The notes under the pieces: generated by a model
Databases searched by the model: none
What the model was told of the DNA's origin: nothing
What the model saw: only the letters and a program-made list of their open reading frames with translations
Made by a program: the position numbers and the translations under genes
Part shown: piece by piece, positions 1-64,000 of the stretch
Position numbering within the stretch: the first letter of the stretch is position 1
Layout of the letters: each line of letters begins with the position of its first letter
Assembly: GCF_013122565.1 (NCBI RefSeq)
Contig: NZ_CP053258.1
Origin: Escherichia coli
Lineage (GTDB): Bacteria > Pseudomonadota > Gammaproteobacteria > Enterobacterales > Enterobacteriaceae
Direction: 5' to 3' (one strand)
DNA: 64,000 nt

Positions 1-1
1 T

Positions 2-1054
2 TATGGTTCCTTCTATCTGAATGGGACCTGGACGGACTACTGGGTTACGAATGAATCACAGAGTAGTTTTGCGTTTGGTTACAGCAACGGCTTTGACTGG
101 GCCAGCTACAGCGTCAGCCTGCAACGAACCTATGATGAAGACAATAACAAAGATGACTCTATCTATCTCAGCTTGACCATCCCGCTGGACAAACTGTTTG
201 GCCGCGATAGCCGCGAAGGGGGCTTCAGAACGCTCAATACCAGTGTCAACAGCGATATGAAAGGCAGCTCGCAATATAACGCTAACGCCACCGGCTACAG
301 CCAGGACAACCGCTGGAACTACAGCGTCAACACCTCCTATAACGCAATGAAAGAGACGGAGAGCCTGAAAACCATCAGTGGTTTCACCAGCTATGAGTCC
401 CCCTGGGGAACCCTTTCCGGTTCCGTCTCCGCCAGTAGCGACCACAGTCGTCAGTATGGCGTGAGTACCGATGGCGGCTTTGTGCTACATCGCCACGGGC
501 TCACGTTTAGCAACGATAGTTTCACCGACTCAGACACGCTGGCGCTGGTCAATGCCCCCGGCGCGAAAGGGGCGCAAATCAACTTTGGCAGCAGTACCGT
601 GGACCGATTTGGCTACGGGGTGACCAGTGCGCTTTCTCCGTATCACGAAAACACCGTCGCCCTCAACGTAGACAACCTGGATGAAGATGTAGAGCTAAAA
701 AGCACCAGCACCGTTGCGATCCCACGCCAGGGTGCCGTTATCTTCAGCCATTTCGACACTGACACCGGGCGTTCCGCCATTCTTAACCTGCTGCGCAGTG
801 ATAAACAGCCCGTACCGTTTGCTTCCGATGTCACGGACAGCCGTGGGCAGTCCATCGGCACGGTTGGGCAAGGGAGCCAGGCTTTCGTTCGCGGCATTGC
901 CGACGAAGGGGATCTGGTGGTTTCCTGGTATGAAAAAAATAGCCAGAAACAGTGTCGCATTCACTACCAGATACCGCCCTCTCCCACCATGACGGGCAAA
1001 ACTATCGTATTAAACGCCGTGCCCTGCACCCTGCAATCACAGGAGAGGAAATGA
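2..1054 (+). CDS. htrE: Outer-membrane fimbrial usher, C-terminal part (5' end lies upstream of the window)
   Basis: Frame is open from position 2 with no stop before the ORF-track start at 173; translation resembles usher C-terminal domain; followed by fimbrial subunit genes. Confidence 0.85.
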   Translation, partial: YGSFYLNGTWTDYWVTNESQSSFAFGYSNGFDWASYSVSLQRTYDEDNNKDDSIYLSLTIPLDKLFGRDSREGGFRTLNTSVNSDMKGSSQYNANATGYSQDNRWNYSVNTSYNAMKETESLKTISGFTSYESPWGTLSGSVSASSDHSRQYGVSTDGGFVLHRHGLTFSNDSFTDSDTLALVNAPGAKGAQINFGSSTVDRFGYGVTSALSPYHENTVALNVDNLDEDVELKSTSTVAIPRQGAVIFSHFDTDTGRSAILNLLRSDKQPVPFASDVTDSRGQSIGTVGQGSQAFVRGIADEGDLVVSWYEKNSQKQCRIHYQIPPSPTMTGKTIVLNAVPCTLQSQERK

Positions 1055-1623
1055 GATTCTTTTTACGGTTAATCCTGTTACTGACGACGCTGCTCAATGC
1101 CTCGTGGGCGTTGGCCGTCAATATTTCGGTTAACTTTACCGCGACGATCAAAGAGACCACCTGCGCCATGACGGTGAGCGCACTCAATGGCGCGAATCTT
1201 AGCGGTGACTCGGCATCAGAGAACTACTTTCTGGATTTACCCACAATGGGGGTTTCCGATATCACCAATAAAACGTCCAAAACCGAAGCCAGCTTTAAGC
1301 TATTACCGATTAACTGTAATAACTACATCTCCAGCATGTCGATGACCATTGGCGGTAAACACAGCGGTTATACCGACACGTTGCTGGTGAATGATTCCTC
1401 GGTTACAGGAGGAGCCAGTTACATTGGCGTGGGCTTTAAACGGCTTAATGACGATGACAGCCTGCGGTTTAAGGTGGATGGAACGACGTCAATTAACTGG
1501 ACACGCAATGACATTGCCAATGGATTTGATATTACTGGAATAGTTCGCCGGACAACGAGTTCTTACAACATGATACCCGGTCTGGTTCAGACAAAAGCGA
1601 TATTCGTTTTTACTTATAACTAA
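1051..1623 (+). CDS. yadM: Fimbrial subunit-like protein
   Basis: ATG at 1051 overlaps htrE stop (ATGA), preceded by GGAGAGGAA SD; signal peptide MRFFLRLILLLTTLLNASWA; ORF-track start 952 judged over-extended. Confidence 0.8.
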   Translation: MRFFLRLILLLTTLLNASWALAVNISVNFTATIKETTCAMTVSALNGANLSGDSASENYFLDLPTMGVSDITNKTSKTEASFKLLPINCNNYISSMSMTIGGKHSGYTDTLLVNDSSVTGGASYIGVGFKRLNDDDSLRFKVDGTTSINWTRNDIANGFDITGIVRRTTSSYNMIPGLVQTKAIFVFTYN

Positions 1624-1635
1624 CAGGGATGGTGT

Positions 1636-2232
1636 ATGAATTATCAACGCATAATTGTAGCGCTATTGTTAATCATCGGAATAAATACGCAATGCCTGGC
1701 TGGCTCCAGTTCGTTGAACGTGACGGTGAGGACAACCGTTACCGCCAGTACCTGCACAGCAGAGCTTCACAATGCGCAGGACCTGCAAGCGACAACAATT
1801 GATATTGGTGATGTCTATCTGAACGAACTTGCAAATAAGACTAAATATCAGAATTTCAGCCTGGTGTTTTCAAATTGTGAAGGCTTAGCCAAAGATCAGG
1901 CGACCGTCACACTTTCTCCGCAAACAGGCTGCGATGGTGCATCCAGTACGGGTGGCGGATTTCGCAACGCACTGGCCTCCAGCGACAATGATGCGGCAAC
2001 CGGCGTATCGATTGAAGTATGGACGACCAATCAGCCGGAAGGTCAGGGAAGTGTGCAGCTAAACTGCAAGACAAAACCGACCAGTATTGTCGATCTGACG
2101 GGCGCGTCAGGTGCGAACGTTGTCCACTGGTGGTTAAGCTCCAGAATTGTCGTCGCCGCGGATAACACTATCGCCGATGTACGTGCAGGGCAGTTCTCCA
2201 CCAACGCTGTCTTTTCAGTAACCTATGAGTAA
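1636..2232 (+). CDS. yadL: Fimbrial subunit-like protein
   Basis: 198-aa ORF with signal peptide, fimbrial-subunit-like C-terminus (VFSVTYE), operon context. Confidence 0.8.
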   Translation: MNYQRIIVALLLIIGINTQCLAGSSSLNVTVRTTVTASTCTAELHNAQDLQATTIDIGDVYLNELANKTKYQNFSLVFSNCEGLAKDQATVTLSPQTGCDGASSTGGGFRNALASSDNDAATGVSIEVWTTNQPEGQGSVQLNCKTKPTSIVDLTGASGANVVHWWLSSRIVVAADNTIADVRAGQFSTNAVFSVTYE

Positions 2233-2238
2233 ACGACG

Positions 2239-2811
2239 ATGAAATCACGTTTTCGACTGTTCGTTTCCGGCTTATGGTTTATTACAGCGGCCTGTATTGC
2301 CAACACCAATATTAATATGACCGCCAACGTTGTCAGCACCAGTTGCAAAGTCACCCTCGACAATAGCGGCAGCATTGATTTAGGCACGGTTAATTACGAC
2401 TATCTGAACACGAATACTGCCGTGGATCGCGTTTATACCGGTGGTCAGGCGTTCTACATCACCGTCAGTGACTGCGCGCAGATGGCGGGTAAAAATCCTT
2501 CCCGTCTTACGGTGAGTTTTACGCCCGTCGGGGGTACCCTCGGCGCAACTAATCAACAGGTTTTTGCCAATCAGGCAGCCGATGGCGCTAAAAACGTCGG
2601 CATCGTAATTTTATCCACCCAGGATGCGCAAAGTATTTTCAATGTGCTGGATACCCACGGCCAATCGCAAAGTATTTACCCCGTGAGCGCGGATCAGCTA
2701 GCCAATGCCACCTACCATTTTTATGCACGGATGCAGAAGATCGACCTGGCGCAAGCCGCCACCAGCGGTGTAGTGCGGGCCAGTGTGTTTGTCGGTGTTT
2801 ATTATGAATAA
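2239..2811 (+). CDS. yadK: Fimbrial subunit-like protein
   Basis: 190-aa ORF with signal peptide and C-terminal VFVGVYYE strand typical of chaperone-usher pilins. Confidence 0.8.
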   Translation: MKSRFRLFVSGLWFITAACIANTNINMTANVVSTSCKVTLDNSGSIDLGTVNYDYLNTNTAVDRVYTGGQAFYITVSDCAQMAGKNPSRLTVSFTPVGGTLGATNQQVFANQAADGAKNVGIVILSTQDAQSIFNVLDTHGQSQSIYPVSADQLANATYHFYARMQKIDLAQAATSGVVRASVFVGVYYE

Positions 2812-2837
2812 CGTTTTACGTTCTCAAGGATGATGAA

Positions 2838-4058
2838 ATGAACCGTTTCCGATTACTAAAATGGGTCAAAACTCTGCTGATTTTGCTGCCCATATATTCA
2901 GGCTATCTCCAGGCTGCAAATACACTGGTTGTCGGCAGTAAAGCTACCGCTGACGGTAATGGTAGTAATAAAAACAAAGGTCCCGCTGGTGATGGTTATT
3001 CCACAACCACTTTTACCACTGGCAACAGTCAGATAGTGATCGGGCGGGCTACAACTCTTCAATACAGTAATATTAAGCTACAGTTGCAAGCCGATACCGC
3101 AGGGAATGGCAATACCGGCGCGATTTACTGCGCACCGGGCGGCATGGGGGGGCCTATTACCCTGGAGAGTCATTTCCTTAAAGCACCCTACGTTTTTGAT
3201 AACCACCAGCTCTTTAAAACCAACATACAAGGGCTGTATTTCACCATGCGCATGTATAATCTCTGGTCATACGCCACCTCTTCACCGGATGACTTTTATG
3301 TCGGGGATGCCGAGCAACAGACGCTTAACTTACACTCAACGAGCTGTCCAGGCGATCTTGGCTGGTATCAACAGCTTGGCGGTCTGGTCTCTAATATTGA
3401 TATCGACTTTTATAACGACGCTACCTTTGACCCCAGCGCCAGCGGCAGTATTGCCCTGCTGAGTGATACCACCTATCACTACTCACTGAAAAACCTGTCC
3501 CCCGGGGGAAATCTCAATACCCATACTATTTTCCAAACCTTCAATATGGGGAATGTCACATTAACCTCTCCAACCTGTTCGTCGGCGATACTCTCCGGCA
3601 ACAGCGTCAGTAAAGGCGATACGGTAGGACTGGGCGAATACAGCTCGAAAGAGGTTATCGACGGCCTGAGCGGCGTGCCTTTTTCAATTGTGCTGAAAGG
3701 GTGTTATCGGGTAACAAATATTGATGTCAAACTGACCACGGGAGCCCCTGCGGTATCAACGTCACTATTGGGCAACTCGCTGACAACCGATGCCGCCAGC
3801 GGTGTCGGCGTAGAAATTAAAGGCGAGGCCAACTCGCATTATCCTGAAGTGGTGCTCAAGCCAAACGACGCCTCCTCAATCTATAAAGCGTATGGCGATA
3901 ACCCGGAAACCTCTAACGGTATTATTGGTAACAATGCTTCGGGTTCGCCTGCTGACCAGACGCTGAATTTTACCGCGACGCTCAAGCAGGATGGTAATCA
4001 GCAAATCCGGGGAGGAGAGTTCAAAGCAACGGGCGTCTTCTCCATCACTTACCCCTGA
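2838..4058 (+). CDS. yadC: Fimbrial tip adhesin-like protein
   Basis: 406-aa ORF, signal peptide, two-domain size typical of tip adhesins, pilin-like C-terminus (VFSITYP). Confidence 0.8.
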   Translation: MNRFRLLKWVKTLLILLPIYSGYLQAANTLVVGSKATADGNGSNKNKGPAGDGYSTTTFTTGNSQIVIGRATTLQYSNIKLQLQADTAGNGNTGAIYCAPGGMGGPITLESHFLKAPYVFDNHQLFKTNIQGLYFTMRMYNLWSYATSSPDDFYVGDAEQQTLNLHSTSCPGDLGWYQQLGGLVSNIDIDFYNDATFDPSASGSIALLSDTTYHYSLKNLSPGGNLNTHTIFQTFNMGNVTLTSPTCSSAILSGNSVSKGDTVGLGEYSSKEVIDGLSGVPFSIVLKGCYRVTNIDVKLTTGAPAVSTSLLGNSLTTDAASGVGVEIKGEANSHYPEVVLKPNDASSIYKAYGDNPETSNGIIGNNASGSPADQTLNFTATLKQDGNQQIRGGEFKATGVFSITYP

Positions 4059-4175
4059 GTAAAATACCGGCAGCTAACCCTGCCGGTTTTGACCACAAAG
4101 GGCTAACACTCATCACCCACATCCCCTACAATGCCCTCATACTATTGATGATATTTATGGCTAACAGGGGTTATG

Positions 4176-4970
4176 ATGAAACCGACCACCATCTCCTTAT
4201 TGAACAAATACAAACAAGAAAAAAAACGCTTCGCCACCATCACAGCCTACGACTACAGCTTCGCCAAACTGTTTGCCGATGAAGGGCTGAACGTGATGCT
4301 GGTAGGTGACTCACTGGGCATGACGGTTCAGGGCCACAACTCCACCCTTCCCGTTACCGTCGAAGATATCGCCTATCATACCGCTGCCGTACGTCGCGGT
4401 GCGCCAAACTGCCTGCTGCTGGCTGATCTGCCGTTTATGGCGTATGCCACGCCGGAACAAGCCTTTGAAAACGCCGCAACGGTTATGCGTGCCGGTGCCA
4501 ACATGGTCAAAATTGAAGGCGGTGAGTGGCTGGTAGAAACCGTACAAATGCTGACCGAACGTGCCGTTCCTGTATGTGGTCACTTAGGTTTAACCCCACA
4601 GTCAGTGAATATTTTCGGTGGCTACAAAGTTCAGGGGCGCGGCGATGAAGCGGGCGATCAACTGCTTAGCGATGCATTAGCCTTAGAAGCCGCGGGGGCA
4701 CAGCTGCTGGTGCTGGAATGCGTACCGGTTGAACTGGCAAAACGTATTACCGAAGCACTGGCGATCCCGGTTATTGGTATTGGCGCAGGCAACGTCACTG
4801 ACGGGCAGATCCTCGTGATGCACGACGCCTTTGGTATTACCGGCGGCCACATTCCTAAATTCGCTAAAAATTTCCTCGCCGAAACGGGCGACATCCGCGC
4901 GGCTGTGCGGCAGTATATGGCTGAAGTGGAGTCCGGCGTTTATCCGGGCGAAGAACACAGTTTCCATTAA
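4176..4970 (+). CDS. panB: 3-methyl-2-oxobutanoate hydroxymethyltransferase (ketopantoate hydroxymethyltransferase)
   Basis: Recognised PanB sequence (MKPTTISLL...EEHSFH); start taken at second Met, alternative ATG at 4173. Confidence 0.95.
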
Positions 4971-4981
4971 GGAGTCACGTT

Positions 4982-5833
4982 GTGTTAATTATCGAAACCC
5001 TGCCGCTGCTGCGTCAGCAAATTCGCCGCCTGCGTATGGAAGGCAAGCGCGTGGCGCTGGTGCCTACCATGGGTAACCTGCACGATGGCCATATGAAGCT
5101 AGTCGACGAAGCCAAAGCCCGCGCCGATGTGGTCGTCGTCAGTATTTTCGTTAACCCGATGCAGTTCGACCGCCCGGAAGATCTGGCTCGTTATCCACGG
5201 ACCTTGCAGGAGGACTGCGAGAAGCTAAACAAACGTAAAGTAGATTTAGTTTTCGCCCCTTCGGTAAAAGAGATCTACCCGAACGGTACAGAAACCCACA
5301 CCTATGTTGATGTTCCTGGTCTTTCCACCATGCTGGAAGGTGCCAGCCGTCCGGGACATTTTCGCGGCGTTTCGACTATTGTCAGCAAGCTGTTCAACCT
5401 GGTCCAGCCGGACATCGCCTGCTTCGGTGAAAAAGATTTTCAGCAACTGGCGCTGATCCGCAAAATGGTTGCTGATATGGGCTTTGATATTGAGATTGTC
5501 GGTGTGCCAATTATGCGCGCCAAAGACGGTCTGGCGCTGAGTTCCCGTAACGGTTATCTGACGGCGGAACAACGTAAAATTGCGCCCGGTCTGTACAAAG
5601 TTTTAAGTTCGATTGCCGACAAATTGCAGGCTGGCGAACGGGATCTCGATGAAATTATTGCTATTGCCGGGCAAGAACTGAATGAAAAAGGCTTCCGCGC
5701 CGATGATATTCAGATTCGCGATGCCGACACGTTGCTGGAAGTCTCTGAAACCAGCAAACGGGCAGTGATTCTGGTAGCCGCCTGGCTTGGCGATGCCCGC
5801 CTGATCGACAACAAAATAGTCGAACTGGCGTAA
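4982..5833 (+). CDS. panC: Pantothenate synthetase
   Basis: Recognised PanC ([18 protein letters not shown]...); GTG start 11 bp after panB. Confidence 0.95.
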
Positions 5834-5839
5834 TACTTA

Positions 5840-5875
5840 ACTGGCGCTACGGCTGATGGCGCCAGTTATTAATTT
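5840..5875 (+). terminator. Candidate intrinsic terminator after panC
   Basis: Inverted repeat ctggcgc...gcgccag (5841-5847 / 5859-5865) followed by T-rich tract, immediately after panC stop. Confidence 0.5.
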
Positions 5876-5928
5876 GCCCTACGTCATGGCGATGACGTCT
5901 GTAAGTGATTATTCATATCGCTGGCAAT

Positions 5929-6110
5929 TTAGTTAGAGTTAATTAGCTTATCAATCTCTGTAAGAGGTAAAGTTGTCACCTCTGCAACGTCTTCCCGAGA
6001 CATCCCTTTACTTAGAAAACGCTGGGCGAATTCCTGTCTTACCTTCTGGAGTTCCTCTTGATATCCCTTCTGAAATCCCTTCTCTTCAAACCACTGCGCC
6101 AACGTCTGCC
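5929..6110. repeat. Copy 1 of tandemly duplicated rpnC 3'-end (tail-encoding) segment
   Basis: About 85% nucleotide identity to 6207..6360 by eye, with 6-bp and 24-bp indels. Confidence 0.7.
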
Positions 6111-6138
6111 TGGTTTCTCTCCGTGTCTTTATTTCCAT
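5929..6138 (-). CDS. Orphan 69-aa ORF homologous to the C-terminal tail of RpnC (free-standing Rpn tail-domain-like small protein); coding status unproven
   Basis: ATG at 6136-6138 with AAGGGA upstream; protein ...TLAQWFEEKG...KGMSREDVAEVTTLPLTEIDKLINSN parallels RpnC tail ...TLAQWFEERG...KGMSREDVAEMANLPLAEIDKLIN; underlying DNA is a diverged tandem copy of the rpnC 3' end. Confidence 0.4.
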   Translation of the reverse strand: MEIKTRRETRQTLAQWFEEKGFQKGYQEELQKVRQEFAQRFLSKGMSREDVAEVTTLPLTEIDKLINSN

Positions 6139-6206
6139 AGGTTCCCTTAATTATCTGGTCAGTTAACAATAACAATTATCTGGCTATAACTGATGATGCA
6201 GACAAC

Positions 6207-6360
6207 TTAGTTAATCAGCTTATCAATCTCGGCAAGGGGTAAATTTGCCATCTCTGCAACGTCTTCCCGAGACATTCCTTTATTCAGAAGACGCAGGGCG
6301 AATTCTTGCCTTTCCTCCTGTCTTCCCCTCTCTTCAAACCACTGCGCCAGCGTCATCATA
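6207..6360. repeat. Copy 2 of tandemly duplicated tail-encoding segment (the native rpnC 3' end)
   Basis: Aligned by eye with 5929..6110 (shared ttagtta...cagcttatcaatctc...ctctgcaacgtcttcccgagacat...cgaattc...ctcttcaaaccactgcgcca). Confidence 0.7.
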
Positions 6361-7079
6361 GACTCCCCTCCCGTTTCCCTGTCTCTCAACACACTGTAAA
6401 ACAAATCCGCTTGTTCAGTATGACCGCGTTGCAGCATATAGTTTTGCATGGCAACTAACTGACTTCCGCTAGTGTACCCTTCGTCGATCAGCGTGACCAG
6501 TTGCTCCAGCAATAACATTAAGTCGCGCTGGCGAATATGTTTTTGCAGTAGTTCGAGAATCGCAATCCGCCGATGTTGCATGATTTCGTCATCCGGTGTG
6601 ATGGTGATATCCACCAGCGGGAAAGGACTGTTATAGACGCGTCGTGCCAGCTCCGGCGAGTAAAACATATCAAACCAGCACATTGAGAGCGGATAAGGTG
6701 TGGCCTCGCCCTGATAAAACAGTATCGGCACCACCAGCGGCAGCTTATCGTGATCCGCCTCCAGATGCCGGTGCATGGCAGCAATAGAATAACGCATCAT
6801 GCGAAAGGCCATTTTCTTATCCGGCTTGCTTTGGTGTTCAATCACAACATGCAGATAACCGGGATTGCCCTGCATTTGCACGGAATAGAGCACGTCCGTG
6901 CTGTGTCCTTTCAGGCTCTCTTCAATGAAACTCCCCGACTCTAAATGAAGCGTGTTGAGGTCACAAAGTTCGCGTAATTCCACTGGCAAATGTATCTCCA
7001 GAAAGTCGCGAGCCGTCTCCGCATGCATTAAAAATTGTTTAAATACCGCATCATGCGGTGTGGTACTCGGTGCATCCAT
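6207..7079 (-). CDS. rpnC: Recombination-promoting nuclease RpnC (YhgA-like, PD-(D/E)XK / transposase_31 family)
   Basis: Recognised YadD/RpnC-like protein; start set at MDAPSTTP (ATG 7077-7079); ORF-track start 7136 is an upstream in-frame alternative; internal in-frame Met-Met at 6354-6359 could start a 50-aa tail protein. Confidence 0.85.
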   Translation of the reverse strand: MDAPSTTPHDAVFKQFLMHAETARDFLEIHLPVELRELCDLNTLHLESGSFIEESLKGHSTDVLYSVQMQGNPGYLHVVIEHQSKPDKKMAFRMMRYSIAAMHRHLEADHDKLPLVVPILFYQGEATPYPLSMCWFDMFYSPELARRVYNSPFPLVDITITPDDEIMQHRRIAILELLQKHIRQRDLMLLLEQLVTLIDEGYTSGSQLVAMQNYMLQRGHTEQADLFYSVLRDRETGGESMMTLAQWFEERGRQEERQEFALRLLNKGMSREDVAEMANLPLAEIDKLIN

Positions 7080-7352
7080 CTTCCCTGCCTTCCGTGTTGT
7101 CTTGCGTGAAGGCAGTATCCAGTCAAGGTGTGCCATCGTCAGCCACCTCTTTAGTGTTTACCGAGCAGCGTTCAGAGAAATTTCAATTGGTTACAGGCGT
7201 TACATGGCACGCTTCGGCGCGGTACGCAAACTGCTGATGCAAATGCCGTCAGATGAGTAGACACTAAACAAAAATCGGGCAATACTGCGTGAGAATTTCC
7301 TCAAAGCAGGCACCGCCTGCTTCGTTAACGACAGGGTAGAAAGGTAGAAGTT

Positions 7353-7733
7353 ATGATTCGCACGATGCTGCAGGGCAAACTCCACCGCGTGAAAGTGACT
7401 CATGCGGACCTGCACTATGAAGGTTCTTGCGCCATTGACCAGGATTTTCTTGACGCAGCCGGTATTCTCGAAAACGAAGCCATTGATATCTGGAATGTCA
7501 CCAACGGCAAGCGTTTCTCCACTTATGCCATCGCGGCAGAACGCGGTTCGAGAATTATTTCTGTTAACGGTGCGGCGGCCCACTGCGCCAGCGTCGGCGA
7601 TATTGTCATCATCGCCAGCTTCGTTACCATGCCAGATGAAGAAGCTCGCACCTGGCGACCCAACGTCGCCTATTTTGAAGGCGACAATGAAATGAAACGT
7701 ACCGCGAAAGCGATTCCGGTACAGGTTGCTTGA
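7353..7733 (+). CDS. panD: Aspartate 1-decarboxylase
   Basis: Recognised PanD 126 aa ([30 protein letters not shown]...). Confidence 0.95.
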
Positions 7734-7736
7734 TTG

Positions 7737-8966
7737 TTATCCCTGCGGCTGGTTACTCACCAGCCGCGACATTGTCTCAAGAGAATCTGTTCTTAAGATA
7801 TAAAGTCGTTTTAGTAACAACGGATTATCCCCCGGTTTTACTTTGCCTTTCATGGTTGTCACCGCCAGGTGAAATCCGGCATCGTTTGCTGCCTTCACGG
7901 CTTTGTCATTAAATCCGCCAAATGGATACGAAAGATACCAGACATGCGGATTAAATTGCGCCAGAGCGCGGCGTGAACGTGCAAAATCAAACAGAATATT
8001 GTGCTCACTACGACTCAGTAATATAGGTCGCCGATAACCATCCACCCGATGCAAAAAATGGGTATGTGACTGGAAATCAAATACATCGCGAATTTCGTTA
8101 AGCTCAGAAACGCTCATAAATTGCAGCGATTTTGGGTCCCATTTCTGCGGGTGACGTTTGATGCGTGAGGTAACAATAAACGCCGTCGCCTTCATGCCAT
8201 ATTGTTTCAACACAGGATACGCATAGCGGCTCACCGACTTGAGGCCATCATCAAAGGTAATCACCACCGCTCGCGCAGGGAGATTGATCTTATTCTTCAC
8301 GTAACCTTCCAGCTGCGCCATGCTCAGTGTCGCGTATCCCCTGTCGCGCAGCCAGGCCATCTGGTTATTGAAAGCGCGTACCGAGGTGGTCGTCGAAGTA
8401 TGGCGAAAACGGGTGTTTTCTTCGTCGCGCAGAATATGGTGATAGGTTAGCACCGGCAGGCCATTATCGGGTTGAGCATCCAGCGCGCTGATATAGGCCA
8501 GTCGATCGCCAATACGAACCTGATACCAGGTTTGATTTAACCTGTCTTTCAGTTTATGCAAAATCGGGTAGCGCAAATTGTCCGCCAGTACCCCAAACGG
8601 CGCACTGCCCGCACTCGGCGCGTTATAGACTGGCGTATCTTTCCAGGTAACTAAGTTCTGATTACTCAGCGGCTTGTTGAGGTCACCCAAACCGTCTTCA
8701 ACTTTTTGTCGCCCCTGAACCGGCTCGAGATGCCCTTTATCGATAAACCCTTTACCAAAGCCAAAATTAAATGCGTAATAACTTGCGGCAGTGGGCTCCA
8801 CGGCAATGATTTGTCCGGCCCGAATATTCCCCACGGTCACCATCTTGTCACCAATTTGCGCCCAGACCGCAGCATTTTCGATGGTTTGCATATAACGGGC
8901 AGGTAACGCGGCACTGACACTTGCGGTAAACAGCATCAGCAGGAGAATAACAGCTTGTTTGTACAT
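7737..8966 (-). CDS. yadE: Predicted secreted polysaccharide deacetylase family protein
   Basis: 409-aa ORF with N-terminal signal peptide ([19 protein letters not shown]); C-terminal half resembles NodB-type deacetylase. Confidence 0.85.
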
Positions 8967-9029
8967 GAAAAAATAACCGAGGGTGAAACAACGCTTTTAT
9001 TGTAGCAAAAGCGCCATCAGAATCGCGGG

Positions 9030-9470
9030 TTAATACTCATACAAATTATGTTTGAGGACGAAAGGCGGATTTTTTTGTTGCTGGTGCCAAAGACTACTCA
9101 CCTCCGGCCCACCCAGTTCGACAATACGCTCGCGAAACTCTGAACTGGTCATGGTTTCACGGCAAGCCATCATCTGTTCAATTAACGGTAACGTGACACC
9201 AGAAATCACTTCGCAACGGGAGTGTTTGTGGCTTAATAATGAAGCCACGCGATACGGTGGCGCTCCGGCTATATCGGTTAAGAAGATGACACCCTCACCA
9301 GAGTCCGCTTCATGCAGAGCATCGCACATCATGCGGCTGAGCATATTAGAGCTTAACCCACGCCAGAAATTCACGGCCCGGCACTGAAGAAGTGCCCCAT
9401 GTTTTTTCTCCAGCGCATCCAGTATCTCTTGCGCCCGGTCATCGTGACAGGTAATTACCCAACCTAACAT
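9030..9470 (-). CDS. yadI: PTS enzyme IIA-like protein (mannose-family EIIA domain), orphan
   Basis: 146-aa ORF (MLGWVITCHDDRAQEILDALE...) typical of mannose-type EIIA; no IIB/IIC/IID partners adjacent. Confidence 0.85.
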   Translation of the reverse strand: MLGWVITCHDDRAQEILDALEKKHGALLQCRAVNFWRGLSSNMLSRMMCDALHEADSGEGVIFLTDIAGAPPYRVASLLSHKHSRCEVISGVTLPLIEQMMACRETMTSSEFRERIVELGGPEVSSLWHQQQKNPPFVLKHNLYEY

Positions 9471-9540
9471 CGCCTTCCTCCTTAGCCGAAAATCAGTCTA
9501 CCCTGACCATTGTTGATAAAGGGTGATAGCCGTCAAAACT

Positions 9541-9568
9541 CCTCTCCCCCAAATCCAGAGGAGAGGAA
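9541..9568 (-). terminator. Candidate terminator hairpin downstream of yadH
   Basis: Inverted repeat tcctctcc...ggagagga between yadH stop and yadI start. Confidence 0.35.
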
Positions 9569-9574
9569 ATAGCC

Positions 9575-31869: not shown

Positions 31870-31886
31870 AATTGGTCTTACCAATT
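31870..31886. promoter_or_regulatory. PdhR operator at the pdhR promoter
   Basis: Perfect palindrome aattggtcttaccaatt (reverse complement AATTGGTAAGACCAATT) about 30 bp upstream of pdhR start. Confidence 0.8.
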
Positions 31887-32290
31887 TCATGTCTGTGACG
31901 CTAAAGTAACAAAGTATTCACCTTATGTCCATACAGGTTTTGATTGAAATCATGAAACTGTGCACATTTTAACAACTTGACATATATAACGTTTCAAAGT
32001 TGTAACTATGCACAAATGTAGACTTTACGTAGGAAAGGGATTTTTTAACGATTATTAAACTATAAAAATCCGAATTGAACCGATTCACTTACCAATTTTG
32101 TGATTTTTAATTCAGTTAAAACGAATTTAAATTCATTCTGCATATTGAGAGGGGTTGAGGCTGAGATTTACAAACGGTTTCTTTTTAAGCAACTCATCTT
32201 CAACCATGCATAAAGCGGGTGCATTCGCTGCCGCATACCATTATTCTTGATCTGACGGAAGTCTTTTTGTAACAATTCAAACTTCTTTGA

Positions 32291-32308
32291 TGTAAACAAA
32301 TTAATACA
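32291..32308 (+). promoter_or_regulatory. Candidate TyrR box in the aroP promoter region
   Basis: tgtaaacaaattaataca resembles TGTAAA-N6-TTTACA (left half exact, right half 4 of 6) about 70 bp upstream of aroP start. Confidence 0.35.
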
Positions 32309-32378
32309 ACAAACGGAATTGCAAACTTACACACGCATCACTGCGTAGATCAAAAAAACAATCACCGCACGAGGTTTC

Positions 32379-33752
32379 ATGATGGAAGGTCAACAGCACG
32401 GCGAGCAGCTAAAGCGCGGCCTTAAAAACCGCCATATTCAGCTTATCGCGCTGGGTGGCGCGATAGGGACAGGACTATTCCTGGGTAGCGCCTCCGTAAT
32501 ACAGTCCGCAGGGCCAGGAATTATCCTGGGTTACGCCATTGCTGGTTTTATCGCCTTTCTGATCATGCGTCAGCTGGGTGAAATGGTGGTCGAAGAACCT
32601 GTCGCAGGCTCCTTTAGCCACTTTGCTTATAAATACTGGGGCAGCTTTGCTGGCTTCGCTTCTGGCTGGAACTACTGGGTACTGTACGTTTTAGTTGCCA
32701 TGGCAGAGCTGACTGCTGTGGGTAAATACATTCAGTTCTGGTATCCGGAAATCCCAACTTGGGTTTCTGCCGCCGTGTTCTTTGTGGTGATTAACGCCAT
32801 CAACCTGACCAACGTAAAAGTGTTTGGTGAGATGGAGTTCTGGTTTGCCATTATCAAAGTTATTGCGGTAGTAGCGATGATCATCTTCGGCGGCTGGCTG
32901 CTGTTCAGTGGTAACGGCGGTCCGCAGGCAAGCGTTAGCAACCTGTGGGATCAGGGCGGTTTCCTGCCGCACGGCTTCACCGGGCTGGTGATGATGATGG
33001 CGATTATCATGTTCTCGTTCGGTGGTCTGGAACTGGTGGGGATCACCGCAGCAGAAGCTGATAACCCGGAGCAAAGTATCCCGAAAGCAACTAACCAGGT
33101 TATCTACCGCATCCTGATTTTCTATATTGGTTCGTTAGCCGTTCTGCTCTCACTGATGCCGTGGACCCGCGTTACCGCCGATACCAGTCCGTTTGTGCTG
33201 ATCTTCCACGAGTTAGGCGATACCTTTGTGGCGAATGCGCTGAACATCGTGGTACTGACTGCGGCGCTCTCCGTGTACAACAGCTGCGTATATTGCAACA
33301 GCCGTATGCTGTTTGGTCTGGCACAACAGGGTAACGCGCCAAAAGCGCTGGCGTCTGTCGATAAACGCGGCGTACCGGTTAACACCATTCTGGTGTCTGC
33401 GCTGGTTACAGCATTGTGCGTATTGATTAACTATCTTGCTCCGGAATCCGCATTTGGCCTGTTAATGGCACTGGTGGTATCCGCACTGGTGATCAACTGG
33501 GCGATGATCAGTCTGGCGCATATGAAGTTCCGTCGCGCCAAGCAGGAACAAGGCGTGGTAACTCGCTTCCCTGCTCTGCTTTATCCGCTGGGTAACTGGA
33601 TCTGCCTGCTGTTTATGGCGGCGGTACTGGTGATTATGCTGATGACCCCAGGAATGGCGATTTCGGTATACCTGATCCCGGTATGGCTGATCGTGTTAGG
33701 TATCGGCTATCTGTTTAAAGAGAAAACCGCCAAAGCCGTAAAAGCGCATTAA
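32379..33752 (+). CDS. aroP: Aromatic amino acid:proton symporter (APC family)
   Basis: Recognised AroP 457 aa (MMEGQQHGEQLKRGLKNRHIQLIALGGAIGTGLF…). Confidence 0.95.
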   Translation: MMEGQQHGEQLKRGLKNRHIQLIALGGAIGTGLFLGSASVIQSAGPGIILGYAIAGFIAFLIMRQLGEMVVEEPVAGSFSHFAYKYWGSFAGFASGWNYWVLYVLVAMAELTAVGKYIQFWYPEIPTWVSAAVFFVVINAINLTNVKVFGEMEFWFAIIKVIAVVAMIIFGGWLLFSGNGGPQASVSNLWDQGGFLPHGFTGLVMMMAIIMFSFGGLELVGITAAEADNPEQSIPKATNQVIYRILIFYIGSLAVLLSLMPWTRVTADTSPFVLIFHELGDTFVANALNIVVLTAALSVYNSCVYCNSRMLFGLAQQGNAPKALASVDKRGVPVNTILVSALVTALCVLINYLAPESAFGLLMALVVSALVINWAMISLAHMKFRRAKQEQGVVTRFPALLYPLGNWICLLFMAAVLVIMLMTPGMAISVYLIPVWLIVLGIGYLFKEKTAKAVKAH

Positions 33753-33761
33753 TCTCTCTAC

Positions 33762-33795
33762 GCCCTCACCCGTACAGGGTGAGGGCAATAATATT
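33762..33795. terminator. Bidirectional terminator between convergent aroP and ampE
   Basis: 10-bp stem gccctcaccc-gtaca-gggtgagggc followed by aataatattt. Confidence 0.7.
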
Positions 33796-34649
33796 TACAC
33801 CAACGCCCCGTAAATCGTCAGTAGCGCAATCACCACCACGACCACGAACGAGGTTTTCTTCGCCATTGAAACCGCTGCCTTCGGCGTCTCCACCTTATCG
33901 ACATGCGGTTCACGCGCCAGAGAGAACTGCGCCAGACGCGTTAATACCTGATATTGCGAAGTACGGAAATCACCCAGCGAAGCAAACCAGGCCGGTAACG
34001 CTTTCTCACCATGACCGATCAAGGCATATACCACACCTGCAAGACGAACCGGCACCCAATCCAGTACATGAAGCACTGCATCAATGCCGGACTGTAAACG
34101 ATGATGCGGCGTCTGGTATCGCGCCAGCCAGTATTGCCATGCACGCAAGAACGCATACCCCATCAGCGTAACGGGTCCCCAGGTTCCCCCCACAATCAGC
34201 CAGAACAGCGGTGCAAGATAAAAACGAAAGTTAATCCACAGCAATGCATTTTGCAGCTCACGCAAATACTCACGTTCGTCGCAGCCTGCCGGGACGCCGT
34301 GAATCATGGTGAGTTCGCCAGCCATCGTGGCACGGGCATGGCTATCATTACGTGAAGCAGCTGTCAGATAAGCATGATAATGAAGACGAACTTTACCTGC
34401 GCCAATACACAGCAAACCAATCAGCAGCCACACCAGCAGCGTGGGAACGTTGAACAATACTCCCTGCAATGCGCGTAACAGTAAAAAAGTCACGCCCATC
34501 GCAATAATGGTCATGCCTAACGTGCGCCCGAGAGAAAAATGTTTCACCCGCCGAAAGAACGCTTCAAGACGATGATCAAGCTGCCAGTGCTCGCCCAACT
34601 TAAACAGGCGCTCGAAAATTAACACCAGTAAGGTTGTAAATAGCGTCAT
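33795..34649 (-). CDS. ampE: Inner-membrane protein AmpE
   Basis: Recognised AmpE 284 aa ([23 protein letters not shown]…); start overlaps ampD stop (ATGA). Confidence 0.9.
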
Positions 34650-35197
34650 GTTGTCTCCTTGCTGACCAGCGCACGAAACCGTGCCCAATCAAATGCAGGA
34701 CCGGGATCGGTTTTCCGATCCGGCGCAATATCACAATGGCCCGTCATGTTTTTAGCGATATCCGGATAGCAATCAATCAGTGCCCGCGTAACCGCCGCAA
34801 GCTGTTGATACTGCGCATCGGTATACGCCAGCGTATCGGTGCCTTCAAGCTCAATCCCAATAGAAAAATCATTGCAGCGTTCGCGCCCCTGATACTGAGA
34901 GACTCCCGCATGCCAGGCACGTTTATCGAAAGGAACATACTGGACTATTTCACCATCACGGCGAATCAAACAGTGAGCGGAGACGCGCAAATGGGCGATC
35001 TCAGCAAAGAAAGGATGTACCTGCGGATCAATAGTTCCAGTGAATAATGCGTCGATCCACGGACCGCCAAACTCGCCTGGCGGCAGGCTAATATTGTGCA
35101 CCACCAGCAGGGTGGGTGTTTCGTCATCCGGGCGGCAATCGTAATGTGGTGAGGGAACGCGGCGCGCGCCAACCAGCCACCCCTGTTCTAACAACAT
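34646..35197 (-). CDS. ampD: 1,6-anhydro-N-acetylmuramyl-L-alanine amidase
   Basis: Recognised AmpD 183 aa ([26 protein letters not shown]…). Confidence 0.95.
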
Positions 35198-35224
35198 GCA
35201 GGATCTCCTTATATGTGGTGCTAA

Positions 35225-36178
<954 letters not shown>

Positions 36179-36380
36179 TTGCTGACAGATTTATCCGCTC
36201 CATCGCGGGCGGATAATCTCCCCTTCCCCAACTTTCTTCGTAACGCCTCGCAAATTTCTTGTCTTTCGCTGCAACGAAATAAAAAACCTCGGAAGCTGCT
36301 TTCCCGTTTCGTTTTTTGCCCCTCGCTTGTGCTGATGGCGTTTGCCAAAGTAGCGCCAACCAAATCAAGGAGCGAAACAG

Positions 36381-36821
36381 ATGGACAAGCAACGCGGTTT
36401 TACACTTATCGAACTGATGGTGGTTATTGGCATCATTGCCATTTTAAGCGCCATTGGTATTCCCGCTTATCAAAACTACCTGCGCAAAGCCGCACTCACC
36501 GACATGCTACAAACCTTTGTGCCTTACCGTACCGCCGTAGAGTTGTGCGCGCTGGAACATGGTGGATTAGATACCTGCGACGGTGGCAGCAATGGCATTC
36601 CCTCGCCTACCACCACCCGCTATGTTTCAGCCATGAGTGTGGCAAAAGGCGTGGTGTCGCTGACCGGGCAAGAAAGTCTCAATGGGCTAAGCGTCGTCAT
36701 GACGCCGGGTTGGGATAACGCAAACGGCGTCACCGGCTGGACGCGCAACTGCAATATTCAAAGTGACAGCGCATTGCAGCAAGCCTGCGAAGATGTCTTC
36801 CGCTTTGATGACGCCAACTAA
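36381..36821 (+). CDS. ppdD: Type IV prepilin (prepilin peptidase-dependent pilin)
   Basis: Class III signal / N-methylation motif MDKQRGFTLIELMVVIGIIAILSAIGIPAYQNY; 146 aa. Confidence 0.9.
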   Translation: MDKQRGFTLIELMVVIGIIAILSAIGIPAYQNYLRKAALTDMLQTFVPYRTAVELCALEHGGLDTCDGGSNGIPSPTTTRYVSAMSVAKGVVSLTGQESLNGLSVVMTPGWDNANGVTGWTRNCNIQSDSALQQACEDVFRFDDAN

Positions 36822-36830
36822 GGAGCGGCA

Positions 36831-38216
36831 ATGAATATTCCACAGCTCACGGCCCTGTGTCTGCGTTATCAGGGAGTCTTGCTGGATGCCAGCGAAGAAG
36901 TGGTTCATGTTGCGGTGGTCGATGCCCCCTCACATGAGTTGCTGGACGCATTGCATTTCGCTACCACCAAACGTATTGAGATCACCTGCTGGACGCGCCA
37001 ACAAATGGAAGGTCACGCCAGTCGCACACAACAGACATTGCCCGTAGCTGTTCAGGAGAAGCATCAGCCCAAAGCAGAGTTGCTGACTCGAACGTTACAA
37101 TCTGCGCTGGCACAACGCGCGTCTGATATTCATATCGAACCAGCGGACAATGCCTACCGCATCCGCTTGCGTATCGACGGCGTATTGCATCCTTTACCGG
37201 ATGTTTCACCGGATGCCGGAGTCGCATTAACCGCCAGATTAAAAGTGCTGGGAAACCTGGATATTGCGGAACATCGCCTGCCGCAGGACGGGCAATTCAC
37301 TGTCGAACTGGCAGGAAACGCCGTCTCATTTCGTATTGCGACCTTACCATGTCGGGGTGGTGAAAAGGTGGTATTAAGGTTGTTACAGCAGGTGAGCCAG
37401 GCACTGGATGTTAACACGCTGGGAATGCAGCCGTTACAACTGGCGGACTTTGCTCATGCCTTGCAACAACCACAGGGACTGGTGCTGGTAACTGGCCCTA
37501 CCGGCAGCGGCAAAACGGTCACGCTTTATAGTGCCCTGCAAACGCTGAATACCGCTGACATTAATATTTGTAGCGTCGAAGATCCGGTTGAGATCCCCAT
37601 AGCCGGACTAAACCAGACGCAAATTCATCCGCGTGCCGGACTCACCTTTCAGGGCGTTTTGCGTGCGTTATTGCGCCAGGATCCTGACGTCATCATGATC
37701 GGAGAGATCCGCGATGGCGAAACGGCAGAAATTGCCATTAAAGCCGCGCAAACCGGTCACCTGGTGTTGTCTACCCTACACACTAATTCCACCTGCGAAA
37801 CGCTGGTACGTTTACAGCAAATGGGAGTCGCCCGCTGGATGCTCTCATCAGCGCTTACGCTGGTAATAGCCCAGCGTCTGGTACGTAAACTTTGCCCACA
37901 TTGTCGCCGCCAGCAAGGGGAGCCCATCCATATTCCAGACAATGTATGGCCGTCGCCGCTGCCCCATTGGCAGGCACCCGGTTGTGTACATTGCTACCAC
38001 GGTTTTTATGGTCGCACTGCCTTATTTGAAGTTCTGCCCATAACACCGGTCATACGTCAGCTTATTTCCGCTAATACCGACGTTGAATCGCTGGAAACGC
38101 ACGCCCGACAGGCGGGTATGCGAACGCTTTTTGAAAACGGCTGCCTGGCCGTGGAGCAAGGTTTAACCACCTTTGAAGAGTTAATCCGCGTACTGGGGAT
38201 GCCGCATGGCGAGTAA
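36831..38216 (+). CDS. hofB: Type IV pilus assembly ATPase (PilB/GspE family)
   Basis: Walker A GPTGSGKT, Asp and His boxes, C-terminal tetra-Cys motif (CPHC…CVHC). Confidence 0.9.
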
Positions 38217-39408
38217 GCAACTCTGGCGCTGGCATGGCATAACCGGCGACGGCAATGCGCAAGATGGGATGCGATGGGCAGAGAGCCGTGCTTTGCTGCT
38301 CATGGCACTACAGCAACAGATGGTTACTCCACTAAGCCTGAAGCGAATTGCTATCAATTCTGCGCAGTGGCGAGGAGATAAAAGCGCGGAAGTCATTCAT
38401 CAACTGGCGACGCTACTTAAAGCCGGGTTAACGCTTTCTGAAGGGCTGGCTCTGCTGGCGGAACAGCATCCCAGTAAGCAATGGCAAGCGTTGCTGCAAT
38501 CGCTGGCGCACGATCTCGAACAGGGCATTGCTTTTTCCAATGCCTTATTACCCTGGTCAGAGGTATTTCCGCCGCTCTATCAGGCGATGATCCGCACGGG
38601 TGAACTGACCGGTAAGCTTGATGAATGCTGCTTTGAACTGGCGCGTCAGCAAAAAGCCCAGCGTCAGTTGACCGACAAAGTGAAATCAGCGTTGCGTTAT
38701 CCCATCATCATTTTAGCGATGGCAATCATGGTGGTTGTGGCAATGCTGCATTTTGTTCTGCCGGAGTTTGCCGCTATATATAAGACCTTCAACACCCCAC
38801 TACCGGCACTAACGCAGGGGATCATGACGCTGGCAGACTTTAGTGGCGAATGGAGCTGGCTGCTGGTGTTGTTCGGCTTTCTGCTGGCGATAGCCAATAA
38901 GTTGCTGATGCGCCGCCCGACCTGGCTTATCGCGCGGCAGAAATTGCTGTTACGCATCCCGATTATGGGTTCACTGATGCGGGGACAAAAACTCACGCAG
39001 ATCTTTACGATTCTGGCGCTGACTCAAAGTGCAGGCATTACTTTTTTACAGGGCGTAGAGAGCGTCAGAGAAACAATGCGCTGCCCGTACTGGATGCAAC
39101 TTCTGACACAAATCCAGCACGATATCAGTAACGGTCATCCCATCTGGCTGGCGTTAAAAAATGCCGGTGAGTTTAGCCCGCTCTGTTTGCAATTAGTGAG
39201 AACGGGAGAGGCCTCCGGCTCGCTGGATCTCATGTTAGACAACCTCGCCCATCATCATCGGGATAACACAATGGCGCTGGCGGATAACCTAGCAGCCTTA
39301 CTGGAACCGGCGTTGCTGATCATAACGGGAGGAATTATCGGTACGCTGGTGGTGGCGATGTATCTGCCAATTTTCCATTTAGGCGATGCGATGAGTGGGA
39401 TGGGATAA
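38206..39408 (+). CDS. hofC: Type IV pilus inner-membrane platform protein (PilC/GspF family)
   Basis: 400-aa polytopic protein with duplicated GspF domain; start overlaps hofB stop. Confidence 0.9.
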   Translation: MASKQLWRWHGITGDGNAQDGMRWAESRALLLMALQQQMVTPLSLKRIAINSAQWRGDKSAEVIHQLATLLKAGLTLSEGLALLAEQHPSKQWQALLQSLAHDLEQGIAFSNALLPWSEVFPPLYQAMIRTGELTGKLDECCFELARQQKAQRQLTDKVKSALRYPIIILAMAIMVVVAMLHFVLPEFAAIYKTFNTPLPALTQGIMTLADFSGEWSWLLVLFGFLLAIANKLLMRRPTWLIARQKLLLRIPIMGSLMRGQKLTQIFTILALTQSAGITFLQGVESVRETMRCPYWMQLLTQIQHDISNGHPIWLALKNAGEFSPLCLQLVRTGEASGSLDLMLDNLAHHHRDNTMALADNLAALLEPALLIITGGIIGTLVVAMYLPIFHLGDAMSGMG

Positions 39409-39434
39409 CGCTGGCGTGTTGCTCCACACCAGCG
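39409..39434. terminator. Hairpin between convergent hofC and guaC
   Basis: cgctggcgtg-ttgctc-cacaccagcg, 10-bp stem with one mismatch. Confidence 0.45.
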
Positions 39435-39442
39435 TTGGAAGA

Positions 39443-40486
39443 TTACAGGTTGTTGAAGATGCGGTTTTCTTGTTCCTGCACACGGATAAATGTGGTGCGC
39501 TTGGTCAGTTCTTTCAGGCGTGAAGCCCCAACGTATGTACAAGCTGAACGCAGGCCGCCCAAAATATCACGCGCGGTATTTTCAACCGGGCCTCGCAGCG
39601 GCAGCTTAACGGTTTTACCTTCTGCTGCGCGATATTCCGCAACGCCGCCAACGTGACGTTTCATCGCAGACTCGGAGCTCATGCCGTAGAACAGCATAAA
39701 TTTCTCGCCGTTCTCCTCAACGATGCGACCGCCGCTCTCTTCGTGGCCCGCCAGCATGCCGCCAAGCATGACGAAATCGGCACCGCCGCCAAAAGCTTTC
39801 GCGACATCGCCCGGCGTGGTGCAGCCACCATCGCTGACGATCATTCCGCCCAGACCGTGCGCAGCATCGGCACATTCGATTACCGCAGAAAGTTGCGGAT
39901 AACCGACGCCTGTTTTGACACGAGTTGTACAAACAGAACCTGGGCCAATGCCAACTTTAACGATATCGGCACCGGAGAGGATAAGCTCCTCACACATTTC
40001 ACCAGTCACTACGTTGCCAGCACAAATGGTTTTGGTCGGCCACGCTTCACGCGCTTTCGCAACGAACTGCACGAAGTGTTCGGAATAACCATTCGCCACA
40101 TCAATACAAACGAAGTTTAATGCCGGGTTCAGGTCGAGAATCTGTTTAGTTTTTTCGAAATCCGCATTTGACGTACCGGTAGAAACCATCACATGTTTCA
40201 GCACATCAGCGGAAGAATTGTTGATAAACGCTTGCCACTCTTCGACAGAATAGTGTTTATGCACAGCAGTCAAAATATCAAAAGAAGCCAGCGCAGAGGC
40301 CATAGAAAATGTGCCTACGGTGTCCATATTTGCGGCGATAATCGGCACGCCGGACCAGCTCTGACCTGAATGTTTGAAGGTGAATTGACGTTCCAGTTCA
40401 ACATCGGAACGGCTTTTAAGAGTGGAGCGTTTAGGGCGGATGAGAACGTCTTTAAAACCTAACTTCAGATCTTCTTCAATACGCAT
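39443..40486 (-). CDS. guaC: GMP reductase
   Basis: Recognised GuaC 347 aa ([29 protein letters not shown]…). Confidence 0.95.
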
Positions 40487-40710
40487 GTGCGGATTCCTGG
40501 GGTTAATGGCTATAAGGGTAAGAGCGCAACTCCAGTGACGCTATCATACGCACTAATCAATGCGGCGCAAGACTGCGAAATTGTCTTTTTTTACGCTACA
40601 ATCCCATAAATTTACCTGGTAAATAGTGAGCGAACGTTTCATCAATTTCGCTTTCGTGCGCTCATTTTTAACGTTTTGATAATCATGATGAATTCCCGGG
40701 AATATAAATT

Positions 40711-42074
<1,364 letters not shown>

Positions 42075-42083
42075 GGAGTAAAA

Positions 42084-42281
42084 ATGTCAGAAACTATTAC
42101 GGTGAATTGCCCAACCTGCGGGAAAACGGTGGTGTGGGGTGAAATTAGCCCGTTTCGGCCATTTTGCTCCAAACGTTGTCAGTTGATCGACCTCGGAGAA
42201 TGGGCTGCTGAAGAAAAACGAATCCCCAGCAGTGGCGATCTTTCCGAAAGCGATGACTGGAGCGAAGAACCAAAGCAGTGA
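42084..42281 (+). CDS. yacG: DNA gyrase inhibitor YacG (zinc-finger protein)
   Basis: 65-aa protein with CPTC…C..C zinc ribbon ([40 protein letters not shown]). Confidence 0.9.
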
Positions 42282-42290
42282 CATTTGTCT

Positions 42291-42384
<94 letters not shown>

Positions 42385-42397
42385 AGACTTATCTGAC

Positions 42398-42787
42398 CTA
42401 CAGACGTTTAAGCTTCGCAATTACCGGTTCATTGGCTGGCGGAAAATCATCGGCATTAAGACCGACCAGCGACATCCACTTACCGGGTTGCCCTTCTTTA
42501 CCCCACGGCTCCCCTTCCCAGCTTTCGACCAGCCAGAACCACAGAGTTATATGCCTGTCCGGGAATTCATATTCCAGTTTTTCAAAGAGCGAAAAATGTT
42601 GTGGGGTAATCCCGACTTCTTCCTGAAGTTCACGCACCACCGCCTGTTCCGGCGTTTCGCCCATTTCAATTTTACCGCCGGGAAACTCCAGTTTATTCGC
42701 CATGTGCGCATCTGCTGCGCGACGCGTTATAAAGATTTCATTGTTCTCGTTGCGAATAATACCTACCGCAATTTGCAGCTTTTTCAT
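42398..42787 (-). CDS. mutT: 8-oxo-dGTP diphosphatase (Nudix)
   Basis: Recognised MutT 129 aa; Nudix box GGKIEMGETPEQAVVRELQEEVGI. Confidence 0.95.
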   Translation of the reverse strand: MKKLQIAVGIIRNENNEIFITRRAADAHMANKLEFPGGKIEMGETPEQAVVRELQEEVGITPQHFSLFEKLEYEFPDRHITLWFWLVESWEGEPWGKEGQPGKWMSLVGLNADDFPPANEPVIAKLKRL

Positions 42788-42801
42788 TGTCTTAAACCTA
42801 T

Positions 42802-42830
42802 AAAAAAGGCGCAGAATCCTGCGCCTTTTA
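42802..42830 (-). terminator. Intrinsic terminator downstream of secA
   Basis: Minus-strand aaaaggcgcag-gatt-ctgcgcc followed by tttttt, between secA stop and mutT start. Confidence 0.7.
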
Positions 42831-42846
42831 CTTCAACTGTTAGCTT

Positions 42847-45552
42847 TTATTGCAGGCGACCATGGCACTGCTTGTATTTTTTACCAGAACCGCACGGGCA
42901 AGGATCGTTACGTCCTACTTTGCGTTCACCGGTTTGCGCCGCCAGTGCAGCTGCGGCTGCAGAGTCGTCATCCTGATGGCTAAGCTGCTGCATTTGCGCT
43001 AAACGCTCGGCTTCCATACGACGCTGTTGTTCCAGCTCCTCAACCTCTTCAGGCATACGTACCTGAACTTTGCTCAGCGTACTGATAACTTCATATTTCA
43101 ACGACTCCAGCATCGCTGCAAACATGGAGAACGATTCACGTTTGTATTCCTGCTTCGGATCTTTCTGTGCATAGCCACGCAGGTGGATACCCTGACGCAG
43201 ATAGTCCATCGCTGCCAGGTGCTCTTTCCACAGGGAGTCAAGCGTTTGCAGCATGACGCCTTTCTCGAAGTGACGCATCATCTCAGCACCAACCACTTCT
43301 TCTTTACGCTGATACACTTCGATGGACTGCGCCAGAATGCGCTCACGCAGCGTCTCTTCATGCAGTTCGGGTTCTTTATCCAGCCACTCAGCAATTGGTA
43401 AATCGAGGTCGAAATCGTTCTTCAGACGTTCCTGCAGCCCCGGAATATCCCACATTTCTTCCAGCGACTGTGGCGGAATGTAGGCATCAATGGTGGCTTT
43501 GAACACATCTTCACGAATGCTGTTGATGGTTTCGCTCACATCGCTGACATCCAGCAGTTCGTTACGCTGGGAGTAAATGGCGCGACGCTGATCGTTAGCC
43601 ACGTCATCATATTCCAGCAGTTGCTTACGAATGTCGAAGTTACGGCTTTCAACTTTACGCTGGGCGTTGGCAATCGCTTTGGTCACCCACGGGTGTTCAA
43701 TGGCTTCGCCTGGCTTCATACCCAGTTTACGCATCATGCCGGATACTCGGTCGGAAGCAAAAATACGCATCAGCGCATCTTCCATCGACAGGTAGAAACG
43801 GGAAGAACCAGCATCCCCCTGACGACCAGAACGACCGCGCAACTGGTTATCGATACGACGGGATTCGTGACGCTCGGTACCGATGATATGCAGGCCACCT
43901 GCTGCCAGTACCGCATCGTGACGTACCTGCCAGTCGGCTTTAATTTTTTCAATTTGCTCTGCGGTCGGATTTTCCAGCGCGGCAACTTCTGCCTGCCAGC
44001 TACCACCGAGCACAATATCTGTACCACGACCCGCCATGTTGGTCGCGATAGTCACCGCAGCCGGATAACCTGCCTGAGCAACAATCGCCGCTTCGTTGGC
44101 GTGGAATTTGGCGTTCAGGACATTGTGCTTAATACCGGCTTTGGTCAGTTCGTTTGACACCAGCTCCGATTTTTCGATGGAGATAGTACCCACCAGCACC
44201 GGCTGGCCTTTCGCAGTACGTTCTTTGATATCTTCAATGATCGCCTGAATTTTTTCCGCTTCAGTCATGTAGACCAGGTCCGGCAAATCTTTACGAATCA
44301 TTGGACGGTTGGTCGGAACAACGACGGTATCCAGTTTGTAGATGGAGCTAAATTCGAAAGCTTCGGTATCAGCAGTACCGGTCATCCCCGCCAGTTTTTC
44401 ATACAGACGGAAGTAGTTCTGGAAGGTGATCGAAGCCAGCGTTTGGTTTTCGTTCTGGATCTGCACACCTTCTTTCGCTTCCACAGCCTGGTGCAGACCA
44501 TCGGACCAGCGACGGCCCTGCATGGTACGACCGGTGTGTTCGTCAACGATGATAACTTCACCATCTTTAACGATGTAGTCGACGTCACGGGTAAACAGCG
44601 CATGAGCGCGCAGCGCCGCCGTTACGTGGTGCATCAGCATGATGTTGGCCGGAGAGTACAGAGACTCCCCTTCATCCATGATGCCCTCTTTCACCAGCAG
44701 TTCTTCAATCAGCACCAGACCACGTTCGGTCAGGTTCACCTGGCGAGATTTTTCGTCCACCGAGAAGTGGCCTTCGCCCTGGAAGGTTTCGGAGTCTTCT
44801 TTTTCCTGACGGATCAGGTGCGGAATAATTTTATTCACGCGTTTATACATTTCCGAGCTGTCTTCTGCCGGGCCAGAAATGATCAGCGGTGTACGCGCTT
44901 CATCGATCAGGATGGAGTCCACTTCGTCCACCAGCGCATAGTGCAGTTTACGCTGTACACGTTCTTCAGGACTGAACGCCATGTTGTCGCGCAGGTAGTC
45001 AAAGCCGTATTCGTTGTTCGTACCGTAAGTGATGTCAGCTGCGTAGGCTTCACGCTTTGCCGGTGCTGGCATGCCCGGCAGGTTGATACCGACAGTCAGG
45101 CCAAGGAATTCAAACAGTGGACGGTTGTTTTCGGCGTCACGTTGCGCCAGGTAGTCGTTGACGGTAACTACATGCACACCTTTACCGGTTAGTGCGTTCA
45201 GGTAAGCAGGCAGCGTTGCGGTCAGGGTTTTACCTTCACCGGTACGCATTTCGGCGATGCAGCGTTCGTTAAGAACCATACCGCCGAGTAACTGAACGTC
45301 GAAGTGACGCATACCAAAGACGCGCTTACTTGCCTCACGTACCACGGCGAAAGCTTCCGGGATCAGATTTTCCAGCACTTCGCCTTTTTCCAGACGCGCA
45401 CGAAACTCTGCGGTTTTCCCTTTCAGTTCTTCGTCGGAGAGTTTTTCCATCTCCGGTTCCATGGCATTGATGATGTTGACCACTTTGCGCATCCGGCGCA
45501 GGGTGCGATCGTTACGACTACCGAAAACTTTAGTTAATAATTTGATTAGCAT
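42847..45552 (-). CDS. secA: Preprotein translocase ATPase SecA
   Basis: Recognised SecA 901 aa ([26 protein letters not shown]…) with C-terminal zinc motif [14 protein letters not shown]. Confidence 0.97.
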
Positions 45553-45613
45553 AATAAAATCTCAAACGCCCCGCGTTGCGGAGTTAATAAAATGAAGTAA
45601 AGGTTTATTGTTG

Positions 45614-46294
<681 letters not shown>

Positions 46295-46356
46295 TCACCT
46301 GGCCGGAGAGAGTGCCAGATTTGCCAGTCGAATTTTATACGACAGTATAAATGTCG

Positions 46357-47295
<939 letters not shown>

Positions 47296-47374
47296 CTATC
47301 CAACCGAAGTGTACTATACATTCGGCGGGCCAGTTTAGCACAAAGAGCCTCGAAACCCAAATTCCAGTCAATTC

Positions 47375-48526
47375 TTAATCAGCTTGCTTACGCAGGAATG
47401 CTGGGATATCCAGATAATCCGGCTCTTTCGCAGTTTGCGGCGCATTGTCATTCACGACTTTAGCAACCGGCTTCTGCTCCTGGGTCAGCGGAGCCATCCC
47501 GTGCTGCTGGTAGCGATCCATCACTGGCTGCTGAACCTGCTTATTGGTCACCAGAGTGATTTCAGGACGTTTGTCCATGCCGATACCTGTCGCAACAACA
47601 GTTACGCGCAGCTCGTCATTCATATCCGGGTCAAGAGAAGTACCGATAACCACGGTCGCGTTGTCGGAAGCAAATGCACGGATGGTGTTACCTACCGTTT
47701 CGAACTCATCCAGACGCAGGTCGAAGCCCGCCGTGATGTTAACCAGCACGCCGCGCGCGCCAGACAGGTCGATATCTTCCAGCAGCGGAGAAGAGATAGC
47801 CATTTCAGCAGCTTCTTCCGCACGGTCTTCACCGCTCGCCACGCCAGAACCCATCATTGCGTAGCCCATTTCAGACATTACGGTGCGTACGTCTGCGAAG
47901 TCCACGTTCATCAAACCCGGACGAGTAATCAGTTCAGCGATACCTTGCACAGCGCCTTTCAGTACATCGTTCGCTGCGCCAAACGCATCCAGCAGGGAGA
48001 TACCGCGGCCCAGAACTTTCAGCAGTTTGTCGTTCGGGATAGTGATCAGAGAGTCCACATGCTTGGACAGTTCAGTGATCCCCTGCTCCGCGAATGCCAT
48101 ACGCTTCTTGCCTTCAAAGTTGAAAGGCTTAGTGACGACAGCAACGGTCAGGATACCCAAATCTTTTGCCACTTCAGCGACGACTGGTGCTGCCCCTGTA
48201 CCGGTACCACCACCCATACCCGCAGCAATAAAGACCATGTCTGCACCTTCCAGCGCCGCACGCAATGCATCGCGATCCTCATCAGCCGCATTGCGGCCAA
48301 CTTCTGGATTAGCGCCAGCGCCCAGTCCTTTGGTGATACCGCTACCGATTTGAATCGTCTGTCCAACCGCTGTTTTACGCAGCGCTTGTGCATCGGTATT
48401 TACCGCGAAGAATTCAACACCTTCAATGCGCTCGCGCACCATGTGTTCAACAGCATTACCGCCGCCGCCGCCGACGCCGATGACTTTAATCACCGCGTCA
48501 TTGGTAAGTTCCATTGGTTCAAACAT
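47375..48526 (-). CDS. ftsZ: Cell division GTPase FtsZ
   Basis: Recognised FtsZ 383 aa; tubulin signature GGGTGTG. Confidence 0.97.
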
Positions 48527-48586
48527 AGTTTCTCTCCGATTTGTGCCTGTCGCCTGAGGCCGTAATCATCGTCGGCCTCATAAAAA

Positions 48587-49849
48587 TTAAAACTCTTTTC
48601 GCAGCCAACTATTGAGTCGCTTGATCCACGAGCCAACTGATGCTGTAACACGTTTTTCTACTTCAGCTTCACCGTTAAGATGTGACTCTTTCCCATAGTG
48701 AAGCAATCCCACCGCCGTCGAATAATACGGCTCCTGAGCATAATCCGTTAAACCGGTAATGTTCAGCGGCGCGCCGATACGCACTTGCGTATGAAACACG
48801 CGCTGAGCACAGGCTGCAAGACCTTCGATCTGCGCTGCGCCACCGGTTAATACAATGCCTGCCGCCAGGTGATGTTTAACCCCTTGTTGGCGAAGCTTTT
48901 CCTGCAACTGCAATATCTCTTCGTTGACCAGGTTGAGCAGCTCGGTATAGCGCGGCTCGATCACCTCTGCCAGGGTCTGACGTTGCAGACTCCGCGGCGG
49001 ACGACCGCCTACGCTCGGCACTTCCACGCTCTCATCTTTTCCAACGATGGAACCCAGCGCACAACCGTGGCGAACTTTAATCGCTTCGGCGTCGCTTGGC
49101 GGCGTGCCAAAGGCGTAAGCGATATCACTGGTCACGACATTGCCAGCATAAGGAATTACCTTAGTGTGGCGCAATGCCCCACCGGTATAAACGGCGATAT
49201 CCATTGTACCACCACCGATATCGACGACGCAGACACCCAGTTCACGTTCATCTTCCGTCAATACCGAATAACTTGATGCCAGTCCGGCAAATATCAGTTG
49301 GTCAACTTTCAGCCCACAACGTTCAACCGCTTTGACGATGTTTTTCGCCATATCGTTGTGACATGTGATCAGGTGCACTTTTGCCTGCATCCGCACGCCC
49401 GAAAGTCCTACCGGATTCTTGATCCCTTCCTGATAGTCAATCGCATACTCTTGCGGGATCACATGCAGCACACGATGCTCATCGCGCACACGCACCGATT
49501 TCGCGGTATGGACGACGTTTTCCACATCTTCTTGCGTCACTTCTTCTTCAGAAATAGGCACCATACCAATTTCATTCTGGCAGCTGATGTGCTTACCAGA
49601 AAGCGCCAGATATACCGAAGAGATCTGACAATCTGCCATCAATTCTGCCTGGTCAATGGCACGTTGTACGCACTTGACCACGGATTCGAGGTCGTTCACC
49701 CCGCCTTTATCCATACCACGCGACGGGCAGCTGCCCACGCCAATGATATTGACCATACCGTCGGGCAGAACTTCCCCTACTAAAGCGGCAACCTTCGCGG
49801 TACCAATCTCCAGTCCTACTACCAGTTTTCTGTCCGTCGCCTTGATCAT
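48587..49849 (-). CDS. ftsA: Cell division protein FtsA (actin-like ATPase)
   Basis: Recognised FtsA 420 aa ([27 protein letters not shown]…). Confidence 0.97.
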
Positions 49850-50676
49850 TGTTGTTCTGCCTGTGCCTGATTTTGTTGCTGAGTAGATTCCTCTGGCGGC
49901 AATGGCGCCCAGCCTACTGCCGCTCCAGAGTCATAACGCAAATCAACGTAGCTAATCCGTTTGCCATCGGTTTGCGCCTGCTGCTGTAAAACCGGATAAA
50001 GTTCTACAAAGCGAGCCAAACGTTTCATCGTATCGCCCCGGCCAAGATTGAGCTTAATATCGTTATTCAGCGTCAACTGCCAGGAACGCCGCGCGGTCAT
50101 CGCCGCTTCCTTCAGAGTAAATCTGTCCTTTGCCAGCATCTGCCCCATTTCGCGATAGCCCTGCAACACTTCATTGGCGCTGCCTTCCGGGCCATACAGC
50201 ATTGGAAGCACCTGCTTGCTGGTGCGATCTGGCGGCACGCTGAAGGTATTTCCTTCCGCGTCTACCATGTGTTGATCATTCCACCGCGCAATCGGCACAT
50301 ATTCAACCAGATGAATCTTCAATTCATCAGGCCACTGCTTTCTGACGCTCACCTGCTTAATCCACGGCAGGCGTTGTTCTATTTGCGTCTGGATGATGTT
50401 GACATCCTGGGTCATAAAGGTACCCGGCTCACCCAATGCCAGGATCGACTGCCGGATATCGTCATTACGCGTGTAATGGCGTTCACCGGTCAACACCAGC
50501 TTTGAGAGCGGCAGGCGTTGCGCATCTTCCATCCAGCCCAACACGACCCAGCCGCTCACCAACACTGTCGTTAAAACGGTCAGCAGGAAAAGGATCCCCG
50601 CCAGACGCGTTCCATTATTGCGGCGAGAAGAAACCTCTTCTTCGCTGTTTCGCGTGTTCAGAGCAGCCTGCGACAT
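49846..50676 (-). CDS. ftsQ: Cell division protein FtsQ
   Basis: 276-aa bitopic protein; stop overlaps ftsA start. Confidence 0.95.
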
Positions 50677-50677
50677 A

Positions 50678-53066
<2,389 letters not shown>

Positions 53067-53119
53067 TCTTTACGCCATTAACTTCTTAAATTCATACGAT
53101 GCAAAAGGCATCGCTACAA

Positions 53120-54187
53120 TTACGCCCGGGCGGCCCGGCTCACTTCATTTGCCACTCGCTCGGTGGCATCCGGAATGGATGCAGCGCGGGCGCGTTCTGC
53201 CATGGTTAATAAGGTTTCTCGCGACCACCCGGCCAGGGTGTTGGCGACAGCATCCACGCTAAGCTGTGGCTGCTCGATAATTTTGGCTGCGCCCGCTTTT
53301 TCCAGCGGTAGCGCATTCCAGTATTGCTGGCGGTCTTTATGTTGAAACGGCACAAACAACGCCGGTAGTCCTGCCGCGGCGATTTCACTCACCGTTAACG
53401 CACCGGAGCGGCAAACGACGACATCCGCCCACGCATACGCCGCCGCCATATCATCAATAAATTCAGTCACTTTATGCTGCGGTTGCCCCGCTTCGGCATA
53501 CGCCTGTTCAACGGATTGTTGCGAACCTTTGCCGCTCTGATGCCAGATAGTGACTGAATCACCCAGTTTCGCAGCAACCTGCGGCATTGTCTGGTTAAGA
53601 ATGCGTGCGCCCTGGGAACCACCCACTACCAGCACACGAACCGGACCTTCACGTCCAGCCAAACGTTGCTGCGGCAACGGTAGCGCCAACACATCGGTAC
53701 GCACCGGGTTACCCACCACTTCCGCATTGGGGAAAGCACCTGGAAACGCCTGCATCACTTTGGTGGCAATCTTCGCCAGCCATTTATTGGTTAAGCCCGC
53801 AATACCGTTTTGTTCATGAAGTACAACCGGAATGCCTAACGACCACGCGGCCAGACCACCAGGACCTGATACGTAGCCGCCCATACCGAGCACCACGTCA
53901 GGTTTGTACGCTTTCATAATCGCCCGCGCCTGACGCCAGGCATTGAAGATACGCAGCGGCGCAGCTATCAGTGCTTTTATACCTTTTCCACGCAGACCAG
54001 AGATACGAATGAAATCAATTTCGATGCCATGTTTTGGCACTAAGTCCGCTTCCATACGGTCGGCAGTCCCCAGCCAGCGAACTTGCCAACCCTGAGCCAT
54101 TAGATGGTGCGCAACCGCCAGTCCCGGGAATACATGTCCACCGGTTCCGCCTGCCATCACCATTAATCGCTTTCCTTGACCACTCAT
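53120..54187 (-). CDS. murG: Lipid II synthase MurG (undecaprenyldiphospho-muramoylpentapeptide beta-N-acetylglucosaminyltransferase)
   Basis: Recognised MurG 355 aa ([29 protein letters not shown]…). Confidence 0.95.
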
Positions 54188-55428
54188 CGTGAACCTCGTA
54201 CAAACGCCTGCGCTTTCTCCAGACGCGTTTCATAATCAATACGCAACAGCATCATGATGGCTGTCGACATAATCAGTAAGCTCGAACCACCGTAACTGAT
54301 CAGCGGCAATGTCAGACCTTTGGTCGGTAACATCCCCGCCGCCGCGCCTACGTTAACCAGCGCCTGGAAGCTAAACCAGATGCCAATAGAACAGGCGAGA
54401 AAACCGGAAAAACGGTGGTCAATTTCTAATGCTTTACGGCCAATCGACATCGCGCGAAAAGCGACGAAGAATACCATTAAAAGTGCCAGCACCACACCGA
54501 CATACCCCAGTTCTTCGCCGATAATGGCGAAAATAAAGTCAGTGTGCGCTTCCGGCAGATACTCCAGTTTTTGTACCGAGTTACCTAAACCTTGCCCCCA
54601 AAGTTCGCCGCGACCAAACGCCATCAGCGATTGCGTTAACTGATAGCCGCTGCCAAAGGGATCTTCCCACGGGTTCCAGAATGCGGTAACACGGCGGATA
54701 CGGTACGGTTCGGCGAGTATCAGCAACACAACCGCTGAAATGCCCATACCGATAATGGCAATGAACTGCCACAATTTCGCTCCCGCCAGGAACAACATCG
54801 CCAGCGTAGTCACAAACAACACCACCACCGTACCAAGGTCTGGCTGTGCCAGCAGTAACACTGCCAACACCAGAATCACGCCCATCGGTTTCAGGAAGCC
54901 GCGCAGGTTATTACGTACTTCGTCGCCTTTACGCACCAGATAGTTGGCGATATAGCAAAACAGCGACAGTTTTGTCAGCTCCGCAGGCTGGATACGCAGC
55001 AAACCGAGATCGATCCAACGCGATGCCCCTTTAACCGAGCTCCCCACTACCAGAACGATCATCAGCAGGATGATAGATCCGAGCAGCATCGTGGCACTGT
55101 AGCGTTGCCAGAACTCCATCGGCAGACGCAGCGTAATGATCGCCAGAATGAATGCCAGGATCAGATAGACGCCATCACGCTTCGCGAAGAAGAACGGATC
55201 GTTGGTTAAGCGTTGCCCTATGGGCATTGACGCCGAGGTCACCATGATAAAGCCAATCGCCGCGAGGCCGAAGGTCAGCCACAGTAAGGTGCGATCGTAC
55301 ATGATCAGGCTGTCGGTATCTTTTTCCCGCGAGCCCATCACCCAGCCCTTTAGCGCCGTGGAGATCCAGACCAGGATACTGAATCCTGGCAGGCGCGGCA
55401 TTTTCAGGCGAGGGAGAGATAAACGCAT
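54184..55428 (-). CDS. ftsW: Peptidoglycan glycosyltransferase FtsW (SEDS family)
   Basis: Recognised FtsW ([16 protein letters not shown]…); alternative start one codon upstream at 55431. Confidence 0.93.
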
Positions 55429-56744
55429 CAACCTAACTCCTTCGCCAGACGGGCAAACTCATTGCCTCGTTGTTCAAAGTTCTTGAACTGATCAAGGCTG
55501 GCACAGGCCGGGGAGAGCAGAACCATATCTCCTGGTTGAACACGCGGAGCCAGCAAGCGCATCGCCTGTTCCATAGTTTCGGTTTGTTCTGCCACTTCCG
55601 GGCGTAACGCCGCCAGCTGCGCGCCGTCACGACCGAAACAATACAGACGTACGTTATCGCCATTCAGGTAACGCGCCAGTGGGCTAAAGTCCGCCGATTT
55701 ACCATCGCCGCCCAGCAACAAATGCAGCGTGCCGTCTACGTGCAGGCCATTCAGCGCCGCTTCCGTACTGCCGACGTTGGTCGCTTTTGAATCGTTAATC
55801 CAACGTACGCCGTTATGCTCCAGCACAACTTCAAAGCGATGCGGCAGACCAGTGAATGTGGTTAACGCTTTCAGGCTGCTGGCTCGCGGTAACCCTGCGG
55901 CATCTGCCAGTGCCAGCGCCGCCAGCGCATTGGTGTAGTTATGCTGCCCGGAAATTTTCATTTCTTTCACGTTCAGCACTTTCTCGCCTTTCACCCGCAG
56001 CCAGGTTTCGCCCTGCTGATGATTCAGGTGATAGTCACCCATGTTGACGCCAAAGCTGACGCAGCGTTCATCCGCACCGCGAATCGGCATTGTTAAGGCA
56101 TCATCAGCATTAACCACGCAAACTTTCGCGTTTTCGTAAATGCGCAGTTTTGCTGCACGATACTGTTGTAAACCAAACGGATAGCGATCCATATGATCTT
56201 CAGTCACGTTCAGAATGGTCGCTGCTACCGCCTGTAAGCTGGAGGTGGTTTCCAGCTGGAAGCTCGACAGTTCCAGTACGTACAGTTCGCACTCATCATC
56301 CAGCAGCATCAACGCGGGCAGGCCAATATTGCCACCCACACCAACGTTAACCCCCGCCGCTTTCGCCATTTCACCCACTAGCGTGGTGACCGTGCTTTTG
56401 CCGTTAGAACCGGTAATCGCCACAATCGGTGCTTGTGCTTCGCGACAAAACAGCTCGATATCGCCAACGATTTCGATTCCGGCATCAGCGGCAGCGCTTA
56501 AGGATGGATGCGCCAGTGCAATACCGGGACTGGCGACAATCAGATCTGCCGCCATCAGCCATTCATCATTCAGACTGCCCGTGTGGCGTTCTACGGCTTC
56601 GGGTAATTTATCCAGGCCAGGCGGTGTCATACGCGTATCCATAACGCGCGGCGTCACACCGCGAGCGAGGAAAAAGTCCACGCAGGAAAGCCCGGTGAGG
56701 CCCAGGCCGATAATGACAACATTTTTACCCTGGTAATCAGCCAT
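55428..56744 (-). CDS. murD: UDP-N-acetylmuramoylalanine--D-glutamate ligase
   Basis: Recognised MurD 438 aa; P-loop GSNGKSTVT. Confidence 0.95.
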
Positions 56745-56746
56745 GA

Positions 56747-57829
56747 TTAACGTACCTTCAGCGTTGCCAGACCAATCAGGACCAGCATCAGCGAAATAAT
56801 CCAGAAACGCACAATGACGCGCGGTTCCGGCCAGCCTTTCAGTTCATAGTGGTGATGAATCGGTGCCATGCGGAAAATACGTTGTCCGCGCAGTTTAAAG
56901 GAGCCGACCTGCAGGATGACAGAAAGCGTTTCTACCACGAACACGCCCCCCATAATCACCAGCAGGAATTCCTGACGTAGCAGTACGGCGATAATGCCTA
57001 ACGCACCACCTAACGCCAGCGAACCTACATCGCCCATAAAGACCTGCGCCGGATAGGTGTTAAACCACAGGAAGCCCAGTCCTGCCCCGACTATCGCGGT
57101 ACAGACAATAACCAGTTCCCCGGCGTGTCGCAGATACGGTATGTGTAAATAGCTGGCAAAGTTCATGTTGCCGGTCGCCCACGCCACCAGCGCAAAACCA
57201 CCGGCGACAAATACGGTCGGCATAATTGCCAGACCGTCAAGACCATCGGTCAGGTTTACCGCGTTGCCAGTACCCACAATGACGAAGTAAGCCAGCAGAA
57301 TGTAGAACAGCCCCAGTTGCGGCATCACATCTTTAAAGAATGGGACCACCAGCTGCGTTGCGGGCGTGTCTTTGCCAACAAGGTACAGCGCGAAGGCGAC
57401 ACCCAGCGCAATGACCGACATCCAGAAATACTTCCAACGAGCGATCAACCCTTTGGTGTCTTTACGCACCACTTTGCGATAATCATCAACAAAGCCAATA
57501 ACACCGTAACCTACCAGCACCACCAACACGCACCAGACGTACGGATTGGACGGGTAAGCCCACAGCAGTACGGAGATCACAATCGCCGTCAGGATCATAA
57601 TCCCGCCCATGGTCGGCGTACCGCGCTTGCTGAAGTGTGATTCAGGACCGTCGTTACGCACCACCTGACCAAAGGAAAGTTTTTGCAAATGAGCAATCAT
57701 ACGCGGGCCCATCCACAATGAGATGAACAGCGCGGTCAGCAGGCTGACGATGGCGCGAAACGTCAGATAGGAAAAGACGTTAAAGCCGGAATAATATTTG
57801 ACCAAATGTTCGGCCAGCCAAACTAACAT
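56747..57829 (-). CDS. mraY: Phospho-N-acetylmuramoyl-pentapeptide transferase
   Basis: Recognised MraY 360 aa ([28 protein letters not shown]…). Confidence 0.95.
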
Positions 57830-59181
57830 GTCCCATTCTCCTGTAAAGCGCGTACTACCTCTTCCATGGCGGCACTACGTGAACCCTTAACTAAAATCGT
57901 AATTACCTGTTGCTCAGCAATCAGTGATTTAAGACGCGTAATTAACGCAGTTTTCTCAGCAAAATGTTCGCCAACGCCGCTGGCGGTGCTGATAGCATGG
58001 CTTTGTTTACCCACGCTTAACACGCGGTCAATACCAGCAGCTTTTGCCGCCTCGCCCACCTGTACATGACAGGCTTCGCTTTCAGCGCCCAGTTCCGCCA
58101 TATCGCCCACCACCAGCACGCGGTAGCCCGGCATTTCAGCCAGTACCTGAACAGCGGCGGTCATTGAACCGACATTGGCGTTGTAGGAGTCGTCGAGCAG
58201 CAACTGGTTTTCTGCCAGTTGGATGGGGAACAGACGGCCTGGAACAGCTTTCAGATTTGCCAGCCCCGCTTTGATAGCATCAAGCGTTGCGCCCACGGAC
58301 ATGGAGAGCGCAGCGGCTGCCAGCGCATTCGCAATATTGTGACGCCCCGGCAACGGCAGCAGAACATCCACGCTACCGGTTGGGGTTTGCAGGGTAAATT
58401 CCGTACCGTGCGAGGTCACATGGATATTGGTGGCGGTGAAATCGCTGTTGGCGGCATTGGGTGAGAAACGCCACACTTTGCGTGAGCCAATTACGCTCTG
58501 CCAGTTCAGCCAGTCGTTGTTGTCGGCGTTCATAATGGCGATACCGTTTTCCGGCAGGCCGCTAAAGATTTCACCTTTCGCTTTCGCGACCCCCGCAAGC
58601 GAGCCAAAACCTTCCAGATGTGCCGCTGCCAGGTTGTTGACCAGCGCCGCTTCCGGGCGAGTCAGACTCACAGTCCAGGCTATTTCGCCCTGATGGTTCG
58701 CGCCAAGTTCAATAACTGCGTAATCGTATTCCGGCGTTAAGCGCAACAGCGTCATCGGTACACCGATGTCGTTGTTGAGATTGCCTGCCGTATAAAGCGT
58801 GTTGCCGCACTGGCTTAAAATCGCCGCCGTCATCTCTTTAACGGAGGTTTTGCCGGAGGAACCTGTCAGAGCAACCACGCGCGCCGGAACTTGCTGGCGA
58901 ACCCATGCAGCCAGTTCACCAAACGCCAGACGCGTATCCTTGACGATTAACTGCGGCAGGTCGATGTCCAGCGGACGGCTAACCAGTAGTGCGCCTGCGC
59001 CGCCAGCTTTCGCCTGGTCGGCAAAATCATGAGCATCGAAACGTTCGCCTTTCAGGGCAACAAACAGGCAGCCCGGCGTCAGTTTTCGGGTATCAGTGGT
59101 TACAGCATCAAGGGTGATATCTGCACCTTGCAGTTCACCGTTGAGAATGTCGGTAAGTTGGCTAAGGGTTACGCTAATCAT
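57823..59181 (-). CDS. murF: UDP-N-acetylmuramoyl-tripeptide--D-alanyl-D-alanine ligase
   Basis: Recognised MurF 452 aa; P-loop GSSGKTSVK. Confidence 0.95.
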
Positions 59182-60665
59182 GCAATCACCCCCAGCAGAC
59201 GCGCCACCGTGACGCGATCGGAGTAGTCCAGACGCTGATTGCCAACAATCTGGTAATCTTCATGGCCTTTGCCCGCGACAAGCACCACATCGTTCTCTTT
59301 AGCCTGCATAACGGCGCAAGTCACCGCTTCAGCACGGCCTTCCATCACTTTGGCATGTCCGGCATCTAACATTCCCGCCAGAATATCGTTGATGATGGCA
59401 CGCGGTTCTTCGGTACGCGGGTTATCGTCCGTCACCACCGCCACGTCAGCAAACTCTTCGGCAATTGCGCCCATCAGTGGACGCTTACCTTTATCGCGAT
59501 CGCCACCACAGCCAAAGACACACCACAACTTGCCCGCACAGTGCAGACGCGCCGCCTGTAAGGCTTTTTCCAGTGCATCCGGTGTATGCGCGTAATCCAC
59601 CACCACCGTCGGTTTGCCTGGCGCAGTGAACACTTCCATACGTCCGCAAACCGGTTGCAGACGCGCGGCGGTTTTCAACAGATCAGCCAATGGATAGCCG
59701 AGTGCCAACAGTGTCGCCAGCGCGAGCAGCAGGTTGCTGACGTTAAAAGCGCCCATCAGATGGCTTTCAATTTCGCCATCGCCCCAACTTGAGCTAAAGC
59801 GAATCGTCGCACCGCTGTCGTGATAGTTCACGTCGATCGCTTTTAACCAGCGTCCGTGACAGTTCGGATTGATATGATCTTCCATTGATACCGCAACCGC
59901 GTCCGGCAGTTTTGCCAGCCAGCGGCGGCCCACTTCATCGTCGGCGTTAATAATCGCCTGACCGCAATGATGTTCAGAATAAAGCAGCCATTTCGCAGCT
60001 TCGTAGTGTTCCATATCACCATGATAATCAAGGTGATCGCGGCTTAAGTTGGTAAAGACCGACGCTGCAAATTTCAATGCCGCCACACGGTGCTGTACCA
60101 GCCCGTGGGAGGAAACTTCCATTGCGCAAAAAGTCGCGCCCTGATCCACCAGCCCCGCCAGCTCGTGCTGAACATCGACTGCGGAACCGGTAGTATTTTC
60201 TGTCGGGATCACTTTCCCAAGCAGACCGTTACCAACGGTGCCCATTACCGCGCTGGTTTCGCCAAGCAGTTGGCTCCACTGCGCCAGCAGCTGGGTCGTC
60301 GTGGTTTTGCCGTTGGTGCCCGTTACGCCCACGAGACGTAAATTGTCAGAGGGTTCATGGTAAAAGCGGCCCGCCAGTGCAGATAAACGCTCGTTGAGCT
60401 GGCTGAGATAGATGACCGGTACGCCGTGCATTTCACGGATTTCACCGTCGGTCGCCTCATCTTTCGCCTCTGCAATAATGGCAGCCACACCTTGCGCTAT
60501 CGCCTGCGGGATATATCGACGCCCGTCCGCCTGATGACCTACTACAGCTACAAAGAGATCGCCCGCCGCAGCCACACGGCTGTCGAGTGTCATCTCTCGC
60601 AGTGCTCGCGAAGGTGCGTCTGGCACCCACGGAGCAAGAAGGTCGCGCAAATTACGATCTGCCAC
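59178..60665 (-). CDS. murE: UDP-N-acetylmuramoyl-L-alanyl-D-glutamate--2,6-diaminopimelate ligase
   Basis: Recognised MurE 495 aa; P-loop GTNGKTTTT. Confidence 0.95.
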
Positions 60666-62418
60666 CTGTCCCCTCGCCTTGATTAATCACAAATTCATTT
60701 TTATCGCCCGTTGTCAGCGCATCCGGCTCGATGTTCATGGTACGCAATACGCCGCCCATGATGGCACCAAAAACCGGCGCGGAAACGGCGCCGCCGTAGT
60801 ATTTACCCGCCTGCGGATCGTTGATAACAACAACCAGCGCGAAGCGCGGCTGACTCGCAGGCGCAACGCCTGCGGTATAAGCAATATATTTATTGATGTA
60901 GCGACCGTCCGGCCCGACCTTTTTCGCGGTACCGGTTTTAATGGCGATACGATAGCCTTTAATCGCCGCCTTCACGCCGCCGCCGCCCGGTAGCGCCACG
61001 CTTTCCATCATATGCACCACGGTGCGAACAATGGATTCCGGGAAGACACGTTCACCGGGAACCGGGGGGTCAACTTTGGTAATCGACAGTGGGCGATAAA
61101 TGCCGTAGCTGCCGATAGTTGCGTAGACTCGCGCTAACTGTAACGGTGTTACCATTAGCCCGTAGCCGAAAGAGAAGGTGGCCCTCTCTATGTCAGACCA
61201 CCGTTGTTTTTGAGGATATAAGCCACTGCGTTCTCCGACCAACCCCAAATTGGTCGCTTTTCCCAGTCCAAAACGTGAGTAAGTATCTACTAACGCTGAG
61301 GACGGCATCGCTAACGCCAGCTTGGAAACACCGACGTTACTCGACTTCTGTAATACCCCGGTCAGGGTTAATTCGCTGTAGCGTGCCACGTCTTTGATTT
61401 CGTGGCCGTTAATTCGATAAGGAACGGTATTGAGTACCGAGTTTTCCCGCACCACGCCACGTTGCAACGCGGTCATCACCACCATCGGTTTAACCGTTGA
61501 GCCCGGTTCAAACACGTCGGTGATGGTACGGTTACGCATCGCCTCTTTCGGCGTGCCACTCAAATTGTTAGGGTTGTATGATGGGCTGTTAGCCATCGCC
61601 AGCACTTCACCGGTGTTGACATCCACCAGCACGGCGCTACCAGATTCAGCCTTGTTAAAGGCCACCGCGTTGTTCAGTTCGCGATAAACCAGCGCCTGCA
61701 GGCGTTCATCAATACTCAGCGCCAGGTTGTGCGCAGCCTGGCTGTCAGTAGAAGAAATATCTTCAATTACGCGACCATAGCGGTCTTTACGCACAATGCG
61801 CTCACCCGGCTGCCCGGTAAGCCATTTATCGAAACTCTTCTCGACGCCCTCAATCCCCTGACTATCGACGTTAGTAAAGCCGATGAGGTGAGCAGTCACT
61901 TCGCCGGATGGATAATAACGTCGAGATTCTTCACGCAGATGAATCCCTGGCAGTTTCAGTTTTTTGATGTAGTCCGCCATGTCAGGGTTTACCTGACGCG
62001 CCAGATAAATAAAGCGCCCTTTCGGGTTGGCGTTAATGCGGGCTGAAAGCTGATCCAGCGGAATATTGAGCGCGTTAGCCAGCGCCTTCCAGCGGTCACC
62101 GACGCTGATACCGCCAGCGTCATGCACTTCTTTCGGATCAGCCCAAATCGCTTTTACCGGCACGCTCACCGCTAACGGGCGACCAGAACGGTCAGTAATC
62201 ATGCCGCGGGAGGTGGAAACTTGCTGAACGCGAAGAGAACGCATGTCGCCCTCTTTCACCAGCATATCCGGGGAGATAACTTGTAACCACGCTACGCGTC
62301 CGAGCAGAAAAGCCAGCGCCAGGAGAATACAGCCGCATAACAACGCAAAACGCCAACTGATAAAGTTGGCATGTTCTTCCTGACGTTTTGGTTTCTGCGT
62401 TTTCGCCGCTGCTTTCAT
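60652..62418 (-). CDS. ftsI: Peptidoglycan D,D-transpeptidase FtsI (PBP3)
   Basis: Recognised FtsI 588 aa; transpeptidase motifs STVK, SSN, KTG. Confidence 0.95.
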
Positions 62419-62433
62419 GCGTCGCGTTTATCC

Positions 62434-62799
62434 TTATTTTTGCACTACGATATTTTCTTGTGACGGATCAACATGCTGCATTTGCAGCTTTTCCGTGGCG
62501 ATCCTTTCCACCCGGCTATGGTCGCCGAGCGCATTCTCTTCAAGGATCAGGTTGCGCCATTCAATGTCTAAAGCATCTCGCTCCAGCACCAGTTGTTCGC
62601 GCTGAGCGGTCAGTAAACGGGTATGGTGCGCCGTGGTTACCACGGTTACCGCCGTCAAAATAATGCAAATGAACAGGCAGAGTGGCAGCTTCCCAAATCG
62701 CAAAAGATCGTCACCGATAACACCAGGCAATGCATGGCGCTCGTGGCTTCCCATCGATCCTTTAACTTTGCTTAGAGCTTCTGTCACTCTGCTGATCAT
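62434..62799 (-). CDS. ftsL: Cell division protein FtsL
   Basis: 121-aa bitopic protein ([54 protein letters not shown]…). Confidence 0.9.
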
Positions 62800-63737
62800 G
62801 CGTTCGTCCTCTCTGCAATACGCAGAACTGAACTACGGGCACGAGGATTCTCAGCCACCTCTTCTTCGCCCGGCATTAACTTGCCTAGTGCTCGCAGCTG
62901 ACGGCCACCCAGTTTTTTGAGCTGCTCTTCAGTCATCGGTAACCCTGCCGGAACTTGCGGACCGCGGCTGTTTTCACGCATAAAACGTTTCACAATACGG
63001 TCTTCCAGCGAGTGGAAGCTGATGATCGAAAGCCGCCCACCCGGGGCCAGCACGTTGAGCGAGCTTTTTAGCGCCTGCTCTATCTCCTCCAGTTCACTGT
63101 TTACCCAAATGCGCACCGCCTGGAAGGTACGGGTCGCGGGATGTTTAAACTTATCTTTCACCGGCGTTGCAGCAGCCACGACTTCCGCCAGTTCTTTGGT
63201 GCGGGTCATCGGCTGTTCGCGGTTACGCTCGACAATGGCGCGGGCAATGCGTTTGGCAAAACGCTCTTCACCATAGGTTTTCAATACCCAGGCGATATCG
63301 GCTTCTTCTGCGGTTTGTAGCCATTCAGCGGCTGACTGCCCCCGGGTTGGGTCCATACGCATGTCCAGCGGACCATCGCGCATAAAGGAAAAGCCGCGCT
63401 CAGCATCATCAAGTTGCGGTGAAGAGACACCAAGATCGAGGAGAATGCCGTCGATCTTGCCGATAAGATCGCGCTCGGCAACGTATTCGCCCAGCGCGGA
63501 GAAAGGTCCGTGGATGATGGAGAAGCGCGGATCATCAATAGTCTTCGCAACGGCGATAGCCTGCGGGTCGCGATCGATCGCCAGCAAACGCCCCTCTTCG
63601 CCAAGCTGCGAGAGGATCAGACGTGAGTGACCACCGCGACCAAAAGTCCCATCAATGTAGATGCCATCAGGACGGATATTGAGGCCATTAACGGCTTCAT
63701 CCAGCAGCACCGTAGTATGTTTATAGTTTTCCATCAT
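62796..63737 (-). CDS. rsmH: 16S rRNA m4C1402 methyltransferase RsmH (MraW)
   Basis: Recognised RsmH 313 aa; start trimmed to [16 protein letters not shown] (ATG 63735-63737); ORF-track start over-extended into mraZ. Confidence 0.95.
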
Positions 63738-63738
63738 T

Positions 63739-64000
63739 TTATAGAGACAAGTCCTGCAGTCGCTCCGATAAGTCTCCGGTAGCCAACTGCTCTGCGTCGA
63801 TATCTTCCTTGACCTGTTGATGCCAGGTTGTTTCATCCCACAGCTCAAACTTGTTGAACTGTCCAACCAGCATCACTTCTTTTGTCAGCCCGGCATGTTG
63901 CCGCAGTACTGGCGCGATTAACAATCGACCTGCGCCATCCATCTGACATTCGCTGGCATGACCTAACAGTAGGCGCTGCACACGGCGCTCAACCGGGTTC
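63739..64000 (-). CDS. mraZ: Transcriptional regulator MraZ, C-terminal part (5' end beyond window end)
   Basis: Frame stays open to the window edge (…[38 protein letters not shown]…DLSL). Confidence 0.9.

Follow-up and report, generated by a model that had tools for sequence, protein, structure and literature searches.

A rare, divergent Yad/Sta-family fimbrial operon at the folK-panB locus of Escherichia coli with a close relative in Pseudocitrobacter corydidari

Introduction

Yad fimbriae are regarded as a core, conserved adhesin of Escherichia coli and are now tied to colonisation of the bladder and the bloodstream. The operon of K-12 and ExPEC strains (yadN-yadV(ecpD)-htrE-yadMLKC) encodes a fimbria of the gamma-4 chaperone-usher type, whose Salmonella counterpart is Sta (PMC3559732). 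The lectin domain of its adhesin, YadC, is variable in published surveys, and the ligand binding site is undefined even for the K-12 protein (PMC13245861). A 64,000-nucleotide stretch of an E. coli chromosome (contig NZ_CP053258.1, assembly GCF_013122565.1; hereafter the window) begins inside a fimbrial operon, which an initial annotation described as a chaperone-usher operon seen at its distal end, with yadC as its two-domain tip adhesin. Is this the Yad operon as it is known from K-12 and, if not, how did it come to occupy its place in the chromosome?

Results

Between positions 2 and 4058 the window carries five intact reading frames, all on the plus strand, which encode the end of an usher, three small pilins and a 406-residue adhesin (Table 1), as had been proposed initially. 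The usher fragment matched Pfam PF00577 (Usher; E 2.5e-52, profile positions 312-549) and PF13953 (PapC_C; E 7.9e-21), and all four complete proteins lay above the gathering score of PF00419. Gene lengths are the same as those of the homologues in E. coli ET201, which carries an operon of the same class, and in Pseudocitrobacter corydidari, so the window genes show no truncation; the start of the first pilin gene overlaps the usher stop codon (ATGA). The locus extends from folK, which lies beyond the window, to panB, which directly follows the adhesin gene, and K-12 htrE-yadMLKC occupies the same place in the same order, which bears out the initial reading of a chaperone-usher operon seen at its distal end. 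The operon is syntenic with those of K-12 and seven further E. coli. For its 5' half (promoter, major subunit and chaperone), situated upstream of the window, same-class genomes served as stand-ins. Like K-12, these have the full order N-V-usher-M-L-K-C, and their operons include a PapD-like chaperone (annotated as 'fimbrial chaperone' in ET201, with PapD_N/PapD_C domains in P. corydidari). Because panD-yadE and yadH-yadG are 98.2% and 99.5% identical at the nucleotide level to K-12 or Sakai, the host is E. coli.

A signal-peptide-like segment of basic, hydrophobic and small residues, read from the sequence in agreement with the initial annotation, opens each of the four complete proteins, and each closes with the pilin C-terminal motif (Gly at -14, Tyr at -2). 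The Cys pairs and this motif are conserved. The description of these C-termini as donor-strand-like was a misnomer: judged from sequence, the motif corresponds to the F strand bordering the acceptor groove, and the candidate donor strands are the N-terminal extensions of the three small pilins, which carry alternating hydrophobic residues (LAVNISVNFTATI, SLNVTVRTTVTA and NINMTANVV). The adhesin has no such extension, as expected of a tip subunit.

A GC-rich hairpin, which starts 8 nt past the adhesin stop codon, is probably the operon terminator. Its stem was flagged by the scan on the minus strand; on the plus strand the run of 4 T is under the threshold of the tool. As the promoter and terminator scan gave counts at most 2 sd above shuffled controls, this hairpin alone was retained, as a putative element, and an Rfam scan of positions 1-4058 returned no RNA family.

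Table 1. Features of the fimbrial operon and its right-hand junction, in window positions
Feature	Positions	Strand	Basis
Usher, C-terminal 350 aa (HtrE position; gene start upstream of the window)	2..1054	+	Pfam Usher, PapC_C
Minor pilin, YadM position, 190 aa	1051..1623	+	PF00419, E 2.8e-7
Minor pilin, YadL position, 198 aa	1636..2232	+	PF00419, E 6e-7
Minor pilin, YadK position, 190 aa	2239..2811	+	PF00419, E 3.6e-14
Predicted two-domain tip adhesin, YadC position, 406 aa	2838..4058	+	PF00419 on residues 255-405
Mosaic segment of the adhesin gene (signal peptide and most of the lectin domain)	2838..3440	+	60-nt identity windows, dS
GC-rich hairpin ACCGGCAG-CTAACC-CTGCCGGT, followed by TTTT	4066..4091	+	Sequence reading
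Cassette right-hand junction (yadC-panB spacer and first ~125 nt of panB)	4059..4302	+	Identity shifts, diagnostic sites

The family to which these proteins belong was assessed with NCBIfam models. The usher fragment matched NF007337 best, at 513 bits (next model, 166 bits); K-12 HtrE matches the same model at 1701 bits, and the full-length ET201 usher, 98% identical to that of the window, reaches 1354 bits against a cut-off of 830. By these scores the usher falls within the HtrE equivalog group, and it would belong to the gamma-4 clade. The Yad/Sta models are also the best matches at the YadL position (NF011797; 148.5 bits, cut-off 206), the YadK position (NF011794; 205 bits, cut-off 132, a model that K-12 YadK matches too) and the YadC position (275 bits, equivalog cut-off 382), only the YadK-position protein thus exceeding its equivalog cut-off. 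The YadM-position pilin, with its signal peptide, potential N-terminal donor strand and C-terminal Gly-14/Tyr-2 motif, is closest to StaD, under the cut-off, as K-12 YadM is likewise. Since the YadL- and YadC-position proteins score below their equivalog cut-offs, they cannot be taken as functionally equivalent to K-12 Yad, nor expected to share its binding of xylose or annexin A2.

Identity to K-12 is low throughout the operon (37-56% at the protein level, pilins 37-43%) and high in PanB and PanC (99%). The usher is 56% identical to K-12 HtrE (56-60% over K-12 and CFT073) and 99% to its P. corydidari homologue; the corresponding values are 38% and 94% for the YadM-position pilin, 39% and 97% for the YadL-position pilin, and 43% and 94% for the YadK-position pilin. 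Among 5,426 complete E. coli genomes, 8 (0.15%) carry the operon in full length at about 94% nucleotide identity and 15 carry a sister class at about 74%, while in the remainder the match is limited to a stretch of the usher gene, 19% of the query, with about 65% identity. An usher census counted 3,250 K-12-like sequences, 546 at 80-90% identity and 417 that are O157-like. It is therefore likely that the operon is a rare, anciently diverged allele class of the folK-panB locus, which we name class IIIa. Canonical class I operons are defined by an HtrE identity of at least 80% to reference strains (PMC13245861); with 56-60%, a strain such as this one would be called Yad-negative by that survey criterion. 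Protein database clusters point to hundreds of E. coli contigs with class III operons and include a few Pseudocitrobacter entries besides P. corydidari; ET201 and LHM10-1 are examples of carrier strains.

The closest relative of the operon is the syntenic one at the Yad locus of P. corydidari (CP087880; one genome), with the same usher, three pilins and adhesin at 94-99% protein and 90-98% nucleotide identity. It differs in lying in another genus, in flanks of about 78% nucleotide identity and in an extra major-subunit-like gene upstream. Identity between the window and P. corydidari is 90-98% over positions 1-4243 and 66-89% beyond, and between ET201 and P. corydidari the high-identity block spans exactly from the start of yadN to the start of panB. 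Synonymous divergence from P. corydidari is 0.10-0.28 in the operon, far under the value of 1.14 in flanking panC, which indicates that the operon was exchanged between Escherichia and Pseudocitrobacter. The yadC-panB spacer, which together with roughly the first 125 nt of panB moves along with the operon class, is 38% identical to K-12 and 88.5% to P. corydidari.

In which direction did it move? The cassette might be native to Pseudocitrobacter and have entered a few E. coli lineages from there: the class is rare in E. coli, syntenic class III-like operons are present in three Pseudocitrobacter species, and the first ~120 nt of panB in the window are nearer to P. corydidari and P. faecalis (95.8%) than to K-12 (83.5%). 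From nt 127 on, the window bases are of Escherichia type at the diagnostic sites of panB. In P. corydidari, however, the first 8 diagnostic sites (nt 127-291) comprise 7 of Escherichia type, 1 of neither and 0 of Pseudocitrobacter type, and the gene becomes Pseudocitrobacter-type only after nt 291, whereas in the E. coli carriers every one of these sites is of Escherichia type. These sites turned the favoured direction from import out of Pseudocitrobacter, which we now regard as rather unlikely, to donation by Escherichia, a direction suggested by 8 sites, with P. faecalis as the one 'pure' reference for Pseudocitrobacter. Neither GC content nor GC3 told which genus was the donor. The left junction could not be placed more closely, since the ET201 folK-yadN spacer resembles neither the K-12 nor the Pseudocitrobacter spacers to a useful degree. 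A scan of GTDB representative genomes with a single protein, by a peptide-pattern method that misses distant alleles, found one locus, in P. vendiensis, and a literature search on Pseudocitrobacter and fimbriae found nothing relevant.

The operon could also be a silent relic from which fimbriae are no longer made. Yad fimbriae are repressed in laboratory culture (PMC3559732, PMC13245861), and the usher frames of E. albertii homologues are interrupted or truncated. The AT-rich class I operon, at 42% GC, is the one for which H-NS repression and a cryptic state have been documented (PMC13245861), although the initial annotation called the window operon usually cryptic; the operon body has 50-51% GC in the window class versus 42% in K-12, and the upstream spacer has 27.5% in ET201 and 26.6% in K-12. 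Against a relic stand the five intact window frames of homologue-like length and the dN/dS of 0.01-0.30 in every gene, which argues that the genes are maintained under purifying selection. We consider a relic improbable.

The adhesin can be divided into a signal peptide (residues 1-26; 2838-2915), a receptor-binding domain (27-240; 2916-3557) and a pilin domain (241-406; 3558-4055). Its ~230 N-terminal residues have no Pfam match. A sequence search against PDB chains left the N-domain unmatched and, for the pilin domain, yielded weak FimF-like hits only (E about 0.015), so that a fold comparison was needed; predicted models gave an N-terminal beta-sandwich receptor-binding domain followed by a C-terminal pilin domain, in line with the two-domain tip adhesin initially proposed. 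Alignment with K-12 YadC covers the full length, with both disulfides conserved, at 42% identity, a value that drops to 30% for the lectin domain. The name yadC holds by position and full-length homology only, and the gene is not the canonical allele.

The N-domain is the most variable part of the adhesin, as the initial annotation had anticipated of this protein. Over the mosaic segment, in 60-nt windows, the window is 58-87% identical to ET201 and 80-97% to P. corydidari, and 3' of 3440 the three sequences are 88-100% identical to one another. Between the window and ET201, dS is 1.24 in the lectin domain (dN/dS 0.10) and 0.21 in the pilin domain. With dS close to saturation and dN/dS this low, the divergence of the lectin domain points to recombination among old alleles, and the diversifying selection initially suggested for this domain is not shown by the crude dN/dS. 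It is in this segment that the window allele and the commoner same-class allele of E. coli part ways.

An ordinary E. coli yad operon that differs through positive selection on its tip adhesin would have the same locus, the same gene order and a lectin domain that is the least conserved part, as found here and, for the last, in the surveys cited above. Every gene is deeply different from K-12, however, the usher included and not the adhesin alone; synonymous sites are saturated between classes, as in the lectin segment within the class, and the class is confined to 0.15% of genomes, which makes this explanation very improbable. An assembly chimera or contamination by Pseudocitrobacter DNA, which near-identity to another genus might suggest, can practically be dismissed, since 8 independent complete chromosomes of E. 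coli show this arrangement without a seam, the junction lies inside a continuous spacer-panB 5' tract where K-12 identity climbs stepwise, and the window is 4-6% different from every Pseudocitrobacter sequence.

Discussion

The reading that we think likely overall is that of a divergent and intact Yad/Sta-family operon, exchanged as a cassette with Escherichia as the suggested donor; positions 1-4058 are its distal half. By analogy with the family, the usher would assemble the fibre at the outer membrane, and the adhesin would enter it first and remain at the fibre tip, where its N-terminal beta-sandwich domain may bind a putative receptor and its C-terminal incomplete-Ig pilin domain would receive its missing strand from the N-terminal extension of the subunit that follows. 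A tip fibrillum, or adaptors between the adhesin and a rod of the major subunit encoded upstream, may be formed by the three small pilins. The comparisons indicate that the whole seven-gene cassette is swapped as a unit through homologous recombination in the conserved flanks; P. corydidari, with a synonymous divergence far below that of the flanking core genes, carries the same allele lineage, and within the class the lectin-domain segment is itself shuffled between old alleles.

With the K-12 and ExPEC Yad operon the window class shares the identical folK-panB locus, gene order, gene sizes, an HtrE equivalog usher and both adhesin disulfides; it differs in the identity of its proteins and in GC content. 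Only for the class I Yad proteins has binding of xylose and annexin A2, or control by H-NS, been shown. The architecture predicted for the adhesin is that of the solved structures of FimH, LpfD, UclD, F17-G/GafD, AtfE, MrkD and PapG, with a pilin domain that has no donor strand of its own. The kind of system is already known and the allele is rare; the results refine known biology.

As in allelic cassettes exchanged through flank recombination, deeply diverged alleles here occupy a single locus, and identity breaks off sharply within the conserved genes that flank it. The O-antigen rfb cluster, fliC and the fimA/fimH variants are examples of allelic cassette replacement in E. coli. Unlike these, the unit here is a seven-gene fimbrial operon and the allele is common to another genus. 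The near-identical Pseudocitrobacter cassettes indicate that a fimbrial operon can pass entire from one genus to another by homologous recombination in conserved flanks, with no mobile element involved. It is tempting to speculate further, although we hold it to be on the unlikely side, that class III, with its host-like 50% GC, is the ancestral folK-panB operon and the AT-rich, H-NS-silenced K-12/ExPEC Yad a later xenologous replacement that swept most E. coli, that the class III adhesin has a different receptor, and that the locus is an exchange point for fimbrial cassettes among enterobacterial genera.

The yad locus can carry an intact, very different operon that surveys based on an identity threshold score as absent. 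As such surveys are blind to it and the adhesin head is 30% identical to that of K-12, receptor specificity, anti-adhesin compounds and prevalence established with K-12, CFT073 or EC958 are not transferable to strains of this kind. As a separate observation, class III occurs not in E. coli alone but also in E. albertii and Pseudocitrobacter, and it shares its class-linked 5' end of panB with P. faecalis.

Gene content and family assignment of the operon

The first 4,058 nt of the window hold five ORFs arranged head to tail on one strand, and their reading frames and Pfam matches bear out the usher C-terminus, three pilins and 406-aa protein described in the initial annotation; the feature (1-4058) is genuine and intact, and its kind had been correctly recognised. 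The usher frame is open from base 2, and its stop overlaps the start of the first pilin gene as ATGA. Read from the sequence, a signal-peptide-like segment opens every complete protein of the operon, as had been claimed, and each ends in the pilin C-terminal motif with Gly at -14 and Tyr at -2. Calling these C-termini donor-strand-like was a misnomer, as the donor strands are the N-terminal extensions with alternating hydrophobic residues found in all three small pilins; the 406-aa protein has no such extension. At 8 nt past the last operon stop comes a GC-rich hairpin, with a TTTT run behind it.

Features of the window, with profile matches and amino-acid identity to the K-12 protein in the matching gene slot
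Feature	Coordinates	Strand	Profile match	Identity to K-12
Outer-membrane usher, last 350 aa (HtrE position)	2-1054	+	Pfam Usher (profile positions 312-549) and PapC_C	56%
Small fimbrial protein 1, 190 aa (YadM position)	1051-1623	+	PF00419, above gathering threshold	38%
Small fimbrial protein 2, 198 aa (YadL position)	1636-2232	+	PF00419, above gathering threshold	39%
Small fimbrial protein 3, 190 aa (YadK position)	2239-2811	+	PF00419, above gathering threshold	43%
Adhesin ORF, 406 aa (YadC position)	2838-4058	+	PF00419, residues 255-405 only	42% overall; lectin domain 30%; pilin domain 53%
panB (after the operon)	4176-4970
panC (after panB)	4982-5833
69-aa ORF	5929-6138	-	TIGR01784 positions 213-273, E 2.8e-8
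rpnC	6207-7136	-
tp2	30916-31029	+	Rfam, gathering level
naRNA4	42304-42381	-	Rfam, gathering level
STnc40	42802-42871	-	Rfam, gathering level
PssrA	48518-48607	-	Rfam, gathering level

The neighbourhood matches the K-12 order folK-yadN-yadV-htrE-yadM-yadL-yadK-yadC-panB-panC-rpnC-panD, and close-relative operons in other genomes have an identical seven-gene order from folK to panB. The host can be assigned to E. coli because panD-yadE is 98.2% identical to K-12 and yadH-yadG 99.5% identical to Sakai at the nucleotide level, and the PanB and PanC proteins are 99% identical to those of K-12. By NCBIfam profiles the usher groups with HtrE: the fragment in the window scores 513 bits against NF007337 and 166 against the next model, the full-length usher of ET201 (an E. 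coli strain of the same class, 98% identical to the window's) reaches 1354 bits, over the cut-off of 830, and K-12 HtrE scores 1701 bits. The YadK position lies above its equivalog cut-off, and the best models for the YadL and YadC positions are Yad/Sta, with scores under the equivalog cut-offs. The adhesin aligns end to end with K-12 YadC, and two Cys pairs are invariant across 31 adhesin homologues. Since locus, gene order and usher match while the proteins are far from those of K-12, we assign the operon to the Yad/Sta family, with an allele that is not the canonical one. The label yadC used initially fits the locus and the kind of gene, but hides that the allele class is rare and has been exchanged between genera.

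Rarity of the allele class

Among 5,426 complete E. coli genomes, megablast of 1-4200 matched eight over the full length, at 91-92% identity. With blastn, which is more sensitive, 1-2811 recovered the same eight at ~94% and 15 further genomes at ~74%; in the remaining genomes one stretch within the usher gene, covering 19% of the query, matched at ~65%. The corresponding 1,050-nt usher segment from K-12 has counterparts at ≥95% identity in 3,250 genomes and at 80-90% in a further 546, and that from O157 Sakai at ≥95% in 417. On these counts the locus carries several deep allele classes, among them class I, the canonical K-12/ExPEC allele, and class III, the deeply diverged type of the window. 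The window's own subclass, IIIa, is the rarest seen (0.15% of complete E. coli genomes). In ~930 genomes the 1050 nt at the usher 3' end have no close match to the K-12, CFT073, O157 or class III usher and are ~71% identical to K-12 (e.g., UPEC69), so one or more further common allele classes exist at the yad locus.

A 2026 survey required ≥80% identity between a strain's HtrE and the EC958 protein before scoring the strain as Yad-positive (PMC13245861). As the window usher is 56-60% identical to HtrE of K-12 and CFT073, its strain would very probably be scored Yad-negative under that criterion. NCBI lists the exact adhesin under WP_171459827.1, "fimbrial protein [Escherichia coli]". A 95% identical member of its protein cluster, VTQ30555.1 on a 3.5-Mb contig, is labelled Streptococcus pneumoniae; this database record is almost certainly contaminated or mislabelled.

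Evidence of exchange with Pseudocitrobacter

The 90%-identity protein cluster of the adhesin takes in Pseudocitrobacter corydidari, which shares the window's locus and gene order. Nucleotide identity between the two is 90-98% over 1-4243 and 66-89% further on, and Nei-Gojobori dS is 0.10-0.28 in the operon genes and 1.14 in panC. In ET201, in which the whole operon is readable, the high-identity block shared with P. corydidari runs from the start of yadN to the start of panB at 92-100% outside the adhesin lectin segment (69-88%), and the flanks are 70-85% identical. Two Pseudocitrobacter species are mutually 86-99% identical in the flanks and only 58-85% in the operon. High identity and low dS in the operon, while the flanks are diverged, indicate that the operon was exchanged between Escherichia and Pseudocitrobacter. 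A second, independent exchange at the locus is indicated by E. coli N96 (L005, 4287-12400) and P. vendiensis (L003), whose usher proteins are 100% identical: their usher and pilin genes share 99.3-99.5% of nucleotides and the tract from the yadC stop across panB into panC 100.0%, with folK and distal panC only 72-87% identical. P. faecalis carries its own version of the operon (~74% nucleotide identity), and the class III-like operons that E. albertii carries at this locus have damaged usher frames. Within the usher region (~5560-8220), the frame of E. albertii L012 is interrupted, with a longest ORF of 519 aa, and that of L013 stops early.

The direction of transfer was assessed at diagnostic sites with one base shared by K-12, CFT073, Sakai and E. 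albertii and another in P. faecalis, the one Pseudocitrobacter reference genome. The window, ET201 and LHM10-1 (another class III E. coli) are Escherichia-type at essentially all 148 panB-panC sites, as are ET201 and LHM10-1 at essentially all 120 pcnB-folK sites, which lie outside the window. Of the first eight panB sites in P. corydidari (nt 127-291), seven are Escherichia-type, one is neither and none is Pseudocitrobacter-type; past these, Pseudocitrobacter-type bases take over. P. vendiensis shares the pattern of N96 up to ~position 1045 of the panB-panC alignment, which lies ~240 nt into panC; its folK is mostly Escherichia-type. This pattern in panB-panC and folK favours Escherichia as the donor, on few sites and a single reference genome, a basis narrow enough to leave some room for transfer in the reverse direction, which we consider unlikely.

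The yadC-panB spacer, together with the opening ~120 nt of panB, tracks operon class, not genus (88-98% identity among class III genomes, 38-85% to K-12), which puts the right-hand junction at ~4059 to ~4302 of the window. The panB gene opens with ATGATG (4173-4178; MMKPTT...) versus MKPTT in K-12, and the amino-acid differences from K-12 PanB (Q10N, D55N, A63E) all fall within the first ~65 residues, in or beside the class-linked 5' tract.

The predicted tip adhesin and its variation

An AlphaFold2 model of the whole 406-aa protein (pLDDT 86.9; 91.9 for the N-domain alone) has two beta-rich domains, and Foldseek against the PDB ranks FimH, FocH, LpfD, CupB6 and PapG at the top, with alignments covering both domains. 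The predicted fold thus supports the proposed two-domain tip adhesin.

The initial annotation also expected the tip adhesin to be the variable element, and within class IIIa its head is indeed the variable part: in 60-nt windows, identity to ET201 is 58-87% over 2838-3440 and 85-97% downstream, and identity to P. corydidari is 80-100% throughout the gene. Compared with ET201, the window's lectin domain shows a dN of 0.118 and a dS of 1.24 (ratio 0.10), and its pilin domain a dN of 0.016 and a dS of 0.21 (ratio 0.08). The high lectin dS with a low ratio, against the pilin dS, suggests that old sequence under purifying selection was recombined in. On this averaged measure the divergence is not a burst of amino-acid change, which speaks against the suggested diversifying selection on the lectin domain. 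A decaying relic is opposed by dN/dS of 0.01-0.30 in all operon genes.

D-xylose and annexin A2 are reported ligands of class I YadC (PMC13245861, PMC6921372), and class I operons are documented as H-NS-silenced and cryptic in culture (PMC3559732, PMC13245861). GC content is 42-43% in class I and 49-51% in class III operons; the spacer upstream of the major subunit has ~27% GC in K-12 and ET201 alike. The main practical consequence is that K-12 and ExPEC YadC results should not be transferred to the window's adhesin.

Other features of the window

None of the four Rfam matches in the window lies within or near the fimbrial operon. The 69-aa ORF adjoining rpnC corresponds to the HTH-containing C-terminus of an Rpn-family nuclease; its counterpart carries the annotation "transposase" in ET201 and that of a pseudogene in CFT073, and K-12, LHM10-1 and N96 lack it. 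The ~79% nucleotide identity of the ORF to the 3' end of rpnC indicates a partial tandem duplication of that gene.

Follow-up and report, generated by a model that had tools for sequence, protein, structure and literature searches.

Rpn nucleases are antiphage systems that resemble toxin-antitoxin modules, with the tail of the toxin itself, made from an internal start, serving as antitoxin. All E. coli rpn genes make such a small protein, RpnS, which blocks the toxic full-length nuclease RpnL, and internal-start translation has been demonstrated for rpnC of K-12 (Zhong et al. 2023, PNAS 120:e2307382120, PMC10400941). Some E. coli strains, and only some, carry a second rpnC-S coding copy, rpnC-Ss, directly downstream of rpnC (Zhong et al. 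2023, Fig. 2I, PMC10400941). RpnC-Ss clusters with RpnC-S, which indicates an origin from rpnC; the RpnSs proteins vary, too, by 4-aa repeats, and rpnC-Ss can be lost when it is deleted or when it is fused to the rpnC body (Zhong et al. 2023, PMC10400941). In an SOS assay, one added repeat abolished the neutralisation of RpnC-L by RpnC-S, and neutralisation was regained only with the repeat in both partners (Zhong et al. 2023, PMC10400941). YpaA (RpnE-Ss) was detected as a protein in K-12 by SPA tagging, and the main text of the same paper describes no test of RpnC-Ss expression or activity, the strain used, K-12, being without the gene (Zhong et al. 2023, PMC10400941). The commentary that accompanied the paper states that a second copy decouples toxin and antitoxin. 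A tail copy outside rpnC breaks a toxin-antitoxin co-evolution that is otherwise obligatory.

Here we analyse such a copy in a 64,000-nt stretch of an E. coli genome (the window). A sequence-only reading of the window had proposed a free-standing, strain-variable copy of the RpnC tail, in agreement with the published description; the feature is rpnC-Ss, correctly re-discovered from raw sequence and already known. As an explanation of the whole locus, we think it probable on balance that rpnC-Ss is a free-standing second gene for the RpnC C-terminal (RpnS) domain which acts as an uncoupled alternative-specificity module.

Architecture of the rpnC-panC interval

Using the ORF list, the segmentation of the locus, a terminator scan and RNA folding, we mapped the features of the interval (Table 1). 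The rpnC stop codon occupies 6207-6209 on the minus strand, and 373 bp (5834..6206) separate it from the stop codon of the convergent panC gene. The rpnC open frame reaches upstream to 7136, the first ATG in the ORF list; the start at 7079 is the position that matches the PGAP annotation in the near-identical strains A34 and CP53. The rpnC product matches TIGR01784 at 7.8e-81, and its residues 1-240 are identical to K-12 RpnC at 239 of 240 positions, so that the differences lie nearly all in the tail. The internal start region of K-12 rpnC is conserved in the window, with an ATG-ATG at 6354-6359 and the Shine-Dalgarno sequence (SD) GGGAGGGGAG immediately upstream. The start of rpnC-Ss is an ATG at 6136-6138, and its SD, AAGGGA at 6143-6148, lies 4 nt upstream of the ATG and is weaker than the resident GGGAGGGGAG. 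Each tail carries a repeat tract, and that of Ss exceeds the resident one by 8 residues, or two 4-aa repeats. Beyond the Ss stop there are two hairpins, one at 5881-5898 and a terminator with a 12-bp stem at 5838-5868.

Table 1. Features of the rpnC-panC interval, in coordinates of the window.
Feature	Position	Strand	Description
rpnC (RpnC-L)	6207..7079	minus	290-aa Rpn/YhgA-like PD-(D/E)XK nuclease; ORF list
rpnC-S, resident internal small ORF	6207..6359	minus	50 aa, MMTLAQWFEE...; sequence and segmentation
Resident repeat tract (linker)	6294..6329	minus	12 residues, RGRQEERQEFAL
Spacer, rpnC stop to Ss start	6139..6206	minus	68 nt
rpnC-Ss, free-standing second RpnC tail copy	5929..6138	minus	intact 69-codon ORF
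Ss repeat tract	6022..6081	minus	20 residues, KGFQKGYQEELQKVRQEFAQ
Two hairpins, Ss stop to convergent panC stop	5838..5898	.	terminator scan, RNA fold

Automated labels for rpnC-Ss vary. PGAP calls it a "hypothetical protein", a "transposase", an "RpnC/YadD family protein" or a pseudogene missing its N-terminus, and the locus thereby exposes an annotation problem. The Ss ORFs of A34, CP53 and Nissle are flagged "missing N-terminus", yet they translate in full; the flags stem from comparison with full-length Rpn proteins and not from defects in the sequence.

The second tail is an old tandem duplicate

The two tail copies form ungapped direct repeats at 5937-6048 and 6209-6320 (86% identity) and at 6056-6106 and 6304-6354 (80% identity), and their gapped alignment contains a 24-bp and a 6-bp indel. 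At the protein level, the 69-aa ORF aligns to residues 254-309 of RpnC (long-frame numbering) with 41 of 64 positions identical (64%, E = 3e-22), a match that far exceeds chance, and its match to TIGR01784 covers C-terminal positions 213-273, the last 61 of 273, at E = 2.8e-8. The sequence-only reading had placed a second, diverged tail copy after the rpnC stop, with 6-bp and 24-bp indels, its own ATG and SD-like AAGGGA, and a 69-aa product that parallels the RpnC tail; coordinates, direct repeats and alignments bear out each of these points.

Between resident and Ss copies of the same genome, divergence is about 0.25 at synonymous and about 0.07 at non-synonymous sites, so that change since the duplication has been mostly synonymous. 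The resident tail and all Ss alleles have a core in common, TLAQWFEE, KGM-REDVAE and L-L-E-DK-I. Upstream of the resident internal start the homology appears to go on (RDRETGGES against KTRRETRQ). The Ss copy has lost the internal ATG-ATG and begins at a new ATG further upstream, which gives it an N-terminal extension of 9 residues without counterpart in RpnC-S (MEIKTRRETRQ against MM). As read from these alignments, the comparison shows an origin of rpnC-Ss by old tandem duplication of the rpnC tail-coding segment.

Transcription and translation signals

The spacer that separates rpnC from Ss is conserved. It is exactly 68 nt long in 15 of 15 two-copy E. coli loci, its 3' 46 nt, including the SD, are invariant in the 15 loci up to two bases before the ATG, and 62 of 68 positions are identical in E. 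marmotae. It holds the direct repeat CCAGATAATT at 6174-6183 and again at 6149-6158, two occurrences in the window where 0.12 are expected. A consensus scan found no sigma-70 promoter in the 68-nt spacer or the rpnC tail. By eye, only weak GATAAT boxes are seen in these two segments. A terminator scan of the spacer found none, and the spacer RNA folds no better than shuffled sequence (z = +1.06), which argues that it contains neither an attenuator nor a terminator. The hairpin region after the Ss ORF folds at -29.4 kcal/mol (z = -3.39), and 0 of 200 shuffles fold as well. Its terminator at 5838-5868 is common to the rpnC-Ss side and the convergent panC, and the hairpins are likely to mark the end of an rpnC, rpnC-S and rpnC-Ss transcript.

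Since the spacer lacks a terminator, rpnC-Ss would probably be transcribed by read-through from the rpnC promoter and the internal rpnC-S promoter. The ATG of rpnC-Ss, preceded by the AAGGGA SD, is the predicted translation start. The simplest reading of these signals would be that rpnC-Ss shares a transcript with rpnC and rpnC-S and is translated from a start of its own.

Predicted fold and family membership

An AlphaFold2 model of the 69-aa ORF, built on 18 aligned tails, has a mean pLDDT of 71 and helices at residues 5-19, 22-43, 48-55 and 59-68, that is, a long helix from 5 to 43 kinked at 20-21, followed by two short helices. This shape agrees with the published description of RpnA-S. Foldseek aligns the model to the RpnA-S crystal structure 7TH0 with a target TM-score of 0.84 and an rmsd of 0.8 A over 41 columns, at rank 28 and a non-significant E of 2.0, and many generic helix-turn-helix domains score similarly. 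The model suggests that the Ss product would be a 69-aa helical protein with the RpnA-S dimerisation fold, in which the long first helix would carry the 4-aa repeat tract ahead of the two short helices.

Separate RpnS genes are annotated in some species under the family DUF4351 (PF14261). Pfam gave no significant family for the 69-aa ORF or the 18 aligned tails; DUF4351 itself did not match the ORF and reached E <= 0.1 in only 2 of the 18 tails. A precomputed match to PF27070.1 is present on some of the homologue clusters described below. A sequence search of solved structures retrieved the designed repeat protein 8vd6 and marginal helix-turn-helix proteins only, and RpnA-S was not among them. 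No PADLOC model matches RpnC, and the 69-aa ORF matches only RmrA, weakly (E = 5e-4).

Distribution among genomes

We counted carriage with a query that runs from the Ss ORF through the spacer to the rpnC stop, at a threshold of at least 80% of the query. The copy is found in 1554 of 5426 complete E. coli genomes (~29%), which leaves ~71% without it, and 175 of the 1554 carriers are at least 99% identical to the window over the Ss-plus-spacer query. The earlier suspicion that the panC-panD interval is a few hundred bp longer here than in K-12, and variable between strains, is confirmed: the rpnC-panC stop-to-stop gap is 73 bp in K-12 strain EMG2 compared to 373 bp in the window, K-12-like genomes span only 531 bp of a wider 801-bp interval, and alignment of the rpnC-panC interval reveals no Ss tail copy in K-12 or O157. 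Loci with one and with two tail copies both occur in E. coli, and two copies are also present in E. marmotae.

Two candidate variants were rejected. The 298-bp interval of O157:H7 was considered as a degraded tail copy, and alignment shows an unrelated insertion of ~220 bp adjoining the panC stop. Two-piece matches spanning 375-399 bp suggested a third tail copy; MINF_9A, MRY15-131 and AR_0055 have only two.

A protein search returned 138 homologue clusters. The majority are free-standing proteins, 55-86 aa long, from E. coli, E. marmotae and other species of Escherichia. On two E. marmotae contigs we find the same order as in the window, namely panD, rpnC, a 68-nt spacer, a 69-aa ORF and panC. 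This common layout implies that the duplication is old or that it has moved between species by homologous exchange. Rfam has no match on either strand of 5700-7350, which is as much as could be said for taking the ORF as a non-coding regulatory repeat; nothing specific favours that reading. It is vanishingly improbable, together with a chance ORF or an assembly artefact, and all three are refuted by the protein similarity to the RpnC tail (E = 3e-22) and by the same architecture in more than 1500 independent complete genomes and a second species.

Maintenance of the open reading frame

From different levels of the similarity ranking we sampled 15 two-copy E. coli loci, which are phylogenetically non-independent and represent ~8-9 distinct haplotypes, and added the 2 E. 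marmotae loci. The Ss ORF is intact in 14 of the 15 loci from E. coli and likewise in both from E. marmotae; the single exception, strain 2017.09.02CC, is frameshifted. The sequence-only reading had held that stops or frameshifts in relatives carrying the duplication would count against a functional ORF, and with the exception of 2017.09.02CC the frame has stood up. The start codon, SD and spacer length are conserved across the sampled two-copy loci, and the Ss N-terminus MEIKTRRETRQTLAQWFEE is nearly invariant, following the pattern M-[E/D]-IKTRR[E/V]TRQTLAQWFEE.

Substitution patterns are less clear-cut, and since the gene is so small the selection statistics are weak. Among E. coli alleles, pN/pS is 0.59 for Ss and 0.28 for the resident tails, values not compared with neutrality. 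Against its E. marmotae orthologue, Ss has a dN/dS of 0.50, from 6 synonymous and 12 non-synonymous changes only and again not compared with neutrality, compared to 0.02 for the neighbouring panC. Synonymous divergence from E. marmotae is 0.14 for Ss and 0.31 for panC.

These figures bear on the possibility that rpnC-Ss is a non-functional, slowly decaying duplicate, which persists because it is young or is refreshed by gene conversion and whose open frame is incidental. Such a history would account for the relaxed constraint (both ratios above), the frameshifted allele, the ~71% of E. coli genomes without a copy and the frequent pseudogene label; slippage of 12-nt repeats preserves the frame automatically, and the low synonymous divergence from E. 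marmotae fits a recent exchange or conversion. However, the ORF, ATG, SD and exact 68-nt spacer are retained across E. coli phylogroups and in E. marmotae, the new 9-residue N-terminal extension is nearly invariant although RpnC-S has no counterpart of it, and two non-repeat indels of 6 bp each are in frame. In addition, paralogue divergence is mostly synonymous, the analogous YpaA is a detected protein, and the PGAP flags reflect comparison with full-length Rpn proteins. We therefore regard decay as quite unlikely. Relaxed or diversifying constraint on a protein fits these sequences better than a dead duplicate does, while falling short of proof.

Repeat tracts of the resident and Ss tails differ in length

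In Rpn systems the small protein blocks the full-length nuclease by pairing with its identical tail, and this pairing needs an equal repeat number. For both copies of each locus we took the length of the tract that lies between WFEE and R[LF]L[SN]KGM (Table 2). Among the other sampled strains the resident tract ranges from 12 to 36 residues, and units of the KGFQ, RQEV and YQEA types make up the Ss linkers, which have 16, 18, 20, 22 or 28 residues. The two tracts of a locus are unequal in 17 of 17 sampled loci (15 E. coli and 2 E. marmotae), with a gap of 8 to 20 residues, although resident and Ss length distributions barely overlap, so that an absence of matches would be expected even if the tracts were unrelated. 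In some loci (Ss linkers of 18 or 22 residues) the two lengths are not a whole number of 4-aa repeats apart, the repeat units differ between the tracts as well, and there is no sign in the sample that Ss and resident lengths co-vary.

Table 2. Linker residues in the two tails of sampled E. coli loci.
Loci	Resident/Ss
Window, A34, CP53	12/20
TUM9975, E41-1, AR_0055	28/18
2A, MINF_9A, E17	32/18
M11957	36/22
MRY15-131	32/22
A8	32/16
JNE23-001	24/16
19AR0646	36/28
Nissle	36/16

A functional RpnS antitoxin needs as many repeats as its toxin, and Ss has 20 linker residues against 12 in the window. From this mismatch and the published assay, Ss is predicted not to neutralise the resident RpnC-L, an extrapolation from one engineered insertion experiment. 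The consistency of the mismatch may argue in the same direction, that Ss does not neutralise its neighbour.

The alternative is that Ss is a redundant or booster antitoxin whose binding to the resident RpnC-L tail tolerates the difference in repeat tract; as a booster, it would raise the ratio of small to full-length protein, with its regulation decoupled from rpnC translation. The commentary on the 2023 paper suggests such decoupling, RpnE-Ss (YpaA) is made in K-12 (Zhong et al. 2023, PMC10400941), and rpnC-Ss has both a conserved ORF, SD and ATG and, in all its alleles, the invariant core of the resident tail. We nevertheless consider this role unlikely, because the lengths differ in every sampled locus of both species, in part by amounts that are not multiples of 4, and do not co-vary, and because a single extra repeat was enough to abolish neutralisation in the published assay. 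With a tract two repeats longer than that of the resident tail, the Ss protein would be less likely to serve the resident RpnC-L as a redundant antitoxin than to form an uncoupled tail module of alternative specificity.

Recombination between the two tail copies

By deletion the rpnC body can become joined to the tail of Ss, and by gene conversion resident-type sequence can replace part of the Ss copy. We compared the C-terminal segments of the tail copies base by base and found alleles of both kinds. In the single-copy strain PEC1013 the C-segment of the rpnC tail is identical to the Ss copy of M11957 and ends in the Ss-type ...LINSN; on this comparison the allele is a fusion of the rpnC body to an Ss tail, with the resident tail deleted. 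In TUM9975, E41-1 and AR_0055 the C-segment of Ss is resident-type and ends in ...MIN without the SN extension, and judged by the same segments these Ss copies are gene conversions to the resident type. The K-12 tail is resident-type over most of its length, with last codons (INLI) and a 3' flank that resemble the E. marmotae Ss copy, a hint that K-12, too, may owe its single-copy allele to a fusion. As far as sequenced alleles record it, these cases show that the two tail copies recombine, by deletion-fusion and by gene conversion.

Three readings had been offered from the sequence: an extra antitoxin-like tail protein, a spare tail cassette for recombinational swapping, and a decaying duplication. 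The cassette has gained direct support from the PEC1013 fusion and the conversions in TUM9975, E41-1 and AR_0055, decay is disfavoured by the 14 of 15 intact frames in E. coli and those in E. marmotae, and the antitoxin reading is weakened by lengths that never match. We find it most likely that the product of rpnC-Ss is a small protein of RpnS fold that is not coupled to the tail of the resident toxin, and that the gene also supplies sequence for replacing tails by recombination. A broader proposal, which we put forward tentatively and with more doubt than confidence, is that RpnSs copies in general (rpnC-Ss in every sampled locus and YpaA in K-12), out of register as they are with the resident toxin tail, are stored alternative specificities and not antitoxins of the neighbouring nuclease. 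Should this hold, deletion-fusion or gene conversion could carry the stored tail into rpnC and so replace the toxin tail together with its antitoxin; the stored tail could also pre-empt an incoming non-self Rpn allele; and the locus would represent a cassette mechanism that diversifies the self-recognition helix of a defence system.

Comparison with known Rpn systems

The window ORF and the rpnC-Ss of Zhong et al. (2023) are the same object, with no difference in kind. Since the existence of the copy is already published, the present finding adds nothing categorical. It adds to the published gene its frequency of ~29%, the E. marmotae layout, the conserved 68-nt spacer and the new start codon, together with a repeat tract that never matches the resident tail in our sample and specific fusion and conversion alleles.

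A related case is YpaA (RpnE-Ss) of K-12, which is likewise a free-standing Rpn tail copy directly downstream, on the same strand, of its parent gene, rpnE. Here too the repeat number differs from that of the resident tail, YpaA having 61 aa and one extra KLEG repeat compared to the 57 aa of RpnE-S. The two are independent duplications, however. In YpaA the duplicated unit keeps the original SD and ATG behind a spacer of 12 nt, whereas rpnC-Ss lies behind a spacer of 68 nt and, having lost the original internal start, begins at a new ATG. In RefSeq, RpnE is called inactive and ypaA is called a pseudogene.

With the intragenic RpnS antitoxins (RpnA-S, 7TH0; RpnC-S), the predicted Ss protein would have in common a long repeat-bearing helix followed by two short ones. 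In contrast to them, rpnC-Ss is encoded outside the toxin gene and is thus not forced to co-evolve with the toxin tail, and its repeat tract does not match that of the resident toxin in length. It differs from RpnC-S, finally, in carrying the 9-residue N-terminal extension.

A single-copy fusion allele

In strain PEC1013 rpnC is present as a single-copy allele, and the Ss copy of strain M11957, that is, its free-standing downstream copy of the RpnC tail, is identical to the tail C-segment of this allele. Judged by its sequence, PEC1013 rpnC is a natural fusion in which the downstream tail is joined to the body of the nuclease. At the other end of the gene, 19 codons of open rpnC frame lie upstream of the annotated start in the window (MAHLDWILPSRKTTRKAGK-MDAPSTT...), and in near-identical strains PGAP places the start at the downstream ATG, 7079.

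Coordinates of features at rpnC and the compared loci
Feature	Sequence	Position	Strand	Remark
Single-copy rpnC allele	L018	1116-2006		strain PEC1013
Upstream extension of rpnC frame	window	7080-7136	minus	
rpnE-ypaA	L021	3637-4002		MG1655
RmrA and 8vd6 matches	window	5932-6138		Ss protein residues 21-67
Spacer 10-mer, two copies	window	6149-6158 and 6174-6183	minus	
O157:H7 insertion	L003	about 1640-1860		O157:H7 strain OK1; alignment A2 columns 642-844

Sequences flanking the Ss ORF

The spacer between rpnC and the Ss ORF contains the 10-mer CCAGATAATT twice, 25 nt apart, against a whole-window expectation of 0.12 occurrences, and its 3′ 46 nt are without variation in all 15 of the 15 E. coli loci sampled. 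The repeat and the invariant stretch could be part of an operator or a promoter; alternatively, the sequence may just be young. On the panC side, an insertion of ~220 bp in O157:H7 strains separates the panC stop from the shared terminator hairpin. Alignment A2 rules out a tail copy as the identity of this insertion; by eye, it includes a putative ERIC/IRU-like core, AAGCTCCTGGGGATT.

Annotation and family matches

The same intact Ss gene is named differently by PGAP among the compared loci L001, L005, L016, L011, and L002, with labels for the ORF of "hypothetical protein", "transposase", "RpnC/YadD family protein", or pseudogene "missing N-terminus". The Ss ORF has a weak PADLOC match to RmrA (positions 290-336 of 357, E = 5e-4) and also matches the designed "CAP repeat" protein 8vd6, spanning five repeats (E = 2.9e-6). 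A generic motif of helix-turn-helix-like type (KGMSREDVAE..L...EIDKLI) probably accounts for both matches. PF27070.1 appears as a precomputed Pfam hit on some Ss homologue clusters in the homologue hit table; the Pfam scan of the Ss ORF and of 18 aligned tails did not report it.

The rpnE-ypaA locus of K-12

RefSeq labels K-12 ypaA a pseudogene and RpnE inactive. At this locus the SD and the ATG both fall within the duplicated unit, the spacer is just 12 nt, and YpaA (RpnE-Ss, 61 aa) has one 4-aa repeat, KLEG, more than RpnE-S (57 aa), the small tail protein made from the internal start.

Follow-up and report, generated by a model that had tools for sequence, protein, structure and literature searches.

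The closest described systems are the rpn genes of Escherichia coli K-12. RpnA has been shown in vitro to be a Mg-dependent DNA endonuclease, and overexpression of K-12 RpnC in vivo causes toxicity and SOS induction (Kingston et al. 2017, PMC5350276). Full-length RpnL proteins are toxic and are blocked by the small RpnS proteins (Zhong et al. 2023, PMC10400941). An initiation signal, SPA-tagged small proteins and internal transcription start sites, the latter mapped by dRNA-seq, were reported for all five K-12 rpn genes, rpnC included, and the translation of RpnC_S was detected by Onc112 and retapamulin ribosome profiling as well as by SPA tagging (PMC10400941). In a dinD-lacZ assay, K-12 RpnC_S neutralises the long RpnC protein (PMC10400941, Fig. 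4D), and this neutralisation is abolished when one extra four-residue repeat is placed on one RpnC partner only (PMC10400941). The same paper reported the repeat variation of the Rpn tail and demonstrated phage defence with RpnP2, an Rpn encoded on a plasmid, and not with the chromosomal RpnC.

The insertion of rpnC between panC and panD was described by Kingston et al. (PMC5350276), who also traced downstream ORFs to duplicated C-terminal sequence of rpnC (Text S1), and rpnCSs is shown in Fig. 2I of PMC10400941. The insertion, RpnC_S and rpnC_Ss are hence already known for rpnC from publications of 2017 and 2023 (PMC5350276, PMC10400941). Here we compare with them an E. coli locus found in the window, by which we mean the whole 64,000-nucleotide stretch of contig NZ_CP053258.1 that was analysed. 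We are highly confident that the region is the rpnC (yadD) locus, in which three parts form a toxin-antitoxin and candidate phage-defence module, and that it represents an old insertion in the short panC/panD spacer.

The ORF list holds a 309-codon frame with an ATG start at 6207-7136 on the minus strand, flanked by panC and panD, which agrees with an earlier note on this DNA that had placed rpnC between these genes on the opposite strand. Further out, panB lies upstream and yadE downstream. Three proteins, and not one, are encoded in the locus; the coordinates of its parts are collected in Table 1.

Table 1. Parts of the rpnC locus, in positions of the window.
Feature	Coordinates	Strand	Basis
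panC	4982-5833	+	ORF list
G+C-rich 12-pair hairpin in the convergent panC/rpnC_Ss gap	5838..5868	+	T-rich tail on the + strand
rpnC_Ss, free-standing 69-aa RpnC-tail paralogue with its own ATG	5929..6138	-	ORF list and tail homology
RpnC_Ss repeat region KGFQ-KGYQ-EELQ-KVRQ (four repeats)	6034..6081	-	
rpnC/rpnC_Ss spacer	6139..6206	-	10-nt direct repeat CCAGATAATT (6183-6174, 6158-6149) and rpnC_Ss SD AAGGGA
rpnC CDS, full-length RpnC_L, 290 aa + stop	6207..7079	-	PF04754, TIGR01784, K-12 identity, PGAP start
rpnC_S, intragenic in-frame 50-aa tail protein (antitoxin, by analogy with K-12)	6207..6359	-	ATGATG 6359-6354
RpnC tail repeat stretch	6306..6329	-	WFEE-to-QEF length variation across E. 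coli alleles
Shine-Dalgarno (SD) of the internal start, GGGAGGGGAG	6363..6372	-	Purine-rich; kept in diverged orthologues
19-codon in-frame extension from ATG 7136	7080..7136	-	Judged 5' leader/promoter DNA, noncoding
Predicted rpnC promoter: CTGACG (7142-7137), 17-nt spacer, GATACT (7119-7114)	7114..7142	-	Read from the sequence; putative
Ancestral panC-panD intergenic block upstream of panD	7256..7352	+	TAGACA-17-AATACT (7258-7286) and hairpin 7304-7322
panD	7353-7733	+	ORF list

Gene identity and the start of full-length RpnC

The Pfam family PF04754 (Transposase_31/YhgA-like) spans residues 26-226 of the 309-aa ORF (E 3.3e-87, model positions 1-201 of 203), and the NCBIfam profile of the Rpn family, TIGR01784, gave 271.5 bits against a cut-off of 52.1. 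The NCBIfam RpnA equivalog remained below its cut-off (316 versus 583), as expected since RpnC is a paralogue. Counted from the 7079 start, 241 of the 242 N-terminal residues, which make up the nuclease domain, are identical to those of K-12 RpnC. The catalytic-type residues D10, D62, E81, Q83 and R93 and a PDDE at 162-165 are all present and match in order D11, D63, E82, Q84, R94 and D165 of RpnA, for which Kingston et al. listed the residues required for activity (PMC5350276); the one-residue offset between the two proteins was taken from the RpnA profile alignment and not from a pairwise alignment. The rpnC segment was matched in 5424 of 5426 complete E. coli genomes, nearly always annotated as rpnC. 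Given the near-identity with K-12, we infer that RpnC_L is a PD-(D/E)XK-type Rpn/YhgA-like nuclease that would act as a toxin.

No model of PADLOC-DB v2 (2023) matched RpnC or RpnC_S, which has no bearing on function since this library predates or omits Rpn, and RpnC_Ss gave a marginal RmrA match (E 5e-4) across its HTH-like tail. Sequence searches of the PDB with full RpnC and RpnC_Ss returned no useful match, the sole one being a designed helical repeat with a shared HTH-like motif.

The earlier note had considered the true N-terminus ambiguous between 7079 and 7136, since both codons are ATG in this allele. A start at 7136 would yield a protein of 309 aa whose 19-residue extension is genuine in this strain: the codon is joined to the gene by an uninterrupted reading frame here and in two of the compared alleles (L001 and L003), and a near-consensus SD, AGAGGTGG (GAGGTG), lies 7 nt upstream, with both sequence and spacing better than at 7079. 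However, ATG 7136 is missing from K-12 and from 8 of 10 further Escherichia alleles, the codon being ATA in K-12, ACG in L004-L007, ACT in L009, GCG in E. albertii and ACA in L011. ATG 7079, on the other hand, is invariant among the alleles, and the Pseudocitrobacter and Salmonella orthologues (57-62% identity) start at the equivalent site. The family profiles (PF04754 and TIGR01784) begin 5-7 residues past Met 7079, and PGAP chose 7079 in strain 48, the best match at 99.3% identity, as well as in all further alleles retrieved. Moreover, ATG 7136 sits within the 17-nt spacer of the CTGACG/GATACT pair, and if this pair is a -35/-10 promoter the codon would be absent from the mRNA. On these four grounds we favour ATG 7079 as the N-terminus of RpnC, which resolves the ambiguity, and regard a genuine start at 7136 as quite unlikely.

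Both hexamers of the pair are kept in Escherichia, Pseudocitrobacter and Salmonella diarizonae despite the 57-62% identity. The predicted rpnC promoter scores 8/12, which is under the threshold of the scan, and the default scan found neither this promoter nor an internal one. When the scan was relaxed, the best internal candidate was TGGTCA-17-TACACT at 6499-6471, also a weak 8/12. The rpnC promoter positions given here are thus putative ones, deduced from sequence.

The insertion between panC and panD

The synteny comparison with Enterobacteriaceae lacking rpnC that the earlier note had suggested could be run, and it defined both boundaries of the insertion. We fetched 80 panC loci, one genome per species, and located panB, panC, panD, yadE and any rpn in each of them; 78 had both panC and panD. 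The two genes are adjacent in most Enterobacteriaceae, with a gap of 31-260 bp and no rpn in 70 of the 78 loci. Three groups carry an rpn gene in the gap: Escherichia, with L009-L011, among them E. albertii and another species of the genus; Pseudocitrobacter, with 61-62% protein identity for L012 and L015; and S. enterica subsp. diarizonae, with 57%. A further rpn-bearing locus, L008, lies on a partial contig, and S. enterica subsp. arizonae has a panC-panD gap of 415 bp with a tail remnant only.

At the empty sites PanC ends in ...LAQ, and the TAG that stops it doubles as the first three bases of TAGACA; this -35-like hexamer belongs to a conserved TAGACA-17-AATACT block that runs to the panD start. 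At every occupied site PanC is one codon shorter and stops with TAA or TGA, and a CTGGCGC...GCGCCAG hairpin follows at once; its position here is shared by the copies of Pseudocitrobacter and Salmonella. With its T-rich tail on the + strand, the hairpin of the present locus is probably the panC terminator. The TAGACA block resumes at 7256, which is the right-hand edge of the insertion. From the shifted PanC end and the resumption of this block, the inserted DNA extends over about 5831-7255. Since panD kept the promoter-like block, the splitting of the pathway would be harmless. The G+C content is 43-45% across the tail copies versus 50-57% in the panBC flanks.

For the panD leader, alifold with a global alignment of 60 genera-level sequences gave no consensus structure, the alignment being too divergent; compensatory changes in the panD-leader hairpin were read by eye in an alignable subset.

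The earlier note had described Rpn genes as presumably mobile by horizontal transfer though lacking inverted repeats. We found no terminal inverted repeats at the junctions, the only inverted arms, of 15-20 nt with 75-80% complementarity, being elsewhere, nor were any bases duplicated at either junction as a target-site duplication. Mobility is overstated for this locus, as rpnC is fixed in E. coli (5424/5426). This fixation, together with the presence of rpnC in E. albertii and in another Escherichia species (L010 and L011), indicates that the insertion predates E. coli. One could still imagine that rpnC is mobile and active, as a gene for a transposase or a homing-type nuclease, and that it entered the panC/panD gap by itself only recently: 'putative transposase' is a common annotation of Rpn genes, the same site holds an rpn in three genera with a patchy distribution, and Kingston et al. 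argued for two independent insertions there (PMC5350276). We consider this very unlikely in view of the missing inverted repeats and target-site duplication and of the fixation of rpnC in E. coli and its occurrence in the other Escherichia, and Zhong et al. found no evidence of autonomous transposition (PMC10400941). In addition, the junctions, the hairpin behind panC and the rpn promoter-like hexamers are common to the Escherichia, Pseudocitrobacter and Salmonella copies, which fits one old insertion, spread or lost through recombination of homologous flanks, no less well than repeated homing.

Kingston et al. favour two independent insertions at panC-panD and list a single insertion as the alternative (PMC5350276). 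As both junctions are common to every occupied lineage, we do not take two insertions to be the sole reading. A single old insertion that was moved or lost through homologous recombination in the flanks would explain the sequences at least as well as two.

The internal product RpnC_S and the downstream gene rpnC_Ss

The internal ATGATG lies in the rpnC frame just behind the purine-rich SD GGGAGGGGAG and opens a 50-aa product, MMTLAQWFEERGRQEERQEFALRLLNKGMSREDVAEMANLPLAEIDKLIN. The in-frame Met-Met and the 50-aa tail reported in the earlier note held up in coordinates and translation, and so did its suggestion of a gene within a gene, for the internal Met-Met is the published start of RpnC_S (PMC10400941) in a site that is nearly identical to that of K-12. 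An SD and an ATG occur at the same position in the same-locus rpn orthologues of 57-62% protein identity, in Pseudocitrobacter as aaaggagaagaagATG (AAGGAG...ATG) and in S. enterica subsp. diarizonae as gcaggaggaatctATGATG (AGGAGG...ATGATG). Because the position is kept in these orthologues even though the residues encoded around the start differ between them, the internal SD and ATG are conserved beyond chance. That the Met-Met consists of two ordinary methionines without significance as a start, so that this allele makes no separate tail protein, seems to us extremely improbable: it is true that the expression evidence comes from the K-12 allele and not from that of this strain, and that no strong internal sigma-70 promoter was predicted, but the start is conserved as just described and the sequence around it is that of K-12, where the translation of RpnC_S has been shown (PMC10400941). 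The identity with K-12 is 205/207 nt over the 201 nt upstream plus the ATGATG, so that the K-12 data on RpnC_S can be transferred to this allele. By analogy with the near-identical K-12 allele, then, the internal transcription start, the production of RpnC_S and its antitoxin role, the toxicity of the long protein, its neutralisation and the repeat specificity would all apply here.

Among E. coli alleles the stretch between WFEE and QEF is 7 to 35 residues long and changes by four residues at a time, with 2 to 9 repeat units, in agreement with the variation described in PMC10400941. The present allele has the shortest form sampled, with the two repeats RGRQ-EERQ.

Directly downstream of rpnC and on the same strand lies rpnC_Ss, which was absent from the earlier note. 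It contains copies of the rpnC tail of 112 nt at 86% identity and of 51 nt at 80%, and its protein copies this tail from TLAQWFEE to the end, behind a unique N-terminus (MEIKTRRETRQ). RpnC_Ss matched C-terminal positions 213-273 of the TIGR01784 profile (E 2.8e-8). The Pfam search returned insignificant matches only, without PF14261 (DUF4351), a domain that annotates separate RpnS genes in some species only (PMC10400941); as the paper says 'in some species', its absence from RpnC_Ss breaks no strict requirement. With a 121-nt probe made of the spacer and the unique N-terminus, the rpnC_Ss junction was found in 1555 of 5426 E. coli genomes (29%), always on the chromosome. In other genomes the gene is annotated as 'RpnC/YadD family protein' or as 'hypothetical protein'. 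No terminator-like site was predicted between rpnC and rpnC_Ss, and a co-transcription of rpnC_Ss with rpnC/rpnC_S is therefore plausible.

The repeat region of RpnC_Ss is 11, 15 or 19 residues long, versus 7, 23, 27, 31 or 35 in the adjacent RpnC tail, and the two lengths were unequal in all 18 Ss-bearing loci sampled, a partly clonal set of about 12 distinct allele pairs; here four repeats in RpnC_Ss stand against two in the neighbouring tail. The main text of PMC10400941, supplement aside, does not discuss this mismatch, and its consistency may be a new detail. By the one-repeat rule of specificity (PMC10400941), RpnC_Ss would not be expected to neutralise the RpnC next to it. Rather than a redundant antidote, it could be a silent donor cassette, through which recombination would switch the specificity of the toxin/antitoxin tail, or an antidote to foreign RpnC alleles that come in by transfer, an idea that we put forward tentatively and hold to be rather unlikely as it stands. 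A duller account is that equal-length copies recombine and delete each other, which might leave only mismatched pairs behind.

The gene might also be a functionless, decaying remnant of the duplication. It is called a partial pseudogene by PGAP in some genomes, is missing from about 71% of E. coli genomes, has been replaced by an IS3 element in one locus (L098), and its product has no Pfam match. We find such a decay possible but doubtful, however, since rpnC_Ss is intact with its ATG and SD in 18/18 of the Ss-bearing loci sampled. Its repeats vary by multiples of four residues and QEF is lost in some alleles; that the frame nevertheless stays open suggests selection on the protein. In addition, the analogous RpnE_Ss (YpaA) is detectably made in K-12 (PMC10400941).

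In K-12 the body of the tail resembles the rpnC tail of the present locus, while the last two codons and the downstream DNA are collinear with the end of rpnC_Ss. The K-12 allele as a simple fusion of an rpnC N-terminal domain with rpnC_Ss was not adopted. As far as the sequences go, the single copy of K-12 could be ancestral or could have arisen by a deletion between two copies.

Proposed working and comparison with known systems

We propose that RpnC_L, the DNA-cutting PD-(D/E)XK endonuclease, would be toxic if unopposed, and that a separate shorter transcript with the internal ribosome-binding site would allow translation from the ATGATG to supply RpnC_S in excess. RpnC_S, identical to the C-terminal tail of RpnC_L, would bind this tail through the helix of four-residue repeats and block the nuclease, a pairing that would require an equal number of repeats on both partners. 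For K-12, such steps have been demonstrated with RpnC, RpnA and RpnB. An unspecified trigger, for which the literature suggests a phage factor, may then free RpnC_L. The duplicated tail gene rpnC_Ss would add another small tail protein, whose repeats differ in number, both its role and its co-transcription being conjectural. The insertion itself would have provided panC with a new stop codon and a terminator hairpin and left panD its own promoter block, so that pantothenate synthesis could go on undisturbed.

It is interesting biology that the antidote is encoded in frame within the toxin gene itself and that the partner is chosen by a repeat-length code. For annotation, the value lies in the start at 7079 and in recognising the small downstream ORF, often called 'hypothetical' or a pseudogene, as a real member of the family. 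That the repeats of RpnC_Ss and of the adjacent RpnC tail consistently differ in number offers a cheap, testable lead on the purpose of the second copy.

The K-12 RpnC/RpnC_S pair (PMC5350276, PMC10400941) has the same locus and panC/panD flanks; its internal SD and ATGATG are identical to those found here, and its tail is likewise built of WFEE, four-residue repeats and QEFA.R.L.KGMSREDVAEMANLPLAEIDK. It differs in having four KGIE-type repeats and a small protein of 60 aa, against two RGRQ/EERQ-type repeats and a 50-aa RpnC_S here, and its C-terminus reads ...DKVINLI instead of ...DKLIN. K-12 also lacks the downstream rpnC_Ss and has ATA at 7136 where this allele has ATG. As for the second copy, rpnC_Ss and rpnE_Ss (ypaA; PMC10400941, Fig. 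2H-I) are both small ORFs immediately downstream on the same strand, with homology to the tail of their own gene and variable four-residue repeats, and are missing from part of the strains (rpnC_Ss is present in 29% of complete E. coli genomes), whereas expression has been demonstrated for RpnE_Ss only.

Compared with insertion sequences and the PD-(D/E)XK TnsA-type components of transposases, rpnC is likewise a single-gene insertion, patchy across genera and labelled 'putative transposase', but it is fixed in the species and has neither inverted repeats, nor a target-site duplication, nor evidence of transposition. The system shares with the type II toxin-antitoxins a protein antitoxin that binds and neutralises the protein toxin of the same locus and is reportedly the more abundant of the two. 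In contrast to these, the Rpn antitoxin is an in-frame internal product identical to the C-terminal domain of the toxin, in place of a separate upstream gene, and specificity is achieved through a repeat-length code.

The panD leader

Many genera of Enterobacteriaceae keep the block of the panD leader that opens with TAGACA at the right-hand edge of the rpnC insertion and extends to AAAATCGGGCAATACTGC, as was seen when the window was compared with loci L009 to L087. In the same comparison, the stem of the panD-leader hairpin varied from genus to genus by compensatory changes, such as AAGCUGAU/AUCAGCUU, AAGCGGAU/GUCCGCUU and GAGCGGGG/CCCCGCUC. On its 3′ side, the hairpin has a U-rich run. Since the hairpin lies about 45 nt past the panC stop in genomes where no rpn gene separates panC from panD, its position suggests that it may be a panBC terminator located within the panD leader. 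A second small hairpin, GGGCA-AUAC-UGCCC, is possible in this leader and would enclose the -10-like hexamer.

Features of the window, with coordinates and strand
Feature	Coordinates	Strand	Remark
panD leader, holding the TAGACA...AAAATCGGGCAATACTGC block	7256-7352	+	panD leader
panD-leader hairpin	7304-7322	+	AAGCAGG/CCTGCTT stem, 3′ of TAGACA block
10-nt direct repeat CCAGATAATT, two copies	6183-6174 and 6158-6149	-	rpnC/rpnC_Ss spacer, 25 nt apart
tp2 sRNA	30916-31029	+	Rfam match
naRNA4 sRNA	42304-42381	-	Rfam match
STnc40 sRNA	42802-42871	-	Rfam match
PssrA sRNA	48518-48607	-	Rfam match

Allele variation in rpnC and its tail copy

In most strains (the window, L004 and L006 among them), the rpnC tail carries RQEV-type repeats and the free-standing tail copy rpnC_Ss those of the KGFQ type, whereas L093 and L096 show the reverse, with KGIE-type repeats in rpnC and RQ(A/E)V-type repeats in rpnC_Ss. 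Because the repeat types are oppositely placed in different strains, these sequences hint at exchange between the two copies. In the spacer that separates them, both copies of the CCAGATAATT direct repeat contain a GATAAT -10-like hexamer; the repeat could be a relic of the duplication junction or a binding site.

The rpnC allele of E. coli E69 (L009, 4950-5771) encodes 274 aa and has lost 24 residues internally ahead of the tail, yet the internal SD/ATGATG start and the tail are retained despite this deletion. In E. coli AF10 (L098, 135-1289; NZ_OZ546911.1), an IS3-family element lies immediately downstream of rpnC, at the position expected for rpnC_Ss. A 4.3-kb contig (CALXDF010000219.1) with the E. 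coli arrangement panB-panC-rpnC_Ss-rpnC, at 99% identity, was assigned to a MAG labelled Oscillospiraceae, which is almost certainly bin contamination.

The remainder of the window

The sRNA families tabulated are Rfam matches at the gathering threshold, and no tRNA genes were found within the 64,000-nt window. Elsewhere the window looks to be unremarkable E. coli sequence from 2-3 min on the K-12 map, apparently beginning in fimbrial genes and passing at its far end into a long same-strand gene cluster.

An rpn remnant in Salmonella

In Salmonella enterica subsp. arizonae (L029, 4850-5270), the panC-panD gap measures 415 bp and its sole rpn content is a tail remnant on the minus strand, consisting of a 29-aa ORF, MLECGMTREAAAQITTLTDDEIGQIIRWR, and a frameshifted part upstream. 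The nuclease domain has been lost by deletion, with the antitoxin-like end remaining. In contrast to arizonae, where only this remnant is found, its sister subsp. diarizonae (L034) has retained a full rpn of 296 aa.

Follow-up and report, generated by a model that had tools for sequence, protein, structure and literature searches.

In Escherichia coli, the convergent genes panD and yadE abut, and they probably do so because the element that forms the 3' end of the panD mRNA sits inside the coding sequence of yadE and not in a spacer between the two genes. According to the favored model, which is given a probability of about 65%, transcription of panD runs into yadE in the antisense direction and is stopped by Rho, and exonucleases trim the transcript to a hairpin that is embedded in the final yadE codons. 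This model is preferred because the features of the locus match a class of Rho-dependent transcripts described by Dar and Sorek (2018; NAR gky274), whose precise 3' ends are found just past stable, uridine-poor stem-loops. These stem-loops protect the transcripts against PNPase and RNase II, and some of the ends fall within the coding sequences of genes located downstream.

The junction was studied in a window of 64,000 nucleotides of E. coli DNA (RefSeq assembly GCF_013122565.1, contig NZ_CP053258.1), whose orientation is reversed compared to that of E. coli K-12 MG1655. In the list of open reading frames, panD, which codes for aspartate 1-decarboxylase, occupies positions 7353-7733 on the + strand and ends with the stop codon TGA (7731-7733). 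yadE, which encodes a protein of 409 amino acids of the polysaccharide deacetylase family, occupies positions 7737-8966 on the - strand, its stop codon TAA being the reverse complement of 7737-7739. Between the convergent stop codons lies the trinucleotide TTG (7734-7736), and the + strand across the junction reads ...GTT GCT TGA TTG TTA TCC.... The full length of PanD is covered by TIGR00223, the equivalog for aspartate 1-decarboxylase (228 bits, residues 1-126 of 126), and the protein is identical to K-12 PanD (100% protein identity); YadE carries a profile match to PF01522 (Polysacc_deac_1) and shares 98.8% protein identity with K-12 YadE. In the annotation of K-12 MG1655, yadE is located at 145081-146310 (+) and panD at 146314-146694 (-), which likewise leaves a gap of 3 bp (146311-146313). 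Thus, sequence, reading frame list and K-12 annotation all agree with the initial annotation, which had placed the ends of panD and yadE at 7733 (+) and 7737 (-), only 3 bp apart. Its statement that the spacer leaves no room for a terminator also holds, as a consensus scan finds no terminator-like site within the 3 bp. In a comparison of the panD-yadE locus with complete E. coli genomes, the best match was 98.9-99.0%. Elsewhere in the window, an open reading frame of 69 amino acids (5929-6138, - strand), which sits between an Rpn gene and panC, resembles the C-terminus of the adjacent Rpn protein of 309 amino acids; no such reading frame is annotated in the corresponding 73-bp gap between the Rpn gene and panC in K-12.

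The tight spacing is rare within the genome and conserved between genomes. Positions 1-200000 of K-12 contain 23 convergent pairs of coding sequences, and yadE/panD is the sole pair that is too close for an intergenic hairpin: its gap is 3 bp, those of the others range from 34 to 407 bp (listed gaps: 34, 34, 37, 40, 42, 46, 48, 70, 73, 77, 85, 88, 113, 152, 154, 157, 190, 193, 201, 215 and 407 bp). All but two of the 5426 complete E. coli genomes (5424) contain the panD-yadE junction. For comparison across species, one genome per species was scanned with YadE, yielding 70 usable sequences including K-12 and the window. panD converges on yadE in 49 of them (47 species loci, K-12 and the window). 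The gap measures 1-6 bp in 43 of these 49 sequences, among them members of Escherichia, Citrobacter, Salmonella, Enterobacter, Leclercia, Lelliottia and Pseudocitrobacter, Klebsiella indica and others, and 32-64 bp in the remaining six, which come from four Kluyvera, one Siccibacter and one Franconibacter; the two coding sequences overlap in none of the 49.

Twelve nucleotides past the panD stop codon, the panD-sense RNA can form a stem-loop (7745-7767, + strand) of the sequence GCGGCUGGU-UACUC-ACCAGCCGC, with a GC-rich stem of 9 bp (arms 7745-7753 and 7759-7767) and a loop of 5 nt. On the opposite strand, the same nucleotides are the yadE codons CGG CTG GTG AGT AAC CAG CCG, which encode R-L-V-S-N-Q-P. 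The predicted fold energy is -18.7 kcal/mol on the + strand (z -3.35) and -20.4 kcal/mol on the - strand. The GC-rich 9-bp stem and the 5-nt loop are shared with canonical intrinsic terminators; however, the hairpin lacks both the U-tract and the upstream A-tract. The segment GACAUUGU directly 3' of the stem contains only 3 U in 8 nt (2 in 8 in K-12), and a terminator scan, which requires 5 T in 8, does not call the site. Just past the hairpin, the window and K-12 differ by three synonymous changes, and a mild enrichment of C over G is seen over 7768-8087 (C/G 1.1-1.4, GC skew -0.11 to -0.12). A scan of 6900-9300 against Rfam gave nothing relevant, the single match being sR39 at an E value of 0.16.

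The position of the panD 3' end has been determined in K-12 by others. Using Term-seq, Adams et al. (2021; eLife 62438) mapped a 3' end to 146275 (-), which is classified as 'primary panD, antisense yadE' in supplementary file 1. panD and yadE are each named three times in this file, and both of the rows examined give 146275. Indexing of the printed 61-nt sequence context places this end 39 nt past the final A of the panD stop codon TGA and 5 nt past a hairpin of about -18 kcal/mol, as is expected of the precise ends of the protective stem-loop class. Transferred by homology, the steady-state panD mRNA of the window is predicted to end at 7772 (+) and would span 36 nt of yadE, which comprise 33 nt of coding sequence and the stop codon. 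Supplementary file 2 of the same study further reports, in antisense to yadE at 145798 (-), a region of Rho termination with a Rho score of 7.18 (p 8.3e-27). In untreated cells, reads drop from 214 upstream to 27 downstream; in the presence of bicyclomycin, the corresponding values are 412 and 373. Read-through in K-12 thus rises when Rho is inhibited, at a resolution of about 800 nt, since the score is calculated from 800-nt windows, and with an unproven transcript origin, since antisense transcripts starting inside yadE may contribute. K-12 position 145798 corresponds to about 8249 in the window, and the zone in which panD-sense transcription would be ended by Rho, antisense to yadE, is accordingly put at 7773-8249 (+). 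The supplements of SMRT-Cappable-seq and TERMITe contain no data for the panD-yadE locus.

If the K-12 data carry over to the window, these observations suggest the following course of events, in which we infer that Rho acts first and trimming second. RNA polymerase coming from panD would pass the stop codon, enter yadE in antisense, transcribe the U-tract-less stem-loop at 7745-7767 and go on. Rho would load because the panD-sense RNA past the stop codon is untranslated, and would end transcription within about 0.5 kb. Subsequently, 3'-to-5' exonucleases would trim the RNA to the stem-loop, leaving a precise and stable end about 5 nt past the hairpin, at around 7772 in the window. Selection would then act on the yadE codons for R-L-V/I-S-N-Q-P at two levels, that of the protein and that of the RNA hairpin, so that an intergenic spacer would not be needed. 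With the transcripts studied by Dar and Sorek, panD shares the precise end, the stem-loop low in uridine and, judging from the K-12 data, the Rho-dependent read-through. It differs from them in that a convergent gene harbors the stem-loop within its coding sequence, where the stem-loop is kept by compensatory and partly amino acid-changing substitutions.

Evidence for this dual selection comes from the yadE sequences of other species. When 68 sequences were aligned by codon and analyzed in 294 sliding windows of eight codons, the hairpin coincided with the lowest synonymous-codon entropy of the gene (rank 1 of 294, 0.41 bits compared to 1.14 bits on average for the gene). All of the nine lowest windows lie within the last approximately 18 yadE codons (7740-7793, - strand), whose synonymous variation is suppressed as expected of dual coding. 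Arginine is encoded by the rare codon CGG in 66 of 66 sequences and proline by CCG in 67 of 67, whereas the average codon entropy expected from the other yadE columns is 1.42 bits for arginine and 1.22 bits for proline. In an alignment of the panD-sense RNA (58 distinct sequences), 98.1% of the cells form standard pairs, a cell statistic that ignores phylogeny, and shifting the partner by one to three columns lowers pairing to 13-56%. Compensatory changes are seen in three of the nine stem pairs, and none of 500 shuffles matches the observed values. One of these, pair 16/24, joins position 1 of a Val/Ile codon to position 3 of an Asn codon and alternates between G-C, G.U and A-U. It underwent at least 22 state changes on a neighbor-joining tree from which the last 20 codons had been left out, with a single A.C state, and the base at position 1 of this Val/Ile codon is associated with the choice between AAC and AAT for Asn (Fisher p 6.5e-6). 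Furthermore, a C-G pair is replaced by U-A in two Kluyvera, and in Superficieibacter a U-A pair has become G-C by a double non-synonymous replacement (L>R and Q>P). Covariation of this kind indicates that the hairpin is maintained by compensatory substitutions, some of which change the amino acid.

G.U cells are more frequent in the panD-sense (25) than in the yadE-sense (3), an excess that favors a function in the panD-sense RNA, with coding constraint limiting the allowed changes; within coding DNA, however, G.U asymmetry does not point cleanly to one strand, and the two halves of a second inverted repeat in yadE show opposite asymmetry. This repeat consists of the arms AATCCGTTCTTA (7784-7795) and TAAGAACGGATT (7815-7826), has one wobble and one mismatch in the window, and is held responsible for the conserved rare codons TTA-AGA-ACG. 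It does not count as an established structure: although 86% of the cells are paired, compensatory changes are absent and the halves are opposed in their G.U asymmetry.

The six sequences with large gaps show what happens when a spacer is available. All six carry an intergenic GC hairpin of their own, which in Siccibacter and Franconibacter is a canonical U-tract terminator in the panD-sense. Their embedded hairpins have fold energies of only -2.7 to -12.2 kcal/mol compared to a median of -17.3 (Mann-Whitney p 3e-5, with the six sequences representing only three lineages) and fall among the eight weakest of all 70. The embedded hairpin and the intergenic terminator therefore have a complementary distribution, in that the hairpin decays only in genera with their own intergenic terminator. 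A weakened hairpin without an intergenic replacement is present in Klebsiella indica (gap 1 bp, -9.6 kcal/mol) and in an unclassified Enterobacteriaceae isolate with a fimbrial neighbor (-11.4 kcal/mol).

In 21 species, panD is replaced by a gene of approximately 360-420 codons with a fimbrial-subunit-like end, which converges on yadE at a distance of 0-6 bp; one of these neighbors was checked against Pfam and matches PF00419. The hairpin is kept in these species. Because of this exchange of the neighbor and of the lineages with insulating intergenic terminators, 3'-end formation is considered the conserved function, and the comparison argues for selection on 3'-end formation rather than on a specific partnership of panD and yadE. 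We therefore lean slightly towards the view that the C-terminal codons of yadE constitute a portable 3'-end module, which may be used by whichever gene converges on yadE, be it panD or a fimbrial adhesin gene. If this is true, the spacer can shrink to 0-6 bp, and the C-terminal peptide of YadE is forced to co-evolve with the RNA helix of another gene.

The only paper found to name both genes describes the tool ExcludonFinder (Sanmartin et al. 2025; NAR gkaf686), which lists yadE-panD in Table 1 among 165 convergent excludons of MG1655, together with the neighboring pair rpnC-panC. The criterion is an overlap of RNA-seq-defined transcripts in at least 50% of 58 samples, and validation by p19-bound double-stranded RNA was stated not to be feasible for convergent excludons. 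Like other convergent excludons, panD and yadE are located on opposite strands in tail-to-tail order, and their transcripts overlap according to the published data; their distance of 3 nt compares with a mean intergenic distance of 95 nt for E. coli excludons. The initial annotation had stated that the two transcripts must overlap at their 3' ends, which could couple their expression by antisense or transcriptional interference. For panD, this overlap is borne out by the Term-seq end 39 nt past the stop codon and by ExcludonFinder; an extension of the yadE transcript into panD is deduced, the Term-seq data available to us from Adams et al. listing no 3' end on the yadE strand in either LB or M63, and no Rho region antisense to panD.

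Such a coupling could itself be what is selected, with transcription of panD repressing yadE or that of yadE repressing panD, by way of polymerase interference or duplex cleavage by RNase III. This reading fits the excludon listing and the higher synteny reported for excludon pairs in general, the tight spacing kept across many genera and the entry of panD-sense transcription into yadE in antisense, which is evident from the available rows of the Term-seq file. It is nevertheless considered unlikely. With a gap of 3 bp, any 3' UTR overlaps the opposite gene, which makes the listing nearly automatic. Moreover, the 21 species with a fimbrial partner retain both the hairpin and the spacing of 0-6 bp, and three lineages have swapped the arrangement for an insulating intergenic terminator. 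The claim that panD and yadE share a metabolic pathway does not fit the two families either, an aspartate decarboxylase and a polysaccharide deacetylase. The outcome that defines an excludon, mutually exclusive expression with processing by RNase III, is for panD-yadE a putative coupling, and any effect on yadE expression would have to be understood in this sense.

A second alternative invokes collisions of RNA polymerases. In overlapping bidirectional terminators (Ju et al. 2019; Wang et al. 2022, preprint), converging polymerases pause at a hairpin, and head-on collisions end both transcripts without Rho. According to the summary of the work of Ju et al. in the preprint, E. coli has hundreds of such sites, whose RNA is unlike that of intrinsic terminators and whose hairpins position the collisions. 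The panD-yadE element has in common with them the convergent genes, a palindromic hairpin able to form on either strand (-18.7 and -20.4 kcal/mol) and the non-intrinsic appearance. However, these terminators are described there as Rho-independent, intergenic and associated with 3' ends on both strands, whereas the panD-yadE element is intragenic, a strongly bicyclomycin-sensitive region follows downstream of it, and the 3' end mapped in the Term-seq rows available belongs to panD only. In the yadE-sense RNA, the stop codon comes after the hairpin, whose end precedes it by 7 nt, and a transcript ending at the hairpin would be a non-stop mRNA. Collision efficiency is reported to rise with the expression of both genes, and the available Term-seq data contain no yadE end in LB or M63; the G.U excess also favors a function on one strand. 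A collision-type terminator is thus distinctly unlikely and less likely than Rho termination followed by trimming.

Enterobacteria commonly use the codons CTG, CAG and CCG, and the YadE C-terminus SRL[VI]SNQPQG is conserved as a protein, so that the hairpin could be a by-product of this peptide and of codon bias, and the spacing a result of compaction by deletion bias; this reading is highly improbable and largely refuted by the covariation, which includes paired amino acid replacements, and it is further opposed by the fixed CGG and CCG codons, the loss of the hairpin where an intergenic terminator exists and, in the Term-seq rows consulted, the K-12 3' end at the foot of the hairpin.

panD was also examined for an element that could form the yadE 3' end. 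A palindrome, GTACCG...CGGTAC, is located in the last panD codons (7699-7722) and is followed by GUUUCAUUUCAUU on the yadE-sense strand; it was detected by folding, and its inner stem was flagged by the terminator scan. As a conserved yadE terminator it was rejected, since its arms vary at synonymous sites without compensation among the 49 sequences (GTA/GTT, CGT/CGC, ACC/ACT/ACG). Together with its U-rich tail, it may possibly act as a weak yadE terminator in this lineage only. A terminator-like site at 7654-7670 in panD was likewise rejected as a conserved element, as it shows free synonymous variation and no compensation in the 49 sequences. The last eight panD codons display a mild drop in synonymous variation (rank 4 of 104 windows, residual -0.22 compared to -0.68 for yadE). 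Because the panD sites vary freely and the constraint on the panD end is mild, panD yielded no conserved element that could set the 3' end of yadE.

The overlap of panD and yadE is of an ordinary, already catalogued kind, and the pair as well as the panD 3' end had been published; what is added here is the identification of the embedded hairpin and the demonstration of its conservation. No paper describing an evolutionary dual-coding constraint at the end of yadE was found. The current understanding of termination is unchanged by these results, and the case illustrates that an excludon listing alone is no proof of regulatory coupling. It provides a worked example of how bacteria can do without a terminator between two genes, in that one of them carries, within its own coding sequence, the 3'-end element of the gene converging on it. 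It also shows that 'synonymous' substitutions close to the end of a gene need not be neutral. Deletion of yadE or recoding of its last codons could thus destabilize the panD mRNA and thereby affect the supply of beta-alanine and coenzyme A.

The hairpin embedded in yadE (7745-7767) is kept in 21 species in which panD is replaced as the convergent neighbour by a gene of about 360 to 420 codons with a fimbrial-subunit-like ending. This gene lies directly past the yadE stop codon, with a gap of 0 to 6 bp, at the survey loci L005, L008, L010, L015, L018, L028 and 15 others; the convergent gene of L028, the single one of the 21 compared with Pfam, matches PF00419. At the coding end of panD, synonymous diversity is mildly lowered in the last eight codons (7707-7730; rank 4 of 104 sliding 8-codon windows, residual -0.22 bits), an effect far weaker than that seen in yadE.

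The best match to both 7200-9100 and 7600-7900 among 5426 complete E. coli genomes has an identity of 98.9-99.0%, which places the window in a lineage outside that set, possibly Shigella or an atypical Escherichia. Three clustered synonymous differences distinguish the window (GACATTGTCTCAAGAG) from K-12 (GACATCGTCTCCAGCG) at 7773-7782, where yadE encodes T, L and S immediately upstream, in the yadE sense, of the embedded hairpin. These differences adjoin the predicted panD mRNA 3' end on its downstream side, and through all three of them the panD-sense RNA is richer in A/U in the window than in K-12.

A second inverted repeat is located inside yadE, with arms at 7784-7795 and 7815-7826 (consensus AATCCGTTCTTA and TAAGAACGGATT, read on the + strand) and a loop of 19 nt. 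Most Enterobacter, Citrobacter and Salmonella have it as a perfect 12-bp repeat; in the window, one of the pairs is a wobble and another is a mismatch. The repeat explains why the rare codons TTA-AGA-ACG of yadE are conserved. Pairing is present in 86% of cells, i.e., single base pairs in single aligned sequences, a search for compensatory changes across the aligned sequences returned none, and the G.U asymmetry is opposite between the two halves. With this contradictory asymmetry and without compensatory changes, the repeat is regarded as a candidate element.

A statement in PMC12288877 places yadE and panD in a shared metabolic pathway; judged by their family assignments, polysaccharide deacetylase and aspartate 1-decarboxylase, this proposal gains no support.

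Upstream of panD, a 69-aa ORF (5929-6138, - strand; ..TLAQWFEEKG..RQEFAQRFLSKGMSREDVAE..LPLTEIDKLIN) lies between panC (4982-5833, + strand) and the gene of a 309-aa Rpn-family protein (6207-7136, - strand), and is similar to the C-terminus of the latter. The K-12 counterpart of this protein is RpnC, which has 300 aa and is encoded 73 bp from panC, and the K-12 annotation between rpnC and panC contains no ORF equivalent to the 69-aa ORF. The adjacent convergent pair rpnC-panC (window 4982-7136) likewise appears among the published excludon entries (ExcludonFinder 2025). Among the regions reported by Adams et al. (2021) is a Rho termination region at K-12 position 147624 (- strand), antisense to yadD/rpnC, with a Rho score of 16.9. 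Thus, the panBC transcript, too, appears to run antisense into its neighbouring gene.

Follow-up and report, generated by a model that had tools for sequence, protein, structure and literature searches.

The locus examined here raises the question of whether a short run of genes in Escherichia coli, normally silent in the laboratory, encodes a working part of a type IV pilus, and what such a pilus would do for the cell. We analysed the interval 36381-39408 of a 64-kb stretch of E. coli DNA (64,000 nt, hereafter the window). We conclude, with a probability of roughly 90%, that the interval holds ppdD-hofB-hofC of E. coli (hcpABC in EHEC), an operon for the pilin subunit and the inner-membrane motor of a chromosomal type IVa pilus. 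The locus is already known as a named, annotated and structurally characterised core-genome operon of E. coli.

Operon layout and genomic context

The ORF list contains only three plus-strand ORFs in the interval, all of which start with ATG:

36381..36821, plus strand: ppdD (hcpA), type IVa major prepilin of 146 aa (ORF, Pfam, NCBIfam, PDB 6GV9)
36831..38216, plus strand: hofB (hcpB; PGAP name gspE), PilB-like hexameric assembly ATPase of 461 aa (PRK10436, T2SSE, motifs)
38206..39408, plus strand: hofC (hcpC), PilC/GspF-type polytopic inner-membrane platform of 400 aa (PRK10573, T2SSF, PilC 3JC8)

A gap of 9 nt separates ppdD from hofB, and hofB and hofC share 11 nt (38206-38216; junction ...GGGGAtgccgcATGgcgagTAA), an overlap that suggests translational coupling. 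Shine-Dalgarno-like sequences lie 5' of each start, namely AGGAG at 36368-36372 for ppdD, AAGGAG at 36820-36825 for hofB and GGGGA at 38194-38198 for hofC. In matching E. coli genomes, RefSeq places ppdD, gspE (= hofB) and hofC between nadC and guaC. Antisense ORFs of 81-99 aa inside hofB and hofC were set aside as unsupported. Internal direct and inverted repeats were short and chance-like, an Rfam scan gave no match within the interval, and the PADLOC defence models gave no meaningful match.

Positions 4176-64000 of the window are colinear with K-12 at ~90-150 kb, with the gene order nadC, ppdD hofB hofC, guaC. At positions 1-4175 lie fimbrial genes of the chaperone-usher class (yad-type), a system distinct from this pilus. 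Genes for a secretin, a prepilin peptidase, minor pilins or PilMNOP were not found in the 64-kb window, and the K-12 annotation of the colinear ~90-150 kb stretch likewise contains neither a secretin nor a peptidase. In K-12 and EHEC, the partners hofMNOPQ, gspO/pppA and ppdAB-ygdB-ppdC are located at distant loci, and 12 accessory assembly genes have been listed (10.1101/856302). An earlier interpretation made from the letters of the window (the sequence-only reading) had described a compact operon with overlapping hofB and hofC, lacking a secretin and peptidase in the window and relying on distant loci. The ORF coordinates bear out this layout to the base, the K-12 annotation and the separate fimbrial system at 1-4175 agree with the missing partners, and hofMNOPQ, ppdAB-ygdB-ppdC and gspO are the distant loci concerned (10.1101/856302).

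Description of the gene products

PpdD. The class III signal peptide MDKQRG/FTLIELMVVIG consists of a 6-aa leader (nt 36381-36398) followed by a hydrophobic N-terminal helix. Cleavage is placed after Gly6 because the mature chain in PDB 6GV9 starts at F7; the mature protein has Phe1 and Glu5. The match to the NCBIfam equivalog PRK10574 / NF007862 spans aa 1-145 and scores 269.3 bits against a cut-off of 138. Pfam N_methyl (39.9 bits) and TIGR02532 (35.9 bits) are both over their cut-offs; the Pfam Pilin match is marginal (21.6 bits, cut-off 22). Cysteines at precursor positions 56, 66, 124 and 136 form the pairs C56-C66 and C124-C136 of the D-region, which correspond to the mature disulfides C50-C60 and C118-C130 described previously (10.1101/2021.04.14.439816). 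Mature PpdD is identical to chain A of the EHEC pilus subunit 6GV9 at 139/140 residues.

HofB. The protein scores 823.8 bits against the NCBIfam equivalog PRK10436 (cut-off 617) and 490 bits (4.6e-147) against Pfam T2SSE, with MshEN at aa 8-69. It has the motifs of a PilB/GspE-type T2SSE ATPase. GPTGSGKT (aa 222-229, nt 37494-37517) is the Walker A motif, EDPVE (aa 250) the Asp box and VIMIGEIRD (aa 287) Walker B; the His box follows at aa 308, and CPHC (aa 355) and CVHC (aa 385) are the cysteine motifs. Among PDB entries, PilB structures (5ZFR/5TSG, 1e-104) match best. Against the canonical PilB equivalog TIGR02538, HofB reaches 486.8 bits, under the cut-off of 675.65, and covers only 167-561 of the profile. 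It falls under the canonical PilB and GspE equivalog cut-offs because ~100-165 N-terminal residues are absent. HofB is thus PilB-like in function and is placed in its own enterobacterial equivalog, PRK10436.

HofC. The protein scores 661 bits against the NCBIfam equivalog PRK10573 (cut-off 401), contains two Pfam T2SSF stretches (190.9 bits) and matches Myxococcus xanthus PilC 3JC8 at 6e-44. Its three hydrophobic segments (aa 167-185, 217-235 and 369-387) are those of a T2SSF platform.

The assignments to a major prepilin, a PilB-type assembly ATPase and a PilC-type platform, as the sequence-only reading had proposed, are corroborated by the signal peptide and 6GV9 identity of PpdD, by the intact Walker A, Asp box, Walker B, His box and two CxxC motifs of HofB with PilB as its best PDB match, and by the two T2SSF domains, hydrophobic segments and PilC match of HofC.

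Spacers and regulation

Three elements of the spacers flanking the operon were considered:

36187..36219, plus strand: stem-loop just 3' of the nadC stop (36176-36178), -16 kcal/mol, z = -2.48 against shuffles
36234..36255, plus strand: candidate CRP-S site, TTCTTCGTAACGCCTCGCAAAT, with the hallmark C6 and G17
39406..39437, unstranded: GC-rich inverted repeat in the 34-nt spacer of the convergent hofC and guaC, -19.8 kcal/mol, z = -1.9

The stem-loop, which has no clear U-run, is probably a terminator or insulator of nadC. It bounds the ppdD regulatory region on the 5' side. The stem of the hofC-guaC inverted repeat is retained in 8/8 strains, with one stem position polymorphic for A/G (G-U or G-C pair), and this repeat probably serves as a shared transcription stop for the two genes. 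Between the CRP-S site and ppdD, a terminator-like hairpin with a T-run (36290-36320) was considered as a leader attenuator and rejected, its fold being no better than shuffles (-9.5 kcal/mol, z = -0.45).

The candidate CRP-S site lies 126-147 nt 5' of ppdD, its centre ~136 nt from the ATG. The right half-site matches perfectly and the left one at 3/5 positions, and no other sequence in the nadC-ppdD spacer comes within two mismatches of TGCGA-N6-TCGCA, which alone is not significant (~0.14 chance matches are expected in the 202-nt spacer). Genome-wide, the pattern gave 32 matches against 43 expected, so the motif by itself is no evidence. We accept the site because of its position, its invariance and published binding data. 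It is the same as in K-12 and invariant in 8/8 E. coli sequences, and the published CRP band-shift fragment, located through its primers, maps to window positions 36168-36298 and contains it (PMC1635313); the assignment to exactly 36234-36255 is one that we infer. In K-12, CRP binds the ppdD upstream fragment in vitro, and Sxy raises the transcript ~90-fold, though not in crp or cyaA backgrounds (PMC1635313). Co-transcription of ppdD and hofB is implied, because the qPCR primers of that study lie in hofB (PMC1635313). A scan of 35900-39700 found no sigma-70 promoter, as expected for an activator-dependent promoter. Sxy/CRP control has been shown in K-12, whose site is identical, and by analogy would also operate in this strain. 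The description of the module as silent in laboratory E. coli yet inducible by Sxy with cAMP-CRP agrees with published work (PMC1635313, PMC3330819).

Comparison with known systems

In K-12 (b0108-b0106) the genes come in the same order, with the same lengths (441, 1386 and 1203 nt), spacing (9-nt gap, 11-nt overlap) and neighbours (nadC, guaC), and the differences amount to allelic variation only: 2, 40 and 27 nucleotides in ppdD, hofB and hofC, respectively. PpdD is identical, HofB differs at 4 aa (H14Q, E94A, G189S, K238T) and HofC at 7 aa. The spacer has 4 substitutions in 202 nt, none of them in the CRP-S site, and is almost identical from the CRP-S-like site to the Shine-Dalgarno sequence. 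The EHEC O157:H7 operon hcpABC (PDB 6GV9, 6GMS) is orthologous, with the same two disulfides and the same E53/H54 calcium-site residues; the pilin is one residue apart from 6GV9 (T121 here, Ala there). Minca-type expression is known for the EHEC hemorrhagic coli pilus, whereas the operon here is known from sequence.

The pilABCD operon of Haemophilus influenzae has the same order of pilin, ATPase and platform, the same CRP-S/Sxy logic and a role in a DNA-uptake regulon (PMC1635313), but has the prepilin peptidase gene pilD as a fourth gene, whereas here the operon stops at hofC, with guaC convergent 34 nt further on. PilA-PilB-PilC of Pseudomonas aeruginosa and M. xanthus share the ATPase fold and motifs and the platform architecture. 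Unlike these, the E. coli operon has neither an adjacent pilD nor pilT/pilU, its pilin has an extra enterobacterial disulfide, and its control, as known from K-12, is by Sxy/CRP-S. HofB is also shorter than PilB, by ~100-125 aa. The canonical type IVa pilus is regulated by PilR/PilS, unlike ppdD-hofB-hofC.

Conservation and alternative explanations

Of 5,426 complete E. coli genomes, 5,424 contain the region. In a sample of 40 evenly spaced genomes, 39 have hofB at its whole length of 1386 nt in a single piece without gaps, and the remaining one, H99, has a partial hofB deletion. The eight operons sampled are all intact, none being interrupted by a frameshift or a stop codon, and dN/dS is 0.16, 0.08 and 0.12 for the three genes. 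The HofB motifs are unchanged in these 8 strains except for V386I at an x position of CxxC; inactivation of the hofB Walker motifs across strains, which the sequence-only reading had named as evidence against itself, was not seen in the samples examined. The operon is near-universally conserved and under purifying selection. Cross-genus footprinting has already been published.

This conservation bears directly on the view that the module is a decaying, non-functional 'cryptic' relic of an ancestral competence system, kept by chance. Its silence in standard culture would fit such decay, as would the lack of a recognisable sigma-70 promoter and the hofB deletion in H99. PpdD was made in culture by 0/72 ECOR strains, and natural transformation has never been observed; standard natural-transformation assays of Sxy-induced cells yielded no transformants, some being obtained only with lambda Red recombinase (PMC3330819). 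We nevertheless consider a relic very unlikely, given the dN/dS of 0.08-0.16 over eight diverse sequences, the invariant catalytic motifs and the near-constant length and presence of hofB. Moreover, the genes function once expressed, as seen from processed pilin and hofQ-dependent uptake (PMC3330819), from reconstitution plasmids (10.1101/856302) and from the solved structure 6GV9. Even less credible is the proposal that HofB and HofC are parts of a type II secretion system with PpdD as a pseudopilin, so that proteins would be secreted instead of a pilus being built. PGAP does call hofB 'type II secretion system protein GspE', there are secondary matches to GspE, GspF and GspG models and to Vibrio GspE/EpsE structures (~1e-100), and GspG/GspE/GspF belong to the same type IV filament superfamily, with Pfam N_methyl, T2SSE and T2SSF in common. 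All three proteins, however, score under the type II secretion equivalog cut-offs (GspE 456.5 < 630.25, GspF 260.6 < 424, GspG 29.1 < 88.85). No gspC, D or H-M genes lie nearby, and the published partners hofMNOPQ are PilMNOPQ-like (10.1101/856302). PpdD has a pilin-type, disulfide-bonded C-terminal region and forms a true pilus (6GV9).

A different view accepts the pilus and takes adhesion and virulence to be its main purpose (the 'hemorrhagic coli pilus'), with the operon retained for host or surface colonisation. HcpA pili of EHEC EDL933 in Minca medium are reported to act in adherence, invasion, the formation of biofilms, twitching motility and the induction of cytokines (PMC2920817), and the pilin of the window is all but identical to that subunit. 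Against this, the operon is conserved in essentially all E. coli, commensal and laboratory strains included, which is unlike a pathotype-specific virulence factor, and it belongs to the Sxy/CRP-S competence regulon (PMC1635313); workers on UPEC detected no type IV pilus expression under various growth conditions (PMC2649431). A mainly adhesive purpose is therefore possible but unlikely. Adhesion and DNA uptake are not mutually exclusive roles.

Proposed assembly and biological role

For the ppdD-hofB-hofC operon as a type IVa pilus module, we propose the following course of events. A weak, activator-dependent promoter in the nadC-ppdD spacer would transcribe the operon, firing only when cAMP-CRP and Sxy/TfoX act on the CRP-S site at ~36234-36255. 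The PpdD prepilin would then enter the inner membrane, where GspO/PppA, encoded elsewhere, would cleave it after Gly6 and methylate Phe1. The identity of the acting prepilin peptidase is taken from the literature. From PilB/PilC homology and published reconstitution, HofB would be expected to dock on the HofC platform and to drive the extraction of pilins from the membrane into a growing helical filament. Primed by the minor pilins PpdA, PpdB, YgdB and PpdC, this filament would cross the HofMNOP alignment complex and the HofQ secretin; the genes for all of these partners are at distant loci. Expression, processing and piliation in this strain may be expected by extrapolation from K-12 and EHEC.

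Physiologically, the pilus most likely serves to take up DNA, within the Sxy competence regulon and/or with DNA as a nutrient, and in some pathotypes it would serve adhesion as well. Sxy yields processed PpdD and hofQ-dependent DNA uptake in E. coli (PMC3330819), EHEC HCP pili consist of HcpA, which is PpdD (PMC2920817), and EHEC ppdD-hofBC expressed in K-12 brings PpdD to the surface (PMC2649431). The earlier statement that homologues mediate DNA uptake or adhesion elsewhere is supported and can be extended, as assembly, adhesion by EHEC 'HCP' (PMC2920817) and Sxy-induced uptake (PMC3330819) have all been reported in E. coli itself. A regular natural role of the operon that is yet to be pinned down, for instance uptake of DNA or transformation set off by Sxy in the gut or in the environment, is possible but unlikely, and the window offers no pointer to a natural role beyond those already debated in the literature. 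If there is such a role, the short N-terminus of HofB could reflect motor control that differs from that of canonical PilB.

As a discovery, the finding is of small importance; what is gained is confirmation that the sequence-only reading had named the operon correctly from raw sequence. The allele is intact, so this strain can in principle build a PpdD pilus, provided that its distant partner loci are intact as well.

Operon structure and protein families

The ppdD-hofB-hofC operon comprises three consecutive same-strand genes, whose coordinates in the ORF list agree exactly with those of the sequence-only reading. Together with the neighbouring genes, the layout is as follows:

Upstream of and ending at 36178, + strand, nadC
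36381-36821, + strand, ppdD, 146 aa
36831-38216, + strand, hofB, 461 aa
38206-39408, + strand, hofC, 400 aa
39443-39445, - strand, stop codon of guaC, the downstream neighbour, 34 nt past hofC

The earlier description of a compact operon with overlapping hofB and hofC is borne out by the 9-nt gap between ppdD and hofB and the 11-nt hofB/hofC overlap (junction …GGGGAtgccgcATGgcgagTAA). A Shine-Dalgarno-like purine run lies 5' of all three starts, and a GC-rich inverted repeat occupies the hofC-guaC spacer. Since the GC content of the region (0.50-0.56) equals that of its surroundings, nothing points to a foreign island.

From profile searches, the equivalog-level assignments of the three products are unambiguous: PpdD to PRK10574 'prepilin peptidase-dependent pilin' (269 bits, cut-off 138), HofB to PRK10436 (HofB, NCBI name 'GspE'; 824 bits, cut-off 617) and HofC to PRK10573 'HofC' (661 bits, cut-off 401). 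In Pfam, PpdD shows N_methyl and a marginal Pilin match. Mature PpdD (F7-N146) is identical at 139 of 140 residues to chain A of PDB 6GV9, the type 4 pilus of enterohaemorrhagic E. coli (EHEC), which together with the PRK10574 score upholds its identification as a major prepilin. Because 6GV9 chain A begins at F7, peptidase cleavage is placed after Gly6. The four cysteines of PpdD match the described disulfides C50-C60 and C118-C130, and PpdD also has the ALEH loop, to which a part in calcium binding has been ascribed.

HofB retains all catalytic and structural motifs, namely Walker A (GPTGSGKT), the Asp box (EDPVE), Walker B, the His box and a zinc module of two CxxC motifs, and carries a T2SSE domain with an MshEN-like N-domain in front. 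Its closest solved structures are PilB ATPases (~1e-104), followed by GspE/EpsE. The name 'PilB-type' ATPase is thus functionally correct, although HofB scores below the equivalog cut-offs of both PilB (486.8 against 675.65) and GspE (TIGR02533; 456.5 against 630.25), and at 461 aa, compared with 566-588 in solved PilB proteins, has an N-terminus shorter by about 100-125 aa. In every genome inspected, PGAP/RefSeq names 36831-38216 'gspE, type II secretion system protein GspE'; this label is a naming artefact and an annotation pitfall and does not argue for type II secretion. HofC carries three segments of strong hydrophobicity, as do PilC/GspF proteins; its equivalog score, its two T2SSF repeats and its best solved relative, Myxococcus xanthus PilC, agree with the platform role proposed for it.

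Upstream region

The nadC-ppdD spacer is 202 nt long and contains the following elements:

36187-36219, hairpin at the start of the spacer, right after the nadC stop (-16 kcal/mol, z = -2.5; no clear U-run)
36234-36255, candidate CRP-S site in its 22-bp form, TTCTTCGTAACGCCTCGCAAAT, with the diagnostic C6 and G17

The hairpin probably terminates nadC transcription; strain TR01 has substitutions inside it, CCATAGTGGG in place of CCATCGCGGG. A hairpin and T-run at 36290-36320 were dismissed, the fold being no better than that of shuffled sequences. A promoter scan of the region found no sigma-70 consensus promoter, which is consistent with an activator-dependent promoter. At 36237-36252 lies the sole match in the spacer (at most two mismatches) to the CRP-S core TGCGA-N6-TCGCA, a match that by itself is statistically not significant. 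The candidate site is the same as in K-12, does not vary among eight strains, and falls within the published ppdDF/ppdDR primer fragment, for which E. coli CRP gives a weak shift (PMC1635313). In K-12, induction by Sxy was about 90-fold and absolutely dependent on CRP and cAMP (PMC1635313). The 'ppdD' qPCR primers of that study are hofB primers (PMC1635313), and the induction measured with them implies co-transcription of hofB with ppdD.

Conservation and selection

Megablast against 5,426 complete E. coli genomes recovers the 3.4-kb region in 5,424 of them, with identities of 95-99.3%, and all matching genomes are annotated with the gene order nadC, ppdD, gspE, hofC, guaC. The best identity among complete genomes is 99.3% for the operon region and 99.6% for the dcw cluster; the strain of the window is therefore absent from this set, yet it is plainly E. 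coli. Positions 4176-64000 are colinear, in reverse orientation, with about 90-150 kb of K-12 MG1655, where the counterparts are b0108 (ppdD), b0107 (hofB) and b0106 (hofC). The two differences between ppdD and its K-12 counterpart (2/441) are synonymous and leave the protein unchanged; hofB differs from K-12 at 40 of 1386 nt and four residues, and HofC at seven residues.

When the window was compared with K-12 and six further E. coli loci spanning the identity range, all eight operons were intact and identical in length, with mean dN/dS of 0.16 (ppdD), 0.08 (hofB) and 0.12 (hofC); only one substitution among them fell in a motif, the conservative change V386I in an x residue of CxxC. A hofB-only search of 40 evenly spaced genomes returned a single ungapped 1386-nt match in 39. 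The reading of the operon as a decaying relic is unlikely, and the inactivation of hofB motifs across strains that the sequence-only reading had named as evidence against itself was not seen in these sets, the motifs being kept in 8/8 operons and the gene full-length in 39/40 genomes.

The weakest of the 40 matches (NZ_CP159686.1, 3519686-3520833) has hofB split into two pieces that together span only 84% of the gene and bear the generic annotation 'ATPase, T2SS/T4P/T4SS family'; this is a rare natural deletion allele.

Other features of the window

Divergence from K-12 is mosaic across 31930-42385: ampE-ampD-nadC-ppdD (34330-36729) differs by 0.3-1%, hofB-hofC by 2-3.7% and aroP by 3-4%. It resembles the patchwork that recombination ordinarily leaves, here with a breakpoint close to the junction of ppdD and hofB. 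Positions 1-6106 (yad-type chaperone-usher genes and panB/panC) are unusually divergent, with a best identity of 92.7% among the 5,426 genomes and at least 80% query coverage in only eight; panBC is 93.7% identical to K-12, positions 1-4175 gave no megablast match to K-12, and the remainder of the window shows 98-99.6% identity. The segment could have been recombined in from a divergent Escherichia lineage. The aceF-lpd intergenic region (26164-26195) spans about 31 nt here against about 148 nt in K-12, measured as the gap between blast blocks, probably because a REP-type element is present in one and missing in the other. Rfam gathering-level matches all lie outside ppdD-hofB-hofC, with none inside it:

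30916-31029, + strand, tp2, upstream of pdhR
42304-42381, - strand, naRNA4, REP-derived, in the yacG-mutT spacer
42802-42871, - strand, STnc40, at the 5' end of the secA ORF (42847-45552, - strand) and just upstream
48518-48607, - strand, PssrA-like match at the ftsA/ftsZ junction

Functional context

None of the distant partner genes of pilus assembly (hofMNOPQ, ppdAB-ygdB-ppdC, gspO/pppA) lies within the 64-kb window, so that the module is, as proposed, incomplete here, lacking secretin and peptidase; the only other fimbrial genes are of the chaperone-usher (yad) type, at 1-4175. Any functional role of the PpdD pilus in this strain would follow by analogy from literature on K-12 and EHEC. 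In cells induced with Sxy, PpdD is processed and DNA is taken up in a hofQ-dependent manner, but transformants required a supply of lambda Red recombinase; among 72 ECOR strains, not one produced PpdD in culture (PMC3330819). On Minca medium, EHEC produces PpdD/HcpA pili, to which adhesion and related phenotypes have been attributed (PMC2920817). Expression of EHEC ppdD-hofBC in K-12 placed pilin on the surface, and uropathogenic E. coli (UPEC) had no detectable pili (PMC2649431).

The observation of the sequence-only reading is confirmed and its interpretation supported. The locus is the same operon as in K-12 and EHEC, with allelic differences only. In its working it resembles the canonical PilA-PilB-PilC core and the Haemophilus influenzae pilABCD competence operon, except that no peptidase gene is adjacent. 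In this E. coli, ppdD-hofB-hofC is an ordinary and already known feature.
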